This document shows positions 1 through 64,000 of a stretch of DNA of 64,000 nucleotides, piece by piece. A program made the translations under genes and the position numbers. The DNA comes from Planctomycetota bacterium. GTDB taxonomy: Bacteria > Planctomycetota > JAJSAM01 > JAJVHW01. The notes below the pieces were generated by a model. The model worked only from the letters and a program-made list of their open reading frames with translations, did not search any database and had not been told where the DNA came from. Where the stretch lies: assembly GCA_021414065.1 (NCBI GenBank), contig JAIOPE010000146.1:7807-71806 (forward strand). The letters run 5' to 3'. The stretch's first letter is position 1, and the number at the start of each line of letters is the position of its first letter.

Positions 1-2452
1 GCGGGCGGTCGGCGTGGAACGTGCCGTCCTTGTCCGCGTTGTCGGTCGCCCACTGCGCGATGATCGGTCCGACGATGTCCGACGGACCCGTCGGGTGGCA
101 CACGTTGCAGGAGTTCGTGGGGCCGACGAGCGTCTCGTTCCCGCCGCCGTCCTTCGTCGAGAGCGCGCGGCTCACACGCGGGTTCACGGTCTGGAACGTG
201 TGGACGTGTTCGTCGCCGCCGAGTGTGAACCCGGCCTTGTCGGTCACGTTGACGGCTGTCTTCTCCATCGTCGGCATGTGGCACGTCTCGCAGCGGCCGA
301 CGCCCGTCCCTGCGGGGTCGTAGAGCGCGAGCGACGACACCGGCATCCCGATGTCTTTCATGTGGTCGTTGACCGCCTGCTTCACGGAGTCGGGCGTGGT
401 ACCCGAACCGATTTGCGCGACGTCGGCCAGCGTCAGCGACCCGTAGGGCGCGAAGCCCGCGTGGCAGGAGAGGCAGAGACTGTTGTCGGCCGCGCCCGTC
501 TTCACCGCGACCTTGGCGCCGGTCGCGCCGCGCTGAACGGTCGCACGGATCATGTACTTGGAGTTGCGCACGTGCGGGTCGTGGCAGTCGAAGCAGGTCG
601 GCGAGAAGCCGGCGACCGGACCGTGGTTGCCCTGCGTCAGGTCGAGCGACTGCTGGCGGTGCGACCTCGATGCGATCCACGTGAAGTCGTCATGCTCGGA
701 CACCGACGGATTGGGGTCCGTGTAGAAGAGCTTCGCCGACTGACCCCAGTAGTCGGTGGACGTCTTGGTGATGTCGAAGAAGTTGCGGTGCGTGTCGCCG
801 AACTTGGCGACGCCGTTCGCGGCGGTCCATCCGAACCCGGCCTTCTGGAACGCCGTCTCGGCGACGCCCGGGTAGGCGTCCTTCGCCGTGCCGCGCGTGT
901 GGCAACGGCCGCACACCTCGTTCGCCTTCGCGACGCCGGCGGGCGTACCGTCGATGAACGCGCGCGGGTTCCGGATCTTCGTCTTGTCTCCGAGGCCTTC
1001 AACGTGCTCCTTGCCGGGCCCGTGACACTGCTCGCAGCCGATGTTGAAGTCAACGTGGCCGACCTGGAACTGGCCGCTCGCAGAGACGAGCATCTCGCCG
1101 GTGTTGTGACATCCGGAGCAGCGCGCGTTGAAGCCCTGCGATTGCGGGGGCATCGTGCCGCCGCTCCACTTCGGGGTCGTCGCCGGAGTGCCCGAGTACC
1201 AGTCGCCGGGGTCGTACGTCGCGTAGAGGCCCGTGGAGTCGTTGAACTGCACGGGGGACGGGTACAACTCGGTTCCGATCGCGACGAGGTAGCGCTGCTT
1301 CCACTGGCCGTTGCCGCCCATGACTCGCGCGACGTCGTACCGCACTGAACCGATCGTGATCTTGTACGGGAGGATGTCGCCGGCGACGTGGCTGAGCTTC
1401 GGGGCGTTCGCGCCGTAGGTGGCGAACGCGGGAACCGTCGCAAGGTCGAGTCCGTCACGGAAATCGTCGATGCCGTTCTTGTCCACGTCGTTGACGAACG
1501 CCTTGCCTGTGAGACCGGGGCGGTCCCACGTGCGGGCCGCGAGGTTGTGGAGCGAAGCCGCCCATCCGCGGAAGATCTCGTCGTGGCACCGGCCGCAGGG
1601 GTCGGACCCGACGTAGCCGGGCAGCGCCGCGAGCGCGGGACTGCCCTTGTCCACGATGAAGGGCGACGTTCCCGCGGATGCGGGCAGGGTGTGCGTGGAC
1701 TTCGGGAGCGCCGGGTTCTTGAACGCGAACTTCAGTTGCACGTCCCCGACCGCGCCGTCGTTGCGCCAGACGACCGTGTATCGGCCGTCGGCGGGCAGCG
1801 CGACGTCCTTCGCGGTGGACCCCTTCGCCGTCGTGGCTGCAGCGGTGTAGACCGCGGCGCCATCGGGGCCGAGGATCGACTCGATGACCGGGCGCGCACG
1901 ACTGCGTCCGCGCGGCATCACGGACACGCTGACCGTCGCTCCGCCGACTCCGTGGAATCGGAACTCGTTCGCGCCCTCGGGCGCCGAAGCGACGATCCCG
2001 ACGGCGGACGTCGCGACGCCACCGGACGTCTGGAGCACGTACCCGCCCGTTCCGGACGACGACGCCACCTCGATGGTGAAGTAACCGGAGAACGGCAGCT
2101 TGAACCTGGAGACCGAGGTTCTCGCGCCGCTCGTGCGCAACGCATGGCCGAGCGCGACGGCGTCGCCGCCGGGCCGCGTGAGGCGGAAGGTCGGATGGGC
2201 CCCGGATCCGGCGGCCGGCGCGAGTGAAGCGTTCAGCACCGAGCCCTTCGTCGCGAAGAACGTGTACTGGTGTACCTCCCCCGCCTTGGTGATCGCAGAC
2301 GTCACCCGGTCACCGATGTCCACGTCCCGCGCCCCGTAGAACGGCGCGTCGTCGGCCGCAGACGCGGACTGCGCGGCTCCGGCGACGAGGGCTCCCAAGA
2401 GTGCGAACGCGACCCGGGCGGCGGTGCGTGTCTGGCTCGGCTGGTTCAGCAT
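1..2452 (-). CDS. Secreted multiheme c-type cytochrome (at least 8 CxxCH) with N-terminal beta-sandwich (PPC-like) domains; 3' end beyond the window edge
   Basis: Not in the ORF track because its stop lies outside the window. Manual translation from ATG at 2452 (RBS GGAGGAG) gives a signal peptide (MLNQPSQTRTAARVAFALLGALVAGAAQSASA), about 250 aa of heme-free beta-rich sequence, then YVGSDPCGRCH, CSGCH, CEQCHGPG, CGRCH, CFDCH, CLSCH, CETCH, CNVCH. Confidence 0.88.
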   Translation of the reverse strand, partial: MLNQPSQTRTAARVAFALLGALVAGAAQSASAADDAPFYGARDVDIGDRVTSAITKAGEVHQYTFFATKGSVLNASLAPAAGSGAHPTFRLTRPGGDAVALGHALRTSGARTSVSRFKLPFSGYFTIEVASSSGTGGYVLQTSGGVATSAVGIVASAPEGANEFRFHGVGGATVSVSVMPRGRSRARPVIESILGPDGAAVYTAAATTAKGSTAKDVALPADGRYTVVWRNDGAVGDVQLKFAFKNPALPKSTHTLPASAGTSPFIVDKGSPALAALPGYVGSDPCGRCHDEIFRGWAASLHNLAARTWDRPGLTGKAFVNDVDKNGIDDFRDGLDLATVPAFATYGANAPKLSHVAGDILPYKITIGSVRYDVARVMGGNGQWKQRYLVAIGTELYPSPVQFNDSTGLYATYDPGDWYSGTPATTPKWSGGTMPPQSQGFNARCSGCHNTGEMLVSASGQFQVGHVDFNIGCEQCHGPGKEHVEGLGDKTKIRNPRAFIDGTPAGVAKANEVCGRCHTRGTAKDAYPGVAETAFQKAGFGWTAANGVAKFGDTHRNFFDITKTSTDYWGQSAKLFYTDPNPSVSEHDDFTWIASRSHRQQSLDLTQGNHGPVAGFSPTCFDCHDPHVRNSKYMIRATVQRGATGAKVAVKTGAADNSLCLSCHAGFAPYGSLTLADVAQIGSGTTPDSVKQAVNDHMKDIGMPVSSLALYDPAGTGVGRCETCHMPTMEKTAVNVTDKAGFTLGGDEHVHTFQTVNPRVSRALSTKDGGGNETLVGPTNSCNVCHPTGPSDIVGPIIAQWATDNADKDGTFHADRP

Positions 2453-2701
2453 GCTGTCTCCTCCAGATCGGGCGTCCTGGCGCCCAGGGTCAGTGCCGCG
2501 AGTATCCCCGCCCTGCGATCGGAGGCGCAAATCGAGACCGCCTGCCGGAAGGAAAGCGTCAAGTACGTGACTTCAGTGGCAGGCGCGGCCGTTGGCGGGC
2601 GCGCCGGGACGCCCGTCGGTGCCGGAATCGGACGGGACGCGCATCCAGGCGACGACAGCATGCCGCCAGAGCGCGTCCCGCGTACGAACCCGGTCCCGTC
2701 G

Positions 2702-3355
2702 CTACTTCTTCGGGTGGTCGTGGGTCTTCGACTTGGCCTCTTCGTACTTGAACTCGGCCTTCGTCGGGTTGTCGGCGTTGTGGCACGTCTCGCAGACCTT
2801 CGCCTCGGGCTTCGTCATGCCCATCGGGGCGAGCGTCTCGAGGGTGAACTTGGCGTCCTTGTTCTTCTCGAGCTCCGCTGTCTTGTGCTTCACGTAGAGG
2901 CTGCCCGGGCCGTGGCAGGACTCGCAGCCGACGCCGCCGAGCGCCGCGGCGCGCTTGCCGGCCGCTTCGTCGGCCTTCGGATCGGCGGGGTAGCCGGTCT
3001 CCGTGCCGTAGCCGGTCGTATGGCACTTCAGGCACGTCGCGTCGGACGTGTAGTCCTTCGCGGGGTCGAGTTTCGCGGCGGTCTTCTTGTCGAAGAGCGC
3101 CTTGTCGTCGGCCTCGGCCGTCGGAGCGAGCGACTTCATCGCCTTCGCCATCGACGTCTTCTTCCAGCTCTTGTGCTCCTGGAAGTGGCACTTCTGGCAG
3201 GCCTTGTCGCCGACGTACGTCGGCTTGTCCCCGGCGGAGGACGCGGCGTCCTCTGCGGGAGTCCGCGCTGCGGCGAACGTGACGAGCAGGGCGGCGACCG
3301 CGGTCAGTGCGAATGCACCCGTGAACGTGCCTGCGAACTCTCGGATCTGCTTCAC
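2702..3355 (-). CDS. Tetraheme cytochrome c, c554-like family
   Basis: Signal peptide; YVGDKACQKCH, CLKCHTTGYG, VGCESCHGPGS, CETCHN, the c554/c-prime-family motif pattern. Confidence 0.9.
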   Translation of the reverse strand: MKQIREFAGTFTGAFALTAVAALLVTFAAARTPAEDAASSAGDKPTYVGDKACQKCHFQEHKSWKKTSMAKAMKSLAPTAEADDKALFDKKTAAKLDPAKDYTSDATCLKCHTTGYGTETGYPADPKADEAAGKRAAALGGVGCESCHGPGSLYVKHKTAELEKNKDAKFTLETLAPMGMTKPEAKVCETCHNADNPTKAEFKYEEAKSKTHDHPKK

Positions 3356-3361
3356 TTGAGA

Positions 3362-3400
3362 ACTCCTTCCGTCCGGGCGAAGTGCCCGGACGGAAGGAGT
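3362..3400 (-). promoter_or_regulatory. Perfect 17-bp stem hairpin overlapping the RBS of the c554-like gene
   Basis: ACTCCTTCCGTCCGGGC (3362-3378), 5-nt loop, GCCCGGACGGAAGGAGT (3384-3400). On the minus-strand mRNA the 3' arm contains AAGGAG just upstream of the GTG at 3355. Confidence 0.7.
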
Positions 3401-3436
3401 GTTGCAACGCGAGTGCCGAGTCCGGTCAGAACAACG

Positions 3437-5032
3437 TCAGCGGTGGCACTCGTTGCAGTTCTGGTCGTTCACCGGGTGCTTCATCGTGTCGTGGCAGAGG
3501 AGGCACTCCCAGTCGGGGCGGTGCCCGGAGGGCTTCGCCGGCGCGAGGCGGTGCGAGGGCGTTGCGTCGTGGCACGCGGCGCAGGACTCGCCAGCCGACC
3601 CCGGCTCGATGTGACAGTTCAGGCAGTGCCGAGCGCGGGCGCCGCCCCACGACCCTGTGTGCGACCGCGGCGGGTTCGTGGTGTGGCACTCGACGCAGGC
3701 GTCCTGCTGGTGGCAGGCGGCGCAGCGCTGGCGATCCATCGACGCCGCGAGTCCGTGGCCCGGGCCGGCGCGCCACACGGTCGAGTGGTCGCGGGGCTTC
3801 TCCTCGCGGTGGCACTCGATGCACGTGTTCTCGGTGTGACACATCGAGCACGTCTCGGATCGGCCCTCGGGGGCCCCGCGGCGGACGATCTGACCGTGGC
3901 GAACGTCCCACAGCTTGTCGTGACTCGCGGGCTTCGTGGACGAGTGGCAATCGGAGCAGGACTTCTGCGTGTGGCACATCGCGCACGTCTCGCCGCTTCC
4001 GGTGAACTCGCCCGCCTTCACGATGCCGCCGTGCCGGGTCTGCCACGACGTGTCGTGATTCGCGGGACGCGTCTTCGCGTGGCAGGTGGTGCACGTCTGC
4101 TGCGTGTGGCACATGGCGCAGGACTCACCGCTGCCGGTGAACTTCCCGGCCTTCACGACGGCGCCGTGGCGCCCCTGCCACGCCTTGTCGTGGTTGATGG
4201 CCGGGGTCTTCGCGTGGCAGTCGGCGCAGGTCTGCTCGGTGTGGCACATCGCGCAGTTGTCGGCCGTGCGGGCGGACTTCCCGGCCACGGTCTTCCCGGT
4301 GCGGACGAGCGGACCGTGCAGGCCCTTCCACTTCGGGTCGTGGGTGGACGGTGCGGTCTTCTGGCCGATCGTCTTGTGGCACTGCGCGCAGTCCTTCGGA
4401 CCGTTCTGCTTCTCGTGGCACGAGACGCACCCGGCCATGGTCAGCGCGAGTTCGGGGCCGGTGCGAGTGCTCTCTTCGATGCCGGCGTGGCACTGGCCGC
4501 AGGCGACCTTCTTGTCGCCGTGGGGTTTGTGGCTGAAGTGGACGAACGCGGGCTGCTTCGTGAACTGGCTCCAGCGAGGGTTGCCGCTCGCCGGGTCGAG
4601 GAACGACTTCGCCGTCTTCTCAGGCGGCTTCTTCGCGTCGATCTCCTCGTGGCACTCGATGCACTGATCCATCGTGGGCATGCCCGCGTGTTCCTTCGTC
4701 TCCGCGCCCTCGTGGCAATCGGTGCACGTCGGCCCGCGGGCCACGTGCGCCTTGTGATCGAAGTCGGCCCAGGTGCGCGCGGGCTTCAGCATCACGGCTG
4801 CGACCGCGGCCGGCGCCACGACGACGCCCAGCTTCTGCGGCGCAGGCTTCATCGCTGCGACGTCGAGGACCGCCGGCGCCTTCACGCCTGCCGGCGCTGC
4901 GGCGGCGGGCGCCTTTGCGGATGCTGTGTCGCCCGACGGGAACAGGCGGCTGCAGCCCGACGTCGATACCACGGCGGCCACGGCGGCGAGCGCCGCGAGA
5001 CCGTTCAGCAGGACGATGTGGAGTTTGCGCAT
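3437..5032 (-). CDS. 19-heme c-type cytochrome lipoprotein (cytochrome c3/c7-like N-terminus plus tandem diheme repeats)
   Basis: Start MRKLHIV at 5032; lipobox-like VVSTSG-C; 19 CxxCH counted; 45-aa repeats CxMCHTxxxCxxCH...P..H...W...HG. Confidence 0.9.
   Translation of the reverse strand: MRKLHIVLLNGLAALAAVAAVVSTSGCSRLFPSGDTASAKAPAAAAPAGVKAPAVLDVAAMKPAPQKLGVVVAPAAVAAVMLKPARTWADFDHKAHVARGPTCTDCHEGAETKEHAGMPTMDQCIECHEEIDAKKPPEKTAKSFLDPASGNPRWSQFTKQPAFVHFSHKPHGDKKVACGQCHAGIEESTRTGPELALTMAGCVSCHEKQNGPKDCAQCHKTIGQKTAPSTHDPKWKGLHGPLVRTGKTVAGKSARTADNCAMCHTEQTCADCHAKTPAINHDKAWQGRHGAVVKAGKFTGSGESCAMCHTQQTCTTCHAKTRPANHDTSWQTRHGGIVKAGEFTGSGETCAMCHTQKSCSDCHSSTKPASHDKLWDVRHGQIVRRGAPEGRSETCSMCHTENTCIECHREEKPRDHSTVWRAGPGHGLAASMDRQRCAACHQQDACVECHTTNPPRSHTGSWGGARARHCLNCHIEPGSAGESCAACHDATPSHRLAPAKPSGHRPDWECLLCHDTMKHPVNDQNCNECHR
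3836..4255 (-). repeat. 135-bp (45-aa) intragenic tandem repeat encoding diheme units
   Basis: C(A/S)MCH codons recur at 3836, 3971, 4106 and 4241, an exact 135-bp period. Confidence 0.85.
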
Positions 5033-5036
5033 GGGT

Positions 5037-6566
5037 TCAGAACTCGACCGCGAGGCCCAGTGAGAGCACATGGTCGGTCTCCTTCTCGTCACGTTCCCAG
5101 GAGTAGCGGATGTCCATCGTGAGGTCCTCGGAGAGCTGGGCGTTCACGCGCACGTACGCCGTCCGCAGGTGCGTCCGCTCGCCGCTCTGCAAGCGTCCTT
5201 CGTCGTACAGCGTGTAGTCCGTTCCGACCGAGAGACGCGCCGACCCGCCGAAGCGGTGCGTCAGGTCGCACGTCCACGTGCGGATCGTATCGGAGTCGTT
5301 GCCCTTCCAGACTTCCCCGCCGACGGAGAGCGTCGAGCCCTTCCACGGCAGGTCGTCCACCGACGGCATCAGCCAGAACCGCGTGGTCTCGCGGTTGTAG
5401 GTGCCTTCGTCGTTCGCGTTCACGAGTCGCTTCGCAGCGGCCCCGGCTTCGACCGACCAGTTCCCGCCCATCGCCTCGCCGAGTCCCTTCACGGCCCGGA
5501 TGTCGGCCTGGTGGTAGCGGTAGAGGGTCTTCAGGATCGTCGTGTAGGGGTCGAACTCCGTCGCGAGGTGCTTCTGGTCGTCGAGAAGACGCTTGTAGCC
5601 GACCTGGACGAGCAGGTCCTGGTCGGGGAAGTTCCCGGTGGCGCGGACGAGCGCGTCGCGCGGCCCGTCGAGCCAGGTGAAGCGGCCGTGCAGGTCCACG
5701 TTCGGCGTGAGCGCGTGCCAGACGGACGCCGCCGCCAAGTCGTTGCGCTCGTTCGTGTAGCCCGCGAGGTCGTCCTCGACGTGAGCGTAGTCCAGAGCAG
5801 CGCGACCGCCCTTCCACGGGGCGGCCGTGGCGCGGAGACCGCCGAGCCAGTCGCCGGACGACTGCGCCTCGTAGAAGTGAACGGGCTTGCCCGCGTAGCC
5901 GAGGAGTCGGAGGTTCGTGCCGCGGTCGAGCTGGGACGACGTCGCGGAGACGCCGTCGAACTGGAACGTTTCGGCCGCGTACACGTACTGGCGGCCGATC
6001 TTCGCCGCCTCCACCGGGCCGCACCCGCGGCGCCACGTGACGTACCCGGTGTAGACCTGTGTCGTGAACTCGTTGCCGTACGTGTCGGCGAGCGACGACC
6101 AGCGCGAGCCCGTGCGACCGTCGGGGCGCGAACCGATGTCCCACGCGCTGCGCGCGCTGAACGTCGCGGAGAGCGGGTCCTTCTGTTCGTCGCCGACGCG
6201 CAGATCGAGGTGCGTGTAGAGGTCGAAGTCGTCCGATTCGCGCGCGGGCACGCCGTTCCCGGGAAGGAACCGCGCCTCCCACCGGAACGAGACGCGGCCG
6301 TGCACCGGCGCGCCGACGAGTCCTTCGACCGCGTTGCGCAGGGCGCTCCGCTCGACGCCGGGAGCCTCGGAACGAGGCGTCGGCTCGGACTCCCACGTCG
6401 CGGCCTTCAGCACGTCCTGCGGGGACCAGGTCGGCGTGCCCCCCGTCAACGGTTGCTCGTCGCCGGCCCGGGCCGGAGCCCCGGCGGCGACCATCCCGGC
6501 AAGGACCGCGAGCGCGAGCCCGGTTCGTCCTGCGCGGCTGACTCCATCACGACGACGACGGGTCAT
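5037..6566 (-). CDS. Outer-membrane beta-barrel porin (porin-cytochrome conduit type)
   Basis: Signal peptide ending ARA-G; alternating amphipathic strands; C-terminal ...LSLGLAVEF (BAM signal); RBS GGAGGAGG before ATG 6566; flanked by multiheme genes. Confidence 0.8.
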   Translation of the reverse strand: MTRRRRDGVSRAGRTGLALAVLAGMVAAGAPARAGDEQPLTGGTPTWSPQDVLKAATWESEPTPRSEAPGVERSALRNAVEGLVGAPVHGRVSFRWEARFLPGNGVPARESDDFDLYTHLDLRVGDEQKDPLSATFSARSAWDIGSRPDGRTGSRWSSLADTYGNEFTTQVYTGYVTWRRGCGPVEAAKIGRQYVYAAETFQFDGVSATSSQLDRGTNLRLLGYAGKPVHFYEAQSSGDWLGGLRATAAPWKGGRAALDYAHVEDDLAGYTNERNDLAAASVWHALTPNVDLHGRFTWLDGPRDALVRATGNFPDQDLLVQVGYKRLLDDQKHLATEFDPYTTILKTLYRYHQADIRAVKGLGEAMGGNWSVEAGAAAKRLVNANDEGTYNRETTRFWLMPSVDDLPWKGSTLSVGGEVWKGNDSDTIRTWTCDLTHRFGGSARLSVGTDYTLYDEGRLQSGERTHLRTAYVRVNAQLSEDLTMDIRYSWERDEKETDHVLSLGLAVEF

Positions 6567-6589
6567 TCCTGCCTCCTCCGCGGCGCGCC

Positions 6590-9415
6590 TCACGGCCGCC
6601 CCGACAGCAGTGCGTACGCGATCCCCACGACGAGCGCCAGCCCGACGGCCAGCGCGACGGCTCCGAGCACCTTGACGCCGCGCACCATGTGCGCCGGCGG
6701 CGAAGCAACCAAGTGAGCGTCGAGCGTTCCCGCAGCCTTCATCGCCTCAAGCTCCCGCGGACGCTCGAACTCCAGTTCGTCGATCGCAATGCTCCCTGTG
6801 AAGATCGAGACGTCCATGGGGAAGCGATCCGGCCGGAACTGCGTGTTGAAGAAGTGCGTCGTGAAGATGAACGCGACCGCGAGCAGGGCCTCGTCGCCGT
6901 GGACGATCGACGCCACGTTGAGCGCCCAGCCCGGCAGAATGCGCGTCGATGCCTGCGGGAACCAGAGCATCAGCCCCGACGACCCGATGATCACGATGCC
7001 CCAGAACACGGCGAAGTAGTCGAACTTCTCCCAGTACGTGAACCGGCCGTAGCGAGGCCGCGGACCGCGCCCGAGGAACCACTTCATCGTCTCGACGAAC
7101 TCCACGCCGTCGCGCGCGCTGAACATCATCGAGTCCGGTCCGAAGCAGAGTTGCTTCCACGACCAGCCCCACTCCTTCCGCATCTTCGTGAGATCCCAGA
7201 TGTGGAACGCGAAGAGGCCCAGCAGGAAGACCGCCGCCACGCGGTGCAGCACGCCCATGTGGCCGAACCCGCCGAAGAACGACGAGACCGCCTGAGCCCA
7301 GCCGGCCCAGCCGAACTTCAGCGCCATTCCTGTGAGTGCGAGCGTGAGGAAGCTCACGACCATCACGATGTGCATCGTGCTCTGCGTCGGCGAGAACCGA
7401 CGGTAGACCTTCGTGTGCGGGTCCTTCAGCGTCGCGAGCATCTTCGCGCGGTGCGGGCCCCACTCGCTGCGAGTGGACCAGAGACGCAGGAGCCAGAGCA
7501 CCGTGTGAACGGCCGCGATGGCCATCGTGCCGAGAAGCAGGCCGGTCATCGCGCGGTACGTCCAGTAGAGCCACGGTTCGTCGGAGTCGTTGTGGTCGCC
7601 GTGCGGCATGTACTTCGCGAATCCGGCGTGCGCCCCCTGGTGACACTGGCCGCACGTGGCAACCAGGTTGGCGGGGTTCGTTCGCGACGCAGCGTCCGAC
7701 GACAGGAGCACGTCGTGCGTGCCGTGGCAGTTGAAGCACTTCGCCGCGACTGCGCCGCCGAGTTGCGTCATCTTGCCGTGGAACGTCTCGAAGTACGTCT
7801 CCGACTGCTTTTCGTGGCATTCAGCGCACTGGCCGATCACGCGCATGCGGAAGTCGGCACCACCGGTGCGGCTGATCTTGTGCGCCGTGTGGCAGCTCTC
7901 GCAGGTCGGGAGCGTGCGACCGGGCTCCAGCTTCACGTTGCCGGGCCAGTGGACGCTCTTGCGCAGCTTCTCCTCGACGCCCGCGTGACAGGCTCCGCAG
8001 GTGGCGGCGAGCTTCGCCGGGTTCACGGACGACGTCGGGTCCGTCGGCGGCAACTCGCGGTGCGACGAGTGACAGCTCACGCACGTTGCGCTGACGATCA
8101 GTCCCGCCTTCGTGAGCCCCTCGCCGTGCACGCTGTCGGCGTACGAACCGACGATGTCGGCGACATCTCCCTTGATGCGGATGGCCGCCTTCTCACCTTC
8201 GCGGTGGCACTTGCCGCAGAGCGTCGGCACGTTGCGGGCATACGTCGGCGACGTCGGCTCCTTCTTGCTCTGCGTGGTGTGCTTCGCGTGGCAGTCGAGG
8301 CAGACGGGGGCGTCCTTGTCGTTCTTCGCGTGAAGCTGACCGTGCATGCTCTCGCTGTACGCCTTCGACTGGTCGGCGTGGCAGGCGGCGCAGTCCACCG
8401 GCTTCCCCGGCAGCGTCTCGCAGGCGCGGTTCCTCGACGGATCCACCTTTGAGTGGCACTGCGCGCAGCCGGTCTTCCCGTGCGTGGACTTCGAGTAGGC
8501 CTCGATGTCCACGTAGAGCGAGACCGACTTCCCGTCCTTCGTCATCACGAGGTCGGTCTTCTCGTGGCAGCCGGACTTCATGCAGTCCTTGTTCGCCGCG
8601 AGCGTGGGGTACTCCGGGCGTCGGGTCTTGTGCGGCTGGTGGCAGTCCACGCACACCGGGATCTTGTTCGGCTCGGCCTCCCACAGCTTGCCGTCGATCA
8701 CCTTGCGGTGGACGCGCTCGATCTGCGCGTGGCACTTGAGGCAGGTCTTGACCAGGTTCGCCGGGTTGATGCTCGACTTCGGGTCGGTGTGCGGGCGGAT
8801 CTCGTGGGATGTGTGGCAGGTCGTGCAGACCGCAGTGACGATCAGCCCCTTCTGGAACAGGCCTTCTCCGTGCATTCCGCCCGAGTAGTTCTCGAGGATC
8901 TTGTCCTGCGGAATGTCGTGCGTGCGGGAAACCGGTGATCCCTCGTGGTGGCACTGGCCGCAGAGGATCGGGATGTTCGTGATGTACGTCGCCGCGGTCG
9001 GGTCGGTGTGCCGCTTCACGTCGTGACCCGTGTGGCAGTCGTAGCAGTGCGGCGCCATCGGGTCGCCGGCGGCGAGTTTCACACCGTGGCGACTGGCTGC
9101 GTGCTGCTCCGCCTGCGGGTCGTGGCACTCGCCGCAGTTCACGGGCTCGAGCTTCGCCTTGTGCGGGAACTCGGAGCCGTCGAGGTCCTGGTGGCAGTGA
9201 ATGCACTGGACCTTGCCGCCGTGGACCGACGCGCCGAGCGACTTCATATCCACGAGCGGCGGCTTGCGCCCGCCTTCGATCGCGGGCTTCGCCTCGGGGT
9301 TGCCGTGGCAGCGGAGGCACTCGGCGTCCTCCTGCGCGAACGCGGGAGAGACGGCGGCCGCGACAAGCAACGCCGCGGCCGCGAGAACAGACGACAGAAC
9401 CCGTTGCACTCTCAC
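6590..9415 (-). CDS. CbcL-like inner-membrane protein: 18 CxxCH plus one CX4CH fused to an FdnI/HydC-type diheme cytochrome b
   Basis: GTG start 9415 with GGAGG RBS; signal peptide AFA-Q; 18 CxxCH plus CMKSGCH; C-terminal TM domain with four His (TMHIV, VLHRV, IVHGDEA, TTHFF) and YGRFTYWEKFDY. Confidence 0.88.
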   Translation of the reverse strand: MRVQRVLSSVLAAAALLVAAAVSPAFAQEDAECLRCHGNPEAKPAIEGGRKPPLVDMKSLGASVHGGKVQCIHCHQDLDGSEFPHKAKLEPVNCGECHDPQAEQHAASRHGVKLAAGDPMAPHCYDCHTGHDVKRHTDPTAATYITNIPILCGQCHHEGSPVSRTHDIPQDKILENYSGGMHGEGLFQKGLIVTAVCTTCHTSHEIRPHTDPKSSINPANLVKTCLKCHAQIERVHRKVIDGKLWEAEPNKIPVCVDCHQPHKTRRPEYPTLAANKDCMKSGCHEKTDLVMTKDGKSVSLYVDIEAYSKSTHGKTGCAQCHSKVDPSRNRACETLPGKPVDCAACHADQSKAYSESMHGQLHAKNDKDAPVCLDCHAKHTTQSKKEPTSPTYARNVPTLCGKCHREGEKAAIRIKGDVADIVGSYADSVHGEGLTKAGLIVSATCVSCHSSHRELPPTDPTSSVNPAKLAATCGACHAGVEEKLRKSVHWPGNVKLEPGRTLPTCESCHTAHKISRTGGADFRMRVIGQCAECHEKQSETYFETFHGKMTQLGGAVAAKCFNCHGTHDVLLSSDAASRTNPANLVATCGQCHQGAHAGFAKYMPHGDHNDSDEPWLYWTYRAMTGLLLGTMAIAAVHTVLWLLRLWSTRSEWGPHRAKMLATLKDPHTKVYRRFSPTQSTMHIVMVVSFLTLALTGMALKFGWAGWAQAVSSFFGGFGHMGVLHRVAAVFLLGLFAFHIWDLTKMRKEWGWSWKQLCFGPDSMMFSARDGVEFVETMKWFLGRGPRPRYGRFTYWEKFDYFAVFWGIVIIGSSGLMLWFPQASTRILPGWALNVASIVHGDEALLAVAFIFTTHFFNTQFRPDRFPMDVSIFTGSIAIDELEFERPRELEAMKAAGTLDAHLVASPPAHMVRGVKVLGAVALAVGLALVVGIAYALLSGRP

Positions 9416-9416
9416 G

Positions 9417-11432
9417 TCACACGCCTCCGGTGTCGTTCGGCCCGCCGTGCCCCGACTCGTGATGTTGCGAGGGGTCGGCGGCCTGCTGCGGCGGGACACG
9501 GTAGCCCGAGTCGCGGATGCGTTCGAACTCCTCGGGGTGCGCGTGCTTCATCTCGTCCTCCGTGAGCTTGCCCGTCATCCAGGTGACGCTCATCGGGTAC
9601 TCCGCGGGATGGAAGATCACGAAGAAGAAGTGCCACACGATGATCGCGCCGACTGCGAGGATCGCCTCGTAGTAGTGGATCCTCTCCGCGACGAAGACCA
9701 TCCATCGCGGCATCCACGCCGTCACCTCGACCTTGAACCAGAGCATCGAGCCGGTCACGAGCATGACCACGCCGCCCCACGCGAGCGCCCAGTACTCGAG
9801 CTTCATCGTGTAGTCCCACCGGTCGAACTTCGGCGGCGTCTTCGCCAGCCCCAGGTGGTAGAGCACGTTCTGCCGCGCGTCGCGGAGGTCCTGGAGCTTC
9901 GGGACGATCCGGCCGAATGCGTACCGGCCGTGCGGGCTCGCAATGATGTAGGCGACGTGGGCTACGGACGCGACCGCGAACACCACGCCCGCGAACCGGT
10001 GGACCCACCCGCGGGCCGTCTCGCCGAAGCCGACTGCTGCGAGACCGTGCACCCACGCGGCGTCGGGGAACGTCAGGGCGAAGCCCGTGATCGCGAGAAC
10101 GATGAACGAGAAGCCGACCGACGCGTGCACCCAGAGCTCGATCGGACGGAACCGCACGTAGGTCACCGAAGCCCGCTGCGCCCTCAGCTTCGCGCGGACG
10201 TGCTTGAACCAGATGAGCCCGTTGTGCAGCGCCATGCCGCCGAGCGTGAGCGGGATGACGAGCATGTAGAAGAGCTTCACCCAGTAGGCGTAGACGTCGG
10301 TGTCCGCCTCGGCCGTCGCGTGGACGCGTCCTTCGATGAAGCCCTGCGTGGCGCCCTCGTGGCAGTGCTGGCAGGTGGCGAGCAGGTTGTCCTTGTGGAT
10401 GCGGGACTTCGGGTCGGTCGAGGGGCGGACGTCGTGGAATCCGTGGCACGACGCGCAGTTCGCCGCCTTGGCGGAGCCGCCGGAGTCGGCGAGCCCGTGG
10501 TAGCTGTCCCGGTAGGACGACACGCGGTCGGCGTCGAGTCCGTACTTCCTCACGATCCGTTCGGCGGCGTGGCAGTTGGCGCAGGTCTGGGAGACGTGAC
10601 GACCGTAGACGGTCGAGTCGATCGACTCCTTCTTCTGGATGCTGTGCTCGCTGTGGCAGTCGTTGCAGGCGGGCGACTCCATCCTGCCGCGCGCGAGCGC
10701 CGTCGCGTGGATGCTCCCGGAGAACTCGCCGGCTGCCTTCTCGTGGCAGGTGGCGCAGAGCTTGGGGATGTTGGGCTTGAAGGTCTTCGACGTCGGGTCG
10801 CCGCCCGGGCGCAGGTCGTGGATCGGGTGGCAGTCCACGCAGCCCGCGGCCTTCTCGTTGTGCTTCTCGAGCACCTCCACGCCGTGGACGCTCAGCGCGT
10901 ACTGCGCGACCGTCTTCGCGATCCGGACTTCGCCGTCCTTCCGCGCGCCGCCGTGGCACTTCCCGCACGTCGAGGGCAGGTTGAACTTGTGGACCGACGA
11001 CTTCGGATCGGACTTCCTGAGCACCGCGTGCGGCGGGTGACAGGTCGAGCAGTTGGGCGCGTTCTTCGCCAAGTCCGGCGGCAGCTTCGCGTGCGGCGTC
11101 TTCTTGAACTTCTCGACGGAGTCCTCGTGGCAGTTCGCGCAGTTGACCGGGTCGGCCTTCTTCTTCGTGTGCGGAAGCTCCTCCATGTCCTCGTGGCACT
11201 GCACGCACGACTTCGCGTGAAGACTCGCCCCCCACTGCGCCGGGTCCACGCGCTTGCCCTCGGGGGCACCTTTCTTCGTGGCGCCCTCGGCGTGGCACGA
11301 CAGGCACGACGCAGGCTCGTCCTGATCGTCCTGCGCCCACGCGGTCGGGGCGGCTCCCGCCGCGGCGGCGAAGGCCGCGGCGGCGAGCGCCCACACGGCA
11401 AGTCCCTTCAGCACGGCAGCGAGGCGATTCAT
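9417..11432 (-). CDS. CbcL-like inner-membrane protein: 11 CxxCH fused to a diheme cytochrome b
   Basis: Start MNRLAAVLKG at 11432; signal peptide AWA-Q; 11 CxxCH; TM domain with WVHAS, WVHRF, RIHYYEA, VWHFF and RWDYTMKLEY. Confidence 0.88.
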   Translation of the reverse strand: MNRLAAVLKGLAVWALAAAAFAAAAGAAPTAWAQDDQDEPASCLSCHAEGATKKGAPEGKRVDPAQWGASLHAKSCVQCHEDMEELPHTKKKADPVNCANCHEDSVEKFKKTPHAKLPPDLAKNAPNCSTCHPPHAVLRKSDPKSSVHKFNLPSTCGKCHGGARKDGEVRIAKTVAQYALSVHGVEVLEKHNEKAAGCVDCHPIHDLRPGGDPTSKTFKPNIPKLCATCHEKAAGEFSGSIHATALARGRMESPACNDCHSEHSIQKKESIDSTVYGRHVSQTCANCHAAERIVRKYGLDADRVSSYRDSYHGLADSGGSAKAANCASCHGFHDVRPSTDPKSRIHKDNLLATCQHCHEGATQGFIEGRVHATAEADTDVYAYWVKLFYMLVIPLTLGGMALHNGLIWFKHVRAKLRAQRASVTYVRFRPIELWVHASVGFSFIVLAITGFALTFPDAAWVHGLAAVGFGETARGWVHRFAGVVFAVASVAHVAYIIASPHGRYAFGRIVPKLQDLRDARQNVLYHLGLAKTPPKFDRWDYTMKLEYWALAWGGVVMLVTGSMLWFKVEVTAWMPRWMVFVAERIHYYEAILAVGAIIVWHFFFVIFHPAEYPMSVTWMTGKLTEDEMKHAHPEEFERIRDSGYRVPPQQAADPSQHHESGHGGPNDTGGV

Positions 11433-11543
11433 GGGTTCAGGTCCTCTTGTCGCGGTTCCTGGTCTCCAACCGGGGCATCGAGACGCCCGGGTCGACGACC
11501 GGGGAGAGTCTCCGGAAGCGTGCGGCCGACCGACGCGACCTTG

Positions 11544-11556
11544 GTCACATTGTGAC
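11544..11556. promoter_or_regulatory. Candidate operator palindrome upstream of the cytochrome operon
   Basis: Perfect GTCACA-T-TGTGAC about 110 bp upstream of the first operon start. Confidence 0.35.
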
Positions 11557-11655
11557 GGACCATCTGCTTCGGCACCGCCGGAACTCACGTTTCGACGACT
11601 CGCGACTCCACCCGGCCGGGCGTCGATCCGCGCGCCGAACTCGACGCCGACGCCG

Positions 11656-11795
11656 TGTACCGTTCGCACCTCGTGGCTACCTCGTCGGGAAGGTCGCCAC
11701 AAGCGCCACGTCGCCTTCACCTCGGTCCGGCCCGGCCGCTCTGCTCCGCGAAAGCGCGTTTCGAACGGAATCGCTCGTCGATCCTTCGCCCCCCG
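11656..11795. repeat. Dispersed ~140-bp intergenic repeat, copy A
   Basis: Nearly colinear with 50909-51046; shared blocks TACCTCGTCGGGA, CCTCGGTCCGG.CCGG, AAGCGCG, GTC.ATCCT. Confidence 0.8.
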
Positions 11796-11815
11796 TGGTC
11801 TCCTCCGGTACCGCC

Positions 11816-12064
11816 ATGCCCCTCACTGTCACCATCCGCCGGGAGACGCAGGGCCGCGGAGGCAAGCAGGTGACCACGCTTTCCGGTCTCGCGCCGATCG
11901 GCGACGCCAAGATCGCGGCGCTGGCGTCCGACCTGAAGCGCCGCTGCGCCAGCGGCGGCAGTGCCGGCGCCGCCGGGACGATCGTCCTCCAGGGCGACCA
12001 CCGCGACCTCGTGCAGGCCGAACTCGAGGCCCGGGGCTACGTCGTCAAACGAGCCGGCGGCTGA
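11816..12064 (+). CDS. yciH: Translation initiation factor SUI1/YciH family
   Basis: RRETQGRGGKQVTTLSGL...LKRRCASGGS...IVLQGDHRD. Confidence 0.88.
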   Translation: MPLTVTIRRETQGRGGKQVTTLSGLAPIGDAKIAALASDLKRRCASGGSAGAAGTIVLQGDHRDLVQAELEARGYVVKRAGG

Positions 12065-12675
12065 TGCCGGACCCGCTCTGCAACCGGAAGAAGGTCCGCG
12101 GTTGGAAGCGCCGCATCCGCGACGTCGAGCGCTTCGAGCGGATCCAGGCGACACGCGACCTCGGCGACGACGTCGCCCGCCGCGGCTACGCGTTCACGAA
12201 GATCTACATCGACCCGTGGTTCCGACTCACCCCGCGCACGCCCCCGGTGTGGCTGCAGCAGCGGATCGTCGAGAGCCTGGTGCGCGTCCACGACGCGTGG
12301 CACGCCCGCCTCTCGGCCATGGGCTCGCCCGTCCGCACGCGGATCTGGCTCGCGTCGCCACGTTTCATGGGGTCGCAGGTCGTCGGCGGCGCCGGCGACC
12401 GCGCACACTACGTTGACGCGATCCTCCAGCCGGCGTCGCCCGTCGCCCCGTTCCCGGCGCATCTGTTCGCGCGCTGCCCGGAGGCGGTCGCCGGCTTCCG
12501 CTGGGAGTGCCGCAGCGACGACGACGAGGTCGAACTCGAGGACTGCGACGGCCCCGCCGAGGTGGAGCGCCTCCTCGCCCGCGGCTGGCAACGCCGCGAG
12601 AGCACCGACCCGCGCTGGGGCCCGAGCCTCGTCCGTCGCGTGGGCGACATCTGGGAGGGCGCGCGAGTCGATTGA
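12064..12675 (+). CDS. Conserved hypothetical protein (KKVRGWKRR N-terminus, possibly DUF3916-like)
   Basis: TGATG overlap with the yciH stop; protein-like composition. Confidence 0.6.
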   Translation: MPDPLCNRKKVRGWKRRIRDVERFERIQATRDLGDDVARRGYAFTKIYIDPWFRLTPRTPPVWLQQRIVESLVRVHDAWHARLSAMGSPVRTRIWLASPRFMGSQVVGGAGDRAHYVDAILQPASPVAPFPAHLFARCPEAVAGFRWECRSDDDEVELEDCDGPAEVERLLARGWQRRESTDPRWGPSLVRRVGDIWEGARVD

Positions 12676-12801
12676 GTGCGGCAGGACAGACTGGCGCATC
12701 GAAATCTGTGCATCGACCGCTCAATTTTCAAGGTCGCGCAGGCGGCACGCGCGCGCCGTCGCGTTGCCGCCCGAGCCGTTGCCGCCGGTCACGCAACACC
12801 G

Positions 12802-13776
12802 TCACTCCTGCCGCAGGAACGCCACGCGGCCGATCGTCCGGCCCGCACCCGGGGTGACGAGCGCGACGGGCGGACTGACGGCGCCGGAGTTGCCGATCAC
12901 GGACGTCCAGAGCCGACCGTTCGCCTCGTCCTCGGAGCCCCAGAACAGACGCTTCTGCACAGGGTCGAACGCGAGCCCCACGGGCTGATCGTCGGCGACC
13001 TTCAGCGCCTGCGCGACGGCGGCGCCCGGCTCCATCCCGATCCGCAGCAGCGGCGGCTGACCGACCTCGATGAAGTAGACGGCCTTCCGCTTCGCGTCCA
13101 CGACGACGCCGTTCACGGACCGCGGTCCGCCCGCGGCCACCGTCGTCGGCATGTCGATGAACACGACCGGCTCGCCCCGCTTCACGAGCGGCGCCTTCTG
13201 CAGCCGACGGTACGGACGCACCTTCTCGTCCACGACACCCCAATAGAGGCGCCCGGCCTTCCCGTCGATCGCAAGAGCAGACGGCGACACCGCGGCAGCG
13301 AACAGTTCCGCCGCGAGCGGCTTGGTGCCCAGGTGAATCGTCCAGATCCAGTTCGCCTGCTGTTCGGCGACGTAAAGCCTGTTGGCCTTCGGGTCGTACG
13401 CGATGCCGTAGAAGTCAGCGGTCGGCGGCGTCCCCGCCGGAAAGTTCAGGGGCAGCACCTGGATCGAGACCTTGGTGAAGTCGGGCGCGAGCGCGTCCTT
13501 CAGGCGCCAGACCTTCGCCTGAGAACCGAACGTACCGTAGAGCGTGTGTCGGACCGGATCGACCGCGAGTCCCGACACGGAAACCGCGCCGCCCGGCACG
13601 ACGATCGACCCGTGCGACGCGACACTCGTGCCCGTCGCGTCGAGTACGCCGCGGTGGAGCGTGGTGTGGTTCAGCGTGCCCGGTGCCGTCGAGACCTCCG
13701 TCCAAAAGACGAACTGGGCCCCGGGAGTTGCGCGTCGCGCCGCGCCGGTTGCAGCCGAAGTGCCGACGTCGGTCAT
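12802..13776 (-). CDS. Beta-propeller protein (YWTD/NHL-like blades)
   Basis: Repeated blades GLAVDPVRHTLY, GIAYDPKANRLY, ALAIDGKAGRLYW, GLAFDPVQKRLFW. Confidence 0.75.
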   Translation of the reverse strand: MTDVGTSAATGAARRATPGAQFVFWTEVSTAPGTLNHTTLHRGVLDATGTSVASHGSIVVPGGAVSVSGLAVDPVRHTLYGTFGSQAKVWRLKDALAPDFTKVSIQVLPLNFPAGTPPTADFYGIAYDPKANRLYVAEQQANWIWTIHLGTKPLAAELFAAAVSPSALAIDGKAGRLYWGVVDEKVRPYRRLQKAPLVKRGEPVVFIDMPTTVAAGGPRSVNGVVVDAKRKAVYFIEVGQPPLLRIGMEPGAAVAQALKVADDQPVGLAFDPVQKRLFWGSEDEANGRLWTSVIGNSGAVSPPVALVTPGAGRTIGRVAFLRQE

Positions 13777-13963
13777 CGGCGCACACCCGGGGAAGCAAAC
13801 GTCGCAAGCCGTCGGTCACGACGCATGGGGAACCTCGCTGGATTGCCTGGGGTGCCGGCGGTTCGCCGGCCACGCCCCACGGACGAAGAACGTGAGACCG
13901 CATGGTCGCCCGCGACGACGCGCCCTCCTCCGACAAACACGCCGGACCGCGTGCCGTCGGAAC

Positions 13964-14090
13964 TCGTCCCTACCTCGTCGGGAGCGCGGCCACGGGGGCG
14001 GGGCCATCGACTCCTCGGTCCGGGCCGGTTCCGGTGCGGAGTCGGAAGCGCGCTTGGACCTCACGCCCGCAAGGTCGATCCTCCCGCCCG
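13964..14090. repeat. Dispersed intergenic repeat, diverged copy C
   Basis: Contains TACCTCGTCGGGAGCG, CTCCTCGGTCCGGGCCGG, GGAAGCGCG and GTCGATCCTCCC in the same order and similar spacing as copies A and B. Confidence 0.65.
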
Positions 14091-14109
14091 CACACGCGCG
14101 CGCCCGACG

Positions 14110-14616
14110 TCAGCGCAACTGGTACGTCTCCACGCTCTCCGCGCCCGCGCCGGTCGGCGGAAAGGCGTCGCTGCCCTCTGCCGAGTCGAGCTTCCACCAT
14201 CCGTCCTCCGCGACGAGCGTGACGCCGCGCATGCTGCCGTCGCGGTGCTTCACTCGGACTTCCGCGCGTGCGCCGTTGGCGCGTTCGTCAGCAACCGACT
14301 CGAACGCGAACGTCGTGTCCGTCTTGAGCAGCACCGGCGCCATCGCCTCGAAGAGCGCCCGGGACGGATCCCCGGCGAGCGCCCTGTACTTCTCGTTCGC
14401 CTCGAGCGTGCGACGCGTCGCGCGATCGATGCGCTTGCGGCGCTCGAGCGAAAGGCCCGTGTCCCAGAACGGGCCCCACGTCTGCGTCTCGACGACGCGT
14501 TGCATGAGGCGGAGCGACTGGCCGGGCGGCGAGTCGGGCACGGGCTGACTGCACGAAACGCAGAGCGCCGCCGCGGCGACCGCCGCGGCGGGGAACACCA
14601 GGAACGGAGCTCGCAT
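14110..14616 (-). CDS. Lipoprotein, NTF2/DUF4878-like C-terminus
   Basis: Signal with LCVS-C; GARAEVRV...VTLVAEDGWWKLD. Confidence 0.65.
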   Translation of the reverse strand: MRAPFLVFPAAAVAAAALCVSCSQPVPDSPPGQSLRLMQRVVETQTWGPFWDTGLSLERRKRIDRATRRTLEANEKYRALAGDPSRALFEAMAPVLLKTDTTFAFESVADERANGARAEVRVKHRDGSMRGVTLVAEDGWWKLDSAEGSDAFPPTGAGAESVETYQLR

Positions 14617-14629
14617 GGGGTCTCCTCTC

Positions 14630-15673
14630 TCACGACGTCTGGATGAGGTGCGTGCCCGCCGCCACGATTCGGTCGGCCTCGGACTCGTCCGCGGTGTCCA
14701 GGTGGAACGTCGGGAAGTCGGTCCCATCGGCGCGAACGACGACCACGAACCACACGGTGACCTTGCCCTTCACCGGCACGCCGCCGACGCGCCCGGACGA
14801 ACGCATCACGGAGCGGGAGTCCTTCCGGAACCCGCGCAGGGCGTTTGCGTTCGGCACGTACCGGATGCGTTCGGTCCCGCGCGCGATCCAGAGCGCGTTC
14901 CACGTCCAGTCGATGCCGATGCGAAGGGTCTCGTTGCGGCCCGCGAGCGACATGACGACGAGCGCGACGAACCCCGCGCACGCGAGTCCGGCGACCGCCG
15001 CGAGTGGGACCATCCGCTCGACCGCGCCTGCCACGGTGAGAATCCCCGTCATCAGTGCGAGGACGAAGAACAGCGCCGCAGACCGACTGCCCCAGAACCC
15101 CGTGCGCCGAACGGACACTGCGACCTGCGGCGCGCCGGGGCCCGTGTTGAGCCGCGTCGGATCGATGCGGTCCTCGTCGGTCGGCGGAATCTCGGGCCGA
15201 CGCACTGGGCCACCGCCGTGCTTGGGACGGCGCGGCGCGACCGACGGCGTGGCCCCGAACGCGAATCGCGCGGCGTCGTCCGGGGAGAACGGTCCCGCGC
15301 CCTCCGCCGTGACGATCGCGCCGTCTCCGGGACAGAACGACACGGTTCCCGCCGGGCCTTCGACGATCGCGTTCACCGCGCAGAGGTCGGCGTCGCCGGC
15401 ACCCGGCGGCTGCGACGGGTTCCGCATCAAGCGGCCGAAAAGCTCCGACAGTTGCGGCGCGGAGAGCACGCCAAGTTGGATGTCGTCGTACGAGCCGTTC
15501 GGCCGGAGCGACCGGTCGAGACCTTGCGCAGACACCGTGACGACGCCCGCGGGGAGTGGAGATGCGACGGCGGACGAAGGAACCGCCGAAGCGGTCGCGA
15601 CGAGACGCGTGCCGCACGACGCGCAGAATGCGCTTCCGTCCGGCAACGACGTCCCGCAATGCGAGCAGAACAT
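14630..15673 (-). CDS. Zinc-ribbon domain membrane protein
   Basis: MFCSHCG...AFCASCG at the N-terminus; two TM helices; C-terminal beta-rich domain. Confidence 0.75.
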   Translation of the reverse strand: MFCSHCGTSLPDGSAFCASCGTRLVATASAVPSSAVASPLPAGVVTVSAQGLDRSLRPNGSYDDIQLGVLSAPQLSELFGRLMRNPSQPPGAGDADLCAVNAIVEGPAGTVSFCPGDGAIVTAEGAGPFSPDDAARFAFGATPSVAPRRPKHGGGPVRRPEIPPTDEDRIDPTRLNTGPGAPQVAVSVRRTGFWGSRSAALFFVLALMTGILTVAGAVERMVPLAAVAGLACAGFVALVVMSLAGRNETLRIGIDWTWNALWIARGTERIRYVPNANALRGFRKDSRSVMRSSGRVGGVPVKGKVTVWFVVVVRADGTDFPTFHLDTADESEADRIVAAGTHLIQTS

Positions 15674-15928
15674 GGATCTGGCCCTCGACCGGCTCTCGAC
15701 TGAGAGACGGTGAAGTGATTGTCCGGACGCCGCGCCGCAGGTGTCAAGCGCGCCGAGCGAAGAACAAACCAACGCAGGCACGTCGCACGACTCAGGTCAC
15801 GCGTGCCGGACCTGCCTTCACCGCGACGTCGTGAGATCGAACTTCACTTCCACCGCCGCGCTCGGCTTCGCGAGCGCCATCTCGTACCGGATCGTGGACT
15901 GGCCGACGACCTCGGCACGCTCGCGACG

Positions 15929-17062
15929 TCACCGAGCCGCGCCTGATCCCGTCAGGGCCCGATACGCGAACACGTTCCCGCTCGCGAGAGCGACGGCCAG
16001 GGGCGTCCCGTCCGGGCCGGGCGCCGCGGAGTCGGCACCGTTCGCGAGGAGTGCCCGCGCCATGTCGGCGTCGCCTCGCACCGCCGCGAGGTGCAGCGCC
16101 GTCCGACCGGCCGCGTCCTTGGCCGTGGCGTCCGCACCATTCGCTAGCAGCAGGACGACGACGGCGGTGTGCCCCGACGACGCGGCGCGATGCAGCGGCG
16201 TCGCACCGGACTTGTCCGCGGCGGTCGTCCGCGCTCCCTTCGCGAGGAGCAGTTCGACGATGCCCGCATGGCCGCGGCGCGCGGCGAGATGCAACGGGGT
16301 CGTCCCATCGACATCCGCGGTGTCGATCGCTGCGCCACGACCGACCAAGAGCGTTGCGACGCCCACGGCACCGACGCGTGCCGCGATGCGAAGCAGTTTG
16401 TTCTCGTCGACGCCCGACGCCGCAATCGCGCCCGGAGCCGCGAGCAACGAAGCCACCGTCGGAACGTCGTCTGCTTCGACCGCCTGCTCGATCGGCGTCT
16501 GTCCGAGCGGGTTCCTCACCTTCGGATCGGCGGCGTTCTCCAACAGCATGGCGACCGCTTCGGACTGGCCCGACGCGATGGCGGTCTCGAGCGGCGTGAG
16601 TCCACCTGGCCCGCTCTTGGAGTTGACGTTCGAGCCACTCTTCAAACGCGCCGCCAACTGCGCCAGATCGCCTCGGGCCGCGGCCTGGTGCAGGGTCATG
16701 GTTGGTTTCACCGCGGGTTTCGATGCGTCCGTCCCGGCGCTCGATCCGACGGTGCGAGTCGGCTGCGCTGCCCCCTCAGACGGCTCGGGCGGCGTCTCGC
16801 GCAGAGTCAGGAAGGCACCGGCGCCGGCCGCGACGACCAGCACGCCGACGATCGACGCGACCACGAGCCGTCGGCCGCCGGGCCGCGCGGACGGAGCGGC
16901 GGCTCGTGCCGAAGCGGGGGGCGGCGGCGGCGTAACGTACGGCGGCGGCGGTGGTGGCGGACGCGCGACGGTGCGCGCAACATCGCCGGCGCGCCGCAGG
17001 CCGCAGCTCGTGCAAAACGTCGCCGCGTCGGCGACCTGCGCGCCGCATCCGTTGCAGAACAT
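15929..17062 (-). CDS. Zinc-ribbon, TM helix and ankyrin-repeat protein
   Basis: MFCNGCG...FCTSCG; Pro-rich linker; TM helix; repeated GxTPLHxAA ankyrin motifs. Confidence 0.88.
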   Translation of the reverse strand: MFCNGCGAQVADAATFCTSCGLRRAGDVARTVARPPPPPPPYVTPPPPPASARAAAPSARPGGRRLVVASIVGVLVVAAGAGAFLTLRETPPEPSEGAAQPTRTVGSSAGTDASKPAVKPTMTLHQAAARGDLAQLAARLKSGSNVNSKSGPGGLTPLETAIASGQSEAVAMLLENAADPKVRNPLGQTPIEQAVEADDVPTVASLLAAPGAIAASGVDENKLLRIAARVGAVGVATLLVGRGAAIDTADVDGTTPLHLAARRGHAGIVELLLAKGARTTAADKSGATPLHRAASSGHTAVVVLLLANGADATAKDAAGRTALHLAAVRGDADMARALLANGADSAAPGPDGTPLAVALASGNVFAYRALTGSGAAR

Positions 17063-17095
17063 CGGTGACCTCCGCGTTCCGTCGAGACCGCCTCG

Positions 17096-17554
17096 CTACT
17101 TGATCCCCTTCGATGTCAGCCAATCTGCGACCGGCACGACGTCGTCGCCGCCGTCGTCGAAGACCTTCACCTCGGAGAAGTCGGCCTTCACCACGAACGT
17201 AGCCGTGGTGATGAGGCCCTGCGGACCATTCGTGTTGACGTACACGAAGTAGTACTCGCGGTAGAGCTCGTGCATCCCCTTCGGGTCCGGCGACGACTGG
17301 ACCGCCAGGTTCAACGTGACCCGGTCACCCGCAGACGCTGCCTGCGTCACCCGAAGCGACTTCAACTGCGGAGCGGCCCCGAGCACCAGGTCGAGGAGCT
17401 TCTTCGCAGTCTCCGGCGTCACATCGCGGTCGTTGTTGTGATACGTGATCATCGGGTCGCCGGTCGGAAAGTCGGTCTTCGGTGCCGACTCGAAACACGA
17501 GGTGACGAAGAGACAAGCGAGGAGTCCTGAGACGACGGCAATTCTGCGTTTCAT
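17096..17554 (-). CDS. Hypothetical lipoprotein
   Basis: MKRRIAVVSGLLACLFVTS-C lipoprotein signal. Confidence 0.7.
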   Translation of the reverse strand: MKRRIAVVSGLLACLFVTSCFESAPKTDFPTGDPMITYHNNDRDVTPETAKKLLDLVLGAAPQLKSLRVTQAASAGDRVTLNLAVQSSPDPKGMHELYREYYFVYVNTNGPQGLITTATFVVKADFSEVKVFDDGGDDVVPVADWLTSKGIK

Positions 17555-17564
17555 GGGTTTTCTC

Positions 17565-18128
17565 CTACTTCGGCGCGGCGACCGCGACTTGGGCTTCATA
17601 TGCCGTGTTGGTCCACTTCATGGGCACTCGGAACATCGCGTTGCTCTTGCCCTCCGGCACGAAGACGTAGACGACTTCCTTCAGGACGACGACCGCGCGA
17701 GAGACGTTCGCGTTCCCAGTCGTGAACTTGCACTCGTACGTCTCGCCGGGATGGATGTCGCCGACCTCGCCCGCCAGCCCGACTTCCTGAGGATCTCCAG
17801 GGATGCGCTTGCCGTCGCCGTCGAAGAGCACGGCCCCGAACTTCACGATCGACAGGTCGCAGTGCGAGGCGTTGTCCACCTTGAACGAGAACAGGCCCTG
17901 GCCCATCACGCCGCTCGCCATCGGGCTCGACGACGGCTGCGTGAACGTGACGGGAACCGCGTCCGCGTCGAGCTTCCCCGGCGTGAGTCCGGGCGTGCCG
18001 CTGTCACCGCACGACGCAGCGGCGAACACGCCCGCGACGAGCACGGCGAGACAGAGCACTGCGGCGCTGCGGCTTCGCGCCCGCGCCACCACCGAGTGAG
18101 TTTCGTCTCGACCATCGCCTCGCTTCAT
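17565..18128 (-). CDS. Hypothetical lipoprotein with Ig-like (FxLYD-like) domain
   Basis: FAAAS-C lipobox; AVLFDGDGKRI...DIHPGETYEC. Confidence 0.65.
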   Translation of the reverse strand: MKRGDGRDETHSVVARARSRSAAVLCLAVLVAGVFAAASCGDSGTPGLTPGKLDADAVPVTFTQPSSSPMASGVMGQGLFSFKVDNASHCDLSIVKFGAVLFDGDGKRIPGDPQEVGLAGEVGDIHPGETYECKFTTGNANVSRAVVVLKEVVYVFVPEGKSNAMFRVPMKWTNTAYEAQVAVAAPK

Positions 18129-18215
18129 CGGAGTCTCCCTTCGTCGCGGCCGTTCGCGCCGCGTTGGTCTTTCGTCCGCCGCGGCGAACGCCGTCGAGCG
18201 GCGTCGCAGCGAGCG

Positions 18216-21200
18216 TCACTTCGCACTCGTGAGCGCCTGCAACATCACAGCGTACTGCGCCTTCACCTCGCACATGCCCTTGCCGCCGGTCATCTGCAGG
18301 ATGAGCCGGTTCGCCTCGACCGGGCCGATCTCGTTCCTCGCGAATCGGTCCATCACGCCGCGCAGGTCCTGCATGTGTTGCACCGCAGTCGTGTTGGTCG
18401 CGCGCGAGAGCATCGGCACGAGCTTGGTGTCGAAGTCCTTCACCGTGCCGCGGCACTGCTCCTGCAGCGTCGCGAAGAAGCCGAACGCCGGGTGGTGCTG
18501 CGGAAGCGAGTCCACTTTGAACCCGGTGACGGCCGCAGCCTGGCCGGCCCAGGCGGGGTCCACGTTGGCGATGTCCGCGGTCTTCATCCCCTTCTTCCCG
18601 AGCCACGCGAGATCGCGGTACGCCTCGGGGTGGTCACCCGTCGTGAAGCTCACGAACGACTCGCGCCCGGCGCTGCGGCGGGGGTCGTAGCGCATGACGT
18701 CCTTGAACGCCTTCTCGAGGTTGGTCTGGCTGACCTCGCGGAACTCGTGGAGGCCGATCTTGTAGTTGTTCGGCCACAGGCCGTCGAGCCACGCGCGGCG
18801 CGCGGGGTTCGGAATCTGTTTGCCCAGTTCGTTCAGGATGAAGCGCGGCGGCTCGACGACGCCGAGGTCCACGTCGATGCCCGCCTTGCCCGCACTCGCT
18901 GAGTTGCTGAAGAGCTTGTACTCCTGCTTCGCGAAGCCGAACTCGGCCTGCCTCGCCTCGAATCGCTCCTTCACCTGCTTCATCGCGAAGAAGTCGTATG
19001 CGTTGTACTGTCGCAGCAGCGTGAGATTGCCGCTCCGGCCCAGCTCATTCATGTGCATCTTCGCGAACCAGTCCGTCTTGATGAGCTTGTAGACGTCCCC
19101 CGCCTCGCTCTGCAGGCGATCGATGTCCGCGGTCTTTGCGCCCGCCTTCGCCGCGCGCGACACGTCGGCGAGCTTCTCCTGGAACAGCTTCACCGTGTCC
19201 ATGCCCTCGGCACGGCGTTTCAAGTACTGCATCTCCTGCGCGAGTTCCTTCAGCGTCTTCTTCGCGGGCGGCGCCGGGAGGTTCAGGAGCCGCCTGCCCA
19301 GCGGCTCGAATCCGTACTTCATCCCCGCCTGGAGCGCCACGGCTTTGCCGAGGACCCAACCCGCGCCGCCGAGTCCCGCACGAACCTCGTCCACCGGACC
19401 GGCCTTCGGGTCCTTGGCTTGCCGCTCGTACGCATCGAGGACGGACGTCTGATAGGCGTCCATCGCGTCGCTCGCGGCGATCGTGGCCTGGTTGAACGCC
19501 CGCAGCACCTGCTTCGCCGCCTCGCCGGGGCCGCCTTCCTGATACCCGGTGACTCCCTGGATCGCCGCGTAGCCGCAGCGCAGCCAGCCACCGCCCAGCG
19601 ACAGCAGCATCAACTCCGTCTGAGCCACCGACTTCACGTTCTGCGCGCGCTCGAGGCGTTCCTCGGCGTCGATCAGCGTGAGTTGCGCCCCGGCCTGCTC
19701 CTGCTCGAGCGAGCCCATCACACGGTTGCCGAGGGTCGCGATCACCTTCTTGAACCTCGACGGGTCCCCGGTCGCGAGGCCGTCGGTCTTCACCTGACCG
19801 TCGAAGAACTTCCGCAGCGTGTCCTGCTCTTCCGGTGGCGCCAGCGCGATCAGACGCGGGCCGCGCTCGATCAGGCGGTGGATGGTGTCCCACCGGTCGG
19901 CCATCGCGCGACTCTCGGTCGCCATGACCGACAGGTTGAACTCGTCTGCCGCGGTGCGCGTGCGGGTGAAGTTGCCGGTCTGGAGCGTGGTGATGGAGTC
20001 CTGCGCGCGCTGAATCCAGTCCTGCGCCCACATGATCCGCCGGTCGAGCCCCTCCCGGTCCTCTGGCCGCGCAGTCGCGCGTTGCTGCGCGAGCGAGGCG
20101 AGATCCGACTGCTGGACCGCCATCTCCGCCTTGTAGAACTCGATCTGGTCGAGCTTCGCCTGCGCCGCCTGCTCCTCGGGCGTGAGAGTGCGCCCCGCGT
20201 CGGCGGGCTGGGCGGCGGACGGTCGAGCCGGCCGCGGCGCACTCGTTGCCGCGGCCCCGCCCGCGAGGACCACCTTCGTGCTGGGCTCCCAGTCCCAGAC
20301 GTACAGGTACGTCGGCTCTTCGCCGAACTCGCACGTCTTGATGCCACTCGCCCCTTCGTCGTCGAGCGGACGCTTCGTGTTGTCGGAGCACAGCAGGTCG
20401 TACCCGATGGTGATTCGGGCAAAGGCTCGGTCCGGCCCGGGCGCCGGCGTGAATCGCAGCGCGCGGGCGTCATTGCTCGGCCCCGTCTTCTTGTGTATCC
20501 AAGCGCGGGCCTGCGCCCCACCCCGGTCGCCCGCGTCCGCCGTCGGCATCTCGAACGAGGCTCCGGTACGACCTGCGAAGACAAGGTCGCGATAGCCGTA
20601 GTCCGAAGGCAGCGGCGACTTGGAGCGCTTCTGCGCCTCCGCCAGATAGGCCGCTGTGGGCGGCGACTGGCTCACCACCGCAGACAACGAGACCGAAACT
20701 GAGCCGCCCGAGGGGATCACCGCCGGCGGCGACGACCACGTGTGTGTGCTCGAAACCCAGTGGTGTTCTTTGGTCCCGACTCCCGACTCGCTCCGCAGCG
20801 TGGCGCTGGTCGGTGAGTTGCCGCCCGCGACGAGGCGCCACGCTCCGTTCGTGTCGGACTCCCACCGGCCCGGGGCACCGACCCGCTCCCCGAACTTCCG
20901 CGTGAAGCGCCTCTCGTCGTCTGCGGAGACCTCGTCCGCGAGCACCAGGCGAAGGCCGTCCATGATCCTCTGCTGCTCCGGCAGGCAGATGCTCTTCTGC
21001 TTGTCCCATCGCCTCTGCAGGGTCTTCGCGGCGAAGACCCGCGCATCCGCCGACGGCACCTGCTCGGGCAGACCCATCCCGTCGCTGAAGTTCAGCCGGG
21101 CGGAGACGAACACCCAGACGTTCTCGTCGGCTCGGCCAACGTCCACGGCGTACCACTCATAGCGATCCCGGCCCTCGCGACGACTCCATTCGTTTCCGCT

Positions 21201-22205
21201 CGGGTACGCGTACTCCGCCACGAAGTGGATGGCGTCAAATCCGGAGAACCGCGTCTTCTCGATGACGGACGAGCCCGGGACGAACGACTCGGGCGCGTTC
21301 TGCAGTTCGAGCTTGGAGCTCCGGCCGTCGGCGTGGCGGTAGAACGCATCGGTCCGGAGCCGGCCCATGTCGATGTAGGGCTCGTTCACGACCCGGCACT
21401 TGACCTCAGTCCAGACATGCCCCGTGTCGCCGGCCCGGAACTCGAGCGACGGCATCACGTAATCGACCTCGCCGCCCGGCGGGTCCAGGAAGACGCTGCG
21501 GTCCTCTTCCCGCGTGGGGTGGAGATACCGGCCGTACACGTGGGCCTCTTCGTTCCACGGCAGCGGCGGCTCGTCCCACTCGACGCGTACGTAGCGTCCC
21601 GTCGGCGCGAGGACGGCGGCGAGGGCGTCCTCGTGCGCCTTGCGGCGGCGGCGCGCCGACTCCTCGGCGTCGGGCGGGTCGCCCAGAGCGACGATCTGCT
21701 CGACGACCTTCGTGAGCGCGCTGTTCAGCGTCTCCATCTCGCGCCGCGCGAGTTCGGCCTCGTCCATCGCCCGTGCGAGGTCCTCGGCGCTGCCGACGGC
21801 GACCGCCGTGGCCGCCGCGTGCTGCGCCTCGTCGAACGCAGACGCCACCGCGGAGATCGCGTCGCGGACTTGCAGGAACTGGCCGAGCAGCGGATTCAAC
21901 TTGTTGAAGTAGTCGATCACCTTCGGCGTGCAGAACTGGAAGAGCGGGCGCCACTTCGCCTGGAACTTCTTCTCGTCGTCGGGAGTCAACTCGCCGTAGA
22001 CGAGTCGCATCGACTCCATCGCGAACGACACTGCGCCCGCGAACTGCGCCGGCGTGACGCGGTTGACGTCGAGGAAGGGCGGGATCTCCGCGGGCGGCGC
22101 GGCGGGGCGTTCGTCGGCACGAAGCTCGGCAGGTGGTCCCCCGCAGAGCGCAACGCAGACCAGCACCGCGGACGCGACGCCCCGCACGGCGCCGTGCAAC
22201 GTCAC
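18216..22205 (-). CDS. Large secreted multidomain protein with a C-terminal putative nucleotidyltransferase-like (toxin-like) domain
   Basis: About 1330-aa ORF (start uncertain, 22205-22280); signal peptide; coiled coils; Gly-rich hydrophobic helices; C-terminal FSNSASAGKAGIDVDLG...HPEAY. The ORF is well supported; the function is inferred. Confidence 0.7.
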   Translation of the reverse strand: MTLHGAVRGVASAVLVCVALCGGPPAELRADERPAAPPAEIPPFLDVNRVTPAQFAGAVSFAMESMRLVYGELTPDDEKKFQAKWRPLFQFCTPKVIDYFNKLNPLLGQFLQVRDAISAVASAFDEAQHAAATAVAVGSAEDLARAMDEAELARREMETLNSALTKVVEQIVALGDPPDAEESARRRRKAHEDALAAVLAPTGRYVRVEWDEPPLPWNEEAHVYGRYLHPTREEDRSVFLDPPGGEVDYVMPSLEFRAGDTGHVWTEVKCRVVNEPYIDMGRLRTDAFYRHADGRSSKLELQNAPESFVPGSSVIEKTRFSGFDAIHFVAEYAYPSGNEWSRREGRDRYEWYAVDVGRADENVWVFVSARLNFSDGMGLPEQVPSADARVFAAKTLQRRWDKQKSICLPEQQRIMDGLRLVLADEVSADDERRFTRKFGERVGAPGRWESDTNGAWRLVAGGNSPTSATLRSESGVGTKEHHWVSSTHTWSSPPAVIPSGGSVSVSLSAVVSQSPPTAAYLAEAQKRSKSPLPSDYGYRDLVFAGRTGASFEMPTADAGDRGGAQARAWIHKKTGPSNDARALRFTPAPGPDRAFARITIGYDLLCSDNTKRPLDDEGASGIKTCEFGEEPTYLYVWDWEPSTKVVLAGGAAATSAPRPARPSAAQPADAGRTLTPEEQAAQAKLDQIEFYKAEMAVQQSDLASLAQQRATARPEDREGLDRRIMWAQDWIQRAQDSITTLQTGNFTRTRTAADEFNLSVMATESRAMADRWDTIHRLIERGPRLIALAPPEEQDTLRKFFDGQVKTDGLATGDPSRFKKVIATLGNRVMGSLEQEQAGAQLTLIDAEERLERAQNVKSVAQTELMLLSLGGGWLRCGYAAIQGVTGYQEGGPGEAAKQVLRAFNQATIAASDAMDAYQTSVLDAYERQAKDPKAGPVDEVRAGLGGAGWVLGKAVALQAGMKYGFEPLGRRLLNLPAPPAKKTLKELAQEMQYLKRRAEGMDTVKLFQEKLADVSRAAKAGAKTADIDRLQSEAGDVYKLIKTDWFAKMHMNELGRSGNLTLLRQYNAYDFFAMKQVKERFEARQAEFGFAKQEYKLFSNSASAGKAGIDVDLGVVEPPRFILNELGKQIPNPARRAWLDGLWPNNYKIGLHEFREVSQTNLEKAFKDVMRYDPRRSAGRESFVSFTTGDHPEAYRDLAWLGKKGMKTADIANVDPAWAGQAAAVTGFKVDSLPQHHPAFGFFATLQEQCRGTVKDFDTKLVPMLSRATNTTAVQHMQDLRGVMDRFARNEIGPVEANRLILQMTGGKGMCEVKAQYAVMLQALTSAK

Positions 22206-22463
22206 CTGCCCGCTCTGCTGGCCGCCACGCGCGCGTCGCAACCGTCGTTGAACATCGGCACGTTCGACATCTCTCCCCACGTTCGACGGCGGCGAGGTGT
22301 CGGTCTATGACGTGGATCATCGAGAAGCGCCACACTGTCCGGTCGTGCGGCGATGCGAAGCGTCCCACGCAGTTGCACCAGCGTGACCGCAATCGCTCTC
22401 GCATGGAGTGTCCGCGGTGCCCGGGGTGCCCGAACTCCGCACGGCGACTCGGATCGGAGACGG

Positions 22464-25106
22464 CTACCGACTCCAGGTCCTAGACGCCGCTGTCGGGCGG
22501 CGCATCTCCACGGTCGTCGAGAACTCGGCGCTGGATTCTCCGGTGGCGACTCGAAGCTCAACCCGCATCGGTGATTTCACGGAGCCGTCGTCGGGAAGCG
22601 CACCCGGGACCAGACCTTCGCAGACGATCGAGAACGTGCGAGTCCGGCCGGTGTAGACGAACCGAGCCGACGCGCCGGCGCCGAGATCGGCGTCGTACTT
22701 CACGACGCTCGCCGCGCCCGATCCGCGAACGCTGCGCGATGTCGCGGGAAGCGAGAACGAGGCACCGCCAACCGTGACGGCGAGGTCCCCGGTCGGGACG
22801 AACGCCGCGTCGCGTACGGCGTCGAGTGCGCCTGCCACGCGAACCGACTGGCGGCCACCGGTCTTGATCCGCACGCGCGCGTCCTGAGCGATGAACGCGC
22901 CATTGACGAGACCGTCGCGCGTGTAGCGATAGCTGCCGCGGGTGGTGCTGTCGGCGACGGTCTTCCAGTCGAACGGAATGGTCGCGATTCCGTCCGCAGT
23001 GCCGACCGTAGTGCCGATCGAGGTTCCCTCGACGCTGACGCGCACGTCGCGGTTGATCGTCCCGGATCCGTATGTCGGGTCGAGTCCCGCAACGGCTCGC
23101 AGGTCCACGCGGGCGACGCTCGCCTTGAACCGCCGCGTCGCGGCATCGAGTCGTACGGACCAAACCGGCACGGTCCCCGCGGCCGAAGCCGCGCGACCGC
23201 GGGCGTCGAGCGTCGTGCGAACGAACTCGGTGCCCCCCAGCGAGAGCGAGAACGTCGCGCCATCGGTCGCCCGGCCGGCCTGCACATTCAAGGCGCCGCT
23301 CAGCGTGAACGAGTCGGCATCGACGCCGTCCGCGTGCTTCCTCCAGTCGATCGCGAAGGCCGCGGCGTCGGCGAACAGATCGCCGTCGTCGGTCGTCTCC
23401 GGCTGCGCGACGGAGGTGCTCTTCACAGCGAAGAGCGTGACCGCCGCGATCGGCGACAGCGCGACGCCGCCCGCCGCCGCCGGATCCGCTACGCGCCACT
23501 GGAACCACATCGACTCACCGTCGCGGGAGCGGTCGTCGGGAAGCGGGAACGGCATCGTCGCGTACCCTCCACTCGCGATCGTGACCGGCCCGACGAGCGT
23601 CTGCGGCGCCAACTGATCGCCGACCGGAGCACTCGCCGACGCCGCGAGGTACGCGGTGGCTCCGGCGAGCGCGTCACCGATGCCGAGGCGGAACTCGCTG
23701 TTCCCCAGGTACGGCGGCGTCACTGCGACCATCTTCGGTGCGGCCGACGACGTGCCGACGCGACCGCTGCCCGCGACGGTCGGCCCGTGGGTCTTCGTCT
23801 CCGAATACGGACTCGGGTAGTCGAATGGGAACTGCTCGGCCGCCGTGCGCGGGTCGGTGAGGCCCGTCTGGAGGAACGCATCGATGTCGCCCGCGACCTG
23901 GGGCGGCAGGTTGATGCGGGCCATGATCGGGTCGATGTTGTCGGTGAACTGCACCGTGCCCGGCGCGCGCGCGTAGAACCGCAGCACGTCCGGGATGGCG
24001 GTGAGTGCCCCGTTGTGCATGAATGACTTGCGCAACGCGACCGTGCGCAACGACGGCGTCTTGAAGGACCCACGGTCGGCGTTGCTCCCGGAGATCGCCG
24101 CGCGGCCGGTGTCCTCCGCGGGCGGACGCAGGCCGATCGTGTGGAACTTCCGGTCCGTGAACTCCGGCGCCTTGTGGCAGTCGTTGCAGTGAACTGTCTG
24201 GAAGGCGTTCCACCCGCGCTGCTGCGCCGCGTTGAGCGCAGTCGTGTCGCCGTCGATGAAGCGGTCCCACGGCGTCTGGTCCGGCACGAGGGTGCGCTCG
24301 TATGTCGCGATGGCGAATGCAATCCGCTCCGCGGTGATCGCGCCGTCGCCGTACGCAGCGGCGAAGAGATCGGGATATCGAGTCGCATCCGTGAGCACGG
24401 CGGCGACGTCCGGCGGGATGTCGCTCGACAGAGCGAGCGGTGCCGCGCCCTGCAGACGCGCGGCCACCTCCGCCCAGGTGCGCCCGAGTCTGCCCATCTC
24501 GGTGGAGTTGAGAACGGGCCCCACGGCCTGGCTCTCGAGCGCACCGCCGGTCGCGACGCTCACGGCGTTGGTCTGCGGGTTGACGAACTGCGGCGTCGCG
24601 CGACCGTCCCAGAAGAGCGAGTCGGCGAGGGCGCCGGAGAGGAACGACGGTGCGGTGCGCCCGGTCACCTGGGCGTCGAGCCCGAAGGATGCGTGCGGGA
24701 GGTAGTTGCCGGCGGCGTCGCGCTGCACGACGCCCGGGGATCCGAAGACGTCGTCGGCGGTGTTGAACCGGCCGTCGGCGCCCGGGTGCCGCGCGCGGCG
24801 TTCGTCGGCTCCGCCGATGTCGGGCAGGTGACAGGTTCCGCACGACATCGTGTCGTCGGCGGACAACTGCTCGTCCCAGAACAGGATCTTCCCGAGCACC
24901 CGCTTCGCTTCCGACACCGGGTTCTCGACCGGCGCAGGAACTGCCGGCAACGGCGACGCCCAAGCGGCGACGATCGCGGCGCCGACGACCGCACCGACGC
25001 CGAGTCCCGCAAGCGCCTTCGAACGAAGCGTCCGTCGGCCGCTGATCGCAGCCGTCGGGGACTGGGTCGGATAGGTCGTCAACTGCGCGTCGTAGCGGGT
25101 CGGCAT
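22464..25106 (-). CDS. Diheme cytochrome c peroxidase (CcpA/MauG family) with a long C-terminal beta-rich extension
   Basis: ENPVSEAKRVLGKILFWDEQLS..SCGTCH; LFWDGRA; CNDCH; FKTPSLRTV..FMHNG. Confidence 0.88.
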   Translation of the reverse strand: MPTRYDAQLTTYPTQSPTAAISGRRTLRSKALAGLGVGAVVGAAIVAAWASPLPAVPAPVENPVSEAKRVLGKILFWDEQLSADDTMSCGTCHLPDIGGADERRARHPGADGRFNTADDVFGSPGVVQRDAAGNYLPHASFGLDAQVTGRTAPSFLSGALADSLFWDGRATPQFVNPQTNAVSVATGGALESQAVGPVLNSTEMGRLGRTWAEVAARLQGAAPLALSSDIPPDVAAVLTDATRYPDLFAAAYGDGAITAERIAFAIATYERTLVPDQTPWDRFIDGDTTALNAAQQRGWNAFQTVHCNDCHKAPEFTDRKFHTIGLRPPAEDTGRAAISGSNADRGSFKTPSLRTVALRKSFMHNGALTAIPDVLRFYARAPGTVQFTDNIDPIMARINLPPQVAGDIDAFLQTGLTDPRTAAEQFPFDYPSPYSETKTHGPTVAGSGRVGTSSAAPKMVAVTPPYLGNSEFRLGIGDALAGATAYLAASASAPVGDQLAPQTLVGPVTIASGGYATMPFPLPDDRSRDGESMWFQWRVADPAAAGGVALSPIAAVTLFAVKSTSVAQPETTDDGDLFADAAAFAIDWRKHADGVDADSFTLSGALNVQAGRATDGATFSLSLGGTEFVRTTLDARGRAASAAGTVPVWSVRLDAATRRFKASVARVDLRAVAGLDPTYGSGTINRDVRVSVEGTSIGTTVGTADGIATIPFDWKTVADSTTRGSYRYTRDGLVNGAFIAQDARVRIKTGGRQSVRVAGALDAVRDAAFVPTGDLAVTVGGASFSLPATSRSVRGSGAASVVKYDADLGAGASARFVYTGRTRTFSIVCEGLVPGALPDDGSVKSPMRVELRVATGESSAEFSTTVEMRRPTAASRTWSR

Positions 25107-25290
25107 GGTTCTCTCCTCGTCGCGCGGCGGGCCACTGGTGGCCAGTCGGCAAGACACAACGTGCCGCAGGCATGTTGCGAAGACCTGAAGCGGCCGGAGA
25201 CCGCGGTCGCGAACGGCGGTGGCAATCACCGTGGAACTCAGACTCTGCAGATCGTGATGCAGACGAGGTACCCTGCGGTGGGAGGTCCGC

Positions 25291-27315
25291 ATGCTCCGTG
25301 GATTCGTCGCCGCGTTCGTCATGCTCGCGGTTCTCGTCGCGTTCACCGGAAGCCGGGCGCGCGGCGGCGAGTCTCCGCTCGATGACGCCGACCGCCGCGC
25401 GTTCACCTGGTTCGACGGGTTGAGCATTCCGTCGTGCGCGGGGAAAAAGTACGTACGCGTCACGTGGGTGCGCAAGTCGCCGCGGCCGGACGCACCCCCG
25501 GCGGAGAGGCTGTGGGAGACCGACGGGTTCCTCCTCGCAGAGAACGCGAAGCACCGGACGATCCTCGACGCCGACCAGATCGCCCGAAAGGTGACGCTCA
25601 CGGACCCCGACTGGACGACGTCGATCACCCCGCTAGACCTCGCCGCTACGGCCGAAGCCGCCGCCGCGCGACTCCGCGCGATGAAGGACGACCCGGGCGC
25701 GATCGAGCCGATCGAAGCCATCTTCCACGGTGTGCGGCGCCTCCTCGGCGACGAAGCCCAGTCGCTCGCGCTCGCGAAGCACTGCGCCGAGAACAAGCTC
25801 GACGCGCAGGCGCACGCCCTGCTGGAAGCCGCGCGCTCCGTCGCGCCGACCACACCCGGGAAGCCCGTCGCACCGCTCGAGGCGGCGGCCGCCGCGCAGC
25901 TCGTCGTGCCGCTGATGCGTCGCATGGTCGTGGACATCGGCGACGTGGAGATGCCGCGGGCGCGGCTCGTCGAGCGTCTGCGGGCGTGGCGCAAGTGCTT
26001 CGCCGACAGCCCGCATGTCGCCCGCGCCGACGAGGCGATCCGCATCCTCGAGCCGATGGCGAAGGAAGACGCGCAGCACCGCGCCGTCGCGGACGCCGCG
26101 CTCGCGAAGCTGGCGCCCGCGGCGCAAGCGAAGGAACTCGTGTTCCGCCTTCGGGACCAGACCGGCGACATCGTTGATCTTCGGCGCGGGGCCGCCTACC
26201 TCGACCTGGATCGAGGAGACAGTCCGGTCGAGCGACTCGCAGCGCTCAAGTTCGATGCAGTCCCGGCACTGATCGACGCGCTCACCGACGCGCGGTTCTC
26301 GCGCGCGGTGCTTTTTCGGCTCGACGAGACCCTCGACCGGCAGTTCGTCGCGCGCATCGGCGACGTTGCGCACGTCGCGCTCGAGCGCATCACGCAGCAG
26401 AAGTTCCGCGACGTCACGCTGACGCTGCCGTCGATGTTCCAGGACGGCTCTGCGGCCGCGACGCACGCGAAGTGGGTGGCCTGGTGGAAGGAGACGTCGG
26501 CGTTCCCGGCGGCACTCGCTACGATCGCAGCCGAGCCGGACGCCGCGCGGCGTGCCGCGCTGGCCCGGGCGCTCCCGGATCGCGGCACGGGGCGTCTCGG
26601 CGGGGCATCCGACGCGACCTGGGGAACCAAGAGCTTCACGGCCGCCGTGCCGAACCTGGCGCCGGAAGCCGCGAAATCGCTGCTCTGCGTGGTGATCGCC
26701 GAGTCGCCGCATCCCCGCACGAAGGCGCTCTCGGCGTGGGCTCTTCTCGACTTCGGCGACGAGAGCTCGGTCGGATCGATGATCACCGCGTGGCGGGCGA
26801 TGGACGACGCCGCGCGCGGGAACCCGGAGCAGGGAGGCGCCGTGATCTCGTTTCTCGCCGCGTGCGGTCGCGCTGAAGCGGTCGCCGCACTCGCCGACGG
26901 CCTCGACGCGCGTTCGCCTTCTGTCCGTGAACTCGTGGTGCTCGCTCTCGCTGACCGCGGGTTCGGCGCCGTGCGCGGATTCGCGGCCGATCGGCCCGAC
27001 GGCATCTCTGAGCGGTGGTCCCTGACGGATGCGGTTGCGGATGCCGTCGAGGACATCGTCGCGGCGCGCCTGACCGATCTCGACGAGGACCCGCTCGGCC
27101 GTATCCCACGCCAGTTCCCGATCTGCGACAGCATCCCCTCTTTCGACTGCGGTCGGCGCATCGCCGACGCCGCGACCCGGGTGCTCGCGCGGCGTTGGCC
27201 GACCCGATACGTGCTACGCGACGAGCCCGTGCGCTCCGACACCGAGTGGGAGTCGCTGCGCGTCGGATTCATCGATGCGTGGGCCGCAGCGAAGGCCGCG
27301 CGCAAGCCGCGGTGA
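25291..27315 (+). CDS. Secreted hypothetical helical-repeat (HEAT/ARM-like) protein
   Basis: Signal peptide; AVPALIDALTD and similar helical repeats. Confidence 0.7.
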   Translation: MLRGFVAAFVMLAVLVAFTGSRARGGESPLDDADRRAFTWFDGLSIPSCAGKKYVRVTWVRKSPRPDAPPAERLWETDGFLLAENAKHRTILDADQIARKVTLTDPDWTTSITPLDLAATAEAAAARLRAMKDDPGAIEPIEAIFHGVRRLLGDEAQSLALAKHCAENKLDAQAHALLEAARSVAPTTPGKPVAPLEAAAAAQLVVPLMRRMVVDIGDVEMPRARLVERLRAWRKCFADSPHVARADEAIRILEPMAKEDAQHRAVADAALAKLAPAAQAKELVFRLRDQTGDIVDLRRGAAYLDLDRGDSPVERLAALKFDAVPALIDALTDARFSRAVLFRLDETLDRQFVARIGDVAHVALERITQQKFRDVTLTLPSMFQDGSAAATHAKWVAWWKETSAFPAALATIAAEPDAARRAALARALPDRGTGRLGGASDATWGTKSFTAAVPNLAPEAAKSLLCVVIAESPHPRTKALSAWALLDFGDESSVGSMITAWRAMDDAARGNPEQGGAVISFLAACGRAEAVAALADGLDARSPSVRELVVLALADRGFGAVRGFAADRPDGISERWSLTDAVADAVEDIVAARLTDLDEDPLGRIPRQFPICDSIPSFDCGRRIADAATRVLARRWPTRYVLRDEPVRSDTEWESLRVGFIDAWAAAKAARKPR

Positions 27316-27373
27316 TCGGACCGTGTCGATGAACTGGGACGCATCGGATCCCACCAGCAGTAGCATCTCGCGC

Positions 27374-28810
27374 ATGAGTACACGTCACGTCGGTCGGGTC
27401 GGTCTGCTCGTCATCGCTTCGTTTTTCGCGGTGTCCCTCGACGGTGCCTCGTCGGGCGCCTCGGCGCAGGAGAATCCCCCGCTCCCGCCCGGCCTGCCGC
27501 CCGGTTTCCCCCCGATCCCCGGCGGGAAGCCCGGCGCCGAAACGAAGTCCGATCGTCCGGAGCCGAAGGACGTGACCGTCACCACGGCGGACGGGATGCA
27601 TCTCGCAGCGACGTTCTGGGCCGCGAAGGAAACGAGCGGTGCGGGCGTCGTGCTCGTGCACATGTTCGGCAGCGATCGCAAGGCGTGGGGCCCCGTCGTG
27701 AAGCACTTCGGCGCGCGCGGGATCTCGGTGCTCGCAATCGACCTGCGCGGCCACGGCGGAAGCGCGAAACAAGGGAAGGTGGACCTCGCCCCGCGCGTGC
27801 AGAAGCGCGACGTGAAGCTCTTCGCCGAGATGCACAAGGACGCGTTCGCCGCGGTGCAGTGGCTTGCGAAGGACGGCAAGTGCGACCCGAAGCGGATCGC
27901 GCTCGTCGGCGCGAGCGTCGGGTGCTCCATCGCGATCGACACGGCGCGGCAGCATCCGGCGGACGTCGCCGCGGTGCTCTGCATGTCCCCCGGCGCGAAC
28001 TACCTGGGCCTCGATTCCCTCACGCACCTGAAGACGTTCCCCGCAACGGTGCCGCTGACGCTGCTCGTCCACCGGTCCGAGATCGAGGCCGGTGCTCAGA
28101 AACTCGCAGACGCCCGGCCCGGCACGCGTCTCGTCATCTACGACGACGCGGCGCCGAGCGACGCGGCGACGGACAAGACGTGGGCCCACGGCACGAAGAT
28201 GTTGGGCCGCCTTCCGATCGTCGAGCAGACGATCGCGAGCTTCGTCGCCGCAAAGACGGGGTCGAAGACCGAAGACGTCGTGCTCGACGGCATCGTCGAG
28301 CAGGGCGAAGGCGCCGAGCCGTGGGACCAGGCGGTGGACGTCGCGAAGCCCGGAAGCGAGGGCGCCGTGCGCGCGTTCCGCGTCGGACGCCGCGTTCTCT
28401 TCGGCGGCACCGCCCCGGCCGACTTCGGCGGACTCAGGTTCGAGGTCCAGTCGGGTTCGGTGCAGGCCGACAGCAGCGCGCCGTTCCCGATGTCGGGCCC
28501 GCCGCAGGTGGTCGGCGTGGACCTGAAGCTCGGCCGATGGGCGTGGACTTGGGGCGGCATGGGCTCGGTGCCGGACTTTCTCGGCCCCGCCAACGCGCCG
28601 CTGTTCGGGAAGACGCAGCCCCTCCTGCGCGTCGTGAACGCCGGCGACACACTCACGTTCGAAGGCGAGTGGTTCGTGCCTGCGTTGGGCGACGAGGCGA
28701 CGAACCAGGTGCGCCTGGTCGTTATCTTCGACCGCGAACTCCACGGCGGCCCGAACAACGGCGCAATGGACGCGAACCCGCAGTACTCGGTGGAACTCCC
28801 GTCGAGGTGA
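27374..28810 (+). CDS. Secreted alpha/beta hydrolase with an extra C-terminal domain
   Basis: VLVHMFG, IDLRGHGGS, nucleophile elbow GASVG, AHGT. Confidence 0.82.
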   Translation: MSTRHVGRVGLLVIASFFAVSLDGASSGASAQENPPLPPGLPPGFPPIPGGKPGAETKSDRPEPKDVTVTTADGMHLAATFWAAKETSGAGVVLVHMFGSDRKAWGPVVKHFGARGISVLAIDLRGHGGSAKQGKVDLAPRVQKRDVKLFAEMHKDAFAAVQWLAKDGKCDPKRIALVGASVGCSIAIDTARQHPADVAAVLCMSPGANYLGLDSLTHLKTFPATVPLTLLVHRSEIEAGAQKLADARPGTRLVIYDDAAPSDAATDKTWAHGTKMLGRLPIVEQTIASFVAAKTGSKTEDVVLDGIVEQGEGAEPWDQAVDVAKPGSEGAVRAFRVGRRVLFGGTAPADFGGLRFEVQSGSVQADSSAPFPMSGPPQVVGVDLKLGRWAWTWGGMGSVPDFLGPANAPLFGKTQPLLRVVNAGDTLTFEGEWFVPALGDEATNQVRLVVIFDRELHGGPNNGAMDANPQYSVELPSR

Positions 28811-28904
28811 GTTGCGGGGCAGTGGCGGCACTCCGGGCGCCCCGAGAACTCTGCGCGGACCGGGCCACTCGCCGCACGGAGTAGTATGCGCTCCGGAGGC
28901 CGCC

Positions 28905-30899
28905 ATGCGCCGTTCGTGGAATCCGATCATCAGCGTCGTCGCGACTCTCGTCGTCGGCGCCGGATGCGCCGTCTTCGGTTTCCTCGTGGGCGTGACGGTC
29001 GGTGCGGAGCCGGGTCAGCCGGGAGACACCGCCCGCCCCGCCGCTGGCGAAGCTCTCCCGAGTCTCGGCGCAGCGGATCGGTCCCAGCGGACCGACGAGC
29101 AAACTGCGCGTGCGAACGCCGCTGCGAATTCGACGTCGACCGCCGAACCCGCACGCTCGCGCGGCGCGGCCGGAGGTCCAGCGAAACCGCCGGTGGATGC
29201 GCGTGCGCCGGTCGTCGTGGACACGGCAGCAATCGCCGCGATCCTCGGGAAGCGCGTCGGTGCAGACGTTTCGGCTGAGCGCCTCGCGCAGGCGGAGAGT
29301 CGCGCGCGATCGATCAGGGAGAACTCCCTTCGGACGGCGGACTCGGCCGAGTCCGCGGCCGCGTGGCAGGTCGCCTCGGAGATCGAGAAGGAGCGTGCGT
29401 TCACGGCCGACGCTGCGCGCGGCGGCACGCTCGACATGCTCCGGAAGCTCGATGCGTCACCGGTGCGAGCGTTCGATCTCGTCGGCTCACGATCACGGTT
29501 CGACGAGCGGTTCGTCCGCCATGCGCAGGGCTCGGTCACAGACGGCTCGGCACCGCTTGTCCCGCCGAACACAGTCCGTCCACCGCTGACGGACGGCGCG
29601 ATCGTCCGGTTCCCCGGCGGGCTCCACACCTGGCGCGCGTCGTCGCTCGGGCGCGACGGCGAGTTCCCGAAGGACGTAGTCTTCGAGGGCGCCGGGATGG
29701 ACCTCACGATGGTCCGGCTCGAGGGGTTTCGGCCGAGCGCTGCCGTGGACGTGCTCACGTTCCGCGACCTCACGATCGACTGCGGCGGCAGCGCTCTGAT
29801 CGACGCCCGGACCGAGCCGGTCGTGCTCCTCCTCGAGCGCTGCCGCGTGATCGGGTTCGACGGCGACGAGATGCTCTCGGTCGCGAAGGGCGCGTTCCAT
29901 GCGATCGACTCTCGGTTCGAAGCCGGCTGGGAGGCGCCGCCGGGCCACGGCACGCTCTTCGACGTGAGCAGCGTCCTCGCGCGATTTGACCGCTGCACGT
30001 TCGCGGGCCCATTCAAGAGCGTGTTCGACGACGAGCGCGGGGCGACCTACGTCTTCGCCGACTGTCGCTTCGAGTCGATGGCGAGGGGATTCGCCAAGGT
30101 CGCCGCGGCGCCGCCTGAGTGCGCCCGGTTCGAGCGCTGCACAGTGACCGAGATCGAGACGGACGACAGTTCACACGCGTTCGACGTGACGAGCCTGTTC
30201 CCGATCCTCTTCGCAGAACCGCCAGCGTCCACCGTCGTCTCCGGCGTCGGCGGCGGCGTCGTGCCGACGGATGTGCTCGCACTGACGGTCGTGTTCCCGG
30301 CAGGGGCGCACAAGCTCGGATTGAGCATCGCGAGGTTCCAAGGCGACCTCGTGATCACGGGCCAGGGCCGCGACACAACGCTGGTCCGGGTCGATTCGTC
30401 GTTGAACGCGCGCCGGGTGTTCTGGCGCGATGTCGCGATCGACGGCGAGGGATCGGACCCGTGCCCCTCGCGCACGGCGTACATCTCGTTCGAGCGCTGT
30501 CGCTTCGTCGCCTACGACACGGGTTCCGGCGGTTCTACCGCGGTGGACTTCCGGAGCGACGGGGCGGTGCGGCTCGTCGATTGCCGGTTCGACGCGGGTT
30601 ACGGCCGATCGCCCACCCACGGTACCGCGCTCTCGGTCTCCCGCGCCCCGACGCGGGCCGATCGTTGCGTCTTCGCGATGCAGGGCGGAGTGGCCGTCGA
30701 TGGCAGCTCGAACGTCGTCCTGGCCGACTGCACCATCTCCGGCATCGACGCGACGCGGGCCGCGTGGCTCCGCTCCGAGAAGTCCGGAGTGGTTCTCCTC
30801 CGAACCTCGATCGAAGTCGCCCCGCCGGACGCAACAAGGGGCCTGAAGCCACGGCCGCTCTCGGAGATCAACGCATCGTGGGGCGACGGCCGCCGCTGA
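28905..30899 (+). CDS. Membrane-anchored protein with two parallel beta-helix-like domains
   Basis: N-terminal TM helix; duplicated FPxGxH...GxGxDxTxVR...ERCR...RFxAG...HGT...DRCxF units. Confidence 0.72.
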   Translation: MRRSWNPIISVVATLVVGAGCAVFGFLVGVTVGAEPGQPGDTARPAAGEALPSLGAADRSQRTDEQTARANAAANSTSTAEPARSRGAAGGPAKPPVDARAPVVVDTAAIAAILGKRVGADVSAERLAQAESRARSIRENSLRTADSAESAAAWQVASEIEKERAFTADAARGGTLDMLRKLDASPVRAFDLVGSRSRFDERFVRHAQGSVTDGSAPLVPPNTVRPPLTDGAIVRFPGGLHTWRASSLGRDGEFPKDVVFEGAGMDLTMVRLEGFRPSAAVDVLTFRDLTIDCGGSALIDARTEPVVLLLERCRVIGFDGDEMLSVAKGAFHAIDSRFEAGWEAPPGHGTLFDVSSVLARFDRCTFAGPFKSVFDDERGATYVFADCRFESMARGFAKVAAAPPECARFERCTVTEIETDDSSHAFDVTSLFPILFAEPPASTVVSGVGGGVVPTDVLALTVVFPAGAHKLGLSIARFQGDLVITGQGRDTTLVRVDSSLNARRVFWRDVAIDGEGSDPCPSRTAYISFERCRFVAYDTGSGGSTAVDFRSDGAVRLVDCRFDAGYGRSPTHGTALSVSRAPTRADRCVFAMQGGVAVDGSSNVVLADCTISGIDATRAAWLRSEKSGVVLLRTSIEVAPPDATRGLKPRPLSEINASWGDGRR

Positions 30900-31043
30900 C
30901 CGCGGTGGAACGCTACTGGGGTCACGGACGCGCTCCCGTCGCCGACCTAGATTCGACTCGTTCCGCGCGCCGTTGATGTCGTTCCGCTGACGTCGCACCG
31001 TTGACGTCGCTCCGTTTCGCGCGCGGCGAAGGAGTCGCGCGGC

Positions 31044-31919
31044 ATGAACGCACCCCGCTGGCAACCGTGTCCCCGCTGCGGCGGGCGCGTCCCCGTCGAG
31101 AGCCGGTTCTGCAATGCGTGCGGCAGCTCAGTCCAGGCGCCGCTGCGCGCCGCGCGGTTCTGCACGGGGTGCGGCGGCGGACTCGCCGCCGACGCCAAGT
31201 TCTGCAACGGTTGCGGCGCGACAGCGGCCGTTGTCGAGACGCCCCACGTCCACTGCACGCAGTGCGGAACCGACATGCCGACGGGGACTCGGTTCTGCAC
31301 GAGTTGCGGAGCAGACTGCGCCGCGACGACTGCACAGCCTGCGGCTGTGTGTGTGCCGGTGGTCGTGCCTCAGCCGGTGCCTCAGCCGGTGATTCCGCCT
31401 GTGCCTCAACGGGCGGCAGCGTCCCAACGCGCCCCCGCACCACCACCGCTCGTCCCGATCGCGACGCCTACTCCGCCGCCGCGTCCCAGCGTTCCCGCGC
31501 CGACACCAACACCGGGCCCCGCGAAGTCGCGAGGGTTCGGCCGGATCGCGGCGGCCGCAGCCGTCGTTGTCGTTCTCGGCGCTGCGGGCACCTGGTTCGC
31601 TTTGCGTGACAACGGCACCGGTGCGACGGACCCTCGCGCCGACAGTTCCGACGAGAGTGCCGACGACAACGCGGCCGCGAACCCTCGGGAACCCGCGGCG
31701 ACGGAGCGTCCCCGAAGCGCGGGCGGATCGTCGTCGGGCACCACGTCGAGGGCGTCCGGCGGAGGCGCCGCGTCGACCGCCGGTCCGCGGAAGGCCCCGC
31801 CGGGAACGAAGGGAGTCGGCAGCCTGAAGCCAACCGAGCCGCCACTTGTCGTTGTGAAGGACGCAACCACGCTCGAGATCGAGCAACTCATCGACGAACT
31901 CATGAAGGAGCAGCCATGA
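31044..31919 (+). CDS. Triple zinc-ribbon, Pro-rich, single-pass membrane protein
   Basis: Three CxxCG...FCxxCG units; PQPV repeats; TM helix; ATGA overlap with the next gene. Confidence 0.8.
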   Translation: MNAPRWQPCPRCGGRVPVESRFCNACGSSVQAPLRAARFCTGCGGGLAADAKFCNGCGATAAVVETPHVHCTQCGTDMPTGTRFCTSCGADCAATTAQPAAVCVPVVVPQPVPQPVIPPVPQRAAASQRAPAPPPLVPIATPTPPPRPSVPAPTPTPGPAKSRGFGRIAAAAAVVVVLGAAGTWFALRDNGTGATDPRADSSDESADDNAAANPREPAATERPRSAGGSSSGTTSRASGGGAASTAGPRKAPPGTKGVGSLKPTEPPLVVVKDATTLEIEQLIDELMKEQP

Positions 31920-34900
31920 CGCGCACGCACGGCCGGCTCGCCCGGTTCCTGTCGCTCGCCACGATGGCTACCTTGCTCCTGGCGGCGCCCACCACGCGCA
32001 CCGCGACGCCTCAGGACGACGACGCCGTCGAGATCCGCACGGTGTTCGACATCATGGGCGACTTCGAGAAACAGAAGCTCCTCTGGCGGAAGGAGTGGAT
32101 GACCGAAGACGCGGACCGGAAGACCGACGCCGCGGAGATCGCGTTGAAGGTCGCGACCGAGAAGGGACTCGACCGGAAACTCTTGAAGCGCCAGTTCGAC
32201 ACCGCGTCGAAGGAGCGACGCGCGACCGGCGTGAAGAACCTCGATGTCGGTCGCCACCAACTCACGAAGTGGATCCTGGCCGAAGCGTACAAGGAGACGA
32301 ACGCCCGTCTGAAGGCCGATGGTCTGACGCCGCTCGAGCGCACGACAACCGTGAACAGCGGCGGCACCGGCGACTTCACCCGCGACGTGGATGTGACTGT
32401 GTTCGCGGGCGACGAGGTCCGCGAGCGCACGTTCTTCGAGGCGATCCGGGACATCGCGCGGAAGCAGGGGCTCACGGTCGAGACCGGAGCCGACGACTCC
32501 GTCAAGTCCGGGATCAACATCCCCGAGATCGAAGTCGCGTTCCACCGCGGCAACAACGACCTGCCGGACCCTCGGTACACGACCGACGTGCAGCGGTTCG
32601 CGCTCGACTACCGAAAGGCGATCGAGGGCCAGTCGAGGAACCCCGAAGCGTACTTCGGCTACGGGTTCGAGATGGAGGTGCAGGGCCGCCGGTATCTCAG
32701 TTTCAAGCCGGGCCAGACGCTCCTCCAGACGTTCGAGATGGAGGGCGGCAAGCTCAAGTACCGGGCGCAGGTCGCATCCTGCAACAAGGAGGTCCGCGCG
32801 GTCATCCGCGGCGCCGTCGGGCAGCGGTACCGCCGCGCGCAGAACTGCGTCCACGCGGTGAACGACTACCTCCAGGCCTACCGGCACGAACTCCACACCG
32901 GCGGCGACCCGACGAAGGGCGCGCTGAAGTACGCGGGCCGCGCGATCGAGTCGCTCTGCGAGTACCACGGGTTCAAGAACTGGGCGGAGCTCCGCATCGA
33001 GGACCGCGTCCAGCTCCTCGCGCGGATCTTCCCGCCGGGATACCTCGACACCCCCGGCGCCCGCCGCCGCCTCGAGTACATGTCGGAGGGCGTGGACTAC
33101 GCCTACGCGGTGTTCCAAGGCAAGTCGGCGCCGAAGTCGTTCGCGGGGAAGCCCATGCGCCCCGAGGGCACGGCCACGCTCGCGCTCCTGTTCCTCCGCA
33201 AGGCGTCGGCGTCGATGGTCGGCGCGGTCGCGCAGGAGATGCTCGACCCGCCGGACCTGAGCGCGCGGTTCCTGGCCGAGGTGAATCAGCACGACAGCAA
33301 GTGGCAGGAGATGTCTCCGGACGAACGCGAGGCGCACGCGAAGCAGCGCTGCGAGAACTACAAGCAGTGCGTCTCGATCGCGGCGATGGAGAACCTGCTC
33401 GCCACCGTCGAGCAACTGCATGTCCTCGACCTGCCCGAGTTCGACCCGAAGGGCCAGAAAGCCGGCACGAACGCGATCAAGGAGATGCTGAACGGCGCGG
33501 ACCCGAAGCTGAAGCCCATCCTCCAGATCGCGATCGACCACGCGGCGGCGTCGGTCCGCCTGCAGAACGCGAAGACTGCCGACGAACGTGCGCGCGCGTC
33601 CGCCGACCTCGCTGCCGCGCGCACGCGGATGGAAGAGCACACGCGGAAGCCGTCGCCCGGGCGGCAGATCGAGGATGCCGCGGCGGCCGTCGGCGCGGCC
33701 GACTACGTCAAGCGAAAGAAGGCGGGCGGCGCCGTCGCCGGGACCGATCCGCCCGACGAGACGCGCAAGCGGATGCAGAAGTTCGCGGAGGACGCGCTCT
33801 ACGAGGACGAAGCGGTCGGCATCCGCGCGGAGATCGGGAAGCTCGGCGTCAAGGGCTACGTGAAGAAGCGGATGGCCGAAGAGGTGTTCCAACTCGGCAA
33901 CGTGGTGGACGCGCTCCAGTTGATCGAGATGTACCAGGGCGGCGCGTCCGCGGCGGACTACACCTGGTTCGCGACGACGAACGTCCTCTCGCGCTGCTAC
34001 TGGGGCATCGGGTTCGCGATCCAGGCGGTGCAGGTCAAGAACGAGGAGGACCTGAAGGCGCTCGGCAAGAACGTCGTCTTCGACGCGTTCTCTCGCGTGA
34101 TCCCCGGCATGGCGCAGGCGAGGATCATCTTCGACATCGAGCGCGGCCTGGTGATGGTCACGTTCGGCCACATGATCAACGTGGTGAACGCGGATCTGAT
34201 CGACGCGCTCTACACCGGCGAGGCCGGCCGCGTGAACGCCGGCACGGCGGGCAAGGTCGCCGGGCAGATCCGCGACACCGGCGTGTGCGTGCTCGACGGC
34301 AAGTGGGTGATCCAGGCGCCCGACAAGAAGGGCGTGCTGCAAGTCGTCGTGGATCAGCCCGCGCTCTATCAGGGTCTGTTCGCCGAGTGGTTCGGTCCGC
34401 AGGTCCGCTTCGACGAGATCAACACTCGTTCGCCGCTCGGTGGCGACAAGGGAACCCTGCTCGCCGCGCACGACCGCCTCGCGAAGGCGATCCTCGCGAT
34501 GGGCACCGACAAGGAGTCGTCGTGGTTCGGGAAGCCCACAAACTACGTGGACCCGAACAACGTGAACACGGCGGCCGAGGCATTCGCCGCGGCGATCGCG
34601 CCCCACTGCCGGAAGAAGACCGACGCCGTGCTCGACGAACTCGCGCCACGTCAGTACTTCTCCAACGGGAAGGACATGATCGCCGAGGGCCTCCACCAAC
34701 GGCTCATGTCCGACGTCGTCGGCGGCATGGTCGCGACGTGGCAGACGCAGCGCGTCGAGCAGATGTTCGCGCGGCGCGAGGTGGACTACGCGGCGAAGGT
34801 CGGCGACATCTCCGCCCTCGGGAAGGCCCTCGCCGACGCCGCCGACGTCGAGATGCCGAAGTTCGACGTGGAACTGATCGGACTCGATCCGAAGAAGACG

Positions 34901-35809
34901 AACTGGGCGCCCGGATCCATGCCGGTCTCGTGCCGTCTCCGCTACGACCGCCCGCTCCCGGCGTCGCTCGGCCACGTGAAGGTGGACGTCGAGACGCTGC
35001 CGTTCATCGTGGTGACGGAGGCGACGCCGAACGACGTCACGCGCGTGGTGAAACAGCCCGTCATCTTCCGCATGACTGCGAACGACGGAGCGGGTCCCGT
35101 CGTCGGGGAGCGCAGGGTCGAGTTCACGGTGAGCGTGCTGCCGTCGGCCGAGCAGATCATCCGCAAGGCGAACACGTTCAGCTTCCGCGTCGGGGGCAAG
35201 GGCAAGTCCGTACGCGTCGGCGGATGGCAACCCGGCGAGGTGGCGACGACCCCGAGCGTCGAGATCGCTTGGTCCCGGCACGAACCTGCGGCGGGAGTCC
35301 AGTGGTCCGGGAACGCGTTCACGGTGGACGTGAAGTCCTCGAAGGGCTCCGGAACGCCGGATTCGCCGCTGATCACGCGCAGCGTGAAGGCCAAGGGCAC
35401 CTACGACCCCGTGATGGGCATCGTCTCGTTCGAGGCCGATTCCGTGGACTCGGAGAGTACTGCCGAGGAGGACTACCGGAACTCCAAGGTCGAGACGAAG
35501 CACCTCTCCGCCGTGGACGTGCCCGTGGACCAGGTCTGGGGCGCGTCGATGATCCCCATCGGCGCCGACGAGAACTGGGACCCGTACGTGAACGGCTACA
35601 CGCGGACGCACGACTCCCGCGCGGTGAAGCGCCACCGGATCGTCGGGACCTGGCACACCATCACGCGCGGCTGGTCGAAGTCGTCCGGCGAGAACGTGAG
35701 TGAGTCCACCGACACGATCCTCGGCCCCACGGGCGACACGTCCCAGCCCGCATCAGCGTCGTTCACCTTCGGAACGCCGCGCCGCACCTTCCCGGCGGGA
35801 GCGAAGTGA
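31916..35809 (+). CDS. Large secreted protein with an N-terminal putative nucleotidyltransferase-like domain and C-terminal beta domains
   Basis: 1297-aa ORF with strong GC3 codon bias; signal peptide; VNSGGTGDFTRDVDVTVF...NPEAY. Function inferred. Confidence 0.75.
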   Translation: MTRTHGRLARFLSLATMATLLLAAPTTRTATPQDDDAVEIRTVFDIMGDFEKQKLLWRKEWMTEDADRKTDAAEIALKVATEKGLDRKLLKRQFDTASKERRATGVKNLDVGRHQLTKWILAEAYKETNARLKADGLTPLERTTTVNSGGTGDFTRDVDVTVFAGDEVRERTFFEAIRDIARKQGLTVETGADDSVKSGINIPEIEVAFHRGNNDLPDPRYTTDVQRFALDYRKAIEGQSRNPEAYFGYGFEMEVQGRRYLSFKPGQTLLQTFEMEGGKLKYRAQVASCNKEVRAVIRGAVGQRYRRAQNCVHAVNDYLQAYRHELHTGGDPTKGALKYAGRAIESLCEYHGFKNWAELRIEDRVQLLARIFPPGYLDTPGARRRLEYMSEGVDYAYAVFQGKSAPKSFAGKPMRPEGTATLALLFLRKASASMVGAVAQEMLDPPDLSARFLAEVNQHDSKWQEMSPDEREAHAKQRCENYKQCVSIAAMENLLATVEQLHVLDLPEFDPKGQKAGTNAIKEMLNGADPKLKPILQIAIDHAAASVRLQNAKTADERARASADLAAARTRMEEHTRKPSPGRQIEDAAAAVGAADYVKRKKAGGAVAGTDPPDETRKRMQKFAEDALYEDEAVGIRAEIGKLGVKGYVKKRMAEEVFQLGNVVDALQLIEMYQGGASAADYTWFATTNVLSRCYWGIGFAIQAVQVKNEEDLKALGKNVVFDAFSRVIPGMAQARIIFDIERGLVMVTFGHMINVVNADLIDALYTGEAGRVNAGTAGKVAGQIRDTGVCVLDGKWVIQAPDKKGVLQVVVDQPALYQGLFAEWFGPQVRFDEINTRSPLGGDKGTLLAAHDRLAKAILAMGTDKESSWFGKPTNYVDPNNVNTAAEAFAAAIAPHCRKKTDAVLDELAPRQYFSNGKDMIAEGLHQRLMSDVVGGMVATWQTQRVEQMFARREVDYAAKVGDISALGKALADAADVEMPKFDVELIGLDPKKTNWAPGSMPVSCRLRYDRPLPASLGHVKVDVETLPFIVVTEATPNDVTRVVKQPVIFRMTANDGAGPVVGERRVEFTVSVLPSAEQIIRKANTFSFRVGGKGKSVRVGGWQPGEVATTPSVEIAWSRHEPAAGVQWSGNAFTVDVKSSKGSGTPDSPLITRSVKAKGTYDPVMGIVSFEADSVDSESTAEEDYRNSKVETKHLSAVDVPVDQVWGASMIPIGADENWDPYVNGYTRTHDSRAVKRHRIVGTWHTITRGWSKSSGENVSESTDTILGPTGDTSQPASASFTFGTPRRTFPAGAK

Positions 35810-35926
35810 CGGGACGGGCGCGCCCGCGCCGCCGCGGCAGGTTCCACGGAACCCGGGCGCGGTCCCACCCGTCTCACTCCGGCCGAACGATCTCGGCGCA
35901 GACCTGACCCTCACGGAGGCGACTCG

Positions 35927-36784
35927 ATGCGGAACATCCTCGGACTGACGGTGGTTGCGGTGGCAGTGCTCGGCGCGTGGGCCCTCGCGGGCGACGACAA
36001 GAAGCCCGGCGCGGGTCACGAAGGCCACGGCGGCGCCGCCGCCGGCCCCGCAGCGGAAGCGGGCGGCGATCCCTGGGCCACCCACCGCGGCAACGTGCCG
36101 TTCATCCTCGGGTTCGAGAAGGGCATGGCTGCGGTCAAGGACACCGGCAAGCCGCCGATGCTCTTCATCACGACGACGTGGTGCGGGTACTGCAAGAAGC
36201 TCGCGGGCGAGTCGTTCACCGACGACGCCGTCGTGAAGATCCTCGCGAAGTTCACCCCGGTGATCGTGGACGGCGACGTCGAGAAGGACATCTGCACGAA
36301 GTACAAGGCCAACGGCTTCCCGAAGGTCGTGTTCTGCGACGTCAAGGGCGAAGCGGTCAGCGCCGTGGATGGCTACGTCCCGAAGGCCGAGTTCCAGGCG
36401 AAAGCCGAGGACGCGGCGAAGTCGATCAAGTCCGGCAAGCCTTCGAAGGAGTACCAGGCTCTCGTGGACGCGAAGGCCGACCTCGACAAGGCGCTCGGCT
36501 CCGCGAAGTCGAACGTGAAGGCCGCCCTGCAGGCCATCACGAAGATCGAGAAACTCGGCCGGCCGGGCGAGATCGCCGACGCCGCGAAGGTCGCGAAGGA
36601 CAAGCTCCTCGCAGCCGGCCAGGCGAAGCTCGACGAGGCCCGCAAGTCGTTCGAGGCAGGCGAGAAGGACGCCGCACGCAAGGCCGCAACGTCCCTCGCG
36701 TCGGAGTACGCGGGCACCGACCTCGCCGACGCCGCGAAGAAGCTCGTGGCCGAAATCGGCCCGGCAGCGCCCCCGGCGAAGTAG
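35927..36784 (+). CDS. Secreted thioredoxin-family protein with a helical C-terminus
   Basis: KPPMLFITTTWCGYCKKL; GFP cis-Pro loop. Confidence 0.85.
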   Translation: MRNILGLTVVAVAVLGAWALAGDDKKPGAGHEGHGGAAAGPAAEAGGDPWATHRGNVPFILGFEKGMAAVKDTGKPPMLFITTTWCGYCKKLAGESFTDDAVVKILAKFTPVIVDGDVEKDICTKYKANGFPKVVFCDVKGEAVSAVDGYVPKAEFQAKAEDAAKSIKSGKPSKEYQALVDAKADLDKALGSAKSNVKAALQAITKIEKLGRPGEIADAAKVAKDKLLAAGQAKLDEARKSFEAGEKDAARKAATSLASEYAGTDLADAAKKLVAEIGPAAPPAK

Positions 36785-36802
36785 CCGCAGGACCGACGAC
36801 GG

Positions 36803-36835
36803 ACGGCCGTCTCCGCACGCGGAGGCGGCCGTTTC
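36803..36835 (+). terminator. Probable intrinsic terminator
   Basis: ACGGCCGTCTCCGC / GCGGAGGCGGCCGT stem followed by TTC just after the stop at 36784. Confidence 0.55.
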
Positions 36836-36851
36836 GATTCCCGGGGCCGCG

Positions 36852-36977
36852 CGGGGACGGTCCCCAAAAACTCACAAACTTGGCCGCCGTGCCGGCCGAC
36901 GGACGGCTTCGCGCGAGCGATTCGGCTCCGGCGGCGCCGGGACTCGCGGGTTTGTGGGTTTTTGGGGACCGTCCCCG
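36852..36977. repeat. REPIN/MITE-like element with ~28-bp inverted arms
   Basis: CGGGGACGGTCCCCAAAAACTCACAAAC ... GTTTGTGGGTTTTTGGGGACCGTCCCCG. Confidence 0.7.
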
Positions 36978-37116
36978 AGATCCACGCGGAGACCCTCGGT
37001 GCGAACGGCGTCGCCGACTCCCCTGTCCACCGCTGCGGTACTGCGATGCACGCCGCGCGCGGCTGGACCGTTCTCGTGGCAGGCCGCATTTGCGCCGAAT
37101 CGCCAGGCTTGACTTG

Positions 37117-37182
37117 GGACGATATGACGAGATCACACGGACGGGATGACGAGATAACGTGGACGGGATGACGAGAAGTGCG
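37117..37182 (+). repeat. Three 22-bp direct repeats upstream of the ATPase gene
   Basis: GGACGATATGACGAGATCACAC / GGACGGGATGACGAGATAACGT / GGACGGGATGACGAGAAGTGCG. Confidence 0.75.
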
Positions 37183-37215
37183 ACGCGACGGGACGACGTG
37201 GCGTACCCTGGCGGC

Positions 37216-38466
37216 GTGACGGAGTCACTCACTCGACATGCCCAGGCGGTCGTCGTCGAAGCGCTCGCCGACGCCCGTGTCGTACTCGTACACGGCCCAC
37301 GGCAGTGCGGGAAGACGACGTTGGTCCAGGCGGTCGCGGCGTCGCGACGCGGGCGCTACCTGTCGCTCGACAGTCAGGACCTGCGGGACTCCGCGCTCCG
37401 GGATCCGGACGGGTTCGTCGAAGGGACCGGACTGGTCGTGATCGACGAGTTCCAGCGCGGCGGCGACGCGCTGTTGCTCGCCATCAAGCGCGCGGTCGAT
37501 GTCGCGGGGCCGCGGCGGCGGCGTTTTCTGCTGGCCGGCTCGACGCGCTTCCTCACCGTTCCGACCCTGTCCGAGTCACTTGCCGGACGGATCGACATCA
37601 TCGACCTGTGGCCGCTGTCGCAGGGTGAACTCCTCGGCCGTCGGGAGGACTTCCCAGCGGTTCTGTTCGGCGGGCCGGAGCGGCTCAGAAGTCTCGAACC
37701 GACGCCGCTCGGCCGCGAGTCGTACTTCGACCTCGCCTGCCGGGGCGGGTTCCCTGAGGCCGTACGACGCAAGCCCCGATCGAGAGAGCGCTGGTTTGAC
37801 GGCTACGCACGCACGCTGCTCGGGCGCGACCTCCTGGAAATCGCCCGCGTCGGGCGGACAGACGACGTCTCTCGGCTCCTCCGATTGCTCGCAACTCGGA
37901 CCGCCGCTGAAGTGGACGTCACTGCCATCGCCCGCGAGCTCGGCATTCCGCGCACGACGCTGGACGGGTACCTCCCCCTGCTCGAGTCGTTGTTCCTGCT
38001 CCACCGCGTGCCTGCATGGTCCTCGAACCTCACGGCGAAGATCGTGCGGCGCCCGAAGCTCCACTTCACCGACACCGGCCTCGCCGCTTCGCTGGTCGGC
38101 GTCACGCCGAAGTCGCTCACCGATCCGACCGCGCCGATGGCGGGCCCTTTGCTGGAGACGTTCGTCGTCGGCGAGATCTCGCGTCAGCTCGGGTGGAGTG
38201 CGGTGTCGGCGACCGTCCATCACTTCCGCGACCGTTCGGGACCAGAGGTGGACCTAGTGCTCGAGTCCCGCGACGGTCGCATCGCCGCGATCGAGGTGAA
38301 GGCCGCGCGGTCGGTGTCCGCCCGCGACTTCAGCGGGCTGACGCTCCTCCGCGACCGGCTCGGTGCGCGATTCGTGCAAGGGGTCGTCCTTCACGCGGGC
38401 GAGGCGGTACTCGCGTTCGGCGACCGGCTGTCTGCAGCGCCCGTATCCGCCGTGTGGGCGACCTGA
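37216..38466 (+). CDS. AAA_14/DUF4143 ATP-binding protein
   Basis: Walker A HGPRQCGKTT; IDEFQR; LSESLAGR; RGGFPE; KLHFTDTGLA; C-terminal HFRDRSGPEVDLV..IEVK. Confidence 0.9.
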   Translation: MTESLTRHAQAVVVEALADARVVLVHGPRQCGKTTLVQAVAASRRGRYLSLDSQDLRDSALRDPDGFVEGTGLVVIDEFQRGGDALLLAIKRAVDVAGPRRRRFLLAGSTRFLTVPTLSESLAGRIDIIDLWPLSQGELLGRREDFPAVLFGGPERLRSLEPTPLGRESYFDLACRGGFPEAVRRKPRSRERWFDGYARTLLGRDLLEIARVGRTDDVSRLLRLLATRTAAEVDVTAIARELGIPRTTLDGYLPLLESLFLLHRVPAWSSNLTAKIVRRPKLHFTDTGLAASLVGVTPKSLTDPTAPMAGPLLETFVVGEISRQLGWSAVSATVHHFRDRSGPEVDLVLESRDGRIAAIEVKAARSVSARDFSGLTLLRDRLGARFVQGVVLHAGEAVLAFGDRLSAAPVSAVWAT

Positions 38467-38501
38467 CGGCGGAGGCCAGCCCCGGCGCCCCCGCCCCCGC
38501 G

Positions 38502-39041
38502 CTACTTCGCGGGCGTCTCGACGATCGCCTTCATGCTCGCGAGGCCCTGCTCGTAGGAGTCGCCGACCATCTTGTCCATGTCCATGAAGAGGCAGAACGC
38601 CTTGCCGATGAAGTTGTTCTTCCCGTCCATCGTCCACCGGACCGTCGTCGAACCGCTGCCGGCCGGCTGGAAGTGGAAGTCCGACATCGCGGTGTCCTCG
38701 AACGGGCGGAGGAAGTCGAGGCGGATGCCGACGTGCTCGGACGGCTTCGCCTCCGTGATCGTCATCCGGCCCGCGCCGACCTCGTCGTTCCCGTCCCACG
38801 CGAAGACGGCGCCGGTCCCCGAGGCCGCGCCCTCGAACGTGTTCTTGCACGCCGGGTCGATCTTGGCCCACGGCGACCAGGCGTCCCACTTGTGGAAATC
38901 AGCGACCTGCGCGTAGACGGCGTCGGCGGGTGCGGCCATCGTCACGCTGCGCTCGACGTGGTAGGTCCCGGGCTGCATGGCGACGACGACGAGCAACACC
39001 ACGACGAGCGCGGCGACGGCGAGCAGGATCTTCTTGAGCAT
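38502..39041 (-). CDS. SRPBCC (polyketide cyclase-like) family protein
   Basis: YHVERSVTMAAP...WDAWSPW...GAVFAWDGN.EVGAG. Confidence 0.88.
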   Translation of the reverse strand: MLKKILLAVAALVVVLLVVVAMQPGTYHVERSVTMAAPADAVYAQVADFHKWDAWSPWAKIDPACKNTFEGAASGTGAVFAWDGNDEVGAGRMTITEAKPSEHVGIRLDFLRPFEDTAMSDFHFQPAGSGSTTVRWTMDGKNNFIGKAFCLFMDMDKMVGDSYEQGLASMKAIVETPAK

Positions 39042-39109
39042 GGTCCCTCCGGTCACCCGCGGACACCGGACGGGCCCGCGGAACGAGAGAGACTACAGTC
39101 GCACGCTCG

Positions 39110-39505
39110 CTATCGAAGCGAGAGTCCGCCGAGGCCGCCGCCGCCCGGCGGAATCTGGCCGGCGCCGGGGACGATGAGACGCGACGCCTCGCGGCGCTGC
39201 ATCTCGCGCGCCTCTTCGACGAGTCGCTGCACGGCAGCGCGGATCGCGTCGGGGAATTTCGCGATCGCCTCGCGCAGGTCCTTCGCCTCGACCTCGGCGT
39301 TCACCGGGAGCGGACCGGACTGCGACATCAACTGCGTCCCGGCGACGAACAGGACTGGGCGAGACGGGTCGTCGGCGCCGTCGGCGGTGACTGGCGTCAG
39401 GCGGCGGATCGTTGCCGTCTGCAGATCGGTGAACGTGTCCTCGCGGTAGAGGTTCGCCGCGTCCACGGCGAGGTCGTCGAGGGGGTTGCGCTGGTTCTGG
39501 CTCAT
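39110..39505 (-). CDS. Conserved hypothetical cytoplasmic protein
   Basis: NLYREDTFTDL..TIRRLTPV..DG; ends SRLIVPG. Confidence 0.7.
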   Translation of the reverse strand: MSQNQRNPLDDLAVDAANLYREDTFTDLQTATIRRLTPVTADGADDPSRPVLFVAGTQLMSQSGPLPVNAEVEAKDLREAIAKFPDAIRAAVQRLVEEAREMQRREASRLIVPGAGQIPPGGGGLGGLSLR

Positions 39506-39545
39506 CCACCGATGGTGGCGGCGACGCGGTCCGGACCCACGAGAA

Positions 39546-40820
39546 TCAGGAGACGGCCACGTACGGAACCGTCAGCGGCCCCTGCGGAAGGACGGCGACG
39601 CGCGCCGACGGGCCGATCCGGGCGACCTCCGCGCGCACCGCGGCCGCGATGTCCGGGCAGGGGTCGAGGTGCATCGCGCGCAGGGAGTGGTCTGGAATCG
39701 TGCTGCGGACGAGCACCCGCGCGCGTCCGAGGACGAGCGACAGGATCTGCGCCTGCCACTGCTCGGGACGGACGAACCCCGGCGTCGCAAGTCGCGCGAG
39801 GACCTCGCCCGGGCCGGAGCACTCGGTCATCAACCGCTCGAACGGACTGCCGGACGGCACGCCCTCGCGGCACTCGCACGCGAGGATCACGGTTCCGCCG
39901 TCGCGGACGATCCGCGCCCCCGCCGCGATCCCCTTCACACCCTGGTAGAGGTTCAGGTCGAGCGGCGCGCCGCTGTTCGTCGTGACGACCACATCGAACG
40001 GCGCCGCGACCCGCTGCATCGCCGTGCCCCGCACGAACTCCAGGCCGGCCCGGTGCGCGTCGATCAGGTCGCCCGCGAACACCCCGGTGATGCGGCGGCG
40101 CTCGTCGAGTGCGACGTTCAGGAGGAAGCTCGGGCCGACACGGAGCGCGATGTCGCGGATCTCCTCCCACACGGGGTTCCCGTCCGTCACGCCGAAGGTC
40201 GCGCGCGGATCGCCGATGTTGTGGGCGCCGTGGTTGCTGATCACCGTCGCGAGCCCCGCGCCGCCGGGCATGATCCCCTTCGGCCCCCCGCTGAACCCTG
40301 CGAACAGGTGCGGCTCGATGAACCCCGTGACGATGCGCACGTCGGCGTCGGCGAGCAGCCGATGGAGCAGCGCGGGCGTGCCGTCGCGGGTCGTGCCGAA
40401 CTGCACGAGCGCGCCGACGTCGGTCGAGTCGTGGTTGACGACGCGGTAGTCGCGGACGACCTCCGCCGTGAGGAGGCGCTCGAGCTCCTCGCGCGGACTC
40501 GGCCGGTGCGTGCCGAGTTGGTTGAGCAGGACGACGCGATCCCGCGGCACGCCGGCCGCCGCGATCTCGTCGAGCAGCCACGGGATGATCCGCTCGTTCG
40601 GCGTCGCGCGCGTCGCGTCGGTGAACGCGATGCACACGCTCCGGGCCCCGCGGACCACGTCGCGGAGCGGCGGTCGCCCGATCGGCGCGCGCAGCGCCGC
40701 GACGACCGCAGCGCGCTCGTCAGCCAGCGGCGCCGCGGGCGTCGGTTCGATCACGGTGGTGACGTCGCCCGGAAGTTCAACGGACAGGCGGTCGGCACCG
40801 TACGCGAGGGAGACACGCAT
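39546..40820 (-). CDS. larA: Nickel-pincer-dependent lactate racemase family protein
   Basis: DATRATP, GTHRP, VVNHD, IEPHLFAGFSGGPKGIMPG, DLNLYQGVKG, ECREG, QWQAQI. Confidence 0.85.
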   Translation of the reverse strand: MRVSLAYGADRLSVELPGDVTTVIEPTPAAPLADERAAVVAALRAPIGRPPLRDVVRGARSVCIAFTDATRATPNERIIPWLLDEIAAAGVPRDRVVLLNQLGTHRPSPREELERLLTAEVVRDYRVVNHDSTDVGALVQFGTTRDGTPALLHRLLADADVRIVTGFIEPHLFAGFSGGPKGIMPGGAGLATVISNHGAHNIGDPRATFGVTDGNPVWEEIRDIALRVGPSFLLNVALDERRRITGVFAGDLIDAHRAGLEFVRGTAMQRVAAPFDVVVTTNSGAPLDLNLYQGVKGIAAGARIVRDGGTVILACECREGVPSGSPFERLMTECSGPGEVLARLATPGFVRPEQWQAQILSLVLGRARVLVRSTIPDHSLRAMHLDPCPDIAAAVRAEVARIGPSARVAVLPQGPLTVPYVAVS

Positions 40821-40938
40821 CGTGCGGGCGATGGTCGGCGCGACGCGGGTCGGAGTCCAGATGGCCACGACATCGATTCCGCGACGTGCCTCAAGTGCAG
40901 CGCCGCCCCGCGCAATCAGCGTCGCCCGCCGCTGGACT

Positions 40939-41838
40939 CTACGCGCGGGCGCTCTCGGCGAGCGGCACGATCGCGTCGGCGACGAGTCGCAATCCCGTGA
41001 AGCGGAGTTCGTCGCTGGTGACGCGGAGCGAGGCGAGCAGGCCGTAGACGCACGCGTGGTGCGCCTCATCCATGTCTGCTGGACTGCCGAGCAACTGTCG
41101 AAGCCCGTCGCCTGCGTGTTGCGCCCGCTCCTGCCAGTCCTCCGGGAAACAGCTGCGAAGCGCCGCCTCCCACAACCCCGGCCACGACGCGATCTCCGCG
41201 TCGCCCGCCAGTCGCGCGATGGCGAGCACCCGTCCGAGGTCCTTGTTGCTCCGCCGAATCGCGCGGTCCTCGATCTTCCCGATCATGCGCTCCGGCCGGA
41301 TCTCGCGGTGCTCGAGCAGATTCGCGAGCGCCATCATCTCGACCCGCGCGACTTGGATGCCGAAGTCCGTCGGCGTCGGCGCATGTGCAGCGAGCGAGAG
41401 GTAGTCGAAACTGACAAGACCGAAGTGACCGCCCGCGAGCTCGAGACGGAGCCAGCGCTTCCCGCGTTCCGCCGACGCATCGGGAACGGTGAGGAGCTCC
41501 ACGAACCAGTCGTCCGAGTTCGGCGGGTAGAGGCGCACCGCAGGGAGCTGGTCGTCAGGCGTGGATGCGGTGCCTGGCTGCTGCCACGTTCCCGCGCGTG
41601 GGAAGTGCCAGCCGCACGCGAGAAGTCGCTCCGCGATGCTCCTGCCCGCAGCGACTGCTTTCACGCGGGGCGCGAGGAGACAGTCTACGTCCTTCGTCCT
41701 CACTTGGAGCGCGGGGTCGTTGCCGAAGAAGCGGTAGCCCGCGGCTACGCTGCCAACCACGATGATCTCGCCGTGGCAGTCCGCGGGCACTGCGCTCGCG
41801 ACGCTCTGCAGGATCTGGCGGGGGGAAACGAGCTTCAT
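40939..41838 (-). CDS. AbiEii-like nucleotidyltransferase (putative type IV TA toxin)
   Basis: IIVVGSVAAG...VRTKDVD Pol-beta motif; RSNKDLGRV; ATGA overlap with the upstream gene. Confidence 0.7.
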   Translation of the reverse strand: MKLVSPRQILQSVASAVPADCHGEIIVVGSVAAGYRFFGNDPALQVRTKDVDCLLAPRVKAVAAGRSIAERLLACGWHFPRAGTWQQPGTASTPDDQLPAVRLYPPNSDDWFVELLTVPDASAERGKRWLRLELAGGHFGLVSFDYLSLAAHAPTPTDFGIQVARVEMMALANLLEHREIRPERMIGKIEDRAIRRSNKDLGRVLAIARLAGDAEIASWPGLWEAALRSCFPEDWQERAQHAGDGLRQLLGSPADMDEAHHACVYGLLASLRVTSDELRFTGLRLVADAIVPLAESARA

Positions 41839-42920
41839 GGCCGGAGCTCGCCGAGCCGTCGCTGGCGCTCGGCAGCGAAGTGCTGCACGAAGTCCTCCGC
41901 CTGCTGGTCGAGTCGCGCCTCGTACAGATCGAGGAGACACTCGACCGGGTCCGCCCAGGCAACGCCGTCTGAATCGCGCGTGAAGAGGCTCTCGCTGCGG
42001 CGTACGCAGTGGACGGCAAGAGCCGCGGGACGGCGTGACTCACCCGGCTGTGCGTGAGCCTGCGGCTGAAGCGCGGGGTCCAGTTGCTGGACGAACGCCA
42101 CGTCGAGCCGATCGTCGGGGCGGTGCACCGAAAGGTCCAGCCGCGGGGACCCGACGAGATCCAGGCCAGGGTGGTGGTGCCGCGCTCCGATGATCCCGCC
42201 GACAGCGATGTCTTGGCGCCGCAGCCGTCGCACGCGATCGAAGAGCGCGTCAGCGGACCGTGCCTGCCCCGAGGCATCGACGAAGCACACCGTCGAGCGG
42301 AACTCCGCCGCACCAGCGACGAACCGCGCCCACTCGTCGCGCGGGAACCGACTCAGCTCGACGCTGCGGTCGGAGCCCCTTTGGACGACGCCCGACAGTC
42401 GGCCGAGGGCCCGCGCTACCGTCGGGTAACTGAACCCCGTTGCCGACATGAGCCACGCGGTCGTCACGGGCCCTGCCCCTTCGAGCCATCGGTTCACGAG
42501 AAGCTGCAGCACGACGGAGAATGCGTCGGCGCGCTTGAGCCGAAGCCCCGTACGACCGGTCTCACGGCGAACCAACTCGTCGAGCCACGCGCGGAACTCG
42601 TCGCCGAGCCGGTCAGGGATACCGTCGATCCGGCCGTCTCGTGCAACGGCGAGCGACACTCGGTCCCGAACGTCTTCGCGCAAGACGCGCGTCACCGAGG
42701 CCACCTCCTCTCGCAGCCGCGCCTCCGCGATGCGTGGCTCGACGAGTACGAGCAGTCCTCGGACCGCCGGATGCTCTCCGACGTATACGGCGAGCTGCAG
42801 CAGCGCGGCGTGCAGGTTCCGGAAGCCATGGACCCCCGGCTTCACCTCGACCAGGACATCGCTCCAGCGTCCGTCGGCCCGATGGTGCCCCGCTGCGGCG
42901 TCCTGCTCCGTGGATGGCAT
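41835..42920 (-). CDS. AbiEi-like wHTH antitoxin / transcriptional regulator
   Basis: HTH VTTAWLMSATGFSYPTVARAL; C-terminal ADPVECLLDLYEAR..QAE. Confidence 0.68.
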   Translation of the reverse strand: MPSTEQDAAAGHHRADGRWSDVLVEVKPGVHGFRNLHAALLQLAVYVGEHPAVRGLLVLVEPRIAEARLREEVASVTRVLREDVRDRVSLAVARDGRIDGIPDRLGDEFRAWLDELVRRETGRTGLRLKRADAFSVVLQLLVNRWLEGAGPVTTAWLMSATGFSYPTVARALGRLSGVVQRGSDRSVELSRFPRDEWARFVAGAAEFRSTVCFVDASGQARSADALFDRVRRLRRQDIAVGGIIGARHHHPGLDLVGSPRLDLSVHRPDDRLDVAFVQQLDPALQPQAHAQPGESRRPAALAVHCVRRSESLFTRDSDGVAWADPVECLLDLYEARLDQQAEDFVQHFAAERQRRLGELRP

Positions 42921-43125
42921 ACAAGTCAATATGCAACATCAATATGAAAGTTGCAAGTGCGACATCAGGTTGCCACTACAGATCGCAAGGGCACGTCGAT
43001 GCCGTCGAAATCCGGGCGCTGCTCCTCTCGGACGCCGGCGTCGCGAAGAGGCGCGGTCGGCCGCACGTCTCCGAGGCGCCGGTACCACCATCGCCTCGGC
43101 TCGCCGGGCGCCCCGACACCATGCG

Positions 43126-43270
43126 CTACGTGCCGTAGCACAAGCGACAAAGCGGCCGTGCAAGGCTTGTCGTAGCTTCCCGGCCGCAGAAGTGGCAGTG
43201 CTTCTCGGCGAACTCCGCGTTCTTGTACCGTGCCCAAGCCCGGTAGCACTTGGCGCACAGGGGCGGCGGC
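43126..43270 (-). pseudogene. Remnant Cys-rich C-terminal domain, resembling that of PLD-nuclease-family proteins
   Basis: PLCAKCYRAWARYKNAEFAEKHCHFCGREATTSLARPLCRLCY, with no room for an N-terminal domain before the tRNA. Confidence 0.55.
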
Positions 43271-43401
43271 GGCGCCCACAACTGCCGTCCGGTCCGCTCC
43301 CAGCCCGGCCGATCGGCGCGAACTTGGGCGCCACGGCGGACCCGCCCCTGGAAACACCACGAGCCGGTTGGACGTGAGTCCAACCGGCTCGAAAGTTACC
43401 G

Positions 43402-43478
43402 TGGCGAGGACGACGGGGGTCGAACCCGCAACCTCCGGATCGACAGTCCGGTGCTCTAACCAATTGAGCTACGTCCCC
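43402..43478 (-). tRNA. tRNA-Asp(GTC)
   Basis: GGGGACGTAGCTCAATTGGTTAGAGCACCGGACT-GTC-GATCCGG...GGTTCGAC...CGCCA; full cloverleaf with encoded CCA. Confidence 0.97.
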
Positions 43479-43600
43479 ACGGTTTCAGTCAGTTCTGTTT
43501 GTCAGTTCGATGCCAGGCGAGCGTCGTTCGATGATCGGTCGTCGGTCGATGTTCGCGCGGCCCAAGTCCCCGCGCACCGCGCCGCGCGCCGGGGGGCCGG

Positions 43601-43677
43601 TGGTGGGCGATGCAGGGCTCGAACCTGCGACATCATCCGTGTAAGGGATGCGCTCGTACCAACTGAGCTAATCGCCC
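43601..43677 (-). tRNA. tRNA-Val(TAC)
   Basis: GGGCGATTAGCTCAGTTGGTACGAGCGCATCCCT-TAC-ACGGATG...GGTTCGAGCC...CACCA. Confidence 0.97.
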
Positions 43678-43835
43678 GCTTTGCTTCAGGTGCTCGGCGT
43701 CACATGCTCAGCGCCATGTTCGACGTCGTTGCAGAGTCATCTTCACCGTTCGACGCGCACCATCGGCGCGCCGGTCGGTCCGGGCTCGGGTCGTCGCCAG
43801 GACGGGGGTCGTACCCCCGCTCAGGAGAGGGGACC

Positions 43836-43863
43836 ATCATGGGATCGGCGCCGGGGGGGTCAA
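43836..43863 (-). promoter_or_regulatory. Candidate sigma70 promoter for the tRNA pair
   Basis: Minus strand TTGACC-N16-CATGAT. Confidence 0.4.
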
Positions 43864-43901
43864 CTTCTTTCGACACCGGACGGCTCCGGCGGACCGTCCC
43901 G

Positions 43902-45008
43902 CTACCGGCCGAAGAACGACCGGACGCCTGCAATCACATGGTCTTGCTCCGCTGCGGTGAGTGACGGGAAGACCGGCAGCGAGAGAATGCGGTCCACGAG
44001 CGCGTCGGTCGCGGGAAGGGCCTCGCGGCGGACCTCGGGTCGGGCGAGCGTCCCCGGCTGGCGGTGCGTCGGCATGGGATAGTGGACGCCGGTCTGGACG
44101 CCATGGGAGGCGAGGTGCTTCGCGAGAGCCTCCCGCTGCGGGGTCTCGACCACGTAGAGGTGGAAGACGTGGTGGGTGCCGTCACGGCGGCGCGGGCGCC
44201 CAAGGGGCAGGTCGGCGAGGGCCTCGTCGTAGCGAGCCGCGATGCGGCGGCGGGCGTCGTTGTTGGCCTGGAGGCGGCGGAGGAAGACGCGGCCCGCGGC
44301 GGCTTGGAGATCGTTGAACCGCATGTTGAAGCCCACGACCTCGTGGACGTGCTTCCCGCGGCGACCGTGGTCGCGGAGCATCCGCACGCGCTCGGCGATG
44401 CCGTCGTCGTCGGTGAGCACGGCACCGCCGTCGCCCGGGACGGGCAGGTTCTTCGACGGGTAGAAGCTGAGCACGCCGGCCGCCCCCATCGTGCCGACCT
44501 TGCGGCTCGCGTGCATCGCGCCGTGGGCCTGGGCGCAGTCCTCGAGGACGAGCAGGTTGCGGCGCTTCGCGACATCCAGGATTCGGTCCATGTCGCAGGG
44601 CTGGCCGTAGATGTGGACCGGAACGATCGCCTTGGTCTTCGACGTGATGCGCGGCTCGATCCACGACGGGTCCAACGTGGCGGTGTCGTCCACGTCGAGG
44701 AAGACGGGCACCGCACCGGCGTCGAAAACACCCTCGATCGTGGGAAACGCAGTGTGCGACGGGACGAGCACCTCGTCGCCGGGGCCAATTCCCATCGACA
44801 TCATCGCGAGCGTGAGGCCTGCGGTGGCGTTGGAGCAGAGCACCGCGTGCCTGCGTCCGAACCAAGCCGCAAGCTCGGACTCGAATGCCTTGCATTCCGG
44901 CCCGAGGATGAACTGGCCGGCGTCGAGCGCGTGCATGACGCGCTCTCGGACTTCGTCGTCGATCTCGATGCGGGACAGCGGAACCTGTTGCGGGTTGAGG
45001 GCGGACAT
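43902..45008 (-). CDS. DegT/DnrJ/EryC1/StrS aminotransferase
   Basis: FILGPE, PVHIYGQP, EDCAQAHGA, SFYPSKNL (PLP Lys). Confidence 0.92.
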   Translation of the reverse strand: MSALNPQQVPLSRIEIDDEVRERVMHALDAGQFILGPECKAFESELAAWFGRRHAVLCSNATAGLTLAMMSMGIGPGDEVLVPSHTAFPTIEGVFDAGAVPVFLDVDDTATLDPSWIEPRITSKTKAIVPVHIYGQPCDMDRILDVAKRRNLLVLEDCAQAHGAMHASRKVGTMGAAGVLSFYPSKNLPVPGDGGAVLTDDDGIAERVRMLRDHGRRGKHVHEVVGFNMRFNDLQAAAGRVFLRRLQANNDARRRIAARYDEALADLPLGRPRRRDGTHHVFHLYVVETPQREALAKHLASHGVQTGVHYPMPTHRQPGTLARPEVRREALPATDALVDRILSLPVFPSLTAAEQDHVIAGVRSFFGR

Positions 45009-45067
45009 GACGACCTCCGGATACCGATTCGGACGAGTGTAGGTCCGGCGCCGAGCCGCTGTGAACT

Positions 45068-45805
45068 TCAGCTCGGGTTCGTGCCGCGGGCCCTGAGTCG
45101 CTTCGTCCACCACGCTGCGCCGACGCCGATCACGACGAGCGCGATCGCGCCGCCGAGCAGGCGCGGCGCCATCTCGGTGCCCTTGGCTGCGCTGCCGAGG
45201 AGCGCCATCACCGCGGTCTCGGGAAACGTGCCGATGAACGTCGCCGTGAGGAAGGTGCCGAGCGAGACGGTGCTGACGGCGAACAGGAGGTTCGTGGCGA
45301 ACGCGTTGCCGACCGGCGTGAGGCGCAGGATGACGTTGGCCTCGAAGCCGTGGCGGGAGATGAAGTCGAGGAGCGCCTTCGCGCGGGGGAATCGCCGCGA
45401 GACGAGTCCCTGAACCCACGCGTGTCCGAGGTTCCGGCCCACGACGAACGTCGCCCAGCACCCGGCGAACGTGCCGAGCTGCGCGAGGATCGTGCCCTCG
45501 ATCCATCCGAAGACCGCGCCTCCGACGAACGCGAGAGCCAGGCGCGGCACCCCCACCGACACGCCGAGCGCGCACCCGGCGACGAACAACACCTGCCCAA
45601 GGAGCCCGGCCTCGTCGGCCTTCGCGCGGAGTTCGTCGATCCACGGCGGTCGCTCGAGGTGCTTCAGAGGCGCGACGTACTCGCGGATCGGGGTGAGGTA
45701 GACGATCGCGACGCACGCCGCGATCAGCAACGCCAGGAACACGGCCTTGCGAGGCGACGCGGGTTCGACGGGCGGAACGTCGTGCGAGGCCTCCGGCTCC
45801 GTCAC
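45068..45805 (-). CDS. TVP38/TMEM64 (DedA/VTT) membrane protein
   Basis: GGAVFGWIEG, ILRLTPV, FIGTFP; GTGA overlap with the upstream gene. Confidence 0.8.
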   Translation of the reverse strand: MTEPEASHDVPPVEPASPRKAVFLALLIAACVAIVYLTPIREYVAPLKHLERPPWIDELRAKADEAGLLGQVLFVAGCALGVSVGVPRLALAFVGGAVFGWIEGTILAQLGTFAGCWATFVVGRNLGHAWVQGLVSRRFPRAKALLDFISRHGFEANVILRLTPVGNAFATNLLFAVSTVSLGTFLTATFIGTFPETAVMALLGSAAKGTEMAPRLLGGAIALVVIGVGAAWWTKRLRARGTNPS

Positions 45806-46536
45806 ACGTCCTCCGGAACGACCCGAGCGGCAGGGAAGACGCGCTTGCGATACCACCGGATCGCGAAGCAGTCCGCGATGCCACGCCACATGCGATTGCC
45901 GATGCCGTACTTCGACGCCCCGGTGGTGCGCGGGCGGTGGTTCACCTCGATCTCGGTGACGCGGAAGCCTTGCAGCCGCAGGATCGTGGGCAGGAACCGG
46001 TGCATCCCGTTGAAGACCAGCACCTCGCGGAGAGCGTCGCGACGGAGCGCGCGGTACGTGCAGCCGGCATCGGAGACGCCTGGAACTCCGGTCACGCCGT
46101 TGCGGAACCCGTTGCCGATCTTCGACGACATCCGCTTCACGAAGTCGTCCTCGCGGCGGCGGCGCTTCGTCGCCACGCAGTCGCTCCCGCGGAGCGCTTC
46201 GAGCAGTCGCGGGATGTCGGCCGGGTCGTTCTGCTCGTCGCTGTCCATCGTGATGACGATCGAACCCCGAGCGTGACGGAACCCGGTCGCCGTCGCCGCG
46301 CTCTCGCCGCAGTTCACCGAGTGACGGATGACACGGACTTCGGGATGCTGGATCTGAGCGCGTCCCAGGGCAGCGAGCGTGCCGTCGGTCGAGCGGTCGT
46401 CGATGTAGAGGATCTCGTACCGCACCGCGAGTCCATCGAGAACGCCGGCGATCTCGGTGGTGAGTCGCTCGACGCAGTCCTCCTCGTTGAAGCAGGGGAG
46501 GACGACGGAGATTTCGATCGGCCGGGCGTCGGACAT
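45802..46536 (-). CDS. GT2 polyprenol-phosphate glycosyltransferase (DPM/ArnC-like)
   Basis: ISVVLPCFNEE, IDDRSTDGT, TMDSDEQNDP, GMHRFLP, HRPR..G.SKYG. Confidence 0.9.
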   Translation of the reverse strand: MSDARPIEISVVLPCFNEEDCVERLTTEIAGVLDGLAVRYEILYIDDRSTDGTLAALGRAQIQHPEVRVIRHSVNCGESAATATGFRHARGSIVITMDSDEQNDPADIPRLLEALRGSDCVATKRRRREDDFVKRMSSKIGNGFRNGVTGVPGVSDAGCTYRALRRDALREVLVFNGMHRFLPTILRLQGFRVTEIEVNHRPRTTGASKYGIGNRMWRGIADCFAIRWYRKRVFPAARVVPEDV

Positions 46537-46676
46537 ACCGCGACCGTTGGTAGCGCGGCGCCGCCCGGCGGGCCAACTCCCCGCGACGGTTGCAGTTCCT
46601 GCCGCGCGGAATCTCTGGCGCGCCGCCCGCGCTCCGACGCATCGTGCAGGACTTCCCTTCCCGGAGGCCCGCTGTC

Positions 46677-47756
46677 GTGATCGACGGAAAGCTCGGTTTC
46701 GCACTCATCGGCTGCGGGCGCGTCTCGCGCAACCACCTCGAAGCGGTCACGCGGCCCGACTTCCCCGGGCGGCTCGCGGCCGTCTGCGACCTCGATCCCG
46801 CGAAGGCCGCGGCGAAGTCCGCGAAGCACGGGGGCGTGCCCGCCTACACCGACTTCCGCGAGATGCTCACGAAGCACCCCGAGGTGGACGTCGTGCAGAT
46901 CGCGACGCCGACCGGCCTGCACGCCGCGCACGTCGTGGACGTGGCGAAGTACGGCCGTCACATCGTCGTCGAGAAGCCGATGGCGCTCCGCGTCGAGGAC
47001 GCGAAGGCGATGATCGCCGCGGTGAAGAAGGCGAAACGTCGCCTGTTCGTGGTGAAGCAGAACCGCTTCAACACGGCGGTGCAGGCCGCGCGGCGCGCGC
47101 TCGACGAAGGCCGGCTCGGAAAGCTCGTCATGGCGACGGCGCGGGTGCGCTGGCGCCGCGAGCAGGACTACTACGAGCAGGACGACTGGCACGGCACGTG
47201 GGCGCTCGACGGCGGCGTGATGTCGCAGCAGGCGAGCCATCACCTGGACCTCCTCCAGTGGTTCCTCGGAGGCGAGGTGGAGAGCGTCCGCTGCGACGCC
47301 GCGACGCGCCTCCTCGACATCGAGGTCGAAGACACGGCGGCGGCGACGCTGCTGTGCAAGGGCGGCGCGCTCGGTGTGTTCGAAGCGACGGTCTGCGCGC
47401 GACCCGACGACATGGAGGCGTCGATCAGCCTCCTCGGCGAGAAGGGCAGCGTGATCATCGCCGGGAAGGCCGTGAACAAGATCGCGCACTGGAAGTTCGC
47501 GGAGCCCCGCGCCGACGACGCCGACATCGTGCAGCGCTGCTCCTCCGAGATCCCCGACGTCTACGGCCACGGCCACGAGCCGTACCTGCGCGACGTCGCG
47601 GAGAAGATCCTGACCGGCGCGCCCGCGCTCGTCGAAGGCGACGAGGGCCTGCGCAACGTGCGCATCCTGACCGCGCTCTACGAGTCGGCGGCATGCGGAG
47701 GCGACCGGAAGCGGCCCGGCGGCCGCATCGTGAAGTCGCGTCTCGGGCGCGGGTGA
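46677..47756 (+). CDS. Gfo/Idh/MocA oxidoreductase (WbpB/WlbA-like nucleotide-sugar dehydrogenase)
   Basis: IGCGRVS, TPTGLH, VEKPMA, VKQNRFN, WHGTWALDGG. Confidence 0.88.
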   Translation: MIDGKLGFALIGCGRVSRNHLEAVTRPDFPGRLAAVCDLDPAKAAAKSAKHGGVPAYTDFREMLTKHPEVDVVQIATPTGLHAAHVVDVAKYGRHIVVEKPMALRVEDAKAMIAAVKKAKRRLFVVKQNRFNTAVQAARRALDEGRLGKLVMATARVRWRREQDYYEQDDWHGTWALDGGVMSQQASHHLDLLQWFLGGEVESVRCDAATRLLDIEVEDTAAATLLCKGGALGVFEATVCARPDDMEASISLLGEKGSVIIAGKAVNKIAHWKFAEPRADDADIVQRCSSEIPDVYGHGHEPYLRDVAEKILTGAPALVEGDEGLRNVRILTALYESAACGGDRKRPGGRIVKSRLGRG

Positions 47757-47757
47757 T

Positions 47758-48711
47758 GTGAAGTTCGGAGACGCCGCCCGTCGCGTGTCGTTCGTCGTCG
47801 CGCGCGCGGCCGTGGGAGTCGTCGCGCTCGGGCTTGCCGTGCGGTTCACCGTGCGCGACGGCGTCCGCGCCGCAGCGCCGCTCTACTACGCCACGCCGCC
47901 GCTCCTCCTCGCCCTCGGTGCGGCGACGGCGCTCACGGTCGCCCTGCTCCAGCGCCGGCGGCGCCTCGCCATGGCCGCGGCTGCGATGGGCGCCGTCGCG
48001 TCGGTCCTCGTGCTCGGCGACGTGCGGCACGCCGACGCCACCGCGCACGCCGCCGGCCCGGCGCCCCGCCCCCTCCGCGGGCTCCTCTGGAACGTCGAGC
48101 ACGGAATCGACGGCTGGGACCGCGTCGTCGCGGAGGCGCGGGAGACCGACCCCGACGTGGTCTGGATCGTCGAAGGACCCGGGCGGTCCGGCCCAGGGAT
48201 GCGCGCCCTCCGCACTGCGTTCCCCGAGCACGTGATCGTGTCGGGCGGCGGGCATCTGCACGTGCTCGTGCGCGGCGCGGCCGAACTCCTCGGCACGCGG
48301 AGTCTCGGCGTCCGCGGGAGCCGCGCGACGCTCGTGCGGGCCGAGGTCCTGGGGCGCACGTTCGAGACGTTCGTCTGCGACGTCCCGAGCCGTCCGCTCC
48401 TCGACCGGCGCCCCATCGTGTCCGCGCTGGACGCCTGGGCCGCCGAGCGCACGGGGCCGGTGGTAATCGCGGGCGACTTCAACACGCCGACGGACTCCGC
48501 AGCGTTCGACCCGTGGCGCGCGCGCTTCGGCCACGCCTTCGAGACGAGCGGCACGGGCTGGGCGCCGACCTGGCCCATGCCGTTCCCCGTGCTCGAGATC
48601 GACCACGTCTGGGTGAGCGCCGAAGTCAACGTGACCCGCTGCCGCCACGGCCTGACGACCGCGTCCGACCACCGCCCGGTGCTGTTCGAGTTCGACATCG
48701 CGAGCGAGTGA
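47758..48711 (+). CDS. Membrane-bound endonuclease/exonuclease/phosphatase (EEP) protein
   Basis: N-terminal TM helices; WNV, AGDFN, IDHVW, SDHRPV. Confidence 0.88.
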   Translation: MKFGDAARRVSFVVARAAVGVVALGLAVRFTVRDGVRAAAPLYYATPPLLLALGAATALTVALLQRRRRLAMAAAAMGAVASVLVLGDVRHADATAHAAGPAPRPLRGLLWNVEHGIDGWDRVVAEARETDPDVVWIVEGPGRSGPGMRALRTAFPEHVIVSGGGHLHVLVRGAAELLGTRSLGVRGSRATLVRAEVLGRTFETFVCDVPSRPLLDRRPIVSALDAWAAERTGPVVIAGDFNTPTDSAAFDPWRARFGHAFETSGTGWAPTWPMPFPVLEIDHVWVSAEVNVTRCRHGLTTASDHRPVLFEFDIASE

Positions 48712-48798
48712 GGGCGGGGGCGGGGATGCACCCATCGGCGTAACGGCGGCGGTGATGGTGGCCGTCCGGGGGACCCCATCCCGTCGCGCCCCCGGTTG

Positions 48799-49974
48799 CT
48801 ACAGGCGCGTCAGGACGCGGACGATCTCGTCGCAGATGTACATCGCGGGGGGACGTCCGGTCTGGCCGTGGCGCAGCGGTGTGGCGTACCGGGACACGAT
48901 CTTCCGCGACTCGAGTTCGAGCATGGTCTTCCGGGCGGACGCGCGCGTGCATGCCAGGCACTTCGCCACGTCGGGGATTGTGGTCACCGGGAAGCTGAAC
49001 AGGTGCGGGATGAGCCGGAGCGGCAACTGGCTGTGGTAGCCCTTCAGCCTCTCGCGAAACTCGCCCTCCAACGCGCGCAGGAGCCGCACCTTGGCGAGCG
49101 TGTCGTTGGCGGAGACGAGGACGACGTCGAGGAAGAAGCGCAGCCAGTCCGAGAACGTGCCGGCCGCGCTGACCCGGTACATGGCGTCCATGTAGTCGGC
49201 CTTCCGCCGTTCGAGCTCCGGGGACAGGTACACCCACGGCTTCGCGACGACGCCCTCGCTCACCATCTGGAGCGCGATGAGCAGGCGTCCGACGCGGCCG
49301 TTGCCGTCCGCGAAGGGATGGATCGTCTCGAACTGGTAGTGGGTCAGGGCGACGCGCACGAGGGGGTCGTCCGCCGTCCGCACCTTCAGGTAGTCGGCGA
49401 GGTCGTCGAGGCACCCTGGTAGATGCTCAGGCGGCGGCGGGATGAACCGCGCCAACCTGAGGTCGCGTGCGCTCGCGTCCGGTCCGATCACCACCTGCCT
49501 GACGCGGAAGGTCCCCGCATGGGCGCTGTGATGCGGGTCGTCCTTCAGCAACTCCGATTGCAGACCGCGGATGAGCGTCAGGCTGAGCTCCCGGCCCGCC
49601 TCCAGTTCCCGGATACCGACTTGGAGGGCGCTGCTGTAGTTCCGCACGGCGCGCGTGTCGTCGTCCGCGGACTGCGCCATCCCCGCCACGGCATCGACGA
49701 ACGCCTCCTCCAGGGTCGTGTGCGTCCCCTCGATGCGGCTCGAGAGGACGGCTTCGTTCTTCTGGAACGGCCGCACGAAGAGATCCGGGTTCGCGAGTGA
49801 GGCGACATCCGCTTCGAGCCGTCCCAGCGCGGCGCGGGCGTCGCCGAGCGCGCGAGCGACATCAGGCCGCAGCGCCAGATCTCGCGGGACTGCGGACGGG
49901 ACGAACGCATGCGCACCGCCGGAGACCGCGACGAGGCGGCCGGCGGACGCAGCAGAGAAGTCCTCGTTCCGCAT
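48799..49974 (-). CDS. Fic family protein with C-terminal wHTH
   Basis: HPFADGNGRVGR catalytic motif; EAVLSSRIEGT inhibitory motif. Confidence 0.92.
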   Translation of the reverse strand: MRNEDFSAASAGRLVAVSGGAHAFVPSAVPRDLALRPDVARALGDARAALGRLEADVASLANPDLFVRPFQKNEAVLSSRIEGTHTTLEEAFVDAVAGMAQSADDDTRAVRNYSSALQVGIRELEAGRELSLTLIRGLQSELLKDDPHHSAHAGTFRVRQVVIGPDASARDLRLARFIPPPPEHLPGCLDDLADYLKVRTADDPLVRVALTHYQFETIHPFADGNGRVGRLLIALQMVSEGVVAKPWVYLSPELERRKADYMDAMYRVSAAGTFSDWLRFFLDVVLVSANDTLAKVRLLRALEGEFRERLKGYHSQLPLRLIPHLFSFPVTTIPDVAKCLACTRASARKTMLELESRKIVSRYATPLRHGQTGRPPAMYICDEIVRVLTRL

Positions 49975-50021
49975 GGCGTGAGTTTCGATGACCGACCTCC
50001 GGCCTCGTACGAAAAGTCCAC

Positions 50022-50074
50022 ACTTTGCATCGCAGCAGCGCACAACGTGATGCAAAGTCGCGAGTTTGCATCAC
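50022..50074. promoter_or_regulatory. Operator-like inverted repeats upstream of the Fic gene
   Basis: ACTTTGCATC (50022), GTGATGCAAAGT (50047), TTTGCATCAC (50065). Confidence 0.6.
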
Positions 50075-50417
50075 GGCGCCGGCCTGGGCAGCGCGTCGCA
50101 GCCGGACGCGGTCCGGTTGATCCGTTCTCGTCACCGCACGAGCGGTGTCTACCACGCGCGACGCGAGCCTCCGCCGTCGTCCCCCACCGCCTGCACCGGT
50201 CGCGATTCGTGCCCACCTCGTGGGAAACGTCGCCACCGCATCGCGGCAACGAAGTCCGCCCTCGTGCGAGTCCGACGTCGAGGGGCCGCCCTGCGCTCAG
50301 AACGCGGCGTGACGGCGGCGGAGGTCGTGGCCGTCAGTCGTCGGCGGCGCGGCGGGCGCGCAAGGGCTGAGAACTGCTCCGGCTGGGCCTGTCCGCGGGG
50401 GATACCATCAGCGGCAG

Positions 50418-50810
50418 ATGACGACGTCCACCCCTTGTCGGATCCGGAGTCGCTGGTGCGCCGCGAACTGGGCGCTCTGGTTGGTTGCGGCGGCCGCGCT
50501 CGTCTGGTTGCTCGTCAGTCTGATGCCATCGCGCTCCTTCGATGTGGAGCGGTGGGCGCGCGGAGCAGGCCTGGAGGACGCGGGCAACCCGCGTTGGTCG
50601 ATGATCGAGGCCGTACAGACTGCACTCCGCGTCGGCATGACGGATCGGGAGTTGCTCGGCCTTCTCGGAGAGCCGGACTGGCACGCCGACGACGGTTCCT
50701 GGCTGTACGCGGTCGGGCGTTCCCGAGGTCCGTACAGCTCGGATCCGAAGTCGCTTCAGGTGGAGCTGGACGAAAGACGCCAAGTGGTTCGCTGGAGCGT
50801 CGGGTACTGA
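50418..50810 (+). CDS. Small membrane-anchored protein, SmpA/OmlA-like fold
   Basis: TM helix; LRVGMTDRELLGLLGEPD....WLY. Confidence 0.55.
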   Translation: MTTSTPCRIRSRWCAANWALWLVAAAALVWLLVSLMPSRSFDVERWARGAGLEDAGNPRWSMIEAVQTALRVGMTDRELLGLLGEPDWHADDGSWLYAVGRSRGPYSSDPKSLQVELDERRQVVRWSVGY

Positions 50811-50908
50811 ATCGCCTCCGTTCGACAGGCGTCAGGTTCCCGTCACCCGCCCCGGAATCGCTCGCGATGCGAGACACGCCGGCGGTCAAGCCTCGGCCCT
50901 CGCCCCCC

Positions 50909-51046
50909 TGTACCGTTCGCGCCTCGTGCGTACCTCGTCGGGAGCGTCGCCACGAGCGCCACGTCGCCGGCTCCTCGGTCCGGCCCGGCCGCTGTGCTCC
51001 GCGGAAGCGCGTTGCGGAGAGACTCGTGCGTCAATCCTCCCCCCCG
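50909..51046. repeat. Dispersed ~140-bp intergenic repeat, copy B
   Basis: Highly similar to 11656-11795 in the same orientation. Confidence 0.8.
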
Positions 51047-51051
51047 CCGCT

Positions 51052-53943
51052 TCAGCGGCGGACGCGGCGCGCGATGCGGCGGCAGATCTCGGCGAACCCC
51101 GTCAGCTCGGCTTCGAACTCAATCTGGCTGACGCACTCGCCGTCGAGGAACCGATGCAGGGCCAGCGGTTCCGTGCCCTTCGGGTTCAGGCCGACGTTGC
51201 AGGTCGTGCCGCTCTTCACGCCGAGGGCGCGGAGCCAGGGGAACTGCGCGGGGTCGTGCTCGTTGCTCGGGTAGCAGATGTGGTCGAACGTGCCGGGCTG
51301 GATGCGCGCGAGCGCCTGGCGGTTGTCCTCGACCTCGCGAATCGTCTCGCTCTCGTCGCGCGGGAATCGGTGCCGGTGCGTGTGGAGTTGCAGCTCGATC
51401 CCGCGCGCAGCCATGTCGCGCAACTCCTCGGGCGACGACAGACTGCACCGACGGCTGGCGATCATCTCGTCCCAGTCCACGCCAAGTCGCTTGGCCGTCT
51501 CGCGAGCGAGCGCCTGGCGACCTGGCTCGTCCAGATGGAACTTGGCGTACTCGACGAGCGCGCGACTGAAGGCCCGGACGGCGTTCGAGTCGGAGAGTGA
51601 GATCGTGCCCTCGTCGAACGGGCCGAGTCCGGCGATGTCGAGCGCGGGGCAGGTGGCTTTCCAGATGAGATAGACGAGCGAGGTCTCGAACACCGGAGTC
51701 GGGTTCTCGACGTGGTAGGTCGTCACGTAGAGCGTCGCCGGCAACTTCCGCCGGGCAATCGGTTCCACGGCCCGCAACGCGACGGACGCCGCGCCGTCGT
51801 CGAGCGTCAGCACGACTGCGGCGGGCGGCAACGTGCCGGCGTTCATGCGCTCCACGCCCTCTGCGAGCGGGAGCACCGGGTACCCCCCGCGGACGATCGC
51901 ATCCAGGCGCTTCTCGAACGTCTGCGCACGCATGAAGAGACGGGGCCCGAACGCGCTCTCGCCGTTCATGTCGAACCCATGCCAGCAGAACACTCGCATC
52001 TCGTCGCGCGTCGCGCGGCGGGCCAGGGCGAACAGGCCCGTGACCTTCGCCAAACGGTAGACGGTGCGCTTGACGAACTGCGCGACGCCTTCGAGTCGGG
52101 TGGGCTGTGTGTGCAGGCGGCGGTGCTCGTCGCGCTGAATGGTGCGGCCGAGGACCTTCTCGAGGCGAAGGGTGACCAGCGGGCGGAACCCGAGGTTCGT
52201 GATGGCGCGCATCGACGGCACGTTCGTGCGGTCGGCGCCGATCCAGATCTCGCGGCAGTCGGGCTCGCGGCGGGCGTCGGCCACGGCCTGGCGGAGCGCG
52301 GCGGTGTAGAGGCCGCGGCGACGGTGGGATGGAATCGTCGTGAAGTCGTAGGCGACGTCGGTGCCGGCGGGGAGAGCGAGATGCGTCTCGACCTCGCGCA
52401 CGCTCGACGTGGCCGCGCCGCGGCAGACCCACCCGAGACTGACGAGAGTACCGTTCTCGACGTACGTGTAGACGCGGTGCCCGTTGCCGATCCGGGTGAG
52501 GCACTCGGAGAGGAACCCCGAACGCGTCTGCCACTTCGCCCACGGGCGGAAGCAGAGGAGATCTTCGACGGAGTTGACGCGGAAGACCGGAGCCGTCGCG
52601 TCGGCGGAGGCGGTGGAAGCACTCGGAGCGACGTCGCTGCGCGCGTCGAGCGTGGAGAGGATGACCTCGGTGGTCGCCCGGATCGGCAGGAAGAAGCACG
52701 CGCGACGTACCAGGGACCGGACCATCCCGAGCGGCCCCGCGTGACGTGCGCGGTCCCTGAGCGTGCGGACCTGATCGGGCGACGATCCGAGCCGGATCGC
52801 GACGCGCTTCGCGAACGCGTCCGTCCGGCGTGCGGCGACGAGGCGGAGATGGTCGATCCGGCGGAACGAGATGCGAACGATCGCGACCTCGTCGTTCGAC
52901 GTCGCGAATCGGTCCTTCCAGCCCGGGCCGGGCGTCAGGTCGAGTTCCGTGAACCCCGACGCGGCGGCGAGCTCGGCCAGGTAGTGGAGTTGGAGCTTCC
53001 CGGGCGACTGGGCGGAGAACTCGCCGTCGTAGGAGTGCGGTCCGATCGACAGCCGCTTTCCGTCGGCGATGCCGAGCTGCGCCGCGACGAGGCGCCCGCC
53101 GACCCGCAGCGCCGTGGGGAAGAGGAACCCCGGCAGCCGGAAGAGTGCCTCGTGGAACGGCCGCTTCCGCGGGTCGTCGAGGAACGGCAGGACGCCGTGG
53201 ATGGCGCCCTGGCGGAACTCGTGGAGCGGGATGAACTCGTCAAGGAGCTTCGAGAACTCGGCCGGGTCGGTCACCCGGGTGAACGAGATGTCGCCCGACC
53301 GGGAGAGCTGTCGGATGCGGGTCTTGTTCCCCTTCTTCTTCAGCCACGCGCGGTCTTCGTCGCCGAGCTCGCGCAGCGCGCGCGGCATCGTCTCGAGGAG
53401 GATGCGCTCCCGCCACCGGTCGGTGGACGTCGCCCAGCCGAGGGGCGCCCCGGGCGGAACGTGCATGAGCGTCAGCGACGCCGCGGGGAACCGCTCGCGG
53501 AGGCGGTCCATGGCGCCCACGATGACCGCTTCGCCGCACGTCGGGAGCGCGAGCCACGCCTGGTACTCCGACTGGTGGGCCCCGGCCACGTGGAGGCGCC
53601 GGCGGTCGGGCGTCGCCGCGAGTACGAGCAGCCCGGCGAGACGGCCGCTCTCGGCGGTGACCGTGACGACCACCGGAATGAACAGATCGCCGTAGACGTC
53701 GAACCAGGTGGACGCGAAGCCGCGCCCCTGGAAGACGGTCTTCCACGGACACGCTGCGTAGAGCGCATCCCAGGCCGCCGCGAGGTCAGGCGATGCGAGC
53801 AGCGCCTCCGCGGCGGGGCCTTCCGTGACCTCGAACTGGAGCGACTCGGCCACCTGCAGGTCCGACTGCGGGGCGCCGGCGGGCGGAGCGGACGTTGGGG
53901 CGGCGACGGCGACGGGTGCGGCTGCCAGGTGCGGAGAACTCAT
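51052..53943 (-). CDS. CelD/BcsL-type GNAT, GNAT and polysaccharide deacetylase fusion
   Basis: AWDAL...SPGKL..LDLTPG; TIPSHRRRGLY..NVPS; TLDDG, HTHRH, ICYPS. Confidence 0.8.
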   Translation of the reverse strand: MSSPHLAAAPVAVAAPTSAPPAGAPQSDLQVAESLQFEVTEGPAAEALLASPDLAAAWDALYAACPWKTVFQGRGFASTWFDVYGDLFIPVVVTVTAESGRLAGLLVLAATPDRRRLHVAGAHQSEYQAWLALPTCGEAVIVGAMDRLRERFPAASLTLMHVPPGAPLGWATSTDRWRERILLETMPRALRELGDEDRAWLKKKGNKTRIRQLSRSGDISFTRVTDPAEFSKLLDEFIPLHEFRQGAIHGVLPFLDDPRKRPFHEALFRLPGFLFPTALRVGGRLVAAQLGIADGKRLSIGPHSYDGEFSAQSPGKLQLHYLAELAAASGFTELDLTPGPGWKDRFATSNDEVAIVRISFRRIDHLRLVAARRTDAFAKRVAIRLGSSPDQVRTLRDRARHAGPLGMVRSLVRRACFFLPIRATTEVILSTLDARSDVAPSASTASADATAPVFRVNSVEDLLCFRPWAKWQTRSGFLSECLTRIGNGHRVYTYVENGTLVSLGWVCRGAATSSVREVETHLALPAGTDVAYDFTTIPSHRRRGLYTAALRQAVADARREPDCREIWIGADRTNVPSMRAITNLGFRPLVTLRLEKVLGRTIQRDEHRRLHTQPTRLEGVAQFVKRTVYRLAKVTGLFALARRATRDEMRVFCWHGFDMNGESAFGPRLFMRAQTFEKRLDAIVRGGYPVLPLAEGVERMNAGTLPPAAVVLTLDDGAASVALRAVEPIARRKLPATLYVTTYHVENPTPVFETSLVYLIWKATCPALDIAGLGPFDEGTISLSDSNAVRAFSRALVEYAKFHLDEPGRQALARETAKRLGVDWDEMIASRRCSLSSPEELRDMAARGIELQLHTHRHRFPRDESETIREVEDNRQALARIQPGTFDHICYPSNEHDPAQFPWLRALGVKSGTTCNVGLNPKGTEPLALHRFLDGECVSQIEFEAELTGFAEICRRIARRVRR

Positions 53944-54193
53944 CGCGGTTCGGCTCCTCGTCCGCAGGGAGCGGGACACCAGTCCCTTCGCGAGTCGCGT
54001 GCCGTACGCCGAACTCCCGTCGGAAGCGAGGCCGGACGCGCCGTCCACACGCCATGAGAGGGCCGGTGCGATCGGCGGGGCAAACAGCGGGGCAAACGGC
54101 GGTCTGCGAACGCAACCGGCCCCGCCGCACCCGGAGTTCCGGACGCGACGGGGCCGTGAGACGCACGCGCCACGAGGGGCGCGGCGCAGTGTG

Positions 54194-54397
54194 TTACTCG
54201 ATCGGAACTACGTTGGCGGCGCGCAGGCCCTTGTCGCCCTTCTCCACGTCGTGCGAGACCTTCTGGCCCTCGCGGAGCGTGCGGAAGCCCTGGGACTGGA
54301 TCGAGCTGTAGTGGCAGAACACTTCCTGCCCGTCGTCCCCAGCGATGAATCCGTACCCCTTCTCGTCCTTGAACCACTTCACCTTGCCGGTCGCCAT
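54194..54397 (-). CDS. Cold-shock protein (Csp family)
   Basis: [18 protein letters not shown]...[13 protein letters not shown]. Confidence 0.95.
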
Positions 54398-54554
54398 CTG
54401 AACTACTCCTCCCTTCGGGTCCGCTTGCCTGGGCATCGGCCCAGACGTTTGCGGCCCGGAGAACTACGAAAGGGGCAGTTTGTAGCGGGGCGGGATGGGA
54501 ACGCACCCTTTCTTATCGTCAAACGGGACCGGGCCGCGTGAACCGCGCGTCGTC

Positions 54555-55205
54555 TCAGAGACAGTCGTGCAGCCGCTCCCGGATTCTCGCGACGCGTGCC
54601 TTCACGCACGAGAGCGAGACCCTCTGCTCGGCCGCGATCTGCGCGAGGCTGAGCCCGCGCTCCACGCGATCCCGCATCGTGGTCCGGAGCTTGGCGGAGA
54701 GCGAGTCCACCGCCGCGCGGACGGCCGCAACCTGCTCCGGCGACGGCTCGTGGGACCCGAAACGACGGGCGACGCGCGCGAGCGGTACGCCGACCGGCGG
54801 GGAGTCGTCCACGGCGTGCGTGTTCGGATAGCACCGGCGGCGCTTGCGGACCTGCGTGGCGGCCGTGTTGCGCGCGATCCGGATCAGCCACCCCTCGAGG
54901 CGCTCGTTGTCGCGCAGGCTGTGAATGCCGTGGTACGCCGCGAGAACCGCGTCGTGGACCGCGTCCTCCGCCTCGTGCCCGTCGCGGAGGACGCGGTACG
55001 TCACGCGCCGGAGTTGCTCCCCGATCCTCTCGTACGCCGCCCAGACCTCCTCCGGAGCGTGCGCCGCCGCCGGCTTCCGGCCGCGCCCGTCGGGGTCAGC
55101 GACGGAGTCGCGGTGGTTCCCCGCTCGCCCGTCATGCGTCCCCTGCCCCTCGCCCACCGCCCTGCACCCGCCCGCCCCGGCTGCGGCCGCTCCGCTGGCA
55201 TCCAT
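54555..55205 (-). CDS. ECF-type RNA polymerase sigma factor
   Basis: AEDAVHDA, WLIRIARN, region-4 HTH GLSLAQIA...VKARVAR; start uncertain. Confidence 0.8.
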   Translation of the reverse strand: MDASGAAAAGAGGCRAVGEGQGTHDGRAGNHRDSVADPDGRGRKPAAAHAPEEVWAAYERIGEQLRRVTYRVLRDGHEAEDAVHDAVLAAYHGIHSLRDNERLEGWLIRIARNTAATQVRKRRRCYPNTHAVDDSPPVGVPLARVARRFGSHEPSPEQVAAVRAAVDSLSAKLRTTMRDRVERGLSLAQIAAEQRVSLSCVKARVARIRERLHDCL

Positions 55206-55349
55206 GGTCGCCCTCCCTGGAGGAGGGCCCGCGGCACACTGCCGAAGCGACCTCCGTCCGTGACAGAAGACGCTATTTCCGGGGCTGGAGACCCCGCCGC
55301 TGCGCGCCAGCAGCGCGGCGGCGGGGAAGGAACCCCGGGGGGCGCGGGG

Positions 55350-56249
55350 CTAGAGCAGGCCGAGCGGCGCCATCGCCTCGCGCAGGGCCTTCTCGGTCTC
55401 GGGGAGCGCAGCGAGGAGCGGCGGACGCACGGCGTCGGAGCAGACGCCCATCATCTGCAGAGCGCGCTTCGCAGGGACCGGATTCGGCTCGCGGAACAAC
55501 GCCCGGAAGAGCGGGAAAAGTCGGTCGTGAATCCGGCGGGCCGACGTGACCTGCCCCTCGACTGCGTCGCGCACGCACGCCACGACGTCGATTGGTGCCA
55601 CGTTGCTCGCCACGGAGACGACGCCGACAGCGCCAAGCGCTGCCATCGCCAGCGTCAGACCGTCGTCGCCGGAGAGCACCGGGATGTCGCAGATCGAGCG
55701 AATGCGCGCCACCTGATCCAGCGAACCGGACGCCTCCTTGATCCCGGCCACGTTGGCGCACATGCGGCGCAGTTCGGCGACCGACTCGGGCTCAAGGTTG
55801 ACGCCGGTCCTCCCCGGGATGTTGTAGAGGATGACCGGCAGCGGCGAGGCGGAGGCAACGGTCCGGAAGTGCTCGACGAGCATCCGCTGGCTCGGTCGGT
55901 TGTAGTACGGGCAGACGACGAGCGCGCCGTCGGCGCCGGACTCGGCCGCGTGCCGCGTGAGGCGGACCGCCTCGGCTGTCGCGTTCGATCCCGTTCCGGC
56001 GACGACCGGCACCCGGCCCGCTGCCAGCTTCACCACGCACGCGACCACCTCGTCGTGCTCCGCGTGGGTCAGCGTCGGCGATTCGCCGGTCGTGCCGCAC
56101 GGGACGAGAACGTCCACGCCGGCGGCGATCTGCGCCTCGACGAGACGGCCGAGCGCCTCAAAGTCCACCGACAGGTCGGATGACCGAAACGGCGTGACGA
56201 GCGCGGTCCACGTGCCGCGGACGACCAGGGGCCGACGAACACCGCTCAC
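55350..56249 (-). CDS. dapA: 4-hydroxy-tetrahydrodipicolinate synthase
   Basis: [39 protein letters not shown]. Confidence 0.93.
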
Positions 56250-57052
56250 GATTTCTCCTCCTCGCGTGCACTGCGCCGCTGACGCAGCCCCGCCGCGGCC
56301 TTCTCGATGGCGTCCTTCATCTCGCGGACGGCCCGTTCCAGGCCGACCATGACCGCCCGCGCGACGATCGCGTGACCGATGTTCAGTTCCTCGACGCCCG
56401 GGATCGCCACGATCGCCGCGACGTTGCGCAGGTCGAGCCCGTGGCCCGCGTGGACCCGGAGCCCGAGTTCGCGCCCCGCGGCGGCCGCCATCCGCAGGTC
56501 GTCGAGCGCTTCGGCTCGCGCCGCCGCGTCCCTCGCATTCGCGTAACGGCCCGTGTGCAACTCGACGGCCTGCGCGCCCGACCCCAACGCCGCCTGCAAC
56601 TGCCGAGCGTCGGGGTCGATGAAGCACGAGACGACGATCCCGGCCGCGGACAGCTCGCGGACGACCGTTGCCAGGCCGACCGGGTCGCGGGTGCAGTCGA
56701 GCCCTCCCTCGGTCGTCACCTCTTCGCGCCGCTCGGGCACCAGGCAGACGGCCTGCGGGAGGACGTCGAGAGCGATCGCGAGGACCGCCCGGTCCACGGC
56801 CATCTCCAGGTTCATGTGACGGACGAACCCTCGGAGCGCGCGGACGTCCCGCTCCTGGATGTGCCGGCGGTCTTCTCGGAGGTGGACGGTGATCCCGTCG
56901 GCCCCCGCCAGTTCCGCGAGCACGGCTGCGGCCACGGGATCGGGCTCGCACGCGCGGCGAGCCTGCCGCACGGTGGCCACGTGGTCCACGTTCACACCGA
57001 GCCGGGGCACCGCCGGGATCGGATCGCGGGCGGAGTCTGTCTGACCCTTCAT
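56246..57052 (-). CDS. pdxJ: Pyridoxine 5'-phosphate synthase
   Basis: [50 protein letters not shown]. Confidence 0.95.
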
Positions 57053-57180
57053 CGCGCGGAGCATAGCCAGCGGCGAGATCGCGAGCCTGCTAAGAACGTC
57101 GGCCGCGACAAGGAAACAGTGTGGCGTCGAAACCGAAGTTTCCTGCCAACGCGCACGGCGATCGCCTTGACAATCACACG

Positions 57181-57693
57181 ATGACGTTGATCGCCCGTCG
57201 CCTCCGGACACTACGCGCAGGACGGATCGCGTTGCTGGTCGTCGCTGCGCTGGCCGCGATCGGCGCCGGCGTCGCGGCCCTGCGCCCCGCACGCGCGCAG
57301 GACGCCGCCGCGACGCTCTGGATCACGGGGCTCCGGATCGACGGCGCCCGGGCGCGCGCGCTCGTCCGGCTGACGAACACCGCCACCGCCGGACTCGATG
57401 TCCACGCCGTGCACTACACGGTCCAGGCGACGATCGGCGGAGAACCGCTCAGCGCGGTCGCCGCGGGGGCGTCCGGCGCGTTCCTCGGACCCGGCGAGAC
57501 GCTGGACCTGGACCTGGGTCTGATCGTCACCCAGTACCGGAAGTCGCTCGGCGTTCCCGCGTTCTCGGGGCCCGTCCGGTTCGTGGCGTTCGCCTACTCC
57601 CCGGGCAAGCCGTTCGGCCCCGACGTGATTCAGGTGTCCGCCGTCCAGACAGAGGGGACCACGCGGTACGAGCCGCTGGTCGAATGGAGATGA
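57181..57693 (+). CDS. Secreted hypothetical protein
   Basis: Signal peptide ARA-Q; overlaps the start of the next gene. Confidence 0.6.
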
Positions 57694-58172
57694 GCATGAC
57701 GCAGGCAACGCGAAGAAAGCACCCGCTGGTCCTCGCGGCGATCCTCGCCGCAACGGTCAGTGTCGGACTGTGGGCGGCCCGCGGCGCGGCGGCGGACCCG
57801 GTCACGGCGGCGATCGTCGGAGGGGTGGATTCGTCGGCGGGCGCCGTGCCGGAACTCGTCCTGTCGAACCTGACGTCGGCCACGCAGACGCTCGACATCC
57901 TCCTCCTCGATGCGAACGGCGACACGCTCGTGAGTCACGCCGCCGACGTCACGCTCGGCCCCCGCGCCACCGTCGCCGTGGACCTGCTCGAGCAACTCCG
58001 CCGGGACCTGCCGAAGAAGGCGAAGCCGTACGCGGGGATCTTCACCGTGGAAGTGCGCGGCGACGCCGGGTTCACGGAGAGCGCAGTGCTCGTCCACGTC
58101 ACGCAGTTCTTCGGCACGCGGAAGAAGCCGAAAGCTGCGTTCGTACTACGCCCGGTGTTCCGCGCACTCTGA
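57690..58172 (+). CDS. Secreted hypothetical protein (Ig-like)
   Basis: Signal peptide; LVLSNLT..LDANG..TLGPRAT. Confidence 0.6.
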   Translation: MSMTQATRRKHPLVLAAILAATVSVGLWAARGAAADPVTAAIVGGVDSSAGAVPELVLSNLTSATQTLDILLLDANGDTLVSHAADVTLGPRATVAVDLLEQLRRDLPKKAKPYAGIFTVEVRGDAGFTESAVLVHVTQFFGTRKKPKAAFVLRPVFRAL

Positions 58173-58181
58173 TCAGTCTGA

Positions 58182-58766
58182 TCAGACGGGCGGCACCGAC
58201 GCGTCCCGCCGGAGCAGCGTGAACGCCGTCCGGCCCCAGCGACGCTGGCTCTCGACGGCAAGTCCCGGGAACCCCGTCCCTGCGAAGTCGCCGTCGTTCG
58301 ACTGAACGATGGCGATGCCGTCCGCGGCGAGGAGCGGCTTGCCGGGCCCGGCGAGGGACTGGACCAAGCGGTCCAGGTTGGCCCGCTGCTCGGCGAAGTG
58401 CGGGTAGGGCGGCGCGATGAACACGATGTCGAACGGCGCGCGGAGCCCGGGCAGTGCGTAGCAGTCGGCCGCGACCAGTTCCACCGTGCCGGGCTTCGGC
58501 GCGATCGCTGCCAGGTTCTTGCGGATGGCCGTGAGCGCGGGCTTCGCGAGTTCGACGAGCGTCGCCGACGCCGCACCGCGGGAGAGGCACTCGAACGCGA
58601 ACGCTCCGGAGCCGGCGAACAGGTCCAGCACCCGGTCGCCGGTGAGGTCCTGGCCGATCACGTTCATCAGGTTCAGACGGTGGGCGTCCATCGACGGCCG
58701 GGTGGCCTCGCCCTCGGGCGTCAGCACGTTGCGCCCCCGCCAGGAGCCGCCGGTGATTCGTAGCAT
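58182..58766 (-). CDS. rsmD: RsmD family 16S rRNA m2G966 methyltransferase
   Basis: MLRITGGSWRGR, TRPS, VLDLFAGSGA, LSRGA, FIAPPY. Confidence 0.88.
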   Translation of the reverse strand: MLRITGGSWRGRNVLTPEGEATRPSMDAHRLNLMNVIGQDLTGDRVLDLFAGSGAFAFECLSRGAASATLVELAKPALTAIRKNLAAIAPKPGTVELVAADCYALPGLRAPFDIVFIAPPYPHFAEQRANLDRLVQSLAGPGKPLLAADGIAIVQSNDGDFAGTGFPGLAVESQRRWGRTAFTLLRRDASVPPV

Positions 58767-58851
58767 GCGGCCATCGTCACCCAAGTGAGCCTGCGCAGGC
58801 TCGCCATTTCGACTCCGGTCGGAAGCGGAGACTGCCGATACGGGAAGTGTC

Positions 58852-59082
58852 ATGGAACGCCCACCCCCGGAGGACTCGGAATTGTCCGACTCGCAGGACC
58901 ACCCCATCGCGCCGACGAACACGCCGGCGCTCGAGGCGATCTTCCGCGCCCTCAGCCGCGCCCGCGGCGAGCGCACGGAACTCGTCGATGACGTTCGAGC
59001 TCGTATGGACGGAGGCGAGTACATGAGCGCAGAGAAGCTCAACCTTGCGATCCACCGCATGCTCAAGGACTCGCTCGCATGA
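58852..59082 (+). CDS. FlgM-like anti-sigma factor (C-terminal domain)
   Basis: RTELVDDVRARMDGGEY..EKLNLAIHRML. Confidence 0.55.
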   Translation: MERPPPEDSELSDSQDHPIAPTNTPALEAIFRALSRARGERTELVDDVRARMDGGEYMSAEKLNLAIHRMLKDSLA

Positions 59083-60155
59083 ACGGATCGCGCTTCGGCC
59101 GGCTGCGCCCGAGCGCACTCGCGTTGGCCGTCGGATTCGCTGCGGCCTCGGTCGTGTCGCTCGCGCGGCCGGCCGTCGCGGGATGGTGGGACGAAGCGGG
59201 GAAGACACGCGAGGCGACGCTGGACGAAGTCGCGTCGTCCCCGGAACTGTGGCGTGATGTTCCGGTCTCGATCGTCGTCCGTTTCGGTCGCACGCTCGAC
59301 GCGCCGCCCGCGCTCGGCGCCGCCGAGTGGACGGCGTTCTCTGCGAGTTCGAGGGCGGGCAACCCGTTCACCGGCCTCGTCGTCCGCCGCGGTTCCGCGG
59401 AGGCCGCGCGCCTCGGCACGCTGCGCGACGGCGACGAACTGCGGCTGCGCGCAGTCGTGCGGGGCGGCGGGACCACGCCCGGCTCACGCACGATCGTCGA
59501 AGTCGTCGCCATCTCCGGCGCGGCCGACGCGCTTTCGACCGATGAACTCGCCCTGCTCCGCCGCGCCGACGACATGATGACGAAGGACAACGGGGGCGCC
59601 GCCGAACGGCTCGTGCGAACCGTGCTCGACGCACGCGAGTTCGCGCCGCCGATCCGCGCGGAACTCTGGCGCCGCGTCGCCCGTGCCGAACGAGCGCAGA
59701 AGAAGCTCGACGCCGCGGCGGCCTCCTTCCGCAACGCGCTCGCCGCCGCGCCCGACGACACGACGTCTGCCCGGGAACTGGCGGACCTGCGCGACGTCCT
59801 CGCATCCGCGGCGGCTCGCGCCGCGAAGTCGGCCGACACCACGGCGTCGGCCACCGGCGGCGGGTCGTCTCCGTCGCAGTCTTCATCGAAGTCTCCGCTG
59901 CAATCGCCCCCCCCAGCCGACGCATCGGCCCGGACATCCCGTCCGTTCCCGGTGGCCCCCGTCGCCACCGCCCCCGCCCCGGCCGCGATCCCCGTTCCGA
60001 TCGCAGGCGCACGCCTGGCGCCGCCCCGCGACCGTGACGGAACGCCCGCCGTGCCGCCGCAGCCGAAGTCCCCCGTCGTCGTGCTCCCCACGCCGGCGCC
60101 CCAGGTTGACGAGCTCCTGCCTCCGCCTGCGCCGAAGCTGGCCGCGCCGAAGTAG
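59079..60155 (+). CDS. Secreted hypothetical protein (OB-like, TPR and Pro-rich tail)
   Basis: Signal peptide; AAASFRNALAAAPDD TPR-like helix. Confidence 0.65.
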   Translation: MNGSRFGRLRPSALALAVGFAAASVVSLARPAVAGWWDEAGKTREATLDEVASSPELWRDVPVSIVVRFGRTLDAPPALGAAEWTAFSASSRAGNPFTGLVVRRGSAEAARLGTLRDGDELRLRAVVRGGGTTPGSRTIVEVVAISGAADALSTDELALLRRADDMMTKDNGGAAERLVRTVLDAREFAPPIRAELWRRVARAERAQKKLDAAAASFRNALAAAPDDTTSARELADLRDVLASAAARAAKSADTTASATGGGSSPSQSSSKSPLQSPPPADASARTSRPFPVAPVATAPAPAAIPVPIAGARLAPPRDRDGTPAVPPQPKSPVVVLPTPAPQVDELLPPPAPKLAAPK

Positions 60156-60163
60156 TCGCGCTG

Positions 60164-60212
60164 CGACGTCACCTCCCGACGTCACCTCCCGACGTTGCCT
60201 CCCGACGTTGCC
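60164..60212. repeat. 13-bp tandem repeat (about 3.8 copies)
   Basis: CGACGTCACCTCC x2, CGACGTTGCCTCC, CGACGTTGCC. Confidence 0.75.
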
Positions 60213-60260
60213 GCGCGTGCCTACTGTGAACTTCGCCCGGCCCCCAGTAACCTCCGCGCC

Positions 60261-60581
60261 ATGATCACGATCGACGACTTCAAGAAGGTCGAGCTGCGCA
60301 CGGCGAAGGTCCTGCAGGTGGACCCCCATCCGAACGCCGACCGCCTCTGGGTGCTGCAGCTCGAAGTCGGCGCCGAGCGCCGCCAGATCGTCGCTGGCAT
60401 CCGTGCGCACTACACGGCGGAACAGCTCCTCGGGAAGACGATCGTGATGGTCGCGAACCTCGAACCCGCGATGCTCCGAGGCGTCGAGAGCCAGGGCATG
60501 CTGCTCGCCGTGCGCGACGGCGAGAAGGTCGTCACGCTGACGACCGACCAGCCCACGAACACCGGACTCCAGGTCTCCTAG
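60261..60581 (+). CDS. Stand-alone tRNA-binding protein (Trbp111/CsaA/MetRS C-terminal-like)
   Basis: MITIDDFKKVELR, HPNADRL, RQIVAGI, NLEPA..RGVESQGMLLA. Confidence 0.9.
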   Translation: MITIDDFKKVELRTAKVLQVDPHPNADRLWVLQLEVGAERRQIVAGIRAHYTAEQLLGKTIVMVANLEPAMLRGVESQGMLLAVRDGEKVVTLTTDQPTNTGLQVS

Positions 60582-60592
60582 CCCCGCCGACC

Positions 60593-62275
60593 ATGCTCCG
60601 CGAACTGCGCGTCCGGAACCTCGCGCTACTCGACGACGTTCGCGTCGCCTACGGTGAGGGCTTCCACGTCGTGACGGGCGCGACGGGCTCCGGCAAGAGC
60701 CTGCTTCTCGCGGCGCTCGACCTCCTGCTCGGAGGGCGCTTCTCGAAGGAACTCCTGCGCACCGGCGCAGACGACGTGCGCGTCGAGGGGCTCTTCGAGA
60801 TCGCCGACGCGGCCACGCGGAGAGTGGTCTCCGAGTTGCTCGGCGCCAGCAGCGACGACGACGTGGACGACCCCACCTACGAGATCGTCCTGCGCCGCCG
60901 CGTGGACGCGAACGGCCGCAACCGCTGCGAGGTGAACGGAAGCCTGGTGCCCGTCTCGACGCTCCGCGCGCTCGGCCGGTTGCTCGTCGAGATCCACGGC
61001 CAGAGCGAGCACCAGGCGCTCCTCGAGTCGTCGGTGCAGACGCACCTGCTGGACCGCGCCGCGGGCCTGGTCGAGCGTCGCGACGCGTTCGCCGCGAAAC
61101 TCGCCGAGTGGCACGCCGCCGCCGCGCGCCTCGCCGACCTGACCGGCAACGCGGCTGCGCGCCGCGCCCGCCTGGAATCCATCGAACAGGTCATCCACGA
61201 GATCCGCGAGGCGAAGCTGCACTCGGGCGAACAGGACGAACTGCGTCGCGAGCGCACGCTCCTCGGCGACGCCACCCGCCACGCAGAGGCGCTCGCCGCC
61301 GCCATCGCGCTGATCGACGGCGAGCGTGATTCGGCCGGTGCGGTGGACCAGCTCGGACGCGCGGCGCGTGCCATCGAAGCCACGTCGAGTCTCGATCCCA
61401 GGGTCAAGGACGCCCTCGAGTCGCTCGAGACCGCGGCATCCGCAGCGTCCGACGCCGTGCGCACGCTCAGCGATGCCGCCGACCGCATCGAGTCGAATCC
61501 GGCGCGCCTCGAAGAGGTGGACGAGCGCATCGCGTCGATCGGCCACGTGCTCCGACGCCACGGCCCCACCGAGGCGGATGCGGTGCGCACGCTCGCGGAG
61601 GCCGAAGCCGAGGCGACGGGCCTTCGTTGCAGCGACGGGGACTCGTCCGCGCTCAGCGCGAAGTGCGCAGCCCTCGAGCAGGAGACGCTCGATTCCGGCC
61701 GCGCGCTCGACGACGCGCGGCGCAAAGCGGGCAAGCGTTTCGCCGAGGCCGTGAAGACGTCGCTCGCAGATCTCGGCATGCCGGGCACGCGCTTCGAGGT
61801 GTCGGTGGGCGCCGAGGCCCACGCGTCGAACGCGACGGCGCTCGGGCTCTCGAAGGTCGAGTTCCTCGTCTCGCCGAACCCAGGCGAGGATCTGAGGCCG
61901 ATGGCGCGCATCGCGTCCGGCGGCGAACTCGCGCGCATCGCGCTGTCGATCCGCGGCGAACTCGCCGGGCGCGATGGCGTCCCACTGCTGGTCTTCGACG
62001 AGATCGACGCCGACGTCGGTCCGCGCCTCGGCGCCGTCATCGGCGAACGACTGCGGCGCCTCGCCCACCCGAAGGACGGCCCGCGACAGGTCCTCGCCGT
62101 GACGCACCTCTCGCAGGTCGCGGAGGCGGCGGACCACCACCTGCGGGTCTCGAAGCGCACCGACGACGGTCGCACCGTGTCGAGCGTGGAAGTTGTCACC
62201 GGACCGGAGCGCGAGCGCGAGCTGACGGAGATGCGCGGCGAGAAGCGAGCACCCGGAAAGCAGCGAGATGCTTGA
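60593..62275 (+). CDS. recN: DNA repair protein RecN
   Basis: TGATGSGKS, IHGQSEHQ, SPNPGE, ASGGELAR, FDEIDA, VTHLSQVA. Confidence 0.92.
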   Translation: MLRELRVRNLALLDDVRVAYGEGFHVVTGATGSGKSLLLAALDLLLGGRFSKELLRTGADDVRVEGLFEIADAATRRVVSELLGASSDDDVDDPTYEIVLRRRVDANGRNRCEVNGSLVPVSTLRALGRLLVEIHGQSEHQALLESSVQTHLLDRAAGLVERRDAFAAKLAEWHAAAARLADLTGNAAARRARLESIEQVIHEIREAKLHSGEQDELRRERTLLGDATRHAEALAAAIALIDGERDSAGAVDQLGRAARAIEATSSLDPRVKDALESLETAASAASDAVRTLSDAADRIESNPARLEEVDERIASIGHVLRRHGPTEADAVRTLAEAEAEATGLRCSDGDSSALSAKCAALEQETLDSGRALDDARRKAGKRFAEAVKTSLADLGMPGTRFEVSVGAEAHASNATALGLSKVEFLVSPNPGEDLRPMARIASGGELARIALSIRGELAGRDGVPLLVFDEIDADVGPRLGAVIGERLRRLAHPKDGPRQVLAVTHLSQVAEAADHHLRVSKRTDDGRTVSSVEVVTGPERERELTEMRGEKRAPGKQRDA

Positions 62276-63215
62276 CTTCGTGCCGTACCCGCTCGTCCTC
62301 GGGCCCCGCCTCCTCGAGAAGCCATGGGGTGGCCGCCGCATCGAGACGGTGCTCGGCCGCGCGCTCCCCGCCGGTCAGAGGATCGGCGAGTCGTGGGAAG
62401 TCTACGACCGCGACGGCGGGTCGAGCGTGGTCCTGAACGGACCGCTCGCCGGCCGCACGCTCGCGTCACTCCGCGGCGACACGCCGTTCCCGTTCATCGT
62501 GAAGATCCTCGACGCGGCGGAGAACCTCTCGGTCCAGGTCCACCCTGACGCCGCAGCAGCCGCGCGTCTCGGCGGAGAGGCGAAGACCGAGTGCTGGTTC
62601 GTCCTGCACGCCGAGCCCGGCGCGAAGGTGTTCCGCGGACTCCGCTCGGGCGTGACGAAAGAAGAGCTCGCCGCCGCCCTGGCGAACGGCTCCGTCGAAA
62701 CGTGTCTCCACTCCTTCGAAGTCACCATGGGAGACACGGTGTTCGTCCCCGCCGGCACGGTCCACACGATCGGCCGGGGCGTGCTCCTTGCCGAGGTCCA
62801 GCAGAACAGCGACACGACGTACCGCATGTTCGACTGGGGGCGTCCGCGGGAGATCCACGTCCGCGAGGCGCTCGACTCGATCCACTTCGGCCCACGCAGT
62901 CCGGACAAGATCCCTGCCCAGCTCCTGTCGGACGACGGCCAACTCGCGCGCCTGCTGATGATCCAGTGCCCCTACTTCACCGTGGATTCCATTGAAGCGA
63001 CGGGCACATTCACGCTCGATGTCGAGCCGTCGCCGACCGGCGTCCCGGCCGTGCTGCACGTCTTCGCGGGCGAGGGCGAACTCCGCCCGTTCCGCCGTGG
63101 CGTGTCCCCCGTCGGTTTCACGCGCGGCACCACGATCCTGCTCCCGACGCGCGACCTCGACTTCGAGCTCGCGTCAGGGGCGACCGTGGTCCGGGCAATG
63201 CTGTTCCGCGGCTGA
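62268..63215 (+). CDS. manA: Type I phosphomannose isomerase
   Basis: KPWGGR, IGESWE, LSVQVHP, KTECW, PAGTVH, EVQQNSDTTYR. Confidence 0.9.
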   Translation: MLDFVPYPLVLGPRLLEKPWGGRRIETVLGRALPAGQRIGESWEVYDRDGGSSVVLNGPLAGRTLASLRGDTPFPFIVKILDAAENLSVQVHPDAAAAARLGGEAKTECWFVLHAEPGAKVFRGLRSGVTKEELAAALANGSVETCLHSFEVTMGDTVFVPAGTVHTIGRGVLLAEVQQNSDTTYRMFDWGRPREIHVREALDSIHFGPRSPDKIPAQLLSDDGQLARLLMIQCPYFTVDSIEATGTFTLDVEPSPTGVPAVLHVFAGEGELRPFRRGVSPVGFTRGTTILLPTRDLDFELASGATVVRAMLFRG

Positions 63216-63216
63216 C

Positions 63217-63274
63217 GTTCACCGTCGGTTCACCGTCGGTTCGCCGTCCGTTCGCCGTCCGTTCACTGTCCGTT
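63217..63274. repeat. 11-bp tandem repeat (5 copies) between convergent genes
   Basis: GTTCACCGTCG x2, GTTCGCCGTCC x2, GTTCACTGTCC. Confidence 0.75.
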
Positions 63275-63304
63275 GGCCCAGCCCGGACGCCGTAGGCAGC
63301 GCTG

Positions 63305-63730
63305 CTACTGGAACGACGCCTTCACCTCGGCGCGGTTCATGACGACGAGCCCCCAGATCGCGAAGGGCGCCGCGAGAATGCAGCAGCAACTGTTGCAGTC
63401 GAGGATCGCCAGGATGCACGCGGTCATCGCGAGCCCGTACGACGACAGCTTCATCATCTTCAGGCTGCCGAAGATGATGAACACGTTCAAGAGGAAGAAC
63501 CCGATGGCCATCACCTTCTGCAGCGGACCGACCATCGACATCATCTGGTCCACCTGCTCCTTCGGCAGTTTCATCATCTCGTAGACGGCGCGGGCGTCGT
63601 CGGGCTTCTGCATCAATCCGAAAAGCGAGACGACCGCCCCGATCGAAGCGGCGACGATCATGCCGATGGCGGGGCCCTTCAGCGCAGAGGCAGCGGCAGC
63701 CCGGTTCGGGGCGTCAGGTTCGAGGCTCAT
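63305..63730 (-). CDS. Hypothetical membrane protein
   Basis: LKGPAIG...M..L.SYGLA...PFAIWGLVVM...VKASF; several TM helices. Confidence 0.75.
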   Translation of the reverse strand: MSLEPDAPNRAAAASALKGPAIGMIVAASIGAVVSLFGLMQKPDDARAVYEMMKLPKEQVDQMMSMVGPLQKVMAIGFFLLNVFIIFGSLKMMKLSSYGLAMTACILAILDCNSCCCILAAPFAIWGLVVMNRAEVKASFQ

Positions 63731-63782
63731 GGCGTGTTCCTCCCGTGGCGTGAGAGCGTCACGATAGCGACGCGTAGGGAGC

Positions 63783-63834
63783 CGGGGACAGGGTTAAGTT
63801 AAGCCTGTCCCCGCACGGGACCTTGTCCCCGTGC
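63783..63834. repeat. GGGGACAG-type REP-like palindrome
   Basis: CGGGGACAGG...CCTGTCCCCG followed by GCACGGG...CCCGTGC. Confidence 0.5.
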
Positions 63835-64000
63835 TCAGAAGCCGCAGCCGTCCTTCACCAGCGAGCGGCCGATGACCATGCGCTGGATCTCGCTCGTGCC
63901 CTCGCCGATCTCGCAGAGCTTGGCGTCGCGGTACAAGCGCTCGACGTCGTACTCGCGGACGAAGCCGTAGCCGCCCATGACCTGGATGGCCATGTCGGAG
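63835..64000 (-). CDS. Acyl-CoA dehydrogenase, C-terminal part (5' end outside the window)
   Basis: [40 protein letters not shown]. Confidence 0.92.

What the first reader, a model, noticed from the sequence alone, without database searches (positions are those of the whole stretch)
1..11432. Self-contained quinol-to-surface electron conduit with at least 60 heme-c motifs
Seen: six co-oriented, mostly tightly spaced genes - CbcL-like (11 CxxCH + cyt b), CbcL-like (18 + 1 atypical + cyt b), a beta-barrel, a 19-heme lipoprotein, a tetraheme c554-like protein and a secreted cytochrome with at least 8 hemes. Known: Geobacter CbcL oxidises menaquinol, and MtrAB/OmbB-OmaB/PCC-type porin-cytochrome pairs span the outer membrane. 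Inference: inner-membrane, periplasmic, trans-outer-membrane and extracellular modules are encoded in one cluster, in an architecture that does not match MtrCAB (decahemes). This is a candidate new extracellular electron transfer system in an apparently planctomycete-like organism.
Basis: partly seen in the sequence, partly recalled or inferred. Interest (0 to 1): 0.88.

Follow-up and report, generated by a model that had tools for sequence, protein, structure and literature searches.

The report
Planctomycete porin-cytochrome electron conduit cluster
[quoted passage not shown] Its outer-membrane core belongs to a little-studied family already noted in anammox bacteria, so it is an elaborate variant, not a new kind of system.

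Summary
All genes lie on the minus strand. They are two CbcL-like fusions of a multiheme domain with cytochrome b (11 and 18+1 heme sites), a predicted 22-strand beta-barrel with no Pfam or NCBIfam family, a 19-heme lipoprotein and a c554-like tetraheme. The last secreted cytochrome runs off the window and has 13 hemes in full. Two paralogous ~1030-aa decahemes follow on the contig. That makes 8 genes and 86 heme sites.

In all 30 relatives' loci examined, the barrel is directly followed on the same strand by a homologue of the lipoprotein cytochrome. The barrel family was found in 85 of 401 Planctomycetota genomes. These include Brocadiaceae-like genomes whose 338-aa, 14-heme partner fits the two-gene Pcc published for Ca. 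Kuenenia (2014). CbcL-type proteins with 3–23 hemes were already reported in Planctomycetes.

The outer-membrane module is therefore not a new system. New here are a six-heme tandem-repeat insertion (13 to 19 hemes) and the clustering of quinol, periplasmic, outer-membrane and OcwA-like surface modules. It is not MtrCAB. Function and electron direction are untested, and the complex prediction gave no verdict.

The parts
9417..11432 (-). Gene A. CbcL-like fusion of a Sec signal peptide, an 11-heme c domain and a C-terminal membrane cytochrome b domain with about 5 hydrophobic helices.
   Evidence: 11 CxxCH. PF01292 Ni_hydr_CYTB scores 50.3 bits against a cut-off of 30.1, and TIGR01583 formate-DH gamma gives 1.7e-11. 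Five invariant His in the membrane domain across 11 homologues (A4).
6590..9415 (-). Gene B. Second CbcL-like fusion with 18 CxxCH plus one CX4CH (CMKSGCH), giving 19 heme sites arranged as two similar nonaheme-like halves. It also has a cytochrome b domain and an extra C-terminal helix. The start is taken at the GTG 1-2 nt after the stop of A.
   Evidence: Motif spacing repeats. The CX4CH aligns with a canonical CxxCH in 4 homologues. PF01292 scores 28.3 bits, just under the 30.1 cut-off. B is about 30% identical to A-type proteins through the membrane domain.
5037..6566 (-). Gene C. Outer-membrane beta-barrel of 509 aa with a predicted signal peptide, a disordered ~70-aa N-terminus, a 22-strand barrel and a C-terminal Phe. 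An alternative GTG start lies at 6593.
   Evidence: AlphaFold2 pLDDT 74.3 and pTM 0.69, with 22 strands. Foldseek finds only generic large barrels such as FimD/PapC and AlgE, with TM 0.3-0.45. No Pfam or NCBIfam hit. The profile has no PDB sequence relative. The family has 902 representatives at E<=1e-3.
3437..5032 (-). Gene D. 19-heme lipoprotein cytochrome. It is a conserved 13-heme core with three tandem ~45-aa diheme repeats (6 extra hemes) inserted after heme 5.
   Evidence: 19 CxxCH. A Cys after a signal-peptide-like hydrophobic stretch is conserved in all 27 aligned proteins. 13 heme motifs are invariant and the insertion is visible in A3. The N-terminal part resembles ActA/QrcA (6lod 4.4e-17, NF041781 5.1e-18). 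The family profile also hits GSU1996-type c7 arrays (3ov0 8.3e-25).
2702..3355 (-). Gene E. Small c554-like tetraheme cytochrome with an N-terminal signal peptide or anchor. Presumed periplasmic carrier.
   Evidence: 4 CxxCH. PF13435 at 2.4e-17. NF043010 at 3.8e-27, below its cut-off. An E-like gene lies within the fetched stretch in 15 of 30 relatives' loci.
1..2452 (-). Gene F, N-terminal 817 codons. The gene continues beyond the window start to L001:6968. The full protein has a signal peptide, an unassigned ~290-aa N-terminal domain and 13 hemes. Its C-terminal pentaheme and helical region is OcwA/NrfA-like.
   Evidence: 13 CxxCH in the full ORF. Residues 836-1084 match PDB 6i5b_A at 7.6e-16. 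6I5B is OcwA, the Thermincola cell-surface terminal reductase (PMC6703420, passages). PF22113 MtrC/MtrF domain II/IV at 2.2e-17.
11433..12063 (.). Roughly 630-nt non-coding stretch between gene A and a divergent plus-strand gene (12064-12672, no family). Presumed promoter and regulatory region of the cluster.
   Evidence: The codon-position GC signal is absent in 11433-12040 and strong on the plus strand from about 12050. No sigma-70-like site was found. The function is inferred only.

Best explanation
The cluster encodes a trans-envelope multiheme electron conduit of the porin-cytochrome type.

Inferred path:
1. Two inner-membrane CbcL-type proteins (A and B) exchange electrons with the quinol pool through a di-heme-b membrane domain.
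2. They pass electrons along their periplasmic 11- and 19-heme chains.
3. The c554-like tetraheme E may act as a carrier.
4. The 19-heme lipoprotein D is held in or at the 22-strand outer-membrane barrel C and carries electrons across the outer membrane.
5. The secreted cytochromes F (13 hemes, OcwA-like) and G/H (decahemes) act as surface or extracellular terminal reductases. Likely partners are insoluble or macromolecular acceptors such as Fe(III)/Mn(IV) oxides or humic matter.

Shown: gene content, heme-site counts, the barrel fold prediction, the conserved C-D pairing and the homology to the anammox Pcc pair.
Inferred: cellular locations, that D threads C, the order of carriers, the electron direction and the acceptor.
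For: 1. Density of heme sites: 60 CxxCH in 11.4 kb against 3 in the other 52.6 kb, and 86 sites over 8 co-oriented genes.

2. C is a predicted 22-strand barrel. In 30 of 30 loci from 30 other Planctomycetota genomes a D homologue follows it directly on the same strand. These D homologues share 13 invariant heme motifs and a conserved lipoprotein-type Cys. The loci were not a random sample: 10 were all the non-self hits, and I picked the other 20.

3. The same pair occurs in low-GC genomes whose cytochrome is 88% identical to a Ca. Kuenenia protein. Its 338 aa and 14 CxxCH fit the published Kuenenia Pcc cytochrome (PMC4245776). A Brocadia orthologue is reported as expressed during electrode-dependent anammox (bioRxiv 10.1101/855817, supplementary-text passage in the preprint).

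4. A and B have the defining CbcL architecture of an N-terminal multiheme c domain with a C-terminal HydC/FdnI-type cytochrome b.

5. CbcL-like genes with the b domain lie beside the pair in 5 of 6 same-family genomes and 4 of 24 others.

6. The C-terminus of F matches the surface terminal reductase OcwA. F, G and H all carry signal peptides and share an N-terminal domain.
Against: - There is no experimental or expression evidence for this organism. No RNA run holds the stretch.
- Nothing here shows that D sits inside C.
- D homologues are lipoproteins, so they could face the periplasm only.
- The anammox relatives have only the two-gene pair, and their function is itself a prediction.
- The module set and order are not conserved. 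F is found in 3 of 30 loci, G/H in 2 of 30, and CbcL-like genes in 9 of 30.
- OcwA-type and NrfA-type cytochromes also reduce soluble nitrite and hydroxylamine, so a soluble substrate is not excluded.
- B's cytochrome b match is just under Pfam's cut-off.
- Localisation calls rest on reading N-termini by eye.
Confidence: 0.68

Rival explanations
1. The hardware is the same but electrons flow inward. The conduit takes electrons from extracellular Fe(II), Mn(II), reduced humics or a partner cell, and the CbcL-like proteins reduce quinone, as proposed for MtoC in Fe(II) oxidisers.
For: The CbcL/MtoC/MtrH family occurs in both Fe(III) reducers and Fe(II) oxidisers and is thought to work in both directions (PMC6295460 abstract). 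Porin-cytochrome pairs without an outer cytochrome are typical of Mtr-type oxidiser clusters (PMC4245776 passage). Nothing in the sequence fixes the direction.
Against: Three large secreted cytochromes, one of them OcwA-like, resemble the terminal reductases of reducers. A freshwater survey rarely found oxidative EET markers in Phycisphaerae, in three out of 139 OTUs (bioRxiv 10.1101/2022.03.26.485925 passage). That evidence is indirect and comes from another class.
Confidence: 0.2
2. This is not a trans-outer-membrane wire. It is a periplasmic or surface redox enzyme system for a soluble substrate such as a nitrogen oxide, hydroxylamine, a sulfur compound or a metalloid. F, G and H would be catalytic multiheme enzymes and the barrel a substrate or export channel.
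For: The C-terminus of F is homologous to OcwA of the NrfA family, which reduces nitrite and turns over hydroxylamine. Pfam gives a weak Cytochrom_C552 hit for F at 6.8e-4. D homologues carry a lipoprotein Cys and could be periplasm-facing.
Against: No CxxCK or other atypical catalytic motif occurs in F, G or H. The strict barrel-to-cytochrome adjacency in 30 of 30 loci is what porin-cytochrome conduits show. The 13-19 bis-His-type sites in D are typical of wires, and its best PDB relatives are the electron-transfer proteins ActA and GSU1996.
Confidence: 0.1
3. The cluster is a chance juxtaposition or a mis-assembly of unrelated cytochrome genes in a metagenome-assembled genome.
For: The genome is a fragmented MAG with 184 contigs and 88% completeness. 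It holds 34 ORFs with 3 or more CxxCH, so cytochrome genes are common in it.
Against: The same genes recur side by side in independent assemblies of six related genomes. GC and GC3 are uniform along the cluster. A-B-C-D are nearly contiguous.
Confidence: 0.02

Closest known systems
Two-gene porin-cytochrome (Pcc) cluster of Ca. Kuenenia stuttgartiensis and other anammox bacteria (kuste4024/4025; Shi et al. 2014, PMC4245776; Shaw et al. 2020)
   Same: A barrel gene is directly followed by one long multiheme cytochrome gene. Homology was shown here. The barrel profile hits the low-GC genomes at 1e-64 to 1e-75 (one further genome of that family gave only a partial match at 2.6e-23), and tblastn gives 23-24% identity. 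All 13 core heme motifs of D align with the 13/14-heme anammox proteins.
   Different: D has 19 hemes because of a three-repeat insertion. The anammox loci examined (4 of 4) have no CbcL-like, E, F or G/H genes nearby. The paper calls the cytochrome periplasmic, whereas all homologues here carry a lipoprotein-type Cys. The anammox pair is itself uncharacterised biochemically.
Geobacter sulfurreducens Pcc (OmbB-OmaB-OmcB) and Ext clusters
   Same: The logic is the same: an outer-membrane barrel smaller than MtrB plus multiheme cytochromes, one of them a lipoprotein. CbcL acts as the inner-membrane partner.
   Different: Geobacter uses two cytochromes per barrel, an 8-heme periplasmic one and a 12-heme lipoprotein (PMC4245776 abstract). 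Here there is one 13-19-heme lipoprotein. Sequence relationship was not tested because no reference sequences were at hand. Shi et al. report the Kuenenia pair as only distantly related to the other Pcc groups.
Shewanella MtrCAB
   Same: A cytochrome-in-barrel concept with extracellular decahemes at the surface. G/H and the decahemes next to the pair in other planctomycetes each have 5+5 hemes.
   Different: The barrel has no MtrB_PioB (PF11854) match and the family is not found in the genome. It has 22 predicted strands. D is not of the MtrA/DmsE family: TIGR03508 does not hit D, and the A3 profile hits the MtrA chain 6r2q_A only at 0.0026 (that this chain is MtrA is recalled, and the table labels it otherwise). 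G/H have no PDB match by sequence or by fold.
CbcL (G. sulfurreducens) / MtoC / MtrH family of quinol:cytochrome c oxidoreductases
   Same: An N-terminal multiheme c domain is fused to a HydC/FdnI-like di-heme cytochrome b membrane domain. The family is already reported from Planctomycetes with 3-23 hemes.
   Different: 11 and 19 heme sites against 9 in CbcL. Two paralogues sit in tandem directly upstream of the outer-membrane module. Direct alignment to CbcL itself was not done.
OcwA, cell-surface terminal reductase of Thermincola potens (PDB 6I5B)
   Same: Residues 836-1084 of F align with OcwA 281-492, the NrfA-like pentaheme and helical part, at 7.6e-16.
   Different: F has 13 hemes in 1098 aa, with an extra ~290-aa N-terminal domain and eight further hemes. 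The organism is diderm. No open-coordination heme could be assessed.
ActA/QrcA pentaheme subunits and the GSU1996 c7-domain 'nanowire' cytochrome
   Same: The first ~6 hemes of the D family match ActA (6lod 9.1e-26) and GSU1996 (3ov0 8.3e-25).
   Different: Those proteins are periplasmic or inner-membrane-complex proteins with no barrel partner. The C-terminal seven hemes of D have no close solved relative.

Membership tests
Planctomycete (Kuenenia-type) two-gene Pcc | A gene for a porin-like outer-membrane beta-barrel lies directly beside a gene for a long multiheme c-type cytochrome. | tested here: met
   C (22-strand model) is followed 4 nt later by D (19 CxxCH). The same arrangement is seen in 30 of 30 relatives' loci.
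Planctomycete (Kuenenia-type) two-gene Pcc | Sequence homology of both partners to the anammox pair. | tested here: met
   The barrel profile hits low-GC genomes at 1e-64 to 1e-75 (one further genome of that family gave only a partial match at 2.6e-23). D aligns with 13 invariant heme motifs. The partner in locus L027 has 338 aa and 14 CxxCH and is 88% identical to a Ca. Kuenenia sp. protein. Identity with the locus tags kuste4024/4025 themselves was not checked, because no reference sequence was available.
Planctomycete (Kuenenia-type) two-gene Pcc | The cytochrome and barrel form a complex that passes electrons across the outer membrane. | not testable with these tools
   This needs biochemistry or a structure. 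It has not been shown for any member of this family in the papers read.
MtrCAB / MtoAB / PioAB | Barrel of the MtrB_PioB family (PF11854). | tested here: not met
   The barrel has no Pfam hit at E<=0.01. PF11854 has no match in the 88%-complete genome.
MtrCAB / MtoAB / PioAB | Periplasmic decaheme of the MtrA/DmsE family (TIGR03508). | tested here: not met
   D has no TIGR03508 hit. B reaches 69.3 bits against a cut-off of 192.2. The D-family profile hits chain 6r2q_A only at E 0.0026.
CbcL / MtoC / MtrH quinol oxidoreductases | N-terminal multiheme c domain fused to a C-terminal HydC/FdnI-like cytochrome b with transmembrane helices. | tested here: met
   A scores 50.3 bits on PF01292, above the 30.1 cut-off. 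B scores 28.3 bits, just below it, but is homologous to A throughout. Five invariant His in the membrane domain, enough for two bis-His b hemes.
CbcL / MtoC / MtrH quinol oxidoreductases | Direct sequence homology to G. sulfurreducens CbcL, and quinol oxidase activity. | not tested
Activity needs experiment.
Geobacter Pcc (OmbB-OmaB-OmcB) / Ext | Barrel plus a separate periplasmic octaheme and an outer-membrane lipoprotein cytochrome. | tested here: not met
   Only one cytochrome gene (D) is coupled to the barrel here and in 30 of 30 relatives. Homology of the barrel to OmbB/ExtB was not tested.
OcwA / NrfA-family multiheme cytochromes (for F) | NrfA-like pentaheme core with a C-terminal helical bundle. 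| tested here: inconclusive
   The sequence match to 6i5b_A covers only F 836-1084 at 7.6e-16. No structure of F was predicted and no catalytic heme was identified.

The most novel reading that the evidence does not exclude
The planctomycete 'barrel plus 13-heme lipoprotein' may be a third, structurally distinct class of trans-outer-membrane conduit, used by about a fifth of the phylum. Its length would be tuned by inserting diheme repeats, giving 13, 15, 17 or 19 hemes. In this organism the 19-heme outer-membrane wire and the inner-membrane-anchored 19-heme CbcL-like wire would together form a hard-wired, shuttle-free heme path. That path would run on the order of 30-40 nm from the quinol pool across a wide planctomycete periplasm to OcwA-like and decaheme surface reductases. 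The length assumes roughly 1 nm per heme, scaled from the 104 Å quoted for 10-heme MtrA.
Probability: 0.2. Interest if true: 0.75.

Novelty: new variant of a known kind. Interest (0 to 1): 0.5.

Why it matters
Non-anammox Planctomycetota are abundant in freshwater, soils and sediments, and their respiratory options are poorly known. This locus gives a concrete and nearly complete parts list for extracellular electron transfer in such an organism.

It also shows that the two-gene Pcc noted once in Kuenenia is the core of a widespread family with a conserved lipoprotein anchor. The family was found in 85 of 401 sampled Planctomycetota genomes and has 902 representative clusters.

The repeat-driven growth of the cytochrome from 13 to 19 hemes is a natural experiment on how wire length is set. 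The barrel and cytochrome pair, together with the G/H decaheme family (more than 3,400 relatives and no solved or Foldseek-detectable structure), are good targets for structural work.

All of this remains prediction. The value is as a defined, testable system and not as a demonstrated new mechanism.

Tried and rejected
- Complex prediction of barrel residues 73-509 with mature D (collected): no verdict. Scores were 0.19, 0.49 and 0.16 against a mark of 0.32. It counts neither for nor against binding.
- Foldseek of the barrel model against PDB: only generic large barrels such as FimD/PapC, AlgE and porins. No specific relative was found and MtrB was not among the rows shown.
- Barrel profile against PDB sequences: nothing meaningful. 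The best hit was 0.083 to a protein that is not a barrel.
- Foldseek of the H core model (pLDDT 80.8) against PDB: no match with E<=0.001. phmmer of H against PDB: none. My guess from heme spacing that the G/H halves are NrfA-like is therefore unsupported and I dropped it.
- Protein atlas. For the barrel the nearest clusters are unnamed Planctomycetota, an 'alginate export domain' cluster commonest in Deferribacterota, and a Nitrospirota cluster. This is a lead only that similar barrels exist outside the phylum. For H there was no usable hit.
- Promoter and terminator scan of L001 1-20000: 0 promoter-like sites. There were 14 terminator-like sites against 10.4±3.9 in shuffles, and all were on the plus strand. 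Uninformative.
- Sequencing runs: no RNA holder listed. Only one run holds half or more of the stretch, and it may be the source.
- Pfam on the shared N-terminal domains of F and H and on the divergent gene 12064-12672: no family.
- FeGenie HMMs, SignalP/PSORTb and a survey outside Planctomycetota could not be run. Supplementary tables of the papers, for example the locus lists in PMC4245776, PMC6295460 and the boreal-lake preprint, were closed and might already list relatives of these genes.
- Claims that something is not in print rest on searches only.


Full report
**What is there**

The window is G000:C139:7807-71806 of a 5.5-Mb metagenome-assembled genome with 184 contigs, 88% complete. 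It is about 69% GC, so I called genes by codon-position GC and not by open frames.

The minus strand of 1-11432 holds 60 CxxCH motifs. All six frames of the remaining ~52.6 kb hold 3.
- A, 9420-11432: 11 CxxCH.
- B, 6593-9415: 18 CxxCH plus CMKSGCH.
- C, 5040-6566: no heme motif.
- D, 3440-5032: 19 CxxCH.
- E, 2705-3355: 4 CxxCH.
- F, from 2452 off the window edge.

B's CX4CH sits where four homologues have a canonical CxxCH.

A-B, B-C and C-D are separated by 0-25 nt or overlap. D-E is separated by about 80 nt and E-F by about 250 nt.

**Beyond the window**

On the contig F is 1098 aa with 13 CxxCH. It is followed by two more minus-strand genes, G and H, of about 1030 aa and 10 CxxCH each. 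They are 71-72% identical over the cytochrome core, and even their upstream leaders are duplicated. H ends about 170 bp from the contig end.

The cluster is therefore at least 8 genes with 85 canonical plus 1 variant heme sites. The genome as a whole has 34 ORFs with 3 or more CxxCH.

**The inner-membrane modules**

A and B each combine a signal peptide, a multiheme c domain and a C-terminal hydrophobic domain. That domain matches PF01292, prokaryotic cytochrome b561 of the HydC/FdnI type. A scores 50.3 bits, above the 30.1 cut-off. B scores 28.3, just below. Both also match formate dehydrogenase gamma.

An alignment of 11 A/B-type membrane domains has five invariant histidines. Two of them lie 15 residues apart in one helix, which is enough to ligate two b hemes.

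This is the architecture described for CbcL: nine hemes plus a HydC/FdnI-like b domain and six predicted helices (PMC6295460 passage). The same paper reports CbcL/MtoC/MtrH homologues in 15 phyla, including two in Planctomycetes, with 3-23 heme motifs. These proteins are therefore members of a known kind. I could not align them to CbcL itself.

**The outer-membrane module**

C has no Pfam or NCBIfam family. With an 11-sequence alignment, AlphaFold2 gives pLDDT 74.3 and pTM 0.69. The model has 22 strands between residues 88 and 508, a disordered ~70-residue N-terminus and a C-terminal Phe. Foldseek finds only generic large barrels, and the family profile has no PDB relative. It is not MtrB/PioB.

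D starts with a signal peptide ending in TSGC. It has 19 CxxCH and no other Cys-rich motif.

**Conservation**

The barrel was found in 6 of the 7 other genomes of the same family. It was found in none of the 9 genomes from the two other families of the order, and in 4 further families among 40 relatives. With a profile it was found in 85 of 401 Planctomycetota genomes, G000 included (58 of 243 high-quality ones), across many families. It has 902 representatives at E<=1e-3 in a 1.84-billion-protein library. All named relatives are 'hypothetical protein'.

I fetched 30 loci from 30 other genomes. Ten were all the non-self hits. I chose the other 20 for long contigs and a spread of families, so they are not a random sample.

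In 30 of 30 loci a D homologue lies directly downstream of the barrel on the same strand. Of the 30, 27 sequences were aligned, including D itself. I left out the D homologues of L016, L020, L029 and L038. The aligned set shares 13 invariant CxxCH motifs and an invariant Cys after the signal-peptide-like stretch.

Most homologues have 13 CxxCH, and two of the four low-GC ones have 14. The window's D has the 13-heme core plus three tandem ~45-residue diheme repeats inserted after heme 5. Among the 30 loci only L043 (17 hemes) and L045 (15 hemes) also carry extra repeats, partly at another site. Wire length evidently changes by repeat gain.

**Link to the literature**

Four loci come from low-GC (36-46%) genomes. 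The cytochrome of L027 has 338 aa and 14 CxxCH. Its closest named relative is a Ca. Kuenenia sp. protein at 88% identity, and other relatives are named Jettenia and Brocadiaceae.

Shi et al. 2014 describe a two-gene pcc cluster in Ca. Kuenenia stuttgartiensis: a porin-like protein plus a 14-heme cytochrome of 338-344 aa. They suggest that such long cytochromes could span the outer membrane without an outer cytochrome (PMC4245776 passages).

The Shaw et al. preprint names the pair kuste4024/4025. It states that a Brocadia orthologue was expressed during electrode-dependent anammox (10.1101/855817 passages; the supporting tables are supplements I could not open).

A boreal-lake preprint notes 'novel clusters' of putative EET cytochromes in non-anammox Planctomycetota, sometimes with CbcL (10.1101/2022.03.26.485925 passage). 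A subsea-tunnel study reports FeGenie PCC hits in planctomycete MAGs (PMC10732223 passages).

The C-D pair is therefore a member of a known but uncharacterised family.

**The other modules**

E is a c554-like tetraheme. An E-like gene is near the pair in 15 of 30 loci.

Residues 836-1084 of F match PDB 6i5b_A at 7.6e-16. 6I5B is OcwA, the NrfA-related cell-surface terminal reductase of Thermincola potens (PMC6703420 passages).

The N-terminal part of D resembles ActA/QrcA and c7 arrays. It does not resemble MtrA.

The G/H core belongs to a very large unnamed family, with more than 3,438 proteins at E<=0.001 among 8,000 scored candidates. Members come from Planctomycetes, Myxococcales, Chloroflexota orders, Binatia and Abyssobacteria. 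It has no PDB match by sequence. A pLDDT-81 model has no match by Foldseek either.

F, G and H share an unassigned ~250-290-aa N-terminal domain.

**Synteny beyond the pair**

CbcL-like genes with the b domain lie within the fetched stretch in 9 of 30 loci: 5 of 6 same-family genomes and 4 of 24 others. F homologues occur in 3 of 30 loci and G/H homologues in 2 of 30, all in the same family.

Only G004 keeps the order A-B-C-D. The other family members place the CbcL-like genes downstream.

Outside the family the pair is usually followed by a different ~1000-1290-aa decaheme with a 5+5 motif pattern. I counted 14 clear cases and 2 variants among 24 loci. This is an Mtr-like three-part logic built from unrelated proteins.

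**Mechanism and rivals**

The best reading is a porin-cytochrome conduit linking the quinol pool to the cell surface (confidence about 0.68). The electron direction is open, and inward flow has about 0.2. A soluble-substrate enzyme system is less likely (about 0.1), and an assembly artefact is very unlikely.

Nothing here shows that D sits in C. Expression could not be assessed, because no RNA holder was found.

**Verdict**

The novelty is that of a new variant of a known kind.

Noticed in passing
L001:174-3281 and L001:3666-6761 (contig C139, just outside the window start): Two tandem paralogous decahemes, G and H, are about 71-72% identical over the cytochrome core. Their ~765-aa core belongs to a family with more than 3,438 relatives in several phyla, all unnamed. 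It has no PDB match by sequence and none by Foldseek on a pLDDT-81 model. This is a widespread, structurally uncharacterised decaheme family.
   Followed up: partly
Loci L018, L019, L021, L031-L033, L035-L042 (for example L033:4717-7884): In most planctomycete families outside the window's own, the barrel and 13-heme pair is followed by a different ~1000-1290-aa decaheme. Its conserved motif spacing is [20,117,31,29,~360,20,~80,34,25]. This suggests a three-gene unit analogous to MtrCAB but built from unrelated proteins.
   Followed up: partly
L043:10372-11679 and L045:7545-8732: Other lineages independently extended the 13-heme cytochrome to 17 and 15 hemes with similar diheme repeats, partly at a second insertion point. 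Heme number in this family is evolutionarily labile.
   Followed up: partly
window 12064-12672 (+) and 11433-12063: A divergent plus-strand gene of 203 aa with strong GC3 but no Pfam family lies about 630 nt upstream of gene A. It could be a regulator or accessory protein of the cluster.
   Followed up: partly
window 18219-22304 (-): A 1362-aa ORF with strong coding signal (GC3 0.90) has no Pfam family at E<=0.001.
   Followed up: no
G000 contigs C33 (about 97.9-118.0 kb) and C1 (about 1.6-12.6 kb): There are further multiheme clusters in the same genome. C33 has ORFs with 18, 15 and 9 CxxCH, and C1 has ORFs with 16, 9, 9 and 4. The organism may have more than one such pathway. Only one barrel of this family was found in the genome.
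   Followed up: no
window 24188 and 24842 (-): Two isolated CxxCH motifs share one minus-strand frame and lie far from the cluster. They may belong to a diheme protein. Not examined.
   Followed up: no
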